From contig NW_003314270.1 of the NCBI RefSeq assembly GCF_000143415.4, positions 1,605,048 to 1,669,047 on the forward strand: a DNA stretch of 64,000 bases, read 5' to 3'. Shown here one piece after another: positions 1 through 64,000 of this stretch. Under the pieces are notes generated by a model. That model was not told where the DNA came from, ran no database searches, and saw only the letters and a list, made by a program, of their open reading frames with translations. This stretch comes from Selaginella moellendorffii (Eukaryota > Plantae > Lycopodiophyta). The position numbers were made by a program, and so were the translations under genes. Position 1 is the stretch's first letter. Every line of letters begins with the position of its first letter.

Positions 1-2900
1 ACCCCCATAGAGAGATCTTTGACTGTGGGAGTGAGATTTCATCTATACGAAGTTATGGCATGTAGCTATATCACCATGTGTCGAATAAAGTTGCATGTCT
101 CTTTAGTGCATAAAGTTAATGCCTTTCTCGCAATTTCTTACATTAGGATTGTAAATCCTTTTGTGATTTATCATTCCCAAGTTTAATCATCCAATTTGGT
201 GCCCAATCCTGTGAAATCCTGCTACTCTTCACTAGTTTTCATCTTTGTTTGAGTGTGATCATTGTTCTTGAGAGTTTTTTTCCATCTTGCACTTAATTTT
301 TGTAAATTTTTTGCATGAGAAGGATGACCTAACTTCTTAGGCCAGCATCAAGCCACTTTTTAGGCAATTCCATCCATCACAGCAGAAGTTCTTAGTAAAA
401 AGCATAACACTCATTTCTTTTGGAGATATCTCAACATTTTCACGTCTCTTGGAGTTTTATTTTTGGAGTTTGCAACATTCACGACCATTTATTTTGGTTG
501 TGAGCTTTGCTTAGGGCATTTGGGGGACAATTCAACTTGCTAGATTGGGTGCATCACTTTGTAACATTTATCATGTTTGGGCATTTGTAGTGATTTGAAC
601 ATTTATGCTACTAACAACATGTTCACAATCACCTGGAGGATTAATTTGGAAGGCCACTCTTAATGCATTCTCCATTTAGCTACCTTCTTAAGCATCCGAT
701 TGCAGTGGTTTCTCGCCAACTTACACCTAGAGTCGTGGAAGAGAAATTGCCACTAATGTTAGAATCTGCCATTACAGAATTTTTCCAGTACAAAGACCTC
801 CTCCTTGAGCATCAACAGCAAGATCTCTTGCAACAGCAATAGCACTAGACCGCCATCCTTGAGGAACTTAAGGTGTTGAGACTTCAGTAAATAGAAACAG
901 CATCAAGACAATCTTGTCATTGGTGTACCCATTGTAAGGCTAGTACACACTCGATAGAATAGTGTTTTCACCTCCATCCAAACCTTTGACCTCCCAAGAG
1001 CCAAGTGTCCAGGAGCATCCCCTTGCTGATAACTGTGCACTTTGGCCACCTCTAGATTAATATCAATAGCAGCTCCAACAACGCACAATTGCACTTGCCC
1101 CATCGACGAGCAAGGGAAAAGAACCAGCTGTCTACATCAACACTATCAACAATGAGACACTTATAGTTGTGACTCGAGCTTAGAAGAAATGTTAACCAAC
1201 AGCCCCAAACATCAATGGAGAGCACGACTTAGTTGTTCAACAAGTACCAAGTCCAACCATTGCATGCAAGTTGCCCTTTAAGTTAATATTTGCTTGATCC
1301 CTTGTAAATGATGTTAGACCTTCTTAGTTCAACCACACATCTTTTCTAGGCTTGGCTAGTACATCTTCCAGGACTCCCCCCACATCTATAACTCTTCTGA
1401 CAGATGTTATGTAGCATCTATTGCACTCAATCACACTTTCACTTAGACAACTTTTGCAATCCGTCTCAAGATTTGGACAACAGCTAGAAACTCTTGCCCA
1501 TTCCAGCCAACCTCTTCGTCATGCCGGAGAGGAGATCCATATTATGGATATCACAACAATATAGGATCTAGGAGCTTTAATGGCATCAGTCACTTTGGGA
1601 AATACCATCACAACTCTTGGATTTAGAATTAGGGAGCAATATTATCTCCTTGGCATTGGCAAAGTCTACTGGGTTATAGATTTTGGATATTCCAAGGAAC
1701 TCCACATCTAGAATTGTTCCATTGTGGTGAAAGGTACTTTCGGCATATTCATCTCCTCCTCTCCTTGATCTCGCAGTTATGGGAACATCTCAATTGCTCC
1801 TTAGGGTCCTTGGGGAAGTATAGATATGTGCCAATTCCCTTGAATCACATTGCCACTTGATCATATGCAATGGGGTTTTGCCAATAACTTTAAAAAGACA
1901 AGCATGAAACCTGAATAGTTGGAGGTGGCCTTTTGCTTGATAGGTGGAGCAGCGGAAGGTTCCCTTGAGTACCACTGTAATTTATGGGCTTTGGCCATTG
2001 CTACGATTGGAAATCTCTGTGGTGGCTTTTGTCAACCACAAGGTGGAACAATTCCAATGCAAATTCCAATTCTAGTGCAGTGTCAGCCATAAGGTTGAGC
2101 AATTCAAAAGCAAAGCCTAGCATAGGGATGGCTATTTTATGTAGCATCAACTACAAGGTGGAGCAATTCCAATGCAAGTTTTAATTCTAGTGTAGTGTCA
2201 ACCACAAGGTTGAGTAATTTTGCAAATTCCAATTCCAATGTAGTGTTAACCACAGGGTTGAGCAATTCTAGTGCAAGTACATAATGGCATCCCTTGCACT
2301 CCCCCTCCACAAAGTCCTATGTATAGGTAAGAGCATATGCACAACCCTGCATAGATGCACTATACTTATGTGCCCTTCATAAAAATTCTTCCCTTGTTTT
2401 AATGGGATGTGATTCCTCATTATATGGTTTTATTTTCCAGTTGGACACTAGCTGGTATACTCAATAGTTGAGCTAAACTTTTGGTCATTGATCACAATAG
2501 AGTCACAATATCCACTTCAACACATTGTTAACTTGCATCCTTCTATAGGGAGTGACCCATTAATCATGCCTAAAGAGATTGATCATTGAGCCTTCAAAGA
2601 AGCACATATTCTTGCTATGATCCACCACGAAAGATTATAGACACTATCAAATCTATCAAAATGGGGAAGTGGGTCATTTTTACCTTGCACCAATTATGTA
2701 AATCAAGATATGTCTCCATACCCCTCTTCTTATTTATGAACTTAGCCAATGGCACTAATTATGTGGATCAAGACATGTTTCCATGCCTCTCTTTTTATTT
2801 ATCAAGCTGGCCAATGGAAATTCAAATAATATATTCTCATTGTAGGAAGATGAAAGTTCCTCACCTCTCATGTACTTGAATTACTTTAGTTTTAGCTGTA
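1..2900 (+). mobile_element. Highly decayed Ty3/Gypsy-like retrotransposon remnant
   Basis: No long ORF. Weak protease-like (DLGA, ~1565) and RT-like (IIYS...PHL, ~2820-2870) traces, plus ~50-bp internal repeats at 2030-2275. Boundaries approximate. Confidence 0.4.
2030..2275. repeat. Degenerate tandem repeat, ~50-bp unit (TCAACCACAAGGT(G/T)GAGCAATTCCAATGCAAA...)
   Basis: 4-5 imperfect copies visible directly. Confidence 0.7.
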
Positions 2901-5900
2901 ATGATTAAGATTGCCAAAATGCCTTATCCACCATTTCAAAAACTAATCCAAAAAGAATACACCTCTTTGTTTGGGATATGTCCAAAAATTTATTTTCATT
3001 ACTAAAGAAAATAACAACTTCATCCTTCACTCCTTGTATAGTTTCTTGTTAAATTGATACTAGATTTTTTGACTTGATTACCTTTATTGTAACATACATT
3101 CTCCAGACTAATGATTCTGGCTTTAAGCTCTTTCCTATAACACTCAATTCAAGACTCTTAATCAAACTTTAAAGAGAATTCTCTCATATCTTCTCTTTGC
3201 TCGAGCACTTAGAAAAAATTTAGGGAGAAATTGATAAGAAAGAACAAAGATATTCTTCTAATAAGTACCAATTTAAACCCTAATTACTATACCTATTTTT
3301 ATATCCCATGAGGGGTGTTTATAAAGCAAAACTTTTTGATAATGCTTTATTCAATATTTTGGATTATGCTTATTGCATGTTGGTTATCACAAGAGTCTTG
3401 TCTTTGTCAATGAACAACATGTCCAAGGAAAACTCTTTGTTTTTATTCCTTCATTCTTTTTTAGATATAGATTTATGTTAATTTTTCTCTAGATCTAGGA
3501 TTATAGTTATTATATTCATTCTTCCTTTTTATTCTACATGACATTTTCTTTTTTTGCTATACTACACCATCATCAATCATAGAGTATATCATTTGAAGAA
3601 GCTTATATTACTTTATTAGATTGAGTTTATTGTTATGATCATATTGTCGTTGCGCCCATCTTTGGTATGGGGGATAGTCCAAAGTTGAGTTGAGCTCACA
3701 AGTTAAGCTCAATTCAGCATAAGTCAACTCAAGTCAACACTGTCAACTAGAAGTCTTATGAAGGAAATCTAAATTGAAGAAATGAAGGTTCTAGCGAACT
3801 TTAAAATATTGAAATATGTAAATATTTGAGTTAAAATGTTTTATAATATTGAGTCATTTAAAAAAGACAAAGTTCACGAGAACCTATGTTTTGTAAAGAT
3901 ATATTATTTTACTATGACTATTGTTACAATTGTCAAATTTTGATTTGACTACTTAATATTTTAACTACTTTTACAATCATTCCTTCATTCAAAAGAATTT
4001 TTTAGGGTTCTTGAGAAGATGGTAAGTAATAAAAATAAAAGATCTATGAGTAAAAGTTGTAATGCAAAGGAATATAAGAATATTAATTTCGTTTCACTAC
4101 CACAATCTCCATATTACACTTCTTGTCCTTATTACCCATCTGAGAATGTAGAGGCTATTATCATGATTGATAAAAATGCTCCTATTACTTTTGAAATAAC
4201 AATTCAGAATAAGAGAAATGAAGAAATGAATAACACAGCAGAAAGTACCAAAAAATGTACTCCATAAAACTTTTTATGATATTTGTAATTTATATATTAG
4301 TTTATATCAAGAACTCTGTTGTCTACCTATATCACAATCCTCCCATATAAAAAGATCAAGGTATATTTTTGTAGTGAATCCTCAATAAGAGTTTTTAGGA
4401 ATTGTTTGTGAATAATAATAAAAGAAATCATTTTTCAAAAGACTCAAAATTGATATCACATCAAAGAATCAACTCTATCTACATTTCCAATACTGAAAGG
4501 CAATTTCACATGAGAGAATGACATGACCCCCTAACATTTCATATCAATCTACACCTCCATCCCAAAATTTTACTTACATTCCACTTTCACCTCCACATAA
4601 CAATCCTCTTTCTATTGGGGGCTATAGTGAAACTAAACTAGAGTTCCCTATATATGAAATTCTGGATCTGCTACTAGAGAGGGATTACCTCTAGCATCTC
4701 AAAAATAATACCACATGTTTTTACAAGATTTTACTCATGACATAGCAAGACTACTTGAAAGCATATAATGCTATTATATTTGATGTTCAATATGCTACTT
4801 TTTTTTGGACAAGACAGATGGCTTTATAAGTTTAAAAACTAAAAAAATTTGGTTAAGTCAAGTTGCAAATTTTATTGCAAGTGTGAGAGGGATTTCAATG
4901 TAGAACTAGCTATAACAGTTTGCTATAGTGATTATAGAAAACCAAAGGGCTTTCAATATCATTGTATTTGCATTAGCACTATATTTCTTGCCCTAAAATA
5001 TGCTATTGAACACACAAATTAATTAGAAATTAATTTGAGACTTTTGATCCCCAAGAAGGCTTATACAAGTAGGATAAACTTGACATCACTAGAATTCTCC
5101 AAGTTTTAAGTAAATGGATGTGGATTGGTGATAGGCTAGAGTACAATAGAAATAAAGACAAGGATCAAGTGCTAAATCTCCCCTTTAACTACTCCTATAT
5201 GGTGGCAACTACTACTTCTTCTTAAGTCTTAATTGTTAAGATCATAACCTTGAGTGTTAAAGTCGTAATCTTAACTATCAAGCACATGCCGATGCGATAG
5301 AGTAGTAAGAGCCTCGAGACAAATCTCTGTTCAGTCATGAGAGAGTGAAGTACTATAGATTAACCATGCATTTGAGTTGACCTTGTTGGCATTGGATTTT
5401 CTACAAGTTCAACCTTGAACTTATTGAGTTGCTAGTGGAACTCCTTGTCATTGTTGTTCTCCTTGTTATGCTCACTTTCATTGCCGTCTTCCATTATTGC
5501 AAACTATTTTTCCTTAAGAGTGTGGATCTTACTGCAGAGCTCCATGTTTTCTTTAGCAAAATGGTCATTGATGCATTGTGTCTCTACACACACTATCCTC
5601 TAGAAGGACATACCTCGAATACTCCTTTTGAGTTGTTGGATGTCGCTCTAGATCTTGTTGAGCTTTGTGTCCAAGGATTAAAAGACAACAATGTTGATCA
5701 TGGCCTACACTCCATCGCATAGAAAAGTGCTCATTCGTTCATCATAGAATTGCCTTGCAAAATCTGCCAGGATTGGCATTTTTGGTGTTGGTTGGAAGTG
5801 TTGGACTTCATCAATAAATTGGACCAAGCTGAGCAGCTGGTGTGGCAGCTCTGGTTCATGTCATCACTCCTTCTCTAGCTCTCTATATTGTTCTTGGTCT

Positions 5901-6445
5901 AGACACTCCTTGCTGTAGTGCTTGCAATGCTGTGGCATGGTGCTGTCATCAACTACCATTTCTTTTCAGTGGGTGGGGATATTGGCCCTTCTTTCTTAGT
6001 ATGAACTGCTACAACATTGGTTGGGGTGGTTATAAAGTCAAGATTGATTTCTTGACTTTGTTTGTAACTCTTCTCCTCCAATTCTTCTTTGGAGATGATG
6101 CTTTTGATTTGGCTTGTGGTTGATTTTATCCTATTTTTTGGAAGCAAGACTGTTGTTATCTTGGTCCTTTTTGCCAGTGGAGTCATTGTTGGTGGTGAAA
6201 GCTCTTTCTTGTCTTCTTCTTTTTCCTCCTCTTCGTCGTCTTTGTCAGATTTGTGGAGTGGATCTTCTCTCCTCTTTTACTTGCATTCTTACTTCCTTCT
6301 TACTTACAGTGTTGTTGGAGATACTTTTATATTGAGTGGAAATGCCGAGTCAAGGACTGGCACAAATACGGTGATGTAGGGGAGTGTGAGAAATTAAATT
6401 TTTCTTATGGTATTTTAATGTTTTATATGTTTTAATGATTTAGAG

Positions 6446-6556
6446 AAATGCCATATGTTTCTTTTAATATTTTAATTTTAATTTAAAGAAAAATACCATA
6501 TGTTTCTTTTAATATTTTAATTTTAATTTAAAGAAAAATACCATATTTAAAGAAAA
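6446..6556. repeat. AT-rich tandem duplication (~45-bp unit x2 plus partial)
   Basis: CCATATGTTTCTTTTAATATTTTAATTTTAATTTAAAGAAAAATA occurs twice in tandem. Confidence 0.85.
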
Positions 6557-7580
6557 AATTATTATGCCTATTAAACTTGTTGGTAAATAGAAATGGCTTT
6601 ATAATAAAAGTGAATTTTTAAAAATAAAGGACAAAAACATTGTTAACATTGTTTCTTAAGTTGATTTAACACGATACAGTTGGCAATAAGAATATTTAAT
6701 TGTATTTAGATTCTTAGTAAGCCCTTAGATATTTAGTTAATGAGCCATGTGGATAATCTCTTGTTTTTATTTTTCTATTATCGTTCTCTATATATGGTAC
6801 TAGTATTGCCCAAAAAATGATAATGAATACAAAAATCTGTAATTTATTTTGCAATTTTGATGTCTATACATATATAGTTAATTGCCATAACAGAAAACAT
6901 GAACCATCCTTTGTATTATAAGTCTTGGAAATCCTCATTTATCCCTCTCACTATGCTTTATGATATTAAGAACAGTAATAACTTGTGAATAAATTTAAAG
7001 CACTAAGAGTTTAAAAATACTATCTAAATATAATTAAAAAAATTTATATGTTGCATGTAGCAACACTTGGTTTGCTTAATAGTAGTGTTATTCCTACATA
7101 TTAATCCAATTGATCAAATGAAGTTTTTAATTATAAGCATGTTTATAATTATAAACACAAGATTAATCTTATTCCATATCAACCAGTAGATGGTAGAATA
7201 AAAAAGAATATACTAGAAAGGGTTTAAAATGTTTCTAAGTTATAAACATGTTTAGAAATTATAACTATAAGATTAATCTAAATGAATAACTACCTTTAAA
7301 TGGTAGAATATCCTAGAATATTCAAGCATATTCTAGATATATCCACTACCATTTCAGTCCCCATACAAGTTTCCTAGATAATATATATATTATATAGGTA
7401 ATATATAAATTATTGTACTATAGCATATAAATTGTCCATTCAAAGTCTATCTATTCTTATATTTATGTGAGCTTTAATTAGCTATGTCCTTGTAAAGAAC
7501 AAGTTAATTATTTTAGCAAAATATACAACCATTTAAAATCTAGAGATATATGAGAATCTTAAAAAGCCACACATAGTAAT

Positions 7581-7980
7581 TATGTGATTGATTATAAGAG
7601 GATTAATACTGTTGAGATGAATGGGGTTATGAGCAAGAGGTGCTAATCAATTGCCAAAGTTGTAATGCTAATAGCTTGTTTTCCCTCTCATTTTTATGCT
7701 CTTTTCTTTGCAAAAGAATTTCATTCTTTTGTGAAAAGTGAGAGAGAGTTAGGCTCAAAGAGGTTGATTCATATGTCAACAAAAGAATGAAAACAACCTC
7801 TTTAAGCTTAATTCTTTCTCACTTCTCACAAAAGAATAAAACTCTTTTGTAGGGAAGAGAGCATGGAGATGAGAGGGAGAATAAATTATTAACACTATAA
7901 CTTTTATAGTTGTAGGGCCTCTCTCTTATAACCTTATTCATCTCAGCAAATATTATTCCTTTCACAATCAATTACACATA
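7581..7980. mobile_element. Foldback / MITE-like element with ~190-bp inverted arms
   Basis: 7581-7772 is the imperfect reverse complement of 7787-7980; mismatches are mostly transitions. Confidence 0.75.
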
Positions 7981-8485
7981 TTTTAATATCCAAAACATTG
8001 ATTGATTGTGTCCTTATAAAGAACACGTTAAATCTTTGTTCATAGTGGATTTATCAAATAAATATATCCTACTATTTGCAAAATTAAAATAATATTAAAA
8101 AAATTAGCATATCACTAGAATCTAAAGAGCAATTACCATTGAAGAGAATAAAAATCATGACTATTGATCGTGGCTGTGGATTGTGATTGTTAATTTTTAG
8201 GGTTTTACAGCTAATAGAGTTAAGCTACTTTTATAATTGTCATAATCCATTAATCCAGTCAAAATCTATGCAAGGTTGAGAAAATGAATTAACATTATGT
8301 TATCCATTTATATTTTAGTTTAAAAGGCTCAATAGAGGGTTGTAAGTTTATAAGGTTTAACTAGAAAATTATATATATACAACAATTAAAACACTTTATA
8401 TACATCTATGAGTGGGACTTTGGTTTGGATTCAATCTTTACTATTTTCTTCTATATATAAACTAGATACACACATGGAAGCTTTT

Positions 8486-8586
8486 CGAAGGCTTTGAAAA
8501 TTGTGACCATTGGACATACAGAAGGACACCCAGACCCGAAGGCTTTGAAAATTGTGACCATGGACATGCAGAAGGACACACAGACC
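8486..8586. repeat. Tandem duplication, ~51-bp unit x2
   Basis: CGAAGGCTTTGAAAATTGTGACCAT(T)GGACAT(A/G)CAGAAGGACAC(C/A)CAGACC occurs twice. Confidence 0.85.
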
Positions 8587-8773
8587 GCCTGTGACGATTA
8601 ATCATTTGGATGTCGAATTTTAATATTTCCCCTTCCAAATGCATTTTTTCTTTTAAGAACCAACTCGACTTTACAAGAATAAAGAATCGATTTTGATACA
8701 ATAGCGGTGACTGCGGCGAACTAAGACTGCGTACACAGCAAAAAAGACAAAATCCAGAGATACGAAATCCGCT

Positions 8774-10176
8774 TCACCAGAACCACTCGCGCTTGGAATT
8801 CACGGCCTTGACGCTGCTGGGAACGAGCGGCATGCCTTCAAACAGAGTCACGAAATGGTTTAAACATCTGGATCTCCGGTGGCTGTGACCGGTCAAGCTG
8901 CTGATTCCAGAAGAGCCAATTTCTACAACGCGGCCTGGAACAAGCAATCACACTACGTGTTAGACATCGTCACAGGCCAACAAAGACGGACAAACAAGTT
9001 AGAATCCGTCACAGGTGTTCAGTGCGTTTTTTACGCACCTTTAACCCAGATTGGTGGAGCCTTCGTGACGTTTGCTACCAGGAAGGACATGGCGATGTCC
9101 TCGCAGTTCCTGTGAGTCGAAAGTCACGAAAGGCGTCAAAACAAAGCTAGACAATTGGCCCGCAAGAGGCCGAGAGACGTGACGAACAAACCTCTCGTTG
9201 GCAACGTAGCTCCGGATGCTCTGAGGCATCTGGTAAGTGTAGAGCTCCAAATACTTGCTGTGGAAAAACGCGATCTTGGAGAGGACCATGCTGTATGATC
9301 CCGTCCACCATACAGACCACCACCCTCCGTATCTATACGTCGGAGTTTGGCCCTGGAAATCGGCAATGCAAAACCACTGTAAGAAAATACCAAAAGAAGC
9401 AAAGCCTACTGTTCTAAGTTTGCAAAAGAACTGGAAACTAGCCTAAGCCTATTGTTCGTTCTATGTTTCCAAAAGAACTGGGGAAAGAAGGGAATTTTTC
9501 CAAGTACCTTAGATTGGAGCCAGTGCATTCGAGGAACAAAGCCGACCATGGAGTCTCGAGCGCTCAGCCAAACGTTGAAAGCAAACTCCATGGTGTCGCA
9601 AGAGACGAGGACGTCGTCGTCCACGGAGAAGACGGCGTCGGTGTTGAGGCCTGTGATGGGCTTAAACCTGTTGTTGAGATTGTCCTCGAGGTTGACATCA
9701 AAGTGGAGCTCGGGAGCTCTGGATCCGCGCCGCTGCCTCCTGGCGATGGTTTCCAGCAGCGACAAATGCAGCTCGTCGCTGGGCGGCTCCGGCTCGCTCC
9801 ACACGACGCGGAACGCGTCCACCCCCTTGCACGACGCGTAGTGCGCCACGGATTTCTTGAGAAGATCCTCCCTCTTCCAGGTGTTGACGAGCACCGTGTA
9901 GCGCTGCCTGGATATCCAATCCCGAAAGTTTCGCATCAAACACTTGGATCCCACTGCCAAGAGAGATTTTTTGTGCTCTTACCTGAGATCTTGATCATCG
10001 CGCTGCGGCTCCTCCAATCTGTGCTTCCAGCCCACCAGAGTGGACGCGCGCCTCGCCAGCAGCGCCGTGGACAGGAGAATCACCACGAAGACGAGCAGCT
10101 TGATGTGATAGGACGAGTGATTGGAGAAGAGAATCCGCAATCTCTGGACCAGCAATCGGTCCCTCTGTCCCTTCAT
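8774..10176 (-). CDS. EPC1: Glycosyltransferase family 64 (EXTL2/EPC1-like), 5 exons
   Basis: Exons ~10176-9983, 9907-9508, 9352-9192, 9109-9039, 8934-8774 with GT-AG introns. N-terminal TM anchor. Motifs YTVLVNTWKR, LNNRF, AVFSVDDD, VGFVPRMH, GGWWSVWWTGSYSMVLSK, NCEDIAMSFLVAN and C-terminal WFW match plant EPC1-type GT64. Confidence 0.93.
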
Positions 10177-10320
10177 TCTTGGGCCTGGATTGCCGGGCTT
10201 GATGTCGAGTACAACCATCCCACAAGAAGAGGCCGCGCAAAAATAAACCCTCTACCTCACTCCAGTATTTCCGTCCAAGAACGCTCCAATCCAGGTCAAG
10301 AACCGCGGAGCTCGCAATGC

Positions 10321-10494
10321 AAACCCTAGATCAATCCGGCAGCGCTCGCTGCCAAGCTCTCCCTCGCAGGCCAACGGCAGAATCCATGCCCTGCCCTTTC
10401 AAGATTACCCCCTACCTATCTAACAGAATATTCCATTCCCTACACTTGGCCGCGTGGTTTGACAAGGTTTTGCCCAGGACGATTTCTAGGGTTT
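10321..10494. promoter_or_regulatory. Divergent telo-boxes upstream of the GT64 gene
   Basis: AAACCCTA at 10321 and TAGGGTTT at 10487. Confidence 0.4.
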
Positions 10495-11684
10495 ATGGCG
10501 CATCGCCCTCCTCGGGCGCGCGATGTCGACAAGATCCAGCAGCGTTTTCTCGGCAGCACGCTAACGCGCTGGATGATGCCACCCATGAAGTGGATTTCCG
10601 GCCAGTTCAGAAGCCGACTGGTAAGATTTCTTTGAGATTCACGTCATTGTCTTACTGCAGTTATGCATTGCCGTGTCTTCTAGAGGAGGCTGGGCGAGTC
10701 TTACACTCTTTTCCCTCAGCTCTGCCAAGTGGTGCTCGCCCAAGTTCGTCGTTCACTATTCTTGACTGCGTGTACTTCTTCTCGTAGACTTTCTACGTTC
10801 TCGAGCCATGTGTTGGCCCGCGGTATGGAATGCCGGCTCGTTTGGAGAGATTCTAAGCTCGCGGAACAGATCTCTATCGCTTGAGCTGAATTGCGGTTCA
10901 CGACTGTGATGCACGGGCGGCGAACAAACCTTTTCTCGAGATGGAATTCTCTACAATAGGTGGGGACGTTTTTTTTTTTGGCTTGAGTCTTTGTTTCACT
11001 GGTAATTCAGGATGCCACCGTTCGCCCTTTGGAAAGACACAGACTGTAGCCGATAGCGATTCCAAAGGTATCACTTGTAGCTGTACGTGCTCTAACTCCA
11101 CTTGAGGGATGGTCTTGCTCTGATGGAGGTTGATGCTCTTGCAATCGTTTCCTCGCACAGCTGACACTGGTTTAAGCAGGTAGTCCTCGAGCTAAAGGCA
11201 GATGGTACTGCTGGTATTCGTGATGATCCATCTGTGAACCATGCCCAAACAAGTTCTTGATCGTGTTCTCTTATACGGTTAGCATCTTGTTCTTCCTCCT
11301 TCCCCAGGTAAGCTTTCATTTTCATCAACTCCTATGTGGTTTTCTTTCCTTTTTTTTTTCAGAATCCTGGGTCATTACTGCGCTTCGTGTTTGCAACTGA
11401 TGCCTTTAAAATGGTGACTGCTCCAAAGGAGAGCTACCGCGAGTCGATATCAGGTAGCTGTACTACATTTTGGCAACCGTGGAGACGAGTGAGCTTGACA
11501 CGAATGACAGTTAACTTGATTTGCTTCTTTGGTAATGGAAGTGATGTTATCGATTTTATTTGCCTCAAGCTCAAGCTTCTAAACATCAGCGATTTGTTTA
11601 TATTTCGTTGGGAAGTATATCTCCACCCCACTACAAAAAAGAGGTGGCCATACAAAAGAAGAAATCGTGGCACGACATTCGCTC

Positions 11685-13767
11685 TCACTCTACGATCCAA
11701 TTGACTTTCTGGAACACTCCCTTCTGAGCATTGTAAGTGTACCTGACAGGAAGAAACTTTGTTATAGGCACACAAAGTCAGGCTTTCTTTCCAGTTACCT
11801 GCAAAGGAAGATTGGAGGGAGCTCGTCAGCGGCACCAGCCGGGAAGAGGTTCTGGCGCCTGGCCGTCTCCTCCGCATACTTTTGGGGAACCAGCACCTGG
11901 CAAGGACCTTGGATCGATCCAACCAAATTGTTATCGCAATGGTTTGATTCATACACCTGATCCAAGAACAACGAAGTGAGTGTGTCATCTTTAAAAAGAA
12001 TGTAATAAAATGAGAGATTTGCTCAAGTTACCTCGCCAGCCTCAGCGTCGTCTGGTCGACCCGCAATCGCTGGCATGTCGTTTGGATAGTAGCACCAATT
12101 GACGCGAACCCACTTTGCGCCAGACTCGAGATCCTCCCACAGAGTCTGGAAAACTTAAGCTTGAGCGAGAACTAGAAATGAAAACTTGGAAGTACCTGAA
12201 GCCTTGCAATGTAAGGTGGGATCTCGGGCGACTCTGGACGAAACAGCGCGCAGTCTTTTATCTTGTACGTCCAGCCTCCAACGCAGCAGGAGCTATAGTA
12301 GACTCGCTTGTCCACCACCTTGGTAGGAGCTCCAACCCAATCGACGTGAAGGCAAACTTGGCCGCCCGAGTTGTCGGGCTGGGCTGTAGTCGCAGCGTTT
12401 TCGGCCGGAGACGGAGCTGGGGGCGTTACTTGCTGAGCTTCGGCTTGAGCTTCTTGAGCCTGTACCTGGGCGGCTTGAGCTTGAGCTTTCAGCTTTTCCA
12501 TGGCCTCAATAACTTCCTGCGATGGAGCCTTCTGCTGCTGCGGCTGCTTGGATGCGTCACTCGGACCATTAGCCGACGTAGCTCCTGTTTGCTGAGGAGT
12601 CGTAGGCTTAGTTTCGGGTTTCCTGATTGGCATTTTGTTTGGCGTCCCAGAGCCTTTCTTCACGGGTCCATATCTCGGCTTCACTCCGTTGCACTTTGGA
12701 CAGGACCAGTCGCCTTTTGGATACTCCCAAAATGGTACGCACTTGTAGTGGAAAGCTTTCTCGCAGCCATCGCAAACCACCACACTCGCTGTGTCCCTCA
12801 CAATGCACTGGCAGAGATCGCACGGTACCAGCGTCATCATGTAGGCGTTGCTGACATCGCACATCTGCTGGGGTACATAGCTCTCGGCCTTTAGCTGTTG
12901 GACCAGCGTCACAAGCTGTTTGTGTCTAATCATCTGTGCTTGCTCGTCAATCTCGTCGTAGTCGTCAGATTGTTTCAAGTCGGCATCCGCGTCATCGTCG
13001 AGTGAGAGAGCATTCGGGGAAGTCAGGAGAGCTGCATTAAATGGATCCCAAGCTAAGCAAATGATTCAGAACGACAGAACAACGAAAATACAATATAAAA
13101 AAAAGGTACCTGATTGAAGCTGATTTCCATCATCCTCGGAGCTGTCATCGTCCGAATCCGAATCTTCGCCTTCAACTTTTACTTTCGCATCCTGCAAGGA
13201 AGTCAATGAGATAAGAGCACAACGAATGATAAACTCCGTTACCTCTTGAGGCCGAGGAGCCGGCTCAATGCTCCCTTCGACAGTTTTCCGGTATCCCATT
13301 GTTGATATCATGCTGTCGAGTGACTGCTTTGGCAGGAGACTGCTTGGTGATATCCTCGCAACCAAGGCGCTTAAGTTAGTTTCTGCGTCGTTCGCCAGTT
13401 GCATTTCTATCTCCGTTGGCGGCTTACCACCTCGCATCTGTGATAGCCCGGCCAGCACCAGAATTACATCCGCAGTCTTCCCAAGGATGTGGTTCACCCT
13501 CTCCTCGACCTTTTGCTTTGACTTTTTCGAGCCACCATCCACAAGAGAATCTCGCGCTCGTTTCCTGCTGTAAACCCGTGCAACCAGCTGAGGACTTCCC
13601 TGCTTGTCCACGATCCCATTCCCGTGTTTCAAATGCAACCCATTCGGAACTCTCGCGTCGGCGTCGATGAGCTCTTCGGGGTCCATTCTCGTGTCACGTA
13701 GCGACTTGTCTTTCTTTAGCACGTCCAGTTTCTTCTTGTTGTCGAGACCTGTAGAGTGATTTTCCAT
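11685..13767 (-). CDS. PHD-finger + BAH-domain chromatin protein (OPF/PMS1-like plant SWI/SNF subunit), 6 coding exons
   Basis: Exons ~13767-13243, 13191-13110, 13031-12196, 12145-12032, 11956-11799, 11742-11685. PHD: CDLC...VVCDGCEKAFHYKC...PKGDWSCPKC. BAH: YKIKDCALFRPE...PYIARLQTLWE...WVRVNWCYYP...EVYESNH...IQGPCQV...FLCRYTY. N-terminal motif VILVLAGLSQMRGGKPPTEIE. Confidence 0.88.
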
Positions 13768-14535
13768 GGCTAAATTCAGCTACTCAAAATGAAGCTACGA
13801 GCTTGCGGCTTGCAAAGAAAAATTGGTTCCTGCAAAACGAAGAAAAGATTAAACTGTTTAGAAACGAAGATATATGAACCAAAACATTCCACCAAACCTT
13901 CTAAGCAAAGAAAAAGAAAACAAGAGAAAAACTCCACACAAACCAAACATCCTCACAAATCTGAGCTAAGTGGAAGCATCGAAAAAATGCGTGACGAGAG
14001 AGCTCGCGGGTAGCCAGCCAGCCTAGGGTAAAGCCAAGCTCACGCAGCACACACCTCTCCCAGCGCTAATCGCTCTAATCCTGCGAGAACAAGCGGTGCC
14101 CTACCAGGAATTCCCCAATGCCGGCAGCCGCTGCAGCGACGAAATCCCGGGTTACCTCATCGCGAAGCTCCCGATTCGGCCATGGCGCGCAAGCTCGACG
14201 CCGCCGCCTCGCCGCCGCCTCGCCCCCCGGCCCTCGGCCGCCCCGGCGGCGCCCGCCCTGGCTTCTTGGGCCTCTTCTTTTTCAAAAATTTGAAACGATT
14301 GATACCGCGGGGGCCTTTTTTTCTCTTCGTCTACTAAACCATTTGGGCTGTGGCAACTAAGTGCCCTCGCCAAAACCCACAACAGCAACTTCTACCCTCA
14401 AAGGCAAAAAAAAAAATTGCTGCCCTAGCCCTTTGGAGCTATGACGTTGGCTAGGGTAAAATCGCCCGAAAGGGTTCCACGTGGCGAAGTATAGTCTGCC
14501 ACGTCATTGGGGTTTAAGTGCCAGCGTGTAGGGAT

Positions 14536-15578
14536 ATGGCGACGACGACGAGCATGGCGTCGCTCGCCAGCTCCATGGCGGGGCTCTCGCTCGGATTCTC
14601 GTCGAGCTCGGGATGGAATCAGCGATTGGCGCCGCTGCAAGCCTCTCCGGCGGTGAGTTTCTGGCTGCATTGCGCGTGATTCCGTGTGTGTTGGTCCAGA
14701 TTTTGCCCATGGATTGCGCGGTGGCGGTGTGTTGTGCTTTGCATTGTTGTCGCGAGAATGTCTCAGGGCCTGGTTGGGAATTTCATGTTTTGGAGATCGT
14801 TCTCATCGCATCGAGCTCGGGAAGCTGAGATTTTTTTTTGTGGAAATGTGCTCCAGGGTGGAAGGCTGGCATCCAGACCATGCACGATCACAATGACGGT
14901 AAGCTCTGCTCTCGCAGCAATGTTTTCTTCTTTCTAGCTGATCAAAGCTTCTACTTGTATGCAGATAAGAAAATGGGAGCTTAAGAAGCTCAAGGAGAAG
15001 AAGAAAATGCACGTCCGCCTGGGCGACACAGTGAAGGTGATCTCCGGCAGCGACAAAGGCAAAGTTGGAGAAGTCACGAAGCTCTACCGCAAATGGAGCC
15101 GGATCATCGTCAAGGACGTAAACATGGTGACGAAGCATATGAAGCCCAAAGAGAAGGGCGAAAGTGGCCAGATCCTTCAAGTAAGCAAAGATCAAACGTT
15201 TCTCTCCTCGCGGCTTCGAATCTCTCCTCTCGAATTGAAACTTTGCTCTTTGCAGCTGCAAGAACTTGACTCTTTCTATCTTTCCTTGCTCGCAAGAGTT
15301 TTGACCCCTTTTTTTTCTTTTTCTTTTTTTTTGTTCAGGTGGAAGCTCCAATACACAGCTCCAACGTCCAGCTCTATTCCATCAGTGCCGAGGTTGTGAG
15401 CCGTGTGGGACACAAGGTCCTCGAGGATGGAACTAAAGTTCGCTACTTGATCAAAACCGGGGAGGTCATTGATTCTATTGAGCGCTGGAAGAAACTTCGC
15501 TTCCGGGACAAGGACAAAGACAAAGACAAGGATTCCAAAGCCGGGGAGCAAAAGAAATCCGACGGCGATAAGCAATGA
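14536..15578 (+). CDS. RPL24: Plastid 50S ribosomal protein L24 (uL24c) with transit peptide, 4 exons
   Basis: Exons 14536-14652, 14857-14898, 14965-15180, 15339-15578. Ser/Ala-rich transit peptide; KOW motif [23 protein letters not shown]; EAPIHSSNV; [21 protein letters not shown]. Confidence 0.93.
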
Positions 15579-16460
15579 CGATTGGAAAATCTGGTGGACA
15601 TTTCAGTCCGTAACTTTCCAGGGAACAAGCACACATCGTAATCCAAGGCTTTGATTAATTAAATGTGGTTAACAGCCATAGCGATGGGTTTTTCCCAATT
15701 ATACGAACGCGATGAATCGATGTTTCTTCTCAGCTCTGCCATGTAACTGCGAAAGGCAAAACTCTTTCAGGGAGATCTTCATGGAACTTTCCGACTTACA
15801 TGACTTCTGTGAGCTTGATCCTCCAGGGGGAAAGCCTTGGACGGAGTTGATCTCATGAGCTCCGGATCGAGTCTCCAGCGTCCTTGAAGCAACCAAACGA
15901 AAAACAGGATTTTGATCTTCAAAAGTATGAAACGAAAGAGAAAAACTCTCTCCTTCTCACCGACTTCCTTGAAGAGACTCCTTCACTGCGAGGCTGTTCA
16001 TCCGCTCCAGCTTATCCTGCCGCGAGACACAAACGAGGAACTCATAATCTAATCCTCGAAGGAAAGAAGGAAATCATCCATCACGAACTATGGACAAGGA
16101 AAAAGAGGAACCATACCTTTTCATCTTTGCAACGATTCATTTGACGTTAATGACCGCTGCTTCTAGATGTCGAGTTCGTGATCTTAGCTGTGGTGGTACA
16201 GGCCTGCAAAGATTTACGACCAGGTGAGATTTACGAGAAAACAGAGACAACCACCTCCAAAGAAGAGTGGAGTGACAGGAAAAAGCTTATCTCAATCGAG
16301 AGACCGTGCCGCTGAAACTTCCCGACAACGCGAACCCTCTGGAAATCCAATCTATAGGTTGCCTCAAACCAAGAGATGTTGCGCGTAAGTCCCGGACTGT
16401 GGCGTTGTAGATGCGGGCTTGTCGTCGCGAGCCATGCTCACTTGCTCAAAGCTGGACAAT

Positions 16461-16542
16461 GTGGATGTGCCGGAGTGGTTATCGGGCATGACTCGAAATC
16501 ATGTGGGCTCTGCCCGCGCAGGTTCGAAACCTGCCATCCACG
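16461..16542 (+). tRNA. tRNA-Ser-CGA: tRNA-Ser(CGA)
   Basis: Acceptor stem GTGGATG/CATCCAC, D-arm, anticodon arm CATGA-CTCGAAA-TCATG, long variable arm GGGC-TCT-GCCC, T-arm GCAGG-TTCGAAA-CCTGC, discriminator G, TTTTT terminator at 16548. Confidence 0.95.
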
Positions 16543-16568
16543 TAGCCTTTTTCGCCTAGAGGCCTGCA

Positions 16569-17360
16569 TTGAGCGCGATGGCGGTGTGTTGTGCTTTGAT
16601 CTCAGGGAGTTTCATGTTTTGGAGACCGTTCTTATCGCATCGATATCGAGAAGCTGAGAATTTTTCCTTGTGGAAATGTGCTCCAGGGTGGAAGGCTGTA
16701 TCCAGACCATGCACGACCATAACGACGGTAAGCGCTGCTCTCTTCTTTCTAGCAGGAACTTTTCCTGATCAAAGCTTCTACTTGTATACGGAGCTCAAGA
16801 AGGTCAAGGAGAAGAAGAATGTGCGTCCGCCTCTCCGGCAGACAAAGGCAAAGCAAATGGAGCCGGATCATCGTCAAGGACGTAAACATGGTGACGAATG
16901 AAGCACATGAAGCCCAAAGAGAAAAGTGAAAGCGGTCAGATCCTGCAAGTAAGCAAAGCTCAAACATTCTTTTCTCTCCTCGCAACTCTTCCCCGTAGCT
17001 TCGAATCTCTCCTCTAGAACAGAAATTTTGACTATCTTTTCGTGCTCGCAAGAGTTTTAACTCTTTCTATCTTTTTTTTTTTCAGGTCATTTCATGTCCT
17101 TTGTGTTCTAGATGTGTAAGATGCTCGGCCTGCATTTCTGAGGTTTCAAGAGCTTGCTTCCACTCCCTACTAAATTTCTCTTCACATCCAGCTTCTATGA
17201 ATTACTGGGAGAACGTTCTAAAGTTCTAGAGAAACATTGTGAGCCGTGTGGGAGTCAAGGCAAGATTCCAAAACCGGCGAGGAAAAGAAATCGGACGGCG
17301 ATAAGAAACGACGATTGGAAATTCTGGTGGACATTCCACTCCGTAATTCTCCAGCAAATT
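16569..17360 (+). pseudogene. 5'-truncated, internally deleted duplicate of plastid RPL24
   Basis: Colinear with RPL24 from intron 1 (GGCGGTGTGTTGTGCTTT) through the 3' UTR, introns retained. Lacks exon 1 and has deletions/frameshifts in the KOW exon and last exon. Confidence 0.88.
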
Positions 17361-17505
17361 TCAGACACTCCCTTGTATATTCGAATCTGCTCATACCGAA
17401 AACAACCAAGGAAGATCTGGGCCGTCCATGCGAGAAAAGGGGGTCAAATAAACCCCTTTACCCTAGCTATTTTCTCCAGGGGTTGAGCTGAGCGAGAGGA
17501 ACACA

Positions 17506-18931
17506 ATGGCGCTGGAAGACAGTCGTCGATCCAGTGCGCTGCCATCGTTCCTCTACAAGAGCAAGGGATTCAAGGCGCCAGCTCCGGCGCCAGCACTAGT
17601 TCCCGCCGCGGAGCCGCGGATCAATGGCGGCGGCGGCGGCGCTCTCCAATCTTCCAGGTTTCTCATCCCATCCCCAGACGAGTCGAAAAAGATCGCGATG
17701 TACTCGCCGGAATTCTATGCGGCGTGCACTGTCGGGGGGATTCTTAGCTGCGGCCTCACTCACACGGCCGTGACGCCTTTGGACATGGTCAAGTGTAATA
17801 TGCAGGTAAGCTCGATTTTCTGGTTTAAAGCGTGTGGCTGATGAATGGATTCTTTGCTCAGATCGATCCCGCCAAGTATAGATCTATCGGCAGTGGATTT
17901 GGGGTTTTGTACAAGGAGGCTGGCCCCAAAGGTTTGTTCAAGGGATGGGTTCCGACGCTGTTCGGATACAGTGCGCAGGGAGCTTTCAAGTTTGGGCTCT
18001 ACGAGTTCTTCAAAAAGTACTACTCGGACTTGGCCGGAGAGGAGAATGCGTACAAGTACAAGACTTTCATTTACTTGGCCGGATCTGCCTCTGCCGAGTT
18101 CTTCGCCGATATTGCGCTGTGCCCGATGGAGGCCGTCAAGGTCCGGGTCCAAACCAAGCCCGGATTCGCTAATGGGCTTCTCGATGGCCTGCCAAAAATC
18201 ACGAGGGCTGAGGGCGTTCCTGGGTATGTTCTTGTCCTTTTTCTTTTCTGTTCCTTTTTAACACCAGCTATTTCTGTGCTCAGACTTTACAGAGGACTGG
18301 TGCCTCTCTGGGGACGCCAAATTCCATGTAAGCTATCCAACTCTCGAACGCAAACACGACGAAAGAAATGGTTTTTGCTGACTTGTTTGTGACAAATTCT
18401 CGTTTCTGGCAGACACGATGATGAAGTTTGCATGCTTTGAGGCCACGGTCGAGGCGCTTTACAAGTACGTTATTCCCAAGCCCAAGGACGAGTGTAGCAA
18501 GGTGGAGCAGCTGGGTGTTAGTTTTGGTGGCGGTTACATTGCTGGAATTTTTTGCGCTATCGTCTCGCACCCTGCTGACAACCTTGTCTCGTTCCTCAAC
18601 AATACCAAGGACGCAACCATTGGCCAAGTCTGTATCCTTGTTTGCTTCTTGTTCTTGCGCTTATTTCGTTATCTTTTGCTCCAGGCCGTCAAGAGCATGG
18701 GCCCGGTGGCTCTCTTCACCCGGGGGCTACCGCTGCGTATCGTGATGATTGGAACACTCACTGGAGCACAGTGGGGAATCTACGACGCCTTCAAAGTCTT
18801 CGTTGGACTGTAAGTTTCTCGCTCTCATCTCTTGTGGGGAAATCTCAAATCTCTATTCCAGGCCGACCTCTGGAGGAGTTTCGAAAGCTCCCGAGCAGCT
18901 AACCACGCCGCTACCACTTCCCTCCGCCTAA
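17506..18931 (+). CDS. PHT3: Mitochondrial phosphate carrier (PHT3/MPT, SLC25A3-like), copy 1, 6 exons
   Basis: Exons 17506-17805, 17862-18223, 18284-18327, 18413-18627, 18685-18809, 18862-18931. Motifs CGLTHTAVTPLDMVKCNMQ, GYSAQGAFKFG, ADIALCPMEAVKVRVQT, PLWGRQIPYTMMKF, SHPADNLVS, RIVMIGTLTGAQW. Confidence 0.95.
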
Positions 18932-20436
18932 GGGCAAAGGATTCTTTTATGGCGAGACGAAAGAAAGGACCAAGTTTTGCTCTTCATACCCCCCCACCCC
19001 GGATAACTTATTGATGATGAACCTTTTGAATACTCCTATATATTGATCATATTGGTGCATTGTTTGGTAATAAAGCAAGAGTCTTCTTAATTGGTTTTTT
19101 GTTTATCTCTTAATGGTTTTATTCTCCAATATACAACAGTTCATTTCAGTCTCACAGTGCCTGGTGTTCAGCATCCAATTCCTAGATTCACTACAGTTGC
19201 AATTGTGGTCCTTTGCTCTTCTGAATGGCAAGTGCTTGCATGTCTGTTTTTTGTTGTTCTTCCTCTATCGCACCCAAGAAATCACAGAGCTCAGTGGAGC
19301 ATTAATTGGAAAAACAGCATTAAATATCAATGGTGCAAATAATACAACTCTAATATTTTTCTAAAAAATATTAATAAAAAAGAAATTCAAAAATAAGAAT
19401 TTATAGAAATATCATTCTGTGAGGTCCAAATGAGGTCCAAGTGTATAACTACGATACCATATACTAATATTAGTGTAGTAGGATTTTGGTAGCGATCGGA
19501 TTGGTTTCAATTTGGATTATTCACTTTTGTATATAAGTTAAGATTTTTGGGTTAATTGATATGTATATTTTTTATATTCCTTTTTTATACTCCATACACT
19601 CACATTGGTAAAGTTGAGGGGTATTTTTGATTGTCCCTAGGGAGTGCTTGGATTTAAGGTTTTTATTTAGATTTAGCTTTTGTATTGTTTAAATTTAATT
19701 TTGTTCCTTCCTTTCAAGATTTTGGTTTAAATCTAGCTTTTGCATTGTTTAAATGTCTTTTTCCTTCTAGCTTTTTTCATTTCTTTTCTTTTTGCTCTTT
19801 TCTTTTTATTCATCTTTATGGCAAAGCAGTAGTCTCCTCCTCTTTTAATTCTAGAGTAGCAGTTGGTGCAATTGCTTAATACTATGCAATTGCAATTGAA
19901 CAACCAAACTCAGTGGATGGCAGCATTTACGGCATGTGGTATAGCTCCTTCTACAAATCCTCACATTCGGCCGAAGTTCTTTCATGGGAATCCTAAGGAT
20001 GATGTGTACCATTGGTTCAATCACTTCACAGTGATTGCCATATATCATTCTTGGAATGATGCTTGACATTTGCATGAGTTTCTCATATGTTTCCAAGGGA
20101 TGGCATGTGGTATAGCTCCTTCTGCCAATCCTTATATTCGGCCGGAATTCTTTCGTGGGAATCCTGAGGATGATGTATACTATTAGTTCACGGTGATTGC
20201 CACATATCACATGATTGTGATGATGCCTTCCAACAATTGCATCGTCTTCATTAAGGGCCATTTGAGTCGATGATGCAATTTGGCATTTTTTTCTTATGCC
20301 CTTTACTTGGCATAAGATTATTAAGAGCCATTTGAGTCAATGATGCAATTTAGCATTTTTTTCTTATGCCCTTTACTTGGCATAACATTATAAGACATCG
20401 CCTCTTCCATTTCTCGTTGCATGTCTTTCAACTTCA

Positions 20437-20920
20437 TTTAAGATCCTGAATTTGGACTTCCCGAAAGGTCACCCAGCCCAGTACTATTCAAACCCAAAGA
20501 CACTTAACCCCAAGTATCCCAAGACCCTTAATCAATTGGAAAAGGGGGTGCATTATTATTCATGGGCCTTTTCCCTTTATATTTGAATCCTATGGACTGT
20601 TTCTCAAATCGTTCTCTTTGGTTACTTACAATCCACCATATTTCCCTGCAAGTTCACGCCCTTATGAACGGAAGCTGAGAGCCGCAACTCTCCCGAGAGC
20701 CTCGCTCTCTTGACACCCTACCTTTCGGGTCGAGCCCAGTGGGAACGACTCGAGAGATGATCCATGGGGTTCAAATATAAAGGGAAAGGGCCCATGAATA
20801 AGAGTATACCCTTTTTTCCAATTGGTTAAGGGTCTTGGGATACTTGGGGTTAAGCATCCTTGGATTTGAATAGTACTGGGCTGGATGACCTCTCGGGAAG
20901 TCCAAACTCATGAGCTTACA
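20437..20920. mobile_element. Inverted (head-to-head) Cassandra-like TRIM dimer
   Basis: Minus-strand LTR 20437-20630 with PPT-side internal region 20631-20740, then a plus-strand LTR lacking its first ~15 bp (20741-20920). Flanked by CTTCA / CTCCA. Confidence 0.85.
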
Positions 20921-22090
20921 CTCCACTTCATGTGGGAAATGGTCCTGTTCTAGTGAAGGTTGATGTTCCTGCTGTTCAAGTTCAAGGACAAGGGTGAGAA
21001 CGTGGTCGTGGCCATGATGTTTGCTGTTGGTCATGTGATAAATTTGGTCACACTTTTCGATGTTATCGGCATTTTTTGGATTGGCAGTCATCATTTCCTG
21101 AGTGGAGACCTCGGCGTCAACAATGTCCTGTTGGTGCTATTATAGTGGAAGGTCTGAACACCAAGATGCATCTGGGAAATGAGGAGTCGCACAAGTAATA
21201 GAGGGATCTTGCGTGAATAAGTTAGTGACCCCTCTATCTTTCTTTCGAAAGTGTCATGAAGAGGTTCACTCGGCATCAATTCACTTAGTGTTTACTTTCC
21301 AAACTTATTTTTATAACAAGAGGTTTCCTATTATTCTCTCTATATTTGGTTGATACAAGTTTGAGTTTATCTTCTATTGCTTGACTTATTCTCACATATT
21401 GCTATCTATATTTGCATTGTGCAGTAGAGCCAATTTTCATTCTTTATCGCAACGGTTGTACACATGCATATACACGGGATGAGGCAGACCTAGTTGTGCA
21501 TGTGGGTGATCTCGAGCTTGGGTTGCAGTCATTGTAGGTGGTGCTAAGTCAAGCTTTTAACCTCATCCTTGGTATGGATTGGTTGCAGTGCAATCATACC
21601 AAATGTGACTTTGATGCTTCTCCCCCTTATCTTATACTTTTTTATATTTCATCCATTCCTCTCACTTTTTTACCTCTTTGTCCTTTTGCTTCTACTTCTA
21701 CTTAAATTACTTTTGTCTCCTCATTACTTCCTTATGTGTTTCTGTTTTGTTCTACTCTTCCCTTTTCCAATCCCTCCGACGTTCTTTGTGTTGTAATGGT
21801 TGACCGGCTCATGAAGGAGTATGCTGATCTCTTTGAATTTGACCTATCGTTTGGGGCCAAGATTGCTACACATCATTTGATTCCAACCGGGGATGCTCGT
21901 CCAATCAAGATTTTTGTTCATCACTAGTCACCCAAAGAGATCAAGATTTTACATATAAATGTCAAAAAGATGTTGGAAAAAAGTGTTATTCAAAAGTTAT
22001 GAAGTTCTTGGGTATGTTTGTGACAAAGCCTAATAGGAGTATTCGTTTCTACATCAACTATCATCTGTTAAATGAAGATCCCTTCGACGA

Positions 22091-25000
22091 ACATTTCAGA
22101 ACACCATGGCTTTACGCGAGCCTCGTGGGTACTCTCCCTGCTTTCCATCTTTGGGTGCTCTAGCCATGGGTTTAGAGTGAGGTTCCGTTGAGCCATGCCA
22201 GATATCCAACTAAGTAGTGCCACCCACACTTGGACTGAGAGCATCGATCATTCGATCTCTCGGGGGAACTAGAGCCGGCTCTTGAACACTTCACCAAGCT
22301 ACCCCACTTGATAGTCCGTATTCACTTTAGCTTTGGCCCTCCTAATGGCTATCCCATCACCCAACACCTGGGTACAGCCTTCCTAGGCCAAACTGGCTTT
22401 TCCTAGCCAAACTAGCTCCACTAGAGTCCTCCCCCTACTATACTTTTGGAGCTCACCAAACCTCCTAGGGTCTGGGAGATGAATGCTTTGGGCTTTCACC
22501 CTCTCAGACTCGGACTTGAACTCAGACTCGAACTTGGTCTCGGCCTCGGCCTCGGTCTCAGTCTCAGTCCCGGTCTCGATCTCGGTCTCAGCCCCGGTCT
22601 CGGTCTCGGTCTCGACTTCAGACTCCATCTTGGGTCCTTCTCGGACTCCATCTCAGATTCCATCTTGGGTCCATCTCAGACTCCATCTTGGTCCATCTCG
22701 GATTCCATCTCGAACTCCATCTCGAGTCTATCTCGGACTCCATCTCGAGTCCATCTCAGACTCCATCTGGGACTCCATCTCAGGTTCATCTTAGACTCCA
22801 TCTCGAACTCTATCTCAGGTCCATCTTGAGTCCATCTCGGACTCCATCTTGGACTCCATCTCGGTCCATCTCGGACTCCATCTTGGACTCCATCTCGGTC
22901 CATGTCAGACTCCATCTCGGACTCCATCTTAGACTCCATCTCAGACTCCATCTTGGACTCCATATTGGGTCTATCTCGGACTCCATCTTGAACTCCATTT
23001 TGGACTCTATCTCGGTCCATCTCGGACTCCATCTCGGACTCCATCTTGGACTCCATTTCGGACTCCATCTCGGTCCATCTTGGAGCTTTTAGTCCAAATG
23101 TGTTACGCTTGTTTGGCTTTCGATTTGGCCACTACCACGTGGCACCTTTTCAGCTCCACTTTGGGGCTTAGGGATTTGTGTCTCACAACTCCATCACCCA
23201 TAGACGAAGTTCGATGTCCTCATCGAACAATAAACCATTTTGTAAAGTAACACCAGCATGTATTACCTTTTCCATCCTTGGCACTTAGCCAATATTCATC
23301 AATGGTTTGACACCAAAGGCCTGCCATGCCTTGTCCAGCCTCTAAGAAGTATAGTGTCTCTAACATAAAGACTTATTTGACCACCTTAGGTGGTTCTCTC
23401 CTTTTTATTGGTTTAACTTTCCCTAAATCCATTAGAAACATCTTCTCTAGTTCAATCCCACCACTCATTCTCGAGTAGTTTTAACTTCTATTGACATAAC
23501 CAATTCACCTTGGAACTTTTAATTTTGACTTCTCGAAGTCAATTTCTTTGGTGTCTCCAACACCTTTTATTGCACATATTGTGCAACTTCACTTCCCCAT
23601 CCTAGGAAGTTCTCCACTTGAGGGCACCATCATCCTCCTTTTTTTTATGCCACTTTTGGCACCAAGTTCCAGGTATCGTAAGTTGTGCTAGAGTTGTCCA
23701 CGGACCTATCATTTGGCCACTTTGCCGCTCCCTCCCTTGGAGCTTTCATATTTGCCAACTTGGAGCAATTGGGAATCCATCCTTGGAAGCACACTTCCTT
23801 TCTCACCATCCGTTAACATTCAACACATTGTGTTCCATGTTTAACTTTGTTATTTGGATTCCTTTTAATGAACTCCATGGCCCACACTTGGCCATTAGTC
23901 TTTTGCTTTTATCCATTGATTGTTGCACTAAGCAACATAGGATCCCTACCTCCATTCTCAAGGTATCTTTTTGGTTCCATAGCAAAGGCTCTACTTTGCT
24001 AAGTCCAAAGGATGTTCACCACTAGTAGGTCTTTTTAGCATTTTTTGCTACGGGCTTTGTCCACGGCCCAACTTTGCAACCCTCCCATAAGTATCTCCTA
24101 GAGACTATTTTCTTGGACTTACTATACTATCGTATTGGCATAACTGATTTCCCTTTAGGTGTCCTTCCCATTTGGTCACCTTGACCAAGCCACACCATTA
24201 TCAATAGTTCAACTCATTTGATCGTTGCCAAGGGTATCTTCTACACGAACTGGACACTCCTGAGAGTTTATTTGAAGTCCTGGAAAGAAGTTCATGTTAA
24301 AAAAGTTTAGACCATTACTGCACTCATCTTCCTGCTCTGCAACTCGATCGGAGCAGCCTCATCACCAAAGAACTGAAGGCTGAAGAGATTCCTTAACCCA
24401 AACAAAAACTTTGTTCTTGTTTAGCTACAAGATCACCTAATGATCTCATTTTGACCCCTTAACAAGTTTACCAATAGGAACTTGGTCTTCCAGACCCTTT
24501 TAAATTGTTGACTATGACCCTGGGGGCATCCCCCACACTTGGCGGTGCGCCCAAGCTAGCCCTTTCGGCTAAGGATCCATAGTAACTGAGACTAGGTGTC
24601 CCTATCTCATTCACCACGTCCTTGGTGCCCTTTGCACCAAAGTGTTCAAGTTAGATATGTTAAGCTTTCACTCTAAGCAATCTAACTGTGCATCATGGCT
24701 CCGAAGCATCCCCCGCTTGGCAGTGTGCCTAAGCCAGTCTCCTTACTGAGAGTCCATGACTACTAAAATATGAGTGTCCTCATATTCCAAACCATCACCA
24801 CGCCCTAATGATTTGGGATTCAAACCCAAGCACTAGAGGGTTGGGACTCGAACCCAACCTCCATATATGCATCTATGGATGGCATCACTTTAAATGCCTA
24901 GCATAACTCCCCACACTGGTGCACCGATTTATATCCAAAGCATGTTACGGATCATAGCTTAGGAACCTAGTCCCTCCAAATTGCCAAATCCCCTCACTGG

Positions 25001-28000
25001 ACAAGTCTATGATCATGCATGGACTCCTCCATGCTTGGCTCCATAGGCCACCCCTTTTGATGTTAGCACCTTCAACTAGAGGATTTGTTCCTCTGACTTA
25101 CCACTCTCGCTTAGCAAGTCATCTGACCAATGTAACATGATTTCATGCATAAACGTGAAAGTCCTTGACCATCAACTTTTGTTCAAAGTTATCCCTTTGA
25201 ACACTCGGGAACTACTTCCCCAACCTTGATAGTATTGCCTTATTGCAAGCTTCAAGACCACACTTTTGCTACGCCACTCTGATTTCACGCATTGTAGTAC
25301 TTAGAAAGCCAAGTGTAAATGGTTCATAGATTACCAAGAATTGTCTTTAGGAACCTTGAAGGAACTCTGTCCCTTAGCTTGCTAAGGCCTCTCCTTTTGC
25401 AAGCTTTCTAATTAACATATGGTCTAACATAGACAATTCCATGCCTTAGACTCCCCATGGCACCATGGTTGCTAGTAACAATATGCTCGAGCGCCCACTT
25501 GATTCTCCACTCTCAATTAATATAACCACCTTTGGTTATGTTCTTCGATTCCTATGGTTTGGTTCTATCCTCTTACTACTTGCTTTTGCTAGCTTTGCCA
25601 AAATTCCATTTTTAGCTGTCTAATTCAAGTAGATGGACTTCTCTCATCTTCGCAACCTTAGACATTTAGATAGCACTTTATATCCATCATTTGCTAGGGA
25701 CTTAGTCCCTTGGGCCTTATCTATTGCCCTTGCGACATCAAACACCACCTCCTAGTGTTCTAGAGTGTTTGGGTGTCCCAATGATGGCTTCTTTGACAAT
25801 GAGCATTCCCTTTTACGACATTGACTTACTATATTGCAATATAAATAATTTATCCCTCATAAGGGTATATCTAACTTCTTTATGCCATTAAAAAGTCTTA
25901 GGTAGCTACCTTCTACCAGTTTAACCAATTATTTTGCACTTTTTGTTTAGTTGCCTCATAGTTGTTAAGTCTTACAACTCATTGTTACATCTCCATCATT
26001 ATCTAGGTTACCACACTCCAACCACATGCCTTCCAGTTTAGGCTATGCCATTCCCATTTCCATTAGGATTCATTTGGGAAGGGGTTCTCGTGAACTCGCC
26101 AACTTGACTTTAAAGCATCATGCTTTGGCATATTCAGTGTTTGCACACCATCAGCTCCACGAGGCTGCCTTTATGACACTTTTTATTTATATCTAGGTCT
26201 TTGCCAAGACCAATACTACCAACTATCCGTTAGCACTACACCATATAGTTTAGACACAATTTTGTATCAAAGTTGCTTTTTTTTAGGAACATTTTTCCAA
26301 TAACTTTAGTATGGCACATTTTGCTATCAATGAGATACCCACTGTTCTCACACTTGGATCTTATGATCTTCCCCATCGTTCGTGGGGCACAATGCACCTC
26401 AGTCCAAATGCTTTTTACTAATCCCTTAAGACCATTCTTTGACTCTACTTGAGTCATCTAGCATTTTTGGACTTTACAATTCGATGACCCATAAGGTCCT
26501 ATTTGAGGTGCTAGCTCGCTGGAATACAACTTCTTGTATTCATATCCTACTTACAAGGACCATCTTTGCAAGTGTCATTCCAACAATTGATGTTGTTTTC
26601 TGGGGGCAACCTTTGCCCCTTAGGACTACTTATCCATATGATGAGAATACCAACTCATCTTTTAAGTACACCCCCAACTCCTTGGGTTGTTCCAGCATAG
26701 CCTCGGCTACCATTTCAAGAACTTATATCCTCTTCCGTATTTAACCTTCCACAGTCATTAATTCTGGTCTTAAATTCATGAGCACTAACCTGAACTATAT
26801 GAGGATAATCTTGTGACTCCTTTATTGTTTTGGAGTTTTTATTTTTCCCGTAATCCCAACTATAGTTGTTTACCACAACTACATTAGTCAGTTTGCTGAG
26901 TCAAACATTTATCTGGATCACATCCTCAACTCTTGTGACTCCTTTATTGTTTTGGACTTTTTATTTTTCCCATGATCCCAATTATAGTTGTTTACCACAA
27001 CTACATTAGCCAATTTGCTGAGTCAAATGTTTATCTAGATCACATCCTCAACTTTTTGAGGAAAACCTTATACTGTTCCCAAGATCCCGAAGTCGTACCA
27101 TTACTGGCCCTTTTCTATCCACCACCTCACGTACAAGTTCACACATGAACAGTAATGGAGAGCCATGTCTTCCTGACCTGCTACTCCTCATGGATAAGCC
27201 CACTCCTAGGACTTTCCGATGCCAACACCAGTGGTGATATACTTAAACACTAATAAAGGTTAAATTAAGGAACAGCTCCAATACCAAATTGTAAGCGACT
27301 AAATTTTTCATTTTACTTTAGTCACTTAACCACACCTCCGCCCATTTAGAGGAGTCTCATTCACAACCTGTCCATGGCCGAGTTTGCTTGCACTGCCACT
27401 AGGACAAGGTCCACAAGCCCGACCACTAAGTCCCACTGTCCTCTGGGACTTTTTCACCACATGACCGTATCCTTGAGAGGATTGCTCCTATTCCATTTTA
27501 CAGTCTAGGACTTTGGGACAACATTTTAGAACACCATGGCCTTACACGAGCCTCATAGGTACTATCCCCGTTTTTTGCCTTTGGGTGCTCTAGCCATGGG
27601 CTTAGAGCGAGGTTCCGTTGAGCCACACCAGGTATCCAAGTAGGTAGTGCCACCCACACTTAGACTGAGAGTATCGACCATTTGATCTCCCGGGGGAACT
27701 AGAGCCGGCTCTTGAACACTTCACCAAGCTACCCCGCTTGACGGTCTGTATTCACTCTAGCCTTAGACCTCCTAGTGGTTATCTTGTCACCCAACACCTA
27801 AGTACAGCCTTCTTGGGCCAAACTAGCCTTTCCTATCCAAATTGGCTCCACTAGAATCCTCCCCCTACTATACTTTTGGAGCTCACCAAACCCCCTAGGG
27901 TTTGGGAGACGAACGCTTTGGGCTTTCACCCTCTTAGACTCGAACTTGGACTCGGACTCAGTCTCAGTCTTGGTCCCGGTCTCGATCTTGGTCTCAGTCT

Positions 28001-28595
28001 TGACTTCGAACTCCATCTCGGGTCCTTCTTGGATTCCATATCGGATTCCATCTCGGGTCCATCTCGGACTCCATCTTGGTCCATCTCGGACTCCATCTTG
28101 GGTCCATCTCGGACTCTATCTCGGTCCATCTTGGACTCTATCTCAAACTCCATCTTGAGTCCATCTCGGACTCTATCTCGGTTCTATCTCGGGTCCATCT
28201 CGAACTCCATCTCGAACTCCATCTTGGTCTATCTCGGACTCCATCTCAGATTCTAGCTCGGTCCATCTTGGACTCCATCTTGGACTCCATCTTAGACTCC
28301 ATCTCGGACTCTAGCTCGGTCCATCTCGGACTCCATCTTGGGGTCCATCTCAAACTCCATCTCGGACTCCATCTTGGTCCATCTTAGACTCCATCTCGGA
28401 CTCCATCTTGGACTCCATCTTGGACTCTATCTCGGTCCATCTCAGACTCCATCTTGGACTCCATTTTGGACTCCATCTCGGTCCATCTCGGAGCTTTTAG
28501 TCTAAACGTGTTACGGTCATTTGGCTTTCGCTTTGGCCACTACCACGTGGCACCCTTTCGGCTTCACTTTGGAGCTTAGGGATTTGTGTCTCACA
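22091..28595 (-). mobile_element. Family B (LARD-like) copy B0, older and partly deleted
   Basis: Truncated LTR 22091-23187, internal 23188-27289, decayed PBS near 27275-27286, internally deleted LTR 27290-28595. ~122-bp tandem duplication at ~26810-27055. Confidence 0.88.
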
Positions 28596-31500
28596 ATTTA
28601 GCAGCAATCTGAGGTTTTGAAAAACTTCATGCATATCTACATAGTTCTCGGACGTTACTAGAAGGTGATCATGCTGTTGTTATTTCATTATTGAAGCGGA
28701 AAAACTTAGTTGGTCATACTACTTAGTGGGTTATGAAACTTTAAATATATGATTTTTAATGTTGTCCATTTATAATTAATATTGATGCCCTTTCTCAAGC
28801 TCCTCTTCCTTCTTCGCTCTCTTCTCGTTTCTAATGAGGTTTATGAAATTGAATGCTTCGAGATGGGTTTGAGAATTCTGTATCACTTATTGATGACTTG
28901 TCATTCCGGCATTTACATGCTTAATATTGTCTTAAATACAACCTTCTTTATTTTATAAGGACAAATCCAAATGATCATTTATGGTTGGTAGTGCCTTCTA
29001 TCTTTATTCTATGGTTTCTCCATGCCTACCATGATTCTCCTATTCTATGTGGGTATGTGGGACATCATTGTGTGACCGAGAAGTTGCACAAGTGTTTCGA
29101 TTAGCCAGAAATGTGACGTGGTGTTTTTCGGTATATACGTAGCTATGTTTGCTACCAAGCTTGCAATACTTCCCCTCGTGCTGCAGACGGTTAGAGTCAA
29201 TTGCATTTTCATGTCCATTTGAGTTGGTGGCATTTGATCTTGTGGGACCTTTTTCACAATCAACTGTGGGCAATGAGTATGTTATTATTACTTCCAATTA
29301 TTTGACTCGTTGGGTGGAAGTTGATGCTCTTGCTAGTGCCTCTACAATTATTGTTGGATACTTCCTCCTCAATCGAGTGGTGTTCTAACATTCTTGTCTG
29401 GAGTGAATTCTTTTGGATAATAGTCCCACATTTATGGCTGAGGTATTTCATATTTTGACATCTCAATTAAGGATATGCCACACTTTCACAAGTGTTTATC
29501 ATCCACAATGAGACAGTTTGGTGGAACGGCTTATTTAGACATTCAAAGGGATGTATGTGAAATTTTAACATTTGAATTAGGATGGTTATTTGTCGTCTTT
29601 TTAATATGCATATGTCACAGGGGTGCAAAGTTCTATTGGTGCTTCACCATATAAATTTCTATATGATCATAATCCAATATTACCAATAGAGCTAGGTTTA
29701 CCTTTATGATTGCCACAAGGTACAGATGCTAGGTCATAGAATTAGTATTTGACAAGCATTCTTCCACTTGTCCAAGTAGAATTTGCCGAACACCTAGGCC
29801 ATGTACAAATGGGATAACAATGGTGCTACAACTCCTTGTAAGCGACTAAATTTTCCATTCTACTTTAGTCACTTAACCACACCTCCGACCACTTGGAGGA
29901 GTCTCATTCACAACCTCCATAAGTCTAATTTAAGACTTGGGACTTGCTAGCCCCAAGGATGGCATCCATGCCACTCAACATTTGCACTCCGCCCCAGTGC
30001 TCCATGCGTCCAATCCCATGACCGACACTCAAAGGTACCACCGACATGGCAGCCTGTCACGCTAAGGCCATGCCCAATCACCTTTGCCACACTGGTAATC
30101 CAATACCACATGCATCCCAATCTTGGCTCTCCAAGACTAGGCAAACCATCCGTGAGTGGTCATCTCAAATCCACTCTTTAGCATCCTAAGGATGCCCACC
30201 GACAAGGGGAATAGCCTTCCCCAATATCCCTCTGTCAGTCCCTACTAAGTCCCTTTCTACCCCTGGCCGTGTTTGCCAACACTGCCACTAGATCGAGGCC
30301 CACAGGCCCGACCACTAAGTCCCACAGTCCTCTGGGACTTCCTCACCATACGACTGTGTCCTTGGTCACTACCCCAAAGGATTGCTCCTCTTCCTTTCCA
30401 TAGTCTGGGCCTTTGGGGACAACATTTTGAAACACCGTGGCCTTACGCGAGCCACCTAGGTACTCTCCCCACCTTCCGCCCTTGGGTGCTCTAGCCATGG
30501 GCTTAGAGCGAGGTTCCGTTGAGCCACGCCTGGTATCCAAGTAGGTAGTGCCACCCACACTTGGACTGGGAGCATCGGCCAGTCGATCTCCCGGGGGAAC
30601 TAAAGCCGACTCTTGAATACTTCACCAAGCTACCCCGCTTGTCGGTCCGTGTTCACTCTAGCCTTGGACTTCCCAGTGGTCAGCTCATCACCCAACACTG
30701 GGTCTGGCCTTCCTAGGCCAAACTGGCTCCATTGGGCTCTAACCCCCACACTCTCCCTACTATACTTTTGGAACCCCCTGCAGCCCCCCCCCCCCGGGGG
30801 ACGATCGCTTTGGGCTTTCACCCAACTGCCTGTATTAGTATTCGGACTCGGTCTCGGTCCTGAATTTGGACTCGGACTCAGTCTCGGTCTCGGTCTTGGT
30901 CTCGGTCTCGGTCCCGGTCTCGGTTCCATCTCAGACTCCATCTCGGACTCCATCTCGGGTCCATCTCGGACTCCATCTCGGGTCCATCTCGGACTCCATC
31001 TCGGTCCATCTCGGACTCCACTTCGGGTCCATCTCAAATCCATCTCGGACTCCATATCGGACTCCATCTCGGACTCCACTTCGGGTCCATCTCAGATCCA
31101 TCTCAAACTCCATATTGGACTCCATCTCGGACTCCATATCGGACTCCACTTCAGGTCCATCTCAAACTCCACTTTGGGTCCATCTCGGACTCCAACTCGG
31201 GTCCACCTCGGACTCCATCTCGGACACTTCCACGTGTCATGTGTTGGTCCTTTTTGGGTCCCTTTTTGGAGCCTTGCTTATTGCTCGCTTCGTGCTCGTT
31301 CCTTGAGCACTTTGTTGGGAGTTCCACTCTTGCTCTCGACCTTCCAAATCAGAGCTTTTAGTCTAAACGTGTTACACTCGTTTGGCTTTTGCTGCGGCCA
31401 CTACCACGTGGCACCCTTTCTGGCTCCACTTTGGGGCCTAGGGATTTTGTGTCTCACAACTCCACCACCCATAGACGAAGTTCGATGTCCTCATCGAACG

Positions 31501-34500
31501 GTAAACCATTTTGTTAAGTAACACCCGCATGTGTTACCATTTCCATCCTTGGCACCTAGCCAATATTTGTCAATGGTTTGACATTGAAGGCTCACCATGC
31601 CTTCTGCATATTCGTCAATGGTTTGATACCAAAGGCTCACCATGCCTTGCCCATCCTCTAAGGAGGGTAGTCTCTCCAACTTAGAAACTAGTTGGACCAC
31701 ATGTAGTGGTTCTCTCCTTTTATTGGTTTAGTTCTCGCTAAACCTCTTAGAGACCCTTCTCTAATCAATCCCACTACTCCTTCTCGAGTAGTCTCAATTT
31801 CCATCTATTGAACGTTTGCACCTTGGAACTTTTACTCTTTGACTTCTGGAAGTCAATTTCCTAGATGTCTCCAACACCTTGCATTGCACCTATTGTGCAA
31901 CTCCACTTCCCATCCTAGGAAGTTCTTTACTTGAGGGCACCATCATCCTTTCTTCTATTTCGTGCCACCTTGGGCACTAAGTTCCATTTATCATACTTTG
32001 TGCTAGGGCTGTCTATGTCCTATCATTTGGCTACTTTACTGCTCCCTCCCTTGGAGCTTCCACTTTTGCCAAATCAGAGCAATTCAGAATCCATCCTTGG
32101 AAACACACTTCCTTTCCCGCAATTTGTTAGCGTCCAACACATTAGTGTTCCTCGCCTAACTTTGTCACTTGGATTCCTTCCAAGGGATTCCACAGCCCTC
32201 TCTTGGCCACTCATCTTTTGCTCCTATCCGTTGATTGTTGCACCAAGCAACACTGAATCTCTACCTCCCTCCTTGAGGTATTATTTTGATTCCATAGCAA
32301 AGGCTCTGCTTTGCCAAGACTAGGGTGTTCACCCCAAGTAAGTCTCTTTAGCATGTTCTGTTGTGGGCTCTATCCACGGCCCAACTTTGTGACCTTCCCA
32401 TGGGTCTCTTTAAAGACTACTTTCCTTAGACACACTATGCCATCGCAATGACATAGCTCATTTCCCTAAGGTGCTTTTCCCACTTGGTCACCTTGACCAA
32501 GCCACACCACCATCAATAGTTCAAATCAACACTTTGAACTAGGAACCTTATTCCTTAGCCCAAACAAGGACTTTGTCCTTATTTAGCCACAAGATCACCT
32601 AGTGATCTCACCTTAGCACCTTAACAGGTTTGCCAATAGGTACTAGGTCTTCCAGACCTTTAACTTGTTAACTACGACCCCGGGGGCATCCCCCACACTT
32701 GACGGTGCGCCCAAGCCAGCCCTTCTGGCCAAAGGTCCATAACAACTAAGACTGGGTGTCCCCATCTCATTCACCGCATCCTTGGTGCCACTGGCACCAA
32801 AGTGTTCAAGTTAGATATGCTGAGCCACATTAAGCAATCTAACTGTGCATCACGACTCCGAGGCATCCCTCGCTTGGCAGTGTGCCCAAACCAGTCTCCA
32901 CACTGAGAGTCCATGACCATCGAAAAATGAGTGTCCTCATATTCCAAACCATCACCACACCCTAGTGAGTTGGGACTCAAACCCAAGCACTAGAGGGTTG
33001 GGACTTAAACCCAACCTCTGTATATGCATTTACGGACAGCATCACCCAGGATGCCTGGCGTGACTCCCCACACCTGTGCACCAACTTATACTCAAAGCAC
33101 GCTATAGATCACAGCTTAGGAACCTAGTTCCTCCACACTGTCAAGTCCTCTCACTTGACAAGTCTGTGATCATGCATGGACTCCTCCATGCTTGGCCCCA
33201 TGGCCCACCCTTTTTGAAGTTATCACCTTCAACTAGGGTATTTGTTCCCCTGACTTGCCAATCTCGCTTTGGCAAGTCCTCCGACCACTGTAACATGGTT
33301 CCTGCACAAGGGTGAAAGCCCTTGATCATCGACTTTCGTTCAAAGCCCTCTCTTTGAACACTCAGGAACTACTTCCCTCCACTCGATTCTCCACTCCCAG
33401 CTGGCATAACCAACCTTGGTTATGCCCTTTGATTTCTATGGTTCGGTTCTACCCCCTTACTTCTTGCTTTTGGCTTCACACCTTTCCTTCGGTCATTCTC
33501 CTCCAGACCAGGAGGATAGCTTTGCACTTTCTATCATGCCTTAGCAAGTATTCTTAGGGATGAACCTACCCGATAGCCTAGGGAGTGGTTCCTCAATCCA
33601 GGTATGCTCACCCTATAATCCCACACATCGAGATTACGTTGTTGCTTATGGGCCTTTACATGCCCATCACTAGCCTTGCCAAAATTCCATTTTTGGCTTT
33701 GTCCAATTCGAGTAGACAGTCTTCTCCTGTCTTCGCCACCTTGGACATTTGGATAGCACCTTCTATCCATCATTCGCTAGGGACTTAGTCCCTTGGGCCT
33801 TATCTATTGCCTTCGCGACATCAAACACCACCTCCTAGTGTTCTAGAGTGTTCGAGTGTCCCAATGATAGTTTCCTTGACAATGAGTATTTCCTTCCATG
33901 ACATTGACTTACTATATTGCAACATAAGCAACTTATCCCCCGTAAGGGTATATCCAACTTCCTTATGCCATTAAGAAGGCTTGGGTAGCTACCTTCTACC
34001 CGTTTAAACAATTATTTTGCACCTCCTGCTTAGTTACCTCATAGTTGTCAAGTCCTACAACTCATTACTGTTGCTTCCACACCTCCATCATTATCTGGGT
34101 CACCACACTCCAACTGCATGCTCTGCAGTCTAGGCTATGCCATTCCCATTTCCATTGGGATTCCTTTGGCAAGGGGTTCTCATGAACCCACCAACATAGC
34201 CTCAAGGTATCACACCTTGGCACATTTGGTGTCTCCACATTATCGGCTCCACGAGCCTACCTCTATGACACTTCTTCTTTGTGTCTAAGTCTTTGCCAAG
34301 ACCAATACCACTCTTTCTCATGCCAACCATCCGTTAGCACTACACCATAGAGGTCACACACAACTTTGTTTCAAAGTTGTTTTCTTTTGGGAACACCCTT
34401 CCCACGACTTTAGCATAGCACATTTTGCTATCGATGAGATACCCTCTGTTCTCATCCTTGGATCCTATGATCCCCCCCATCCTTCGTGGGGAACCACACA

Positions 34501-34863
34501 CTTTAGTCCAAATGCTTCTATTAGTCCTTTAGGACCATTCCTTGACTCTACTTGAGTCATCCAGCAGTTTTGGACTTGGTTAATCCACAGACCCGTAAGA
34601 TCCTACTTATCGGGCACTAGCTCACTGGAATACACTTCTTGCATTCATGTCCTCACTCACAAGGACTATTTTCACAAGTGTTACTCTAACACTTGATTTT
34701 GTTCTCTGGGGCAACCTTTGCCCCTTAGGACTACTTGTCCATTGTAAGCAACCAAAGGGAACGACTTGAGAGACGATCCATGGGGTTCAAATATAGAGGG
34801 AAAGGGCCCATGAACAAGAGTGCACCCCCTTTTCCAATCGGTTAAGGGTCTTGGGATATTTGG

Positions 34864-34919
34864 GGTTAAGCGTCCTTGGGTTTGAATAGTACTGGGCTGG
34901 GTGACCTCCCGGGAAGTCC
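34864..34919 (+). promoter_or_regulatory. 5S rRNA-derived Pol III internal control region (A box, IE, C box) in Cassandra LTR
   Basis: GGTTAAGCGTCCTTGGGTTTGAATAGTACTGGGCTGGGTGACCTCCCGGGAAGTCC aligns without gaps to plant 5S AGTTAAGCGTGCTTGGGCGAGAGTAGTACTAGGATGGGTGACCTCCTGGGAAGTCC. Confidence 0.9.
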
Positions 34920-34939
34920 AAAACTCAGGAGCTTACACT

Positions 34940-34951
34940 TGGTATCAGAGC
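34940..34951 (+). promoter_or_regulatory. Primer-binding site, tRNA-iMet
   Basis: TGGTATCAGAGC, 2 nt after the Cassandra LTR. Confidence 0.92.
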
Positions 34952-37900
34952 TGTTCCTTAGTCCAACTTTTATTGGTGCTCAAGTATATCACCACTAGTG
35001 TTGGCATTGGAAGGTCCGAGGAGTGGGCCTATCCTTGAGGAGTAGCAAGTTGGGAAGACATGGCTCTCCATTACAGTTCATGTGTGAACTTGTAGACGAG
35101 GTGGTGGATAGAAAAGGGCCAATAATGGAACGACTTTGGGATCTTGGGAACAGTGCAAGGTTTTCCTCATTGAGTTGAGGATGTGATCCGGATGAGCATT
35201 TGTCTCAGCAAATTGGCTTAGGTTGTTGTGGTAAACAACTAAAGTTGGGATCACGGGAAAAATAGAGACTCCAAAACAATAAAGGAGTCACAAGATTATC
35301 CTCATATAGTTGAGGTTGGTGCTCATGAATGTGAGACCAAAGGTAATAACCGTGGAAGGTCAAATACGGAAGAGGACGCAAGTCCTTGAAATGGTAGCCG
35401 GGGCTACCTTTAATAAATGCTGGAACAACCCAAGGAGTTGGGGGTGTATTAAGTGGATGAGTTGGTATTCTCATCACATGGACAAGTAGTCCTAAGGGGC
35501 AAAGGTTGCCCCCAGAAAACAAAATCAAGTGTCGGAGTAACACTTGTGAAAATAGTCCTTTTGAGTAGGACCGGAATGCAAGAAGTGTATTCTAGTGAGC
35601 TAGTGCCTCACAAGTAGGACCTTACGGGTCGGTGGATTAACCAAGTCCAAAATTGCTAGACGACTCAAGTAGAGTCAAGGGATGGTCCTAAAAGGACTGA
35701 TAGAAGCATTTGGACTGAGGTGCGTTATACCCCACAAAGGATGGGGGGGGATCATAGGATCCAAGGATGAGAACAGAGAGTATCTCATCGATGGCAAAAT
35801 GTGCCATGCTAAAGTTATGGGAAAGGTGTTCCCAGAAGAAAACAACTTTGACACAAAGTTGTGTGTGACCTCTATGGTGTAGTGCTAACGGATGGTTGGC
35901 ATGAGAAAGAGCGGTGTTGGTCTTGGCAAAGACTTAAACATGAAGGGGAAGTGTCATAGAGGTAGGCTCGTGGAGCTGATGGTGTGGAGACACCAAATGT
36001 GCCAAGGTGTGATACCTTGAGGCTATGTTGGTGGGTTCATGAGAACCCCTTGCCAAAGGAATCCCAATGGAAATGGGAATGGCATAGCCTAAGCGGTAGA
36101 GCATGCAGCTGGAGTGCGGTGACCCAGATAATGATGGAGGTGTGCAAGCACCAAGCAATGAGTTGTAGGACTTGACAACTATGAGGCAACTAAGCAAGAG
36201 GTGCAAAATAACTGGTTAAACGGGTAGAAGGTAGCTACCCAAGACTTCTAGTATAGGGAAGTCGAATATACCCTTACAGGGGATAAGTTGCTTACGTTGC
36301 GATATAGTAAGTCAATGTCATAAAAGGAAATACTCATTGTCAAGAAAGCCATCATTGGGACACCCGAACACTCTAGAACACCAGAAGTTAGTGTTTGATG
36401 TCGCGAGGGCAATGGATAAAGCCCAAGGGACTAAGTCCCTAGCGAATGATGGATAGAAGGTGGTATCCAAATGTCCAAGGTTGCGGAGACAGAAGAGGAC
36501 TGTCTACCCAAGTTGGACAAAGCCAAAAATGGAATTTTGGCAAAGCTAGTGATGGGCATGTAAAGGCCCATAAGCAACAATGTAATCCTAGTGTGTGGGA
36601 TTATAAGCTGAGCATACCCGGATTGAGGAACCACTCCCTGGGCTATTGGGTAGGTTCATCCCTAAGAATACTTGCTAAGGCATGATAGAAAGTGCAAAGC
36701 TATCCTCCTGGTCTGGAGGAGAATGACCGAAAAAAAGGTGTGAAGCCAAAGGCAAGTAGTATTGGGATGGAACTGAACCATAGAAATCAAAGGGCATAAC
36801 CAAGGTTGGTTATGCCAGCTGGGAGTGGAGAATCAAGTAGGGGCTCAAGGGTGTTGCCGCTAGCAACCGTGATGCCATGAAGAGTCTAAAATATGGAATT
36901 GTCCATGTTAGACTATGTGGCATTTGGAAGGCTTGCAAAAAGGGAGGCCTTAGCAAGCTGAGGGACAGAGTTCCTTCAAGGTTCCCAAAGACGATTCTAG
37001 GTAGCTTAGTACCTAGAAAGGCCAAGTGTAAATGGTTCATGGAACGCGCGAAATTAGAGTGGCGCAGCAGAAGCATGGTCTTGAAGCTTGCCATGAGGCA
37101 AGGCTATCAAGGTTAGGGAAGTAGTTCCCGAGTGTTCAAAGAGAGGGCTTTGAACGAAAGTCGATGGTCAAGGACTTTCACACTTATGTAGGAACCATGT
37201 TACAGTGGTCGGAGGACTTGCCAAGTGAGATTGGCACGTCGGGGGAACAAATACCCTAGTTGAAGGTGATAACTTCAAAAAGGGTGGGCCATGGGGCCAA
37301 GCATGGAGGAGTTCATGCATGATCACAGACATGTCAAGTGAGAGGACTTAGCAGTGTGGAGGAATTAGGTTCCTAAGCTGTGATCTGTAGCGCGCTTTAA
37401 AAATAAGTTGGTGCACCGGCGTGGGGAGTCACGCCAGGCATCTTGTGGATGCCGTCCGTAGATGCATATACGGAGGTTGGGTTCGAGTCCCGACCCTCTA
37501 GTGCTTGGGTTCGAGCCCCAAATCACTAGGGCGTGGTGATAGTTTGGAATATGAGGACACTCATATTTCGGTGGTCATGGACTCTCAGTGGGGAGACTGG
37601 TTTGGGCACACCACCAAGCGAGGGATGCCTCGGAGTCATGATGCACGGTTAGATTGCTTAGTGTGAAAGCTCAGCATATTTAACTTGAACGCTTTGGTGC
37701 AAGTGGCACCAAGGACGTGGTGAGTGAGATGGGGACACCTAATCTCAGTTGCTATGGACCCTTGGCCGGAAGGGTTGGCTTGGGCGCACCGCCAAGTGTG
37801 GGGGATGCCCCTGGGGTCGTAGTTAACAAGTTAAAGGTCTAGAAGACCTAGTACCTATTGGCAAACCTGTTAAGGTGCCGAGGTGAGATCACTAGGTGAT

Positions 37901-38995
37901 CTTGTGGCTAAATAAGGACAAGGTCCTTGTTTGGGTTAAGGAATAAGGTTCCTAGTTCAAAATGTTGAAATTGAACTGTTTAAGATGGTGTGGCTTGGTC
38001 GTGATGACCAAGTGGGAAGAGCACCTAAGGGAAATAAACTATGTCCGTCCGATGGCATAGTGAGTCCGAGGAAAGTAGTCTCTATAAAAGACCCATGGGA
38101 GGGTCACGAAGTTGGGCCATGGATAGAGCCCATAGCGGAAGATGCTAAAGAGACGTACTAGGGGTGAACATCCTCCGGACTTGGCAAAGAAGAGTCTTTG
38201 CTATGGAACCGAAAGGATACCTCAAAAATGGAGGTAGCGATCCGATATTGCTGGGTGCAACAATCAAGGATAGGAGCAAAAGACTAATGGCCAAGTTTGG
38301 GCCATGGAATTTAATGGAAGGGATCCAAATGGCAAAGTTAGCCAAGGAACACTAATGTGTTCGATGCTAACAGCTTGTGGGAAAGGAAGTGGACTTCCAA
38401 GGATGGATTCCGAATTGCTCTGATTTGGCGAAAGTGGAAGCTCCAAGGGAGGGAGCGGTAAGGTAGCCAAATGATAGGGTGATGGACAACCCTAGCACAA
38501 AGTGTGATAAATGGAACTTAGTGCCCAAGGTGGCACGAAATACAAGAGAGGATGATGGTGCCCTCAAGTAATGAACTTCCTAGGATAGGGAAGTGGAGTC
38601 GCACAATCTGTGCAATGCAAGGTGTTGGAGACACCTAGGAAATTGACTCCAAGAAGTCAAAATTCAAAGTTCCAAAGTGCAAAGGTTATATCGATGGAAA
38701 TTGAGACTACTCGAGAAGGAGTAGTGGGATTGACTTAGAGAAGGGTCTCTAAGAGGTTTAGCGAGAACTAAACCAATAAAAGGAGAGAACCATTACATGT
38801 GGTCCAATCAGTCTCTAAGTTGGAGAGACTATGCTCCTTAAAGGATGGACAAGGCATGGTGAGCCTTTGATGTCAAACCATAGACAAAGATTGGCTAGGT
38901 GCCAAGGATGGAAATGGTAACACGTGTGGGTATTACTTTATGAAAGGGTTTACCGTTCGATGAGGACATCGAACTTCGTCTATGGGTGGTGGAGT

Positions 38996-41900
38996 TGTGA
39001 GACACAAAATCCCTAGGCCCCAAAAGTGGAGCCGGAAGGGCGCCACATGGTAGTGGCCGAAGCGAGAGCCAAACGAGCGTAACACGTTTGGACCAAAAGC
39101 TCCGACTTGAAAAGTCAAGAGCGGGAGTGGAACTCCCAACGAAGTGCTCGAGGAACGAGCACGAAGCGAGCAAAAGGCGAGGCTCCAAAAAGGGACCCAA
39201 AAGGACCAACACCTGACACGTGGGAGTGTCCGAGATGGACCCGAGTTGGAGTCCGAGATGGAGTCCGAGATGGAGTCCGAGGTGGACCCAAGATGGACCC
39301 GAAATGGAGTCCGAGATGGAGTCCGAGGTGGACCCGAGATGGACCCGAAATGGAGTCCGAGATGGAGTCCGAGGTGGAGTCCGAGGTGGACCCGAGATGG
39401 ACCCGAAATGGAGTCCGAGATGGAGTCCGAGGTGGACCCGAGATGGACCCGAAATGGAGTCCGAGATGGAGTCCGAGATGGACCCGAGATGGGACCCGAG
39501 ATGGAGTCCGAGATGGAGTCCGAGATGGACCCGAGATGGACCCGAGATGGAGTCCGAGATGGAGTCCGAGATGGAGTCCGAGATGGAGTCCGAAGTCGAG
39601 ACCGAGACCGGGACCGAGACCGGGACCGAGACCGAGACCGAGATCGGGACCGAGGCCGAGGCCGAGGCCGAGGCCGAGACCGAGCCCGAGTCCGAGTCCG
39701 AGTCCGAGTCCGAGTCTGGAGCCTGAGAGGGTGAAAGCCCAAAGCGTTCGTCTCCCAGACCCTGGGGGGTTTGGTGAGCTCCAAAAGTATAGTAGGGGGA
39801 GGACTGAAGTGGAGCCAGTTTGGCCAGGAAAGGCCAGTTTGGCCCAGGAAGGCCAGACCCAGTGTTGGGTGATGAACTGACCACTGGGAAGTCCAAGACT
39901 AGAGTGAATACGGACCGACAAGCGGGGTAGCTTGGTGAAGTGTTCAAGAGCCGGCTCTAGTTCCCCCGGGAGATCGACTGGCCGATGCTCCCAGTCCAAG
40001 TGTGGGTGGCACTACCTACTTGGATACCAGGCGTGGCTCAACGGAACCTCGCTCTAAGCCCATGGCTAGAGCACCTAAAGGCGATAGGTGGGGAGAGTAC
40101 CCAGGTGGCTCGCGTAAGGCCACGGTGTTCCGAAATGTCGTCCCAAAGGCCCAGACTATGGAAAGGAAGAGGAGCAATCCTCTGGGGTAGTGACCAAGGA
40201 CACAGTCGTGTGGTGAGGAAGTCCCAGAGGACCGTGGGACTTAGTGGTCGGGCCTGTGGGCCTCGATCCAGTGGCAGTGTTGGCAAACACGGCCAGGGGC
40301 AGAAAGGGACTTGGTAGGAACTGACAAAGGGACTTTGGGGAAGGTGATTCCCCAGGTCTGTGGGCATCCTAAGGATGCTAAGGAGTGGATCTAGGATGAC
40401 CCCTCGTAGACAGATGGCCCAGTCTTGGAGAGACGGGATGGTGATGCAAGTGGTATTGGACCATTTGCGCAGCAAAGGTGAATGGGCATGGCCTTAGCGT
40501 AACGGGCCGAGATGTCAGTGGTACCTTTGGGTGTCGGTCATGGGATCGGACACGTGGAGCACTTGGACCAAGTGCAAAGGTTGAGTGGCATGGATGCCAT
40601 TCTCGGGGCTAGCAAGCCCCAAGTCCTGAATGGGACTTATGGAGGTTGTGAATGAGACTCCTCCAAGTGGTCGGAGGTGTGGTTAAGTGACTAAAGTAGA
40701 ATGGAAAAATTAGTCGCTTACAAGTTGTGAGACACAAAATCCCTAGGCCCCAAAAGTGGAGCCGGAAGGGCGCCACATGGTAGTGGCCGAAGCGAGAGCC
40801 AAACGAGCGTAACACGTTTGGACCAAAAGCTCCGACTTGAAAAGTCAAGAGCGAGAGTGGAACTCCCAACGAAGTGCTCGAGGAACAAGCACAAAGCGAG
40901 CAAAAGGCGAGGCTCCAAAAAGGGACCCAAAAGGACCAACACCTGACACGTGGGAGTGTCCGAGATGGACCCGAGTTGGAGTCCGAGATGGAGTCCGAGA
41001 TGGAGTCCGAGGTGGACCCGAGATGGACCCGAAATGGAGTCCGAGATGGAGTCCGAGGTGGAGTCCGAGGTGGACCCGAGATGGACCCGAAATGGAGTCC
41101 GAGATGGAGTCCGAGGTGGACCCGAGATGGACCCGAAATGGAGTCCGAGATGGAGTCCGAGATGGACCCGAGATGGGACCCGAGATGGAGTCCGAGATGG
41201 AGTCCGAGATGGACCCGAGATGGACCCGAGATGGAGTCCGAGATGGAGTCCGAGATGGAGTCCGAGATGGAGTCCGAAGTCGAGACCGAGACCGGGACCG
41301 AGACCGAGACCGAGATCGGGACCGAGACCGAGACCGAGGCCGAGGCCGAGGCCGAGACCGAGCCCGAGTCCGAGTCCGAGTCCGAGTCCGAGTCCGAGTC
41401 TGGAGCCTGAGAGGGTGAAAGCCCAAAGCGTTCGTCTCCCAGACCCTGGGGGGTTTGGTGAGCTCCAAAAGTATAGTATGGGGAGGACTGCAGTGGAGCC
41501 AGTTTGGCCAGGAAAGGCCAGTTTGGCCCAGGAAGGCCAGACCCAGTGTTGGGTGATGAACTGACCACTGGGAAGTCCAAGACTAGAGTGAATACGGACC
41601 GACAAGCGGGGTAGCTTGGTGAAGTGTTCAAGAGCCGGCTCTAGTTCCCCCGGGAGATCGACTGGCCGATGCTCCCAGTCCAAGTGTGGGTGGCACTACC
41701 TACTTGGATACCAGGCGTGGCTCAACGGAACCTCGCTCTAAGCCCATGGCTAGAGCACCTAAAGGCGATAGGTGGGGAGAGTACCCAGGTGGCTCGCGTA
41801 AGGCCACGGTGTTCCGAAATGTCGTCCCAAAGGCCCAGACTATGGAAAGGAAGAGGAGCAATCCTCTGGGGTAGTGACCAAGGACACAGTCGTGTGGTGA

Positions 41901-42406
41901 GGAAGTCCCAGAGGACCGTGGGACTTAGTGGTCGGGCCTGTGGGCCTCGATCCAGTGGCAGTGTTGGCAAACACGGCCAGGGGCAGAAAGGGACTTGGTA
42001 GGAACTGACAAAGGGACTTTGGGGAAGGTGATTCCCCAGGTCTGTGGGCATCCTAAGGATGCTAAGGAGTGGATCTAGGATGACCCCTCGTAGACAGATG
42101 GCCCAGTCTTGGAGAGACGGGATGGTGATGCAAGTGGTATTGGACCATTTGCGCAGCAAAGGTGAATGGGCATGGCCTTAGCGTAACGGGCCGAGATGTC
42201 AGTGGTACCTTTGGGTGTCGGTCATGGGATCGGACACGTGGAGCACTTGGACCAAGTGCAAAGGTTGAGTGGCATGGATGCCATTCTCGGGGCTAGCAAG
42301 CCCCAAGTCTTGAATGGGACTTATGGAGGTTGTGAATGAGACTCCTCCAAGTGGTCGGAGGTGTGGTTAAGTGACTAAAGTAGAATGGAAAAATTAGTCA
42401 CTTACA
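38996..42406 (+). repeat. Two tandem family-B LTRs (~1.7 kb each) joined by AGT
   Basis: Both run TGTGAGAC...CTTACA; near identical except for a handful of substitutions and minisatellite copy number. Confidence 0.93.
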
Positions 42407-42409
42407 ACT

Positions 42410-42421
42410 TGGTATCAGAGC
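42410..42421 (+). promoter_or_regulatory. Primer-binding site, tRNA-iMet
   Basis: TGGTATCAGAGC, 3 nt (ACT) after the family-B LTR. Confidence 0.92.
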
Positions 42422-42733
42422 GGTCTCGGGTCCGACTTTGTTGGTTGGCTAAGGGAATCACACCACATGTTGATTGACATCTGGCTGGTCTAGTTTGCTC
42501 TCGCTAGGCTCGACCCGAGGGGTAGGGTGTCAAGAGAGCAGGGCTCTCGGGAGAGCTGCAGCTCTCAGCTTCCGTTCACGAGGGCGTGAACTTGCAGGGA
42601 AGTGTGGTGGATTGTAAGCAACCAAAGGGAACGACTTGAGAGACGATCCATGGGGTTCAAATATAGAGGGAAAGGGCCCATGAACAAGAGTGCACCCCCT
42701 TTTCCAATCGGTTAAGGGTCTTGGGATATTTGG

Positions 42734-42789
42734 GGTTAAGCGTCCTTGGGTTTGAATAGTACTGGGCTGGGTGACCTCCCGGGAAGTCC
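42734..42789 (+). promoter_or_regulatory. 5S rRNA-derived Pol III control region in 3' Cassandra LTR
   Basis: Identical to 34864-34919. Confidence 0.9.
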
Positions 42790-43028
42790 AAAACTCAGGA
42801 GCTTACATCCATGTGATGAGAATACCAACTCATCTATAAGTACACCCCCCAACTCCTTAGGTTGTTCCAGCATTTATTAAAGGTAGCCCCGGCTACCATT
42901 TCAAAGACTTGAGTCCTCTTCCGTATTTGACCTCCCACAGTCATTACTTCTGGTCTCACATTCATGAGCACCAACCTCAACTATATGAGGATAATCTTGT
43001 GACTCCTTTATTGCTTTGGAGTCTTTAT

Positions 43029-46000
43029 TGTAAGTGACTAATTTTTCCATTCTACTTTAGTCACTTAACCACACCTCCGACCACTTGGAGGAGTCTCATT
43101 CACAACCTCCATAAGTCCAACTCAGGACTTGGGGCTTGCTAGCCCTGAGAATGGCATCCATGCCACTCAACCTTAGCACTTGGTCCAAGTGCTCCACGTG
43201 TCCGATCCCATGATTGACACCCCAAGGTACCACCGATGTATCGGCCCATTACACTAAGGCCATGCCCAATTACCTTGGTCACACTGGTGGTCCAACACCA
43301 CCTGCATTCAAATCCCGTCTCTCAAAGACTAGGTCATCCGTCCATGAGGGATCATCCCAGATCCACTCCTTAACATCCTTAGGATGCCTACAGACATGGG
43401 GAATAGCCTTCCCCAATATCTCTGTTCCGGTCCCCACCAAGTCCCTTTCTGTCCTTGGCTGTGTTCGCCAACACTGCCACTGGATCAAGGCCCACCGGCC
43501 CGACCACTAAGTCCCACTATCCTCGAGGACTTCCTCACTGTGTGACTGTGTCCTTGGTCACCCCACCAGAGGGCTACCCCTCTTCCTTTCCACAGTCTGG
43601 GACTTTGGGACACCATTTCGGAACACCGTGGCTTTACGCGAGCCACCTGGGTACTCTCCCCACCTTTCACCTTTAGGTGCTCTAGCCATGGGCTTAGAGC
43701 GAGGTTCCATTGAGCCACGCCTGGTATCCAAGTAGGTAGTGCCACCCACACTTGGACTGGGAGCATCGGCCAGTCGATCTCCCGGGGGAACTAGAGCCGG
43801 CTCTTGAACACTTCACCAAGCTACCCTGCTTGTCAGTCCGTGTTCACTCTAGTTTTGGACTTCCCAGTGGGCAGCTCATCACCCAACACTGGGTCTGGCC
43901 TTCTTGGGCCAAACTGGCCTTTTCTGGCCAAACTGGCTCCACTGCAGTCCTCCCCCTAATATACTTTTGGAGCTCACCAAACCCCCCAGGGTCTAGGAGA
44001 CGAACGCTTTGGGCTTTCACCCTCTCAGGCTCCGGACTCGGACTCGGACTCGGACTCGGACTCGAACTCGGACTCGGACTCGGACTTGGGCTTGGGCTCG
44101 GTCTCGGTCTCGGTCCCGATCTCGGTCTCGGTCTCGGTCTCGGTCCCGGTCTCGGTTTTGGTCCCGGTCTCGACTTTGGACTCCATCTCGGGTCCATCTC
44201 GGACTCCAACTCGGACTCCATCTCGGACTCCATCTCGGGTCCATCTCGGGTCCATCTCGGACTCCATCTCGGACTCCACCTCGGACTCCGTCTCGGGTCC
44301 ATCTCGGGTCCCATCTCGGGTCCATCTCGGGTCCATCTCGGGTCCCATCTCGGGTCCCATCTCGGGTCCATCTCGGGTCCATCTCGGACTCCATCTCGGA
44401 CTCCATCTCGGGTCCATCTCGGACTCCATCTCGGACTCCAACTCGGACTCCACTTCGGACTCCAACTCGGGTCCATTTCGGACACTTCCACGTGTCATGT
44501 GTTGGTCCCTTTGGGTCCCTTTTTTGGAGCCTCGCTTATTGCTCGCTTCGTGCTCATTCCTCGAACACTTTGTTGGGAGTTCCACTCCCGCTCTCAACCT
44601 CTCAAGTCGGAGCTTTTAGTCCAAACGTTTTACGCTCGTTTGGCTTTCGCTTCGGCCACTACCACGTGGCACCCCTCCAGCTCCACTCTAGGGCCTAGGG
44701 ACTTTGTTTCTCACAACTCCACCACCCATAGATGAAGTTCGATGTCCTCATCGAACGGTAAACCATTTTATAAAGTAACACCCGCATGTGTTACCATTTC
44801 CATCCTTGGCACCTAGCCAATATTTGTCAAGGGTTTGACATTGAAGGCTCACCATGCCTTTTGCATATTCCTCAATGGTTTGACACTAAAGGCTCACCAT
44901 GCCTTGCCCATCCTCTAAGGAGGGTAGTCTCTCCAACTTAGAGACTGATTGGACCACATGTAGTGGTTCTCTCCTTTTATTGGTTTAGTTCCCGCTAAAC
45001 CTCTTAGAGACCCTTCTCTAATCAATCCCACTACTCCTTCTAGAGTAGTCTTAATTTCCATCTATTGACCGTTTTGCACCTTGAAACTTTTACCCTTTTG
45101 ACTTTTGGAAGTCAATTTCCTAGGTGTCTCCAACACCTTGCATTGCACCGATTGTGGAACTCCACTTCCCTATCCTAGGAAGTTCATTACTTAAGGGCAC
45201 CATCATCCTCTCTTCTATTTCGTGCCACCTTGGGCACTAAGTTCCATTTATCATACTTTGTGCTAGGGCTATCCATGGCCCTATCATTTGGCTACCTTAC
45301 CGCTCCCTCCCTTGGAGCTTCCACTTTTGCCAAATCGAAGCAATTCGGAATCCATCCTTGGAAACACACTTCCTTTCCCGCAATTTGTTAGCGTCCAACA
45401 CATTAGTGTTCCTCGCCTAACTTTGTCACTTGGATTCCTTCCAAGGGATTCCACGGCCCTATCCTGGCCACTCATCTTTTGCTCCTATCCGTTGATTGTT
45501 GCACCCAACAACACCGAATGTCTACCTCCCTCCTTGAGGTATTCCTTTGATTCCATAGCAAGGGCTTTGCTTTTGCCAAGACTAGGGTGTTCACCCTTAG
45601 TAAGTCTCTTTAACACCTTCTGCTGTGGGCTCTATCCACGGCCCAACTTGTGACCCTCCCATGGGTCTCTTATAAAGACTACTTTCCTTGCTCACACTAT
45701 GCCATTGCAATGACATAGCTTACTTCCCTAAGGTGCTTTTCCCACTTGGTCACCTTGACCAAGCCACACCATCATTAATAGTTCAAATCAACATTTTGAA
45801 CTAGGAACCTTATTCCTTAACCCAAACAAAGACTTTGTCCTTATTTATCCACAAGATCACCTAGTGATCTCACCTCGGCACCTTAACAGGTTTGCCAATA
45901 GGTACTTGGTCTTCTAGACCTTCAAATTGTTGACTATAACCCCGGGGGCATCCCCCACACTTGGCGGTGCACCCAAGCCAGCCCTTACGGCCAAGGGTTC

Positions 46001-49000
46001 ATAGCAACTGAGATTAGGTGTCCCCATCTCACTCACCACGTCTTTGGTGCCTCTTGCACCAAAGCGTTCAAGTTAGATATGCTAAGCTTTCACACTAAGC
46101 AATCTAACCGTGCATCACGACTCCGAGGCATCCCTCGCTTGGCGGTGTGCCCAAACCAGTCTCCACACTGAGAGTCCATGACCACCGAAATATGAGTGTC
46201 CTCATATTCCAAACCATCACCACGCCCTAGTGATTTGGGACTCGAACCCAAGCACTAGAGGGTCGGGACTCGAACCCAACCTCCGTATATGCATCTATGG
46301 ACGGCATCACCCAGGATGCCTGGCGTGACTCCCCACGCCGGTGCACCAACTTATACTCAAAGCGCGCTATAGATCACAGCTTAGGAACCTAGTTCCTCCA
46401 CATTGCCAAGTCCTCTCACTTGACAAGTCTGTGATCATGCATGGACTCCTCCATGCTTGGCCCCATGGCCCACCCTTTTTGAAGTTATCACCTTCAACTA
46501 GGGTATTTGTTCCCCTGACTTGCCAATCTCGCTTTGGCAAGTCTTCCGACCACTGTAACATGGTTCCTGCACAAGCGTGAAAGCCCTTGATCATCGACTT
46601 TTGTTCAAAGCCCTCTCTTTGAACACTCGGGAACTACTTCCCTAACCTTGATAGCCTTGCCTCATGGCAAGCTTCAAGACCACGCTTCTGCTGCGCCACT
46701 CTAATTTCGCGCGTGCTTTGAACCATTTACACTTGGCCTTTCTAGGTACTAAGCTACCTAGAATCATCTTTGGGAACCTTGAAGGAACCCTGTCCCTTAG
46801 CTTGCTAAGGCCTCCCTTTTTGCAAGCTTTCCAATTACCATATAGTCTAACATGGACAATTCCATATTTTAGACTCTCCATGGCATCACGGTTGCTAGCG
46901 GTAACACCCTTGAGCCCCCACTTGATTCTCCACTCCCAGCTGGCATAACCAACCTTGGTTATGCCCTTCGATTCTTATGGTTCGGTTCTACCCCCTTACT
47001 TCTTGCTTTTGGCTTCACACCTTTCCTTTGGTCATTCTCCTTCAGACTAGGAGGATAGCTTTGCACTTTCTATCATGCCTTAGCAAGTATTCTTAGGGAT
47101 GAACCTACCCGATAGCCTAGGGAGTGGTTCCTCAATCCAGGTATGCTCACCCTATAATCCCACACACTGAGATTACGTTGTTGCTTATGGGCCTTTACAT
47201 GCCCATCGCTAGCCTTGCCAAAATTCCATTTTTGGCTTTGTCCATTTCGAGTAGACAGTCTTCTCCTGTCTCCGCCACCTTGGACATTTGGATAGCACCT
47301 TTTATCCATCATTCGCTAGGGACTTAGTCCCTTGGGCCTTATCTATTGCCCTCGCAACATCAAACACCACCTCCTAGTGTTCTAAAGCGTTCCGGTGTCC
47401 CAATGACGGCTTCCTTGACAATGAGTATTTTCTTTCATAACATTGACTTACCATATCGCAGCATAAGCAACTTATCCCCCGTAAGGGTATATCCAACTTC
47501 CTTATGCCGTTAAGAAGGCTTGGGTAGCTACCTTCTACCCGTTTAACCAATTATTTTGCACCTCTTGCTTAGTTGCCTTATAGTTGTCAAGTCCTACAAC
47601 TCATTGCTGGTGCTTCCACACCTCCATCATTATCTGGGTCACCACACTCCAACTGCATGCTCTACAACTTAGGCTATGCCATTCCTATTTCCATTGGGAT
47701 TCCTTTGGCAAGGGGTTCTCATGAACCCACCAACATAGCCTCAAGGTACCACACCTTGGCACATTTGGTGTCTCCACACCATCGGCTCCACGAACCTACC
47801 TCTATGACACTTTTTCTTTGTGTCTAAGTTTTTGCCAAGACCAATACCGCTCTTTCTCATGCCAACCATTTGTTAGCACGGCACTATAGAGGTCACACAC
47901 AACTTTGTGTCAAAGTTGTTTTCTATTTGGGAACACCTTTCCCACGACTTTAGCACGGCACATTTTGCCATCGATGAGATACCTTCTGTTCTCATCCTTG
48001 GATCCTATGATCCCCCCCCATCCTTCGTGGGGTACAACACACCTCAATCCAAATGCTTCCATCAATCCTTTAAGATTATTCTTTGACTCTATTGGAGTCA
48101 TCCAGCTTTTTGGACTTTGTCATCCGACGACCCATGAGGTTCTACCTTTGAGGTGCCAGCTCACTGGAATACAACTTCTTGTATTCAGGTCCTACTCACA
48201 AGGACTATCTTTGCAAGTGTTACTCCGACACTTGATTTGTTCTCTTGGGGCAACCTTTTGCCTCTTAGGACCACTTGCCCATGTGATGAGAATACCAACT
48301 CATCCTCTAAGTACATCCCCAACTCCTTGGGTTGTTCCAGCATTTATCAAGGGTAACCTCAGCTACCATTTCGAGGACTTGTGTCCTCTCCTATATTTGA
48401 CCTCCCATGGTCATCAATTCCGGTCTCAAAGTTATGAGCACCGGCCTCAACTACATGAGGGTAATCTTGTGACTCCTTTATTATTTTGGAGTCTACATCT
48501 TTCCCGTGATCCCAATTATAGTTGTTTACCACAACTACATTAGCCCGTTTGCTGCGTCAAACGCTCATCTGGATCACATCCTCAACTCACATTCTCTGAG
48601 GAAACCTTATACTATTCCCAAGATCCCAAAGTCGTTCTATTATTAGCCCTTTTCTATCCACCACATCGTGCCCAAGTTCACGCATGAACTTGAGTGGAGA
48701 GCCATGTCCTCTCGACATGCTACTCCTCAAGGATAGGCCCACTCCTAGGACCTTCCAATGCCAACATCAATGGTGATATACTTGAGCACCAATAAAAGTC
48801 GGACTAAGGAATAGCTCCGATACCAAGTTGTAAGCGACTAATTTTTCCATTCTACTTTAGTCACTTAACCACACCTCCGACCACTTGGAGGAGTCTCATT
48901 CACAACCTCCATAAGTCCAACTCAGGACTTGGGGCTTGCTAGCCCTGAGAATGGCATCCATGCCACTCAACCTTAGCACTTGGTCCAAGTGCTCCACGTG

Positions 49001-49020
49001 TCCGATCCCATGATTGACAC
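43029..49020 (-). mobile_element. Family B copy B2, nested in B1 in the same orientation
   Basis: LTR 43029-44715, complete internal 44716-48828 with PBS TGGTATCGGAGC (minus strand, ~48814-48825), and the first ~190 bp of its other LTR (48829-49020). Confidence 0.88.
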
Positions 49021-50474
49021 GCCTGGTATCCAAGTAGGTAGTGCCACCCACACTTGGACTGGGAGCATCGGCCAGTCGATCTCCTGGGGGAACTAGAGCC
49101 GGCTCTTGAACACTTCACCAAGCTACCCCACTTGTCGGTCCGTGTTCACTCTAGCCTTGGACTTCCCAGTGGTCAGCTCATCACCCAACACTGGGTCTGG
49201 CTTTCCTGGGCCAAACTGGCCTTTCCTGGCCAAATTGACTCCACTGGGGCTCCAACCCCCACACTCTCCCTACTATACTTTTGGAACCCCCCCCACCCCC
49301 CCCCCCCCCCCCCCCCCCCCCCTCCTTAGGGGACGATCGCTTTAGGCTTTCACCCAACTGCCTGTATTAGTATTCAGACTCGGACTCGAACTCAGACTCG
49401 GTCTCGGTCCCGAATTTGGACTCGGACTCGGTCTCGGTTCCATCTCGGACTCCATCTCGGACTCCACTTCGGGTCCATCTCGGATCCATCTCGGACTCCA
49501 TATCAGACTCCATCTCGGACTCCACTTCGGGTCCATCTCAGATCCATCTCGGACTCCATATCGGACTCCATCTTGGACTCCATATCAGACTCCACTTCGG
49601 GTCCATCTCGGACTCCACTTCGGGTCCATCTCGGACTCCAACTCGGGTCCACCTCAGACTCCATCTCGGACACTTCCACATGTCATGTGTTGGTCCTTTT
49701 TGGGTCCCTTTTTGGAGCCTTGCTTATTGCTCGCTTTGTGCTCATTCCTTGAGCACTTTGTTGGGAGTTCCACTCCCGCTCTCGACCTTCCAAGTCAAAG
49801 CTTTTAGTCCAAATGTGTTACACTCGTTTGGCTTTCGCTGCGGCCACTACCACGTGGCACCCTTTCCAGCTCCACTTTGGGGCCTAGGGATTTTGTGTCT
49901 CACACTCCTATCATCATCCATCTACAAAGTACAAATTGGATGACTTGATGTTAGTCTGTTTTCCCCATCTTATGATATATAGTTTTTTAAAGGGCTCCTT
50001 GCTCAATAGAAAGGACTATATCAGGTGTTGTGGCAAGTTAGACCATAAATTTATAAGGTTCAGCATGACATCCAATAAGCCGATCCTCCAGAAATTGTAC
50101 ATATGCAATAGTTAAAACACTTCATACGAAAGGATCAAGAACAACTAATACCACCTACAGATCCACTAATGCCTCATCTTAATGTTCCTCCAGATCCCGG
50201 CCCACTTAGAAGAGAATCTTAATGATCTTCCATTATTCCGAGAGGAGGGGATGATGTGAGGTCCAAATGTGTGGCTACGATGCTGTATACTAATATTATC
50301 ATAGTTGGATTTTTGTAACTGTTAAATTGGTTTTAATTTGGACCACACACTCCTATATATAAGCTAGGGTTTTTGGGCTAACTAATATGCACATTTTCTG
50401 TATTCCCTTTCCATATTCCATGCATTCACAATTTTTGGAATATATTTCAATTGATATGAAAAAAAAGATAAACA

Positions 50475-50503
50475 AGGGTTTTAGGGTTTAGGGTTTAGGT
50501 TTA
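50475..50503. repeat. Short interstitial telomere-like repeat (TTTAGGG)n
   Basis: AGGGTTTTAGGGTTTAGGGTTTAGGTTTA. Confidence 0.7.
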
Positions 50504-52099
50504 TAAAATAAGAACAGTTACTCAAAGTGATAAAGATAAATAACTTTTAAACCATTAAGTTAAATCATTAGAAATTGCATACAAACATCCATATATCGAA
50601 ACAAATAAAAAAGTACAAGAGCACAATGAAAATACAGTTACATTAAATTCAAAAATATATAATAATCAAAAGCCATGATATTTACTCAATTATACATCCC
50701 CACCAAACCAAATGATTATACAATATATGAAACTAAAAATAGAATTCAAATATAAATAATCTAGATGAATTAATAATAGAAGAATTAAAAAACTATATAC
50801 AAGGTTGAGTGCTTTTATAATTACCAAAACAAATTATTATAACTAAAGCATACAAAATATTTAGAAAAAATACAAAAATATGAATTATTCAATTTCAAGA
50901 ACTTAATTTCTAAAACAATTAACACTAGTAAGAACAATATAAAGCTTAAAGAACAACAATGATAGAATAAAGATACATATATGTGCTTACATAGCTTTAT
51001 CAAGAGTTACTAATAGAGTATAAAACATGGAAAAAAATTAATTTAGTAAAATCATTAACAACAAACATATCAATTATGTATAACATACATAAAATAAAAT
51101 AATAATTAAATTAGCAGCAATGCTTAGTTTGATTTTGGTTGAAGCTTCAATACAAACTTAAAAATAAGCAGTATTATATAGTTATTATTATTTTCTTGTT
51201 ATGTATGTAGCTCATAATCATTTATATTTTTATATGCTTAGGATTTTATACAAATTTTATTAAATTTTAAGCCTTTACATCCATCTTGAGTAAGCTACTA
51301 ATTGATTACACTTCACCTGAATTTCTTATTAGACTCATGAGAATTACATTTAAACTATTACTAGTGCTAGAGCTAGCAGATAACATAATTTGCTCTATTG
51401 CCATCTAATTCTAAGTAGCTTAGGCTAGCTTAAAATTTACTATATAAATGTAAGTAAAAACTAATATTTGTATAAAAACCTCAAATGGATTAAAAACAAT
51501 TTTAAGAATAAAATTATATTTTTAAAAATATGATAGAATATCCTAAAACATGTTTATATACTCTAAGTATATTCTTTAGCTCCTACTTAAATTAACCAAC
51601 CTTGAAAACTAATTGAAACTAAAACATACACAAGTATATAAATTTTAATTACAACATCTATTGTATTATATATTGAAGATAAACTGAAAATACTATGATA
51701 TAGAAACTACTTTATTGAAGAAATTTAATACAATGACATGTATAATAAGTAAATGCTTAAAACACAAGTGGAAATCCAAATACATATATAAAGAATTTTT
51801 ATCAACATATAGATCAAATTATACCAACAGATCACGAAGGATATGTTTTTTTGGGTGACTTCAACATGGATTATCAAGAACAAAGGCAACGTACTACAAC
51901 AACTATAAAAAGATTAAATTAAAAATAATATATAAAGAACACACCAAAGAAAAATTATAATCTAGTGAAATTAGGAATAGTCTGCAAACCACGATTGTTG
52001 AAAAGAAATTTATATATATTTGCTAGATTCAGATGTTTTTTTCATGGTTAAGAAGCATCCTAAAAGTGTTGTGGATCAATATATTCAGCATCCCAAATC

Positions 52100-54175
52100 T
52101 GACACGCAAAAAATCCGAGGATCATATGTACCTTACCGTCGTCCAGACCAGTGGACATGGACGCCATTCCCTCCAGCATCAGCCGTAAACGCTACGTGCA
52201 AAGTTTAACCGTGATGCGGAGGCTGTGGGAGGAGCACGGGAATTACCGGTGATCCACCGCTCTCTCCTTGATCTTCGCGGATGAAACGACCATGTCGTGC
52301 TTGCAGAGGTATCAAAATGTGCATCCTCGCGTCGCTCGTTCGGATTTGCAAGACGAGCAACGAGCATTCGGAGCTGAAAGAATCCGGTGCTTAGAATGTG
52401 TTGGTGACGAAGTTCTTTGAACAGCAACGGACTCACACTCAGGCTTGTGTGAGGAAATGCTTTAGATAGTGTCATCTCCCTCAATGCTGTGGGATTTATC
52501 TTCCTCGATGGTTTAAATGCCATTGCGCTCCGGCTCTAGGAAGATAACGTCACACAAACACAAGGGTTCATAAGTTTCCTAAGTCTTATGTCTTGTTGAT
52601 GACCGACTGTGGCTCGGTTCATAAGCTTCCCATGTCTTATGCCTTAGCTTGTCAATGGTGTCGTCATCCTCCAGCTTTTCATAGAGCTCAGGCACGCCGT
52701 GCTTGAACAGATCCTTAAGCTTGACCTTGGGGTCCAGCGGCAGAAGCATAACGCACACATTAAACACACAGCACTGGGCAAGCAGCGCTGAATACGATGG
52801 GTTAGCCACCATAGGATACCCCAGCTGCTGGAGCGCCTTCCACAGCTTCTCATCCTGCGCCACAGCAGTGGCTCGTAATCCTCGGGATGCATGTGGTGTA
52901 GCTTGCCAGGATCGCTCCCCCTAAGTAAGCGCAAGAAACTCTACAAGACAACACACGACGTACGTACGTACCACATCAGGTCTAATGTACAGTCGCAGTT
53001 TAACCTCCACTAACGACGGCTGGCGCTCCACCATGAAACCATCGCTCAGAGCCTGAATATAAGTACACGGTGTTTCCATAGCTGGAATGTGGAGAAGTAT
53101 AAAAGCCTACCTCTTGTTCGGCCAAAGCAGCTCCAGGGGTACACATCTCACCGTCTAGAAACGATCAGGAAGCAGTTATAACGAGCGAGAAGCGAGCGCA
53201 TGTTAACTTCCATGTCAAGCTGTGATCGTAGTAGACCCGGAGGTCGTAGCGGCCGAGCCAGAGACGCGCGTGAGCGCTGGCATTGACAATCGTGTAGTAG
53301 TGCGGGAGTGCTGAGTTTGGCGGGCGGTGCAGCACCAGTGAGCTCAGGAGCCGGTTGGACCGGATCCCGCGCAACAGCAGCCTGGCCTCGATTACACGGA
53401 ATGGTGACACTGGAAATTCCTCGTCCGGGAACGTTCGTGACACTCCAGGCAAGGCGTTCCTGTCACCTTCAAGTATTGAGTATTCCTCCTCTACCAAGTC
53501 TTTTGTCCGTGTGCAAGCACCCCAAGTTCCATCCCAGGTTCTTCACTGGCAAGTAGAACAAGTAGTCACTCTCCGTCAGCCTGCAGACAAGGTCCAAGAT
53601 GTTGGGAACACCAAGTTCGGTGGAGTTTTGAGCCTTCCCTGTTAGTAACAAATGGACGCGTTAGCACAGCACTCGGGTAAAAACTTCGCTGCATCCTTCC
53701 TGCCGTCCTGGAAAAACAAAGAAGCATCCATGGATGAAAGCATGATATTACCAAAGTATAGATCCGGTGGGGGACGTAGAGGCTCGAGGGGCCACACCGC
53801 CATGTCAAGACTGCCCGGTCGACAAACAGCATCCTCGACGACGCGCACGCCTTTCCTCCCACAAAAGCGCTCCCAAAACTTCTGCAGCGGCCTCTCAATT
53901 AGCTCCCCAGCAAACTCCACCACAAGATCACAACCGACCTGAGAAACCAGCGGAAGGGATCTTTGGAGCCCTTCACGCTCCTCGGGGGGCAGGCTTGCCA
54001 GGTAAAGGATTGACACAAACACAAAGAGAGAGTGGTCGTTAATAGGCGAATAGAAGAAGTAGCGCACTAGCTCGATGTATTCACACAGCGCTCGGGCCTC
54101 CAACACGTCGGCGGCGGCCTCCTGAGGGAACCAATCAAACCTTTCAGCGACGATTTGCGCTTGCTTCAACAGCGT
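52100..54175 (-). pseudogene. Unidentified multi-exon gene or pseudogene
   Basis: GC-rich island with consecutive minus-strand ORF segments and GT-AG-like junctions, apparent frame breaks and no recognisable domain. Confidence 0.4.
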
Positions 54176-54413
54176 CGTTTATATTATTATTAATTATTTC
54201 AGATGTCAATTGATACCAATTAATTTTTTATTGCTTGTTTCTCAGTTTCTCGCGGACATAAGCCGCCGTTATTGTCTTCCAGTTGCACGCGCTGTGTTGC
54301 CATCCTGGGTAGTCTGAAGCGTGGCATTGTTGGTCCTCCCACGTCTCCGCGATGGCCACAGTGTCGTATTGGTTTAAATGGTGCGGAAATCCGGAAATGT
54401 TCCAATACACACA

Positions 54414-55808
54414 ATGGCGCTTGAAGACAGTCGATCCAGTACGCTGCCATCATTCCTGTACAAGAGCAAGGGATTCAAGGCGCCAGCTCCTGCCATTCCG
54501 ATCAATGGCCAATCTTCCAGGTTTCTCATCCCATCCCCAGACGAGACGAGAAAGATCGCGATGTACTCGCCGGAATTCTACGCGGCGTGCACTGTCGGGG
54601 GGGCTCTATGCTGCGGCCTCACGCACACGGCCGTGACGCCCTTGGACGTGGTCAAGTGTAATATGCAGGTAAGCTCGAGTTTCTTCTTGAGGTGTGTGGC
54701 TGATCGATCGATTCTTTGGTCAGATTGATCCCGCCAAGTATAAATCTACCGCCAGTGGATTTGGGACTTTGTATCGCGAGGCTGGCCCCAAAGGTTTGTT
54801 CAAGGGATGGGTTCCGACGCTGTTCGGATACAGTGCGCAGGGAGCTTTCAAGTATGGGCTCTACGAGTTCTTCAAAAAGTACTACTCGGACCTGGCCGGA
54901 GCCGAGAATGCGTACAAGTACAAGACTTTCATTTACTTGGCCGGATCTTTCTCGTCCGAGTTCTTCGCCGATATTGCGCTGTGCCCGATGGAGGCCGTCA
55001 AGGTCCGGGTCCAAACCAAGCCCGGATTCGCTAATGGGCTGCTCGATGGACTGCCGAAAATCACGAGGGCTGAGGGCGTTGCTGGGTATTGTTCTTGTCT
55101 TCGCTCTTTTCCTTTTTGACACTTGGTATTTCTGTGCTCAGACTTTACAGAGGACTGGTACCTCTCTGGGGACGCCAAATTCCATGTAAGCTATCCAACT
55201 CTCGGACGCAAACACGGCGAAAGAAATGGTTTCACTGATTGGGTTGTCGTTTATGGCAGACACGATGATGAAGTTTACATGCTTTGAGGCCACAGTCGAG
55301 GCGCTTTACAAGAACGTTGTTCCCAAGCCCAAGGACGAGTGTAGCAATGTGGAGCAGCTGGGTGTTAGTTTTGCTGGCGGTTACATTGCTGGAATTTTTT
55401 GCGCTCTCGTCTCGCACCCTGCTGACAACCTTGTCTCGTTCCTCAACAATACCAAGGACGCCACCGTTGGCCAAGTATGTATCCTTGTTTCGGTGGTGTT
55501 TCTCGCGCTTATTAGGCTAAATGCTCGTTTTATTTTGCTCCAGGCCGTCAAGAGCATGGGCCTGGTGGCTCTCGTCACCCGGGGGCTACCGCTGCGTATC
55601 GTGATGATTGGAACTCTCACTGGAGCGCAGTGGGTAATCTACGACGCCTTCAAAGTCTTCGTTGGACTGTAAGTTTCTTGCTATTTCTCTCCTTGTGGGA
55701 AGTTCTCAAATCTCCTCTCTCGTGCTCTTCCATCCCAGGCCGACCACTGGAGGAGTTTCGAAAGCTCCCGAGGAGCTAACCACGCCGCTACCACTTCCCA
55801 CCGCCTAA
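54414..55808 (+). CDS. PHT3: Mitochondrial phosphate carrier (PHT3/MPT), copy 2, 6 exons
   Basis: Same exon structure as copy 1, intact frame MALEDSRSS...LPTA*, with short N-terminal deletions. Confidence 0.92.
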
Positions 55809-56042
55809 AAGCATTCTTTTCATGGCGAGACGAAAGAAACAACCCAGTTTTGCTCTTCAAATCCCCCACCCCGGATAGCTTACTATTGATGATGAACCTT
55901 TGGTATACTATTATATATTGATCATATTGGTGCATTCTTTGGTAATGAAGCAAGTCTTCTTCCTCGAATTGGTTGGTCAGGATCGGTATCTTTGTACAAT
56001 GGTTAACAGGTTTTTCGGTTTCCAAGTCAGGAGTGTGTGTGT

Positions 56043-57828
56043 CTACTGGCACAAGAGTGTGTAGGCTGGTAAGTCCTTGACGTATGTGACCTCTTTGAGC
56101 GAGAGCTCGCGCTCTAGTCTTTGCCGAGTGATTGTGAGCACGGCCTGGAAGAACACACCGCCATCAATCGCGAAGAACGAAACAAAGGCCGTGAACTTAC
56201 GTTGAATTCCATGTAGGTCGCATGCATCGCAAGCCATTCGTAGTCCATCATCTCGAAAGCTATACAGTACAAGATGTCAAAAGCGGTCTCGTCCTCTGCA
56301 AAGCACGAAAGAAAAGGATTGCTAAGCTAAAAGATGTGTAGAATACAGAAAGCACGACCACGTACCCGCCAGGAGTTTTAAAAAGTTGAGGCCGGATGTC
56401 GAGCTCGGCTTCGCTGGAGAGACACGGGAAGTGGAGAGAGAGGTTGACAAGTAAACATCCGGAAATCCTTTTTTCATAATGCTACCAAACCTGAGCGTAG
56501 GTCCAACATCTGGATTAGCATGAACGAGACGTTGATGCCCGCCACCGCAAAGGGGTACTCCCATACAGCTCTCTTGCCGCCCTCCTTGTGGAGGAGTCTG
56601 TGGAAAGATTTCTGGCAAAACAGCGCAAAAGATAAGAGGTCGCGCTCAAAGCACAGGCACGCTTACGTACAGGATACTTCTCGGCGAGGAAGAGTAGGTT
56701 CTCGAGAGACACGAAACCGCCACCCCTACAGCCAGCAAATGCCCCCGTTCAAAGCACAAGAAAAAACTAAAGAGAAAAAACTCTCTCCTACTTACCGAAA
56801 GTCTGTGGAGGGATCCGAGCCTTGCCATCCCATCTCTTTCCACTTCTCCGTTACGAGGCTCCGTAGCTCGCACCCAGGAAAGGCGAATCGCCATAGGCTC
56901 ATCAGAGCTTCCTGGACACACGAGAGAAATGCGTTGCTTGGAAAAGGAGGCCGATCGCTCGAGTCAACTCTGCTCCGCTCAGATGAAACAAACGTGTACC
57001 TGGTGCTCCGAACGCGTTCCATCGAATGGCACTTCCAATCGCTGTTGAAGTTTGTGCAGCCTCTCTTCCTGTTGATCTAGGCAAGCTTAATGGATGGATG
57101 GAAGAACTTTTCCTAAGAACAAAACGACAGCGAACCTGAATGGGCGTCAAATCGTAGTCTGCGATTTTGGCCCCATTGTCATGCCGGCGCGTCACAACAC
57201 GATGGAGAACACTACCCACCCACGCACCTGATCCAGCAACGATATGAGCTGCATCAAAGCACGATAAGCAAGAACAAAGTTAAACACGAGAATCCAAAGA
57301 GAGAAAGCGAGATGGAATAAAAGCGAACGACAAAAGAAGTTCTTCCACTTACAGAACCAATGCCCCCATTGCACAATTATCTTGGAAAAGATCTGTGTCC
57401 ATGCCTGTTCTTCGCGTCTCCGCCGTTCTCTCCACTCATCGTCGTCATCATCAATCTACGAGAAGCAAAAGAATAGAGGAGAAGGGATTGATGAATGAAA
57501 CGAGTGAATGAATGAGCTAGCGCGCACAAGTCAAGCATTAAAATCCTGCCAGGAAAAATTGCTAAAGTCAAAACGCCACACTGTTCTAACAAGGCTCCCA
57601 GAGAGACAAAACAATCAATCACGCGATAAAAAAAACAAGGAAGAAATCTCGCGAACTTACGACGCTCGTTTGCCACGGGCAGTAGAAAATGCCAAGCGGC
57701 TCGCAAGTAGCCTCCGATCCGTGACGATGCGCTGCCGCCACTACCGATTCTTCCATCTCTTCCTGCTGGTGCTGCTGATGCTGCCGCTTCTTTGCCACAT
57801 CTCTCCTCCGGATGGAACCCGACCTCAT
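56043..57828 (-). CDS. ELMO/CED-12 domain-containing protein (ELMOD family), multi-exon
   Basis: Spliced segments EERLHKLQQRLEVPFDG..EHQ, LWRFAFP..WKEMGWQGSDPSTDFR, GGGFVSLENLLFLA, WEYPFAVAGINVSFML, AFDILYCIAF..WLAMHATYMEFN, TRQRLEREL..DLPAYTLL. Start codon assignment is tentative. Confidence 0.9.
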
Positions 57829-58329
57829 AGCTGCCGCCCCGCCGCTCTCTCCCCTCCCCGGCCAAGAGGAAATCCTCAAATCTCGCGCCTCGGACATCCT
57901 CCCCGGGAGAATCTCCGGCACAATGCACACAGCGCGGAATGTTGCTGCTGGAATCGCTTCATCTAGGACGCCATCGCCGCGCGCGCGCAAAATCCCTCCG
58001 ACCTACAGAGCCAGGAGCGAGATTTTCGTCGCACGGCCACCAGATTCGTGGAGCTCGGCAGCTGGCCGGGCGGCATCGATTCAGCGCAGAGATCTATGCA
58101 CGCTCCAAAAGGGGCATTTCCTAAAAAACAAGGACTATCTCCTCTCCGTAGAGATCATACTCTGTCACACTAGAGCCCTAGGATGGCTTACGTGTCAGCT
58201 TTTTGGGTGCCGGCCGGCAATTTGCATTTGCCGGTCGGGGGTGGTGGCAAAACTTTTATTTCATCTGGAAATTGATATAAAAAGACTTGGACGCTCACGT
58301 GGCACAGTGGCATTTTAATTTAGACCTAG

Positions 58330-59850
58330 GTTTAGGGCTTTTCGGAGATGTTTTCTCGTAGGGCGAGCCGATTTGTCCGTGGAATGCCACAGCTGCGGAT
58401 CGGCTCAAGCTGGTTTACAACAGCCACACCACCTCTCTGGTGCTCTTTTCTGATGCCAGCTGGAAAAAGATTCTCGTAGGAGGTGGATAACCTGCAAACA
58501 AGATGCAAGTTTTGTTGCAAAAGATTTCGCAAAACTACTACAGACGGGAGTTCAGCTCTAGCGATGACGTGTTGGACAACTTCGGCCATCAACTTAACAT
58601 GGCTCACGACTACACTTGCAGCGAGCACAGTCGCAGACAGTTGGATCCCCTCTACCGGCCAGGCCCCTGGAGTGTTCCAGCTTACAGGTATTGCGATGAG
58701 ATGGAACCCTCAAAGCCAGTGCTGCTGCTTCCATGGGAGGTCCAGGCCATCCATAAGTTGGGTTGCGTCTCTACTTATGAACTTGACATGCACTAAAGAT
58801 ATAGTGACAGAGATGATGATCTTTGAGAGTAGTTGCCTGGCAGCCTCTTCTATGAGAGTATGCTTTGGCAAAATTAAAATTTCTTTTTGAAGGGAGAATT
58901 TTCCTCACCTGAATTTATATCATTGGGATTTTGGGAAGTTTATTCCGCATCTACATCCCTTATGGGTGTCCTTACATTCTTTTTGCATTCTTCTTGCAGT
59001 CCCAATAAAGGCATTGGAGTATGAGGCACTGGAGTGGATTGTTAACTTTGAGGACTACTACCAGAACTGCCAGAACATCCCAATGACATTCTCAGCTTCC
59101 AAGTTCGTGTGGGTGTCTCACTGCAAAGGAGGGAATGTGCATGTCGTGGAGGAGCTGATTGCTGTGGAGGCACTCGGGGATCAAAAAATGTGTTGTCGTC
59201 GACCTCCATGGTATTGGCATTGATAGCAAGGTCAGGCTCTTTCTCTGTGGAGATGCTGTGAACAAGCTGTAAGAGATGACAAGAGAATCATTTGGGTCAT
59301 GTTTGCTCCCCCCCCAGATAAGAAAGTCCTAGCTGGAGAGTTCTTTGATAGTGATCAATGGGATGCACTTGGTATCAAAGACAAGAGATTATGCTACTGT
59401 TTGACGAAGCACACGTAAATGCAATTACCATTGGTAATGCTTTCTAGTGTTTGAGTGGGTTTACAGGCTGATTATGGAAAAAAAATTTGAAATTAGCAGG
59501 AAAACCACAGAATCTCCAAACTTTGGCATGGTAAAACTGTAGCTTTGTTATTTTTTTGTTTTTGTTACAGGCCTGTTTAGACATTGACCAAGAGCACTAA
59601 CAAGAGAACTCTTAGTAAAAGGTAAATTTATGATTTTAAAACATATTGTATTTCACAAGTGATTATTTTAGAGTTTTTTGAGCTATCCAAATGAGATTCT
59701 TACATGTTTATCCCATATGCAACTTACACATTTTTATGAGTAAGGATGATTTTTATTTCATATTTCATATTTTTTATTTTCATTTTTGCAGAATATCACA
59801 TGGGAAAAGGCCATTTGGCCTCACAATTATGAATGAAGAGCAAGGATATT
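58330..59850 (+). pseudogene. Decayed coding-like sequence of unknown origin (possibly transposon-borne)
   Basis: Fragmented ORFs with stops and intron-like T tracts; GC decays into AT-rich DNA; no recognisable domain. Confidence 0.3.
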
Positions 59851-60396
59851 GGATTTCTTCATAATATTGAGGTTTATATTTTGAAATTTTCTTTGTCAGA
59901 TAATGTATATACTGCAAAAATTGATAATTTCATCACACTAAATCATCATAATAGCTGGTATATATTGTCTCTAAATTTTTTGTCCTTTCTTTTAATATTC
60001 TCTTTATTTAATATTTTTAGGGATACTCATTTGGCAAAATTATTATCATTTAATATTCCTCTTGATAAAATGTCTGTGATCATTCCATATAAGGTTACTG
60101 GATTATCTCATATATTTTTTATTTCTGCTTTTGCAATTGCAAGAGCCTTGGCTATTGAGAGAAATATAATAATTGAGTGTATTGATGAGTATGGAAAGGT
60201 AATTATAACTTCTAAAGACAAAATTATTAAGTAAAAATAAATTTTGACTATTAACTTTCACTTTTATAATAACTCCAAATATTTTATAAATGAAACTAGA
60301 TACCTGAATGAACAAAAACATTGGTTAAAGAACATAATTCACACTAATAACTAAGTGTGTTAGTTTGACATCCCCATCTCTTAGATTGTTGCTAGA

Positions 60397-60423
60397 TAAT
60401 AATAATAATAATAATAATAATAA
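60397..60423. repeat. (TAA)9 microsatellite
   Basis: Direct reading. Confidence 0.9.
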
Positions 60424-61253
60424 GTGCTAGATTATTGCTTATCATTTAGTCCAGTAATATAATGAAATAAAAATTAATGTTAAATATTTATTTCAAAATT
60501 TTATCACAGCAATCACAGAAACTAAAGTTAAGAAGGAAACTTCACAAATCAAATAGATTGTTTTTAAATATTGATTGTCCATGTACAAAAATCCATTCCT
60601 TATATTAATGAACTTGAAATTAACCAAGAATCTAGCCAAGGCAGAAATAAGACATAAAAATATACATGTTTACTAAATGGAGTCAACTATAGCACCTAAC
60701 AAGAACAAAAATGAGGGAAATCATGATACAAGAAGGTTTGTAACTTCCTTCCTCCAAAGTGAAGATATGGCAAATATTGAGTAAAAATATAAGAGCTTAA
60801 CCTCCTATAGTCATCCAATCTTAAATTTGGGATAGTATTGGAAGATATGACTATGATAAATATGTTGTCTATGAGGGAAATTTGGGATATAACAATTTTT
60901 AAATTTTTTTATTTCAATTTGTTTGGATTTTTATCTTTGTTGCTAGATCAACAAGCCTTTAAATGGAGCCATTGTAGACTTTATAAGTCATGTGAGTAAA
61001 CTCCAAGGTATGTTATAGGAGTTTTCTAGTCTAACATTTAAGAAATAGTACTCATAACCCAAGATAATAGAGCATATTTTTGTGTTGGAAAAGATGACAA
61101 TTAATTTATTTTCTTTATTTTGGAAGTTGTGATTTTTACAAATGGCTCACTTATAGGTTTGCACTAGAGCTAAAATAACTTGACTTGACAAATAATGTTT
61201 TTAATGTTGATGTAATTTATGAAAGCATTTGATTGCATTGAGTATTGTGTTGG

Positions 61254-61448
61254 TGTAAGTTTCTGAATTTGGACTTTCTGGGAAATTACCCAGCCCAATA
61301 TTATTCAAACCCAAGGACACTTAACCCCAAATATCCCAAAACTCTTAACCGATTGGAAAAAGGGGTGCACTTTTATTCATGGGCCCTTTCCCTCTATATT
61401 TGAACCCTTATAGATCATGTCTCAAATCATTCCCTTTGATTGCTTATA
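61254..61448 (-). mobile_element. Solo Cassandra-like LTR
   Basis: Full-length reverse complement of the 195-bp LTR including the decayed 5S domain; flanked by GTTGG / GCTGG (TSD with one transition). Confidence 0.88.
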
Positions 61449-62339
61449 GCTGGGTCCCGGGACATTTCTAGATATTAGTGTTAGAAACTAAAACTATGAA
61501 GGATGAAACATTAATTGCTAATAAGTTTTTTCTTCTACATTGCCCACTTGGCGTAAAATATATAACTTCGAATTGAATGGAACTTATTCTATCCCAAACT
61601 TTAGAGAGGTGCTCAAAGAAGGTGGAAAAGCTTCATCTAGGTTTCTTGCGATGTTCTGTCTAGAATACATAATTAAGCTATTACCATTTTTTAATGCAAT
61701 GCAATGCAAAATGTTTTTAGTCCCTTGCCAACTCCAATAAAAGAACAAAACTTGAGGCATGAGGAGGCACAAATTGATCATGGGGAGCTCTATCATTAAT
61801 ATAAAATGTACAATCTTTTAAACCTTAATATTTTATAAATATTTGTGTTCTAACTTAAGCCTAAAGCTATATACATTACTCTGTTAGAACACAACTTTAT
61901 TGGGAACAAGGAAAGATGGTATGAGATGGGAGGTAAATTATTGAGAAATCCATTCTAAAGAGAGGTTGAAGGTGTTTAGTTGCATTTAAATCTAAGCTAG
62001 CTTTTACTGGGAATTTTTAGTAATGGATAAAACTAAGGAATTATATTTTCAATAATGATTTATAATACTTGAATTAGTTAATATATTCTAGGATAGTTAG
62101 ATATATTGCTTTTAAGGAATTATATTATAAGATATTTCTCTATATTTCAAAATTAATAATTTCTTATTTATTATATATTTAATATAAAATGTTTATAATT
62201 TAGAAAAATGTATTTATAAGTCAAAAATATGTACATTAAAAATACTAGCTTATATACAAAAGCAAGTGTTTTAGATTGATGAATATATATGTATATTCCC
62301 CAATGTTACATAGGGACTAAAACAATATCAAGAGCACAT

Positions 62340-63950
62340 TTTTACAAAGTGAAATTTAGGTGACTCCATTGTGAAACTTAAAGCCATTTGCTATACTTTA
62401 CAACATTTGAAAAATGCCATGGAGTGTTCCACCACCAATGTGGCTCTAGTGCCAAAACAATACTTGATCACGATGTGACTCCAACTCGTAAATCCAAATG
62501 AGGTGTGAACATTCTTGAACTCATAGTCGAAGCATGCTCCTACTTCCTATATATGGCCTATCTTCAAAAGAGTCTTAACCTAATGTGCCACCATCTCCAT
62601 AACTGCTACTGTCTCTGTCATATGTCAAGGTTAGCAAGATTGCATAAATCTTACCAAAAAAACTCTATTTTTAGAGCCTTTACAATTGTTTTGAGAGTCT
62701 TTTAGGACTGAAACAATTTGCCAGCACTAAAAGTAGAGGGATGATCTTAACCATTAGGCATTGCTAACCTACTAACTACCACCTAAGAACCTTTAGGGCT
62801 TAGGGTCAATCTAGACTTATTGGATCTTGGATCTGAATGAAGTGCCACTACTAGGAGTGCTTCTTGCCACATCCAAAATACCAATTGTGAAGTCAAATTA
62901 AGAAAAAGAGAAAAAACCAAACCATAGGAGTGAAAAGAATAAAAGAAAAACCTAAACTTTGCCATAACCACTCCACTAGAACTATCCCTCTTCTTTACCT
63001 CAATCACCCCCTAAACTCGAGTAAGTGTTTTAAATTGAACCTAGCTACAAAAATCCCATTATATTAATAATAGTATATAGTATTGTATTTGTCCATTTGA
63101 ATGTCATATCATCCCCTCCTTTTTGGTCAAAATGTCAAGATGTAAAGGAATATCAAAAGGAGGAATTAGTGGATCTATAGGTATGCAATTTGTTCTTGAT
63201 ATATTTTTACAAAGCACTTTATTCATTACACTTCTATAATTTTTGGAGGATCAACTTACTAAATGTTGTGTTAAACTTTATGAACTTGCAACCCAACTTA
63301 CTGTAACACTCAATAGGCCCTTAAACAAATGATATATTATAAGATTGTGAAAATGAACTCAACACCATATTGATAATCTTTTTGATTGTATTACATGATT
63401 TTAGGACCTAGCATGTAACTTGTGGTAATTGCAAAGGTAAACTCATCTTTCTTGATTATAAAAGATTATGACCATATAAAAATTTATATGGTAAAACACC
63501 AACAAATTCTACACTCTTATAATATATATACATACTAGAGAGATAGGAAATAACTATCCCAACCCGAATGCTAAAAGTTCACATATTTGTGATCATCTTT
63601 TTAAAGGTCTTAATAAATTATTTCACTAAACCATTCATTTATAAATGATAAACACTTATGAAAGTGTAGTATGTTCTCATTTGAGTTGTCAAAATATGAA
63701 ATCCCTTCGCTATAAACATATGACCATTATCCAAGAGAATTTACTTTGGACAAGACTCAATTTGATTGAGGAGAAAATATTTAATAACAATTTTAGATGC
63801 ACTAACAATACCATTAACTTCCACTCAATAAATTAAGTAGTTAAAAGTAAAAATGTCTTCATTGTTAGCAATCAATTGCAAAAAAGTCCCATCAAATCAA
63901 ATATCATTAGCTCAAATGGATGAAGAATTGAATTAACTCACCCCCATGAA
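62340..63950 (-). mobile_element. Decayed relatives of element A (integrase 3' end, PPT, partial LTR, then gag-like sequence)
   Basis: 63121-63920 resembles the reverse complement of element A integrase/3' region. PPT AGGAGGGGATGA at 63109-63120 is followed by LTR-like sequence. 62340-63000 is weakly gag-like. Confidence 0.65.
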
Positions 63951-64000
63951 TGTATGCTTTGGGCTTTCACTTTAGTCCTAGGAGTTAATCTTTAGAATAA

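Follow-up and report, generated by a model that had tools for sequence, protein, structure and literature searches.

A composite LTR-retrotransposon insertion in Selaginella moellendorffii with switches between two non-autonomous families at the PBS

Introduction

Du et al. reportedly found LTR swapping in soybean in 2010, and Kalendar et al. are said to have described both LARDs (large retrotransposon derivatives, in 2004) and Cassandra TRIMs (in 2008). How non-autonomous families come by new LTR/interior combinations has mostly been inferred from finished recombinants.

Exchange between co-packaged RNAs and complex elements flanked by a TSD are established (PMC1950507; PMC6894440). In the template-switch complex elements of Sabot and Schulman (2007; PMC1950507), template exchange between co-packaged molecules is taken to precede a single integration, and the products, like the locus described here, have more than two LTRs, one TSD and near-identical outer LTRs. 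Those elements are, however, LTR-int-LTR-int-LTR arrays of one family joined via R/LTR homology, whereas here the PBS is where two families join, and the order of the inner unit is circularly permuted. Where those elements have a single internal LTR between two interiors of the same family, the present insertion has a directly adjoining pair, of a family other than that of the outer LTRs. Non-autonomous families with hybrid LTR/internal combinations are also on record, and those of a sugar beet survey (PMC13570524) share with this locus foreign LTR/interior combinations and modular PBS- and PPT-proximal segments. The reported hybrids are single recombinant elements; by contrast, the present insertion holds both reciprocal products, with an LTR-LTR joint between them. 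That joint is similar to those of 2-LTR circles and LTR-LTR junction eccDNA (PMC9324142), i.e. head to tail, with an indel of a few nucleotides and one complete element length, although such circles are extrachromosomal and regarded as dead ends, whereas here the topology is chromosomal, opened at the PBS and located inside another element.

With Cassandra TRIMs (PMC7215508; PMC10853983) the outer element shares a 5-bp TSD, a very short interior without coding capacity, a PBS of the initiator tRNA-Met type and short LTRs in which 5S-derived boxes A and C are spaced 18 nt apart. Its PBS lies a few nucleotides from the 5S-like end, as reported in ferns; the element differs in that the 5S segment is truncated, each box has one mismatch and the interior is interrupted by 7.5 kb of the second family, termed B. 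Family B resembles LARDs in its long LTRs (~1.7 kb), ~4-kb non-coding interior, PBS and PPT, but differs from them in that its interior opens with a fossil TRIM-like (Cassandra-like) interior. The locus is a variant of known chimeric and complex LTR elements, and rare fossil evidence that two parasitic families exchanged parts.

Results

Anatomy and target site of the insertion

The window, i.e. the whole 64-kb stretch of DNA that was analysed, contains the insertion and its host as follows.

29832-49909, reverse strand: old B complex of three LTRs, which hosts the insertion; TSD AGGAG, in opposite orientation to the composite
34738-34742, forward strand: left TSD copy, TCCAT; three B copies without the insertion have one TCCAT at the corresponding position
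34743-34937, forward strand: Cassandra-like 5' LTR, 195 bp, TGTAAGC...GCTTACA, identical to 42613-42807
34938-34951, forward strand: left junction, CT spacer (34938-34939) and PBS TGGTATCAGAGC (34940-34951); crossover interval from Cassandra to B
34952-38995, forward strand: B internal domain, 4,044 bp, colinear with other B copies
34952-35148, forward strand: first ~200 nt of the B interior, a diverged Cassandra-like leader (by local alignment) with a GTTC...GAAC hairpin, a TGGTGGAT polypurine module (to 35109) and ~28 nt like the start of the Cassandra LTR
35149-38995, forward strand: remaining B interior, non-coding, 82-92% identical to other B copies, ending in a hairpin-PPT module ...GGGTGGTGGAGT
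38996-40722, forward strand: B LTR1, 1,727 bp, TGTGAGAC...GCTTACA, with a 12-mer/46-mer array at 39228-39714
40723-40725, forward strand: AGT, the 3-nt head-to-tail joint of the B LTRs, one base different from the ACT spacer
40726-42406, forward strand: B LTR2, 1,681 bp, 99.1% identical to LTR1 and without one 46-bp repeat unit
42407-42421, forward strand: right junction, B-type ACT spacer (42407-42409) and PBS TGGTATCAGAGC (42410-42421); crossover interval from B to Cassandra
42422-42612, forward strand: Cassandra internal domain, 191 nt, ending in a hairpin-PPT module ...GTGTGGTGGAT, with a match to a fragment at 20631-20736
42613-42807, forward strand: Cassandra-like 3' LTR, identical (195/195) to 34743-34937
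42808-42812, forward strand: right TSD copy, TCCAT, pairing with the left copy

Direct checking of the coordinates gave the order Cassandra LTR, CT, PBS, B internal domain, B LTR, AGT, B LTR, ACT, PBS, Cassandra internal domain and Cassandra LTR, which agrees base for base with the order of parts in a preliminary description of the locus. That description had also claimed a single insertion with a TCCAT TSD and identical 195-bp outer LTRs, and both the LTR identity and the empty site bear this out: joined with one TCCAT, the flanks align unbroken, and with 89-93% identity, to three paralogous B copies. These sites validate the TSD as real. The evidence thus supports a single integrase-type insertion via the Cassandra ends, the site of which is in the second internal domain of the host B complex.

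The Cassandra-like element

A 5S-like segment is present at 34846-34934 in the 5' LTR, and equally in the identical 3' LTR. Its match to the Rfam 5S_rRNA model is significant (33.9 bits, E=2.8e-5), yet below the 38-bit gathering score, with ~36 model positions missing. This qualifies the label "5S-bearing" applied earlier, the segment being truncated and below threshold. The published Cassandra query (PMC7215508) comprises box A RGTTAAGYRHGY, 15-25 nt, box C RRRATRGGTRACY, 5-200 nt and TGGTATCAGAGC. It is not matched exactly, in that box A (GGTTAAGCGTCC) and box C (GGGCTGGGTGACC), at 34864-34906, have one mismatch each; the spacing of 18 nt between the boxes and the location of the PBS 33 nt downstream are both canonical. 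In view of this near miss, the element is filed as Cassandra-like.

The initiator tRNA-Met PBS beside the 5' LTR, the PPT before the 3' LTR, the 5-bp TSD and the miniature size (195-bp LTR, own non-coding interior of 191 nt) are all as in Cassandra, and the parent element was, by inference, ~595 bp in length. The 3' 106 nt of the internal domain are 90.6% identical to the fragment at 20631-20736, the one further piece of Cassandra interior that the window contains. Neither an intact free-standing Cassandra copy nor another Cassandra 5' LTR-PBS junction, against which the CT spacer might be compared, is present in the 64-kb window.

Family B and its LTR-LTR joint

The window contains at least three further B copies, one of which is a 3-LTR complex. 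Family B is LARD-like in having LTRs of 1.68-1.73 kb, a 4,044-bp interior without gag/pol, and confirmed PBS and PPT; the longest ORF in the interior is of 112 aa, and there is no Pfam match. The two LTRs of the composite differ by 15 mismatches over 1,681 aligned nt and by a 46-bp indel equal to one repeat unit. The B LTR-B LTR tandem reported earlier is thus correct in that two LTRs lie head to tail, but 3 nt (AGT) separate them and the copies differ. The joint reads CTTACA-AGT-TGTGAG, the AGT being the same 3 nt found before every B 3' LTR. From PBS to PBS there are one interior and two LTRs; the B part thus amounts to one B unit, no more and no less, that has been opened at the PBS. Its topology is that of two joined B cDNA ends, and the joint resembles the one in a 2-LTR circle. 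Since it is only ~90% identical to neighbouring B copies, and inverted relative to its host, the B portion was imported, rather than locally copied.

Junctions at the PBS

Both crossovers fall within one 14-nt stretch, CTTGGTATCAGAGC, the PBS TGGTATCAGAGC being of the initiator tRNA-Met type. The identity common to the two families around the junction runs through CTTACA and (A)CT into the 12-nt PBS; the earlier placement of the crossovers at the 12-nt PBS is right in that both switches occur at the shared PBS, but too narrow, because the shared identity exceeds 12 nt. As had been observed, the ACT spacer recurs in another B copy (at 48826-48828), and B-type sequence starts with the first base after the first PBS, as seen from a 4,055-nt stretch aligning to another B copy at 90% identity.

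Insertion of B into Cassandra by nesting was considered and is rejected, because the inner element reads PBS-int-LTR-LTR-spacer and what repeats on either side of it is the 12-14-nt PBS, with no 5-bp TSD. An inner element that lacks a TSD and is circularly permuted accords with the previous statement that this is not ordinary nesting. It is highly improbable that an assembly error or chimeric read joined Cassandra and B at short shared repeats, or falsely doubled the B LTR; nested repeats are indeed dense in the region, but the joins are located exactly at functional boundaries (LTR termini, spacers and PBS) and share no more than 12-20 nt, the two B LTRs can be told apart and meet cleanly, terminus to terminus, and a perfect empty site is reconstructed from the flanks. 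No sequence related to the composite was found in any collection searched.

Kinship of the two families

Cassandra and B are not independent families: the B interior begins with a diverged Cassandra-like leader, hairpin-PPT module and LTR start. Over its first ~200 nt, every B interior aligns colinearly with Cassandra, from the interior through the polypurine-tract module into the beginning of the LTR, with a local alignment score of 64 vs 24.8±3.2 for shuffles; scores in three B copies are 56-76, compared with a maximum of 37 among 936 real control windows. The GTTC..GAACTT..TGGTGGA(G)T module occurs in nine copies, only at the Cassandra and B PPT positions and in the B leader. Common to both families are the LTR termini (TGT.AG...CTTACA), the initiator tRNA-Met PBS, and the homologous leader and hairpin-PPT module.

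These results qualify the proposal that each LTR is followed by the other family's internal domain: the order is as proposed, but because the B interior starts Cassandra-like, it is only partly foreign. On the basis of the shared termini, PBS, leader and PPT module, Cassandra and B probably depend on the same autonomous (Copia-like) partner, and probably meet in the same particles.

Divergence of the LTR pairs

The Cassandra LTRs have 0/195 differences and the B LTRs 7/1218 in their unique region, mostly of CpG type; as a test of equal age, which had been suggested earlier, this comparison has no power (Fisher p=0.60). The counts lean slightly, and non-significantly, towards a B joint that is older than this insertion.

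Such a lean could reflect birth of the composite elsewhere, by either of the PBS routes set out in the Discussion, followed by transcription from Cassandra LTR to Cassandra LTR and retrotransposition as an 8-kb unit, i.e. a self-propagating composite family. Identical outer LTRs around an inner B pair diverged by 0.6-0.9% (CpG-type) look as if reverse transcription had recently reset the outer LTRs only, multi-LTR Cassandra elements with TSDs are thought to have spread in this way in pear (PMC4079214), and the fossil Cassandra-like interior with which B starts implies that such hybrids are able to found lineages. The locus is, nonetheless, quite unlikely to be a daughter copy of this type: the age difference is non-significant, a transcript would need to read through two complete 1.7-kb B LTRs, and a second composite or chimeric junction is absent from the 64-kb window and the collections scanned.

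Discussion

The PBS is the obligatory annealing site of plus-strand strong-stop DNA. We propose, with a probability of about one half, that replication intermediates of the Cassandra-like TRIM and the LARD-like B were joined at their common PBS prior to integration, then inserted once by the Cassandra ends. Since plus-strand strong-stop DNA must anneal at the PBS, the Cassandra plus-strand end would have paired with a B template rather than with the Cassandra one. In one route (i), Cassandra and B would swap partners reciprocally, giving two hybrid linear cDNAs, the B ends of which would then be ligated as in 2-LTR-circle formation. In another (ii), the Cassandra strand would make one round of copying on a B 2-LTR circle that had been ligated beforehand, and return to Cassandra's own minus strand via the second PBS. 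In either case, integrase would finally act on the two Cassandra ends in one integration.

Joining before integration is supported by the TSD and empty-site reconstruction, the identical Cassandra LTRs, the permuted order with exact spacers and PBSs at both junctions, the import of the B portion, the shared cis modules, the leader homology far above both controls, and the small indel at the LTR-LTR joint, which is a hallmark of end-joined linear cDNA (PMC9324142). Against it, no sequence feature dates the exchange relative to integration, and the B LTR pair has seven differences where the Cassandra pair has none.

Retroviral plus-strand transfer is overwhelmingly intramolecular, which weighs against route (i), as does its need for two complete minus strands per particle, intermolecular ligation and integration of the joined product. 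Reciprocal plus-strand transfer with end joining, the mechanism put forward in the preliminary description, does fit the junctions and the topology of the joint, but these features are not specific to it. For route (ii), a nuclear circle and a still incomplete Cassandra cDNA would have to share one compartment. Under a simpler read-through model only one B LTR results, so the second would need a separate explanation. Every feature is equally well predicted if a B 2-LTR circle underwent a single crossover at the PBS, or was copied from there for one turn, before or after Cassandra integration.

It may be instead that a plain Cassandra inserted first, generating the TSD, and that a B 2-LTR circle or broken B cDNA later entered at the 14-nt CT spacer plus PBS, by one crossover or microhomology-mediated repair. 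The exact order and both junctions observed result if a circle and the resident PBS cross over reciprocally just once, the PBS is the longest perfect identity between Cassandra and B, the LTR-LTR joint is circle-like, and plants have chimeric TE eccDNA and complex TE-linked structural variants (PMC10462705). By contrast, 12-14 nt is very short for homologous recombination, and a break or invasion is required exactly at the PBS of one 595-bp element. Capture after integration, which we consider unlikely, also predicts a Cassandra LTR pair at least as old as the B pair, with which 0/195 vs 7/1218 is compatible, though not in its favour (P(0) ~0.33).

A more extended form of joining before integration, rather doubtful in our view, is that the locus is a fossil of heterologous co-packaging, in which an in-particle reciprocal PBS swap was followed by ligation of the B ends and integration of the product, B itself having been founded by an older B-LTR/PBS/Cassandra hybrid, and PBS swapping being a recurrent source of new non-autonomous LTR families. 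The suggestion that the locus provides evidence of which particles carry Cassandra does not hold, because B itself is non-coding; even under the reciprocal-transfer model, only a particle common to Cassandra and B would be shown.

The locus bears on how, and by whom, TRIMs such as Cassandra are mobilised. A single insertion preserves the two reciprocal junctions as well as the scar of LTR-LTR end joining, and so is a record of two families exchanging sequence where strand transfer must take place. Along with the termini, PBS, leader and PPT module that the families share, it predicts one autonomous partner for Cassandra and B, for the finding of which the shared cis-signal signature may be used. 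If the pre-integration route is true, cDNA forms joined at their ends are able to enter the germline genome, although they are usually considered dead ends; if the reading of recurrent PBS swaps is true, PBS swapping would create new non-autonomous LTR families.

Structure of the composite insertion

The stretch 34500-43100 was read directly and each boundary was checked by script. The composite, in which a unit of family B, a large non-coding LTR element, is joined into a Cassandra-like TRIM at the primer-binding site (PBS) common to both, is ordered as follows.

Parts of the composite and its target-site duplication (TSD)
34738-34742 and 42808-42812, TSD TCCAT, bracketing the insert 34743-42807
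34743-34937, Cassandra-like LTR, left
34938-34939, CT spacer
34940-34951, PBS TGGTATCAGAGC, left (PBS1)
34952-38995, family-B internal domain
38996-40722, B LTR1
40723-40725, AGT joint
40726-42406, B LTR2
42407-42409, ACT spacer
42410-42421, PBS, right (PBS2)
42422-42612, Cassandra internal domain
42613-42807, Cassandra-like LTR, right

The outer Cassandra-like LTRs are identical (195/195), as the preliminary description had it, whereas the two B LTRs show 15 mismatches over 1,681 aligned positions and a 46-bp indel that corresponds exactly to a single unit of the LTR's internal 12-mer/46-mer array. Each B LTR carries one such array (39228-39714 and 40958-41398; 12-mer unit GTCCGAGATGGA, higher-order periods of 46 and 58 bp), after which come CCGAGA-type 6-mer repeats; the long ORFs on both strands at the arrays are repeat by-products.

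Identity of the two families

Each LTR of the small element contains a 5S-like segment scoring 33.9 bits in Rfam (E=2.8e-5) with ~36 model positions missing, a score that falls below the 38-bit 5S threshold and goes unreported at gathering thresholds. The spacing of box A and box C is 18 nt, with one mismatch per box relative to the published Cassandra query (PMC7215508), and the PBS starts 5 nt past the 5S-like end, an arrangement resembling that reported for ferns (PMC7215508). By these sequence features the small element is classed as Cassandra-like. Family B, with LTRs of ~1.7 kb and a 4.0-kb interior having no ORF longer than 112 aa and no Pfam match, is LARD-like; exact look-up of the 112-aa ORF returned no record and a homology search no match. 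In the B LTR and the deeper B interior no further Cassandra-LTR or 5S remnants stood above shuffled controls, and the same holds for a B LTR site, TGACC-ACTGGGAAGTCCAAGACT (~39875-39900 and ~41560-41585), with a likeness to the 3' end of the 5S-like region in Cassandra. A SCARNA18 Rfam match overlapping that site (25 bits vs 40) is sub-threshold and was discarded as noise.

A single insertion with an imported B part

The host of the composite is an old B complex; the composite lies inverted in the second of its internal domains.

Host complex and its parts
29832-49909, minus strand, old B complex with three LTRs, between copies of the TSD AGGAG
48829-49904, minus strand, LTR
48814-48828, minus strand, ACT spacer and PBS
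44719-48813, minus strand, first interior
43029-44715, minus strand, middle LTR
29837-31458, minus strand, third LTR

The outer LTRs of the host are 91% alike and each is less close to the middle one (84-88%); at the second interior neither spacer nor PBS is present, and ~320 nt are missing from its start. Such an arrangement fits the TSD-flanked complex type of Sabot & Schulman.

With a single TCCAT between them, the flanks of the composite form a continuous alignment to each of three other B copies (89-93% identity), so TCCAT is a true TSD, and the empty site thus reconstructed bears out the earlier proposal of a single TSD-flanked insertion. Ordinary nesting, likewise discounted previously, is excluded by the order of parts and the TSD. 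The composite's B segment shares only ~90% identity with the B copies around it and was therefore imported rather than copied locally; this identity, together with the opposite orientation, led us to reject an origin from the neighbouring copies.

The sense strand of all B copies in 22000-50000 is strongly purine-rich (GC skew ~+0.22-0.26, AT skew +0.1-0.26), and the skew profile changes sign exactly at the composite, where it is inverted in its host. By its Cassandra-type TRIMs, its plant-type PBS and its exons for a PHD finger and a mitochondrial carrier, the window is plant-like and not human. The remaining repeats and genes noted in it are these.

Other features
12172-13767, minus strand, host-gene ORFs with PHD finger and DUF7797, left of the repeat cluster
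16460-16543, plus strand, tRNA-Ser(CGA) gene, left of the repeat cluster
17832-18392, plus strand, mitochondrial-carrier exon, left of the repeat cluster
20439-20920, rearranged Cassandra
22086-28596, minus strand, more diverged B copy (~82% identity), with decayed PBS (TGGTATTGGAGC) and a 3' LTR ending abruptly at 22086
61254-61448, minus strand, Cassandra-like solo LTR with 87% identity to those of the composite; its TG has become TA, and the 5-bp flanks (CCAGC/CCAAC) match imperfectly

In the rearranged Cassandra an inverted LTR copy (20741-20920, without its first 14 nt) adjoins the Cassandra interior at about position 94 and is followed on the minus strand by that interior and then the 3' LTR; the 183-nt inverted arms are 85% complementary, with 114 nt between them. 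Its origin may lie in a snap-back cDNA, or in a pair of insertions in inverted orientation combined with a deletion.

Junctions and topology

The sequence past PBS1 is B-type from its first base, as previously described, and that past PBS2 is Cassandra-type, its 3' 106 nt being 90.6% identical to the one further piece of Cassandra interior that the window contains. The left spacer has 2 nt (CT), and the right has the 3 nt of other B copies (ACT or ATT type), in agreement with the B-type spacer first noted there. These sequence types and spacers place both family switches within CTTGGTATCAGAGC, and the proposal that both crossovers lie at the shared PBS is thus upheld. The native Cassandra spacer is assumed to be CT, this being the sole junction of a Cassandra 5' LTR with a PBS in the window.

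Between the two PBSs the B part comprises one interior and two LTRs. It amounts to a full element in circular permutation, with the opening at the PBS, and this topology excludes a standard tandem array, in which a single LTR is shared. The B LTRs meet as CTTACA-AGT-TGTGAG. The AGT is the trinucleotide before every B 3' LTR (...GGTGGAGT followed by TG); it reverse-complements the ACT spacer and differs from it by one base. A head-to-tail joint with an indel of a few nucleotides is the described hallmark of end-joined linear cDNA (PMC9324142).

Routes to the composite

The preliminary description invoked reciprocal plus-strand transfer between co-packaged RNAs. That model does yield the observed order of parts, as do three other routes. 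In that model (route A), reciprocal heterologous annealing at the PBS would give two hybrid linear cDNAs, the B ends of which would be ligated and the Cassandra ends integrated. In another (route B), the PBS of a Cassandra cDNA would cross over once with a B 2-LTR circle, or copy the circle for one turn. The PBS is the obligatory annealing site in reverse transcription, and for this reason exchange before integration, by either of these routes, is favoured, with a probability of roughly one half for the two together. Later capture of such a B circle, by a Cassandra that occupied the site beforehand (route C), would produce the same order and is considered unlikely; retrotransposition of an older composite to the site (route D), which would do so too, is rated lower still, and an assembly artefact is very improbable.

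Simple read-through, in which a single plus strand runs on into the tRNA and then makes another jump, accounts for one B LTR where two are present, and does not suffice as an explanation. A path made wholly by reverse transcriptase, with repeated minus-strand switches, is a minor variant; the AGT joint is accommodated in it, AGTTG (PPT/U3 border) matching ACTTG (U5/PBS border) at 4 of 5 positions, but at least three templates are required.

The differences within LTR pairs (0/195 for Cassandra; for B 7/1218, leaving aside the repeat array; P(0) ~0.33, Fisher p=0.60) have no power to order events or to check the equal age expected of the two pairs. At least four of the seven B-pair differences are CpG-type transitions and, when polarised, ~5-6 appear derived in LTR2 and one in LTR1, a bias that is not significant and includes two sites with split outgroups. 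LTR dating does not separate the four routes.

A scan for CTTACA-N2-3-PBS gave at least 120 loci, and among the matches listed none had BLAST similarity to the composite, the source organism being absent from the collection. The 29-nt chimeric junction had 0 matches in metagenomes, and a 5S-derived 18-mer 0 in viral contigs, both likewise collections without the source organism.

Relation to known elements and kinship of the families

TSD-flanked complex elements arising from template switching (PMC1950507), Cassandra elements with multiple LTRs (PMC4079214; PMC7215508) and hybrid LTR/interior combinations in non-autonomous families (PMC13570524) have been reported; plants commonly have tandem structures of LTR retrotransposons (PMC11899658), and a review covers recombination in the course of reverse transcription (PMC6894440). 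The composite, a single locus, is a variant of these chimeric and complex types; in the literature we found no description of both reciprocal PBS-junction products in one insertion, linked by an LTR-LTR joint. Because family B is non-coding, the composite cannot reveal which particle transports Cassandra.

Over its first ~200 nt the B interior gives a colinear alignment to that of Cassandra plus the initial ~28 nt of the Cassandra LTR, with a score of 64 vs 24.8±3.2 for shuffles; scores in three B copies are 56-76 vs a maximum of 37 among 936 real control windows. The window contains nine occurrences of a module, GTTC...GAACTT...TGGTGGA(G)T, of which two precede Cassandra 3' LTRs, four precede B 3' LTRs and three lie ~125-158 nt into B interiors. 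In the hairpin preceding the polypurine tract only the invariant GTTC/GAAC stem was recovered, covariation having no statistical support, and no autonomous element with the same signals is present in the window. The families also have common termini (TGTAAG/TGTGAG...CTTACA) and a common PBS. Sequence comparison thus indicates that the Cassandra-like and B families are related; family B may have descended from an older join of B LTR, PBS and Cassandra-type interior, and both families probably depend on the same autonomous partner.
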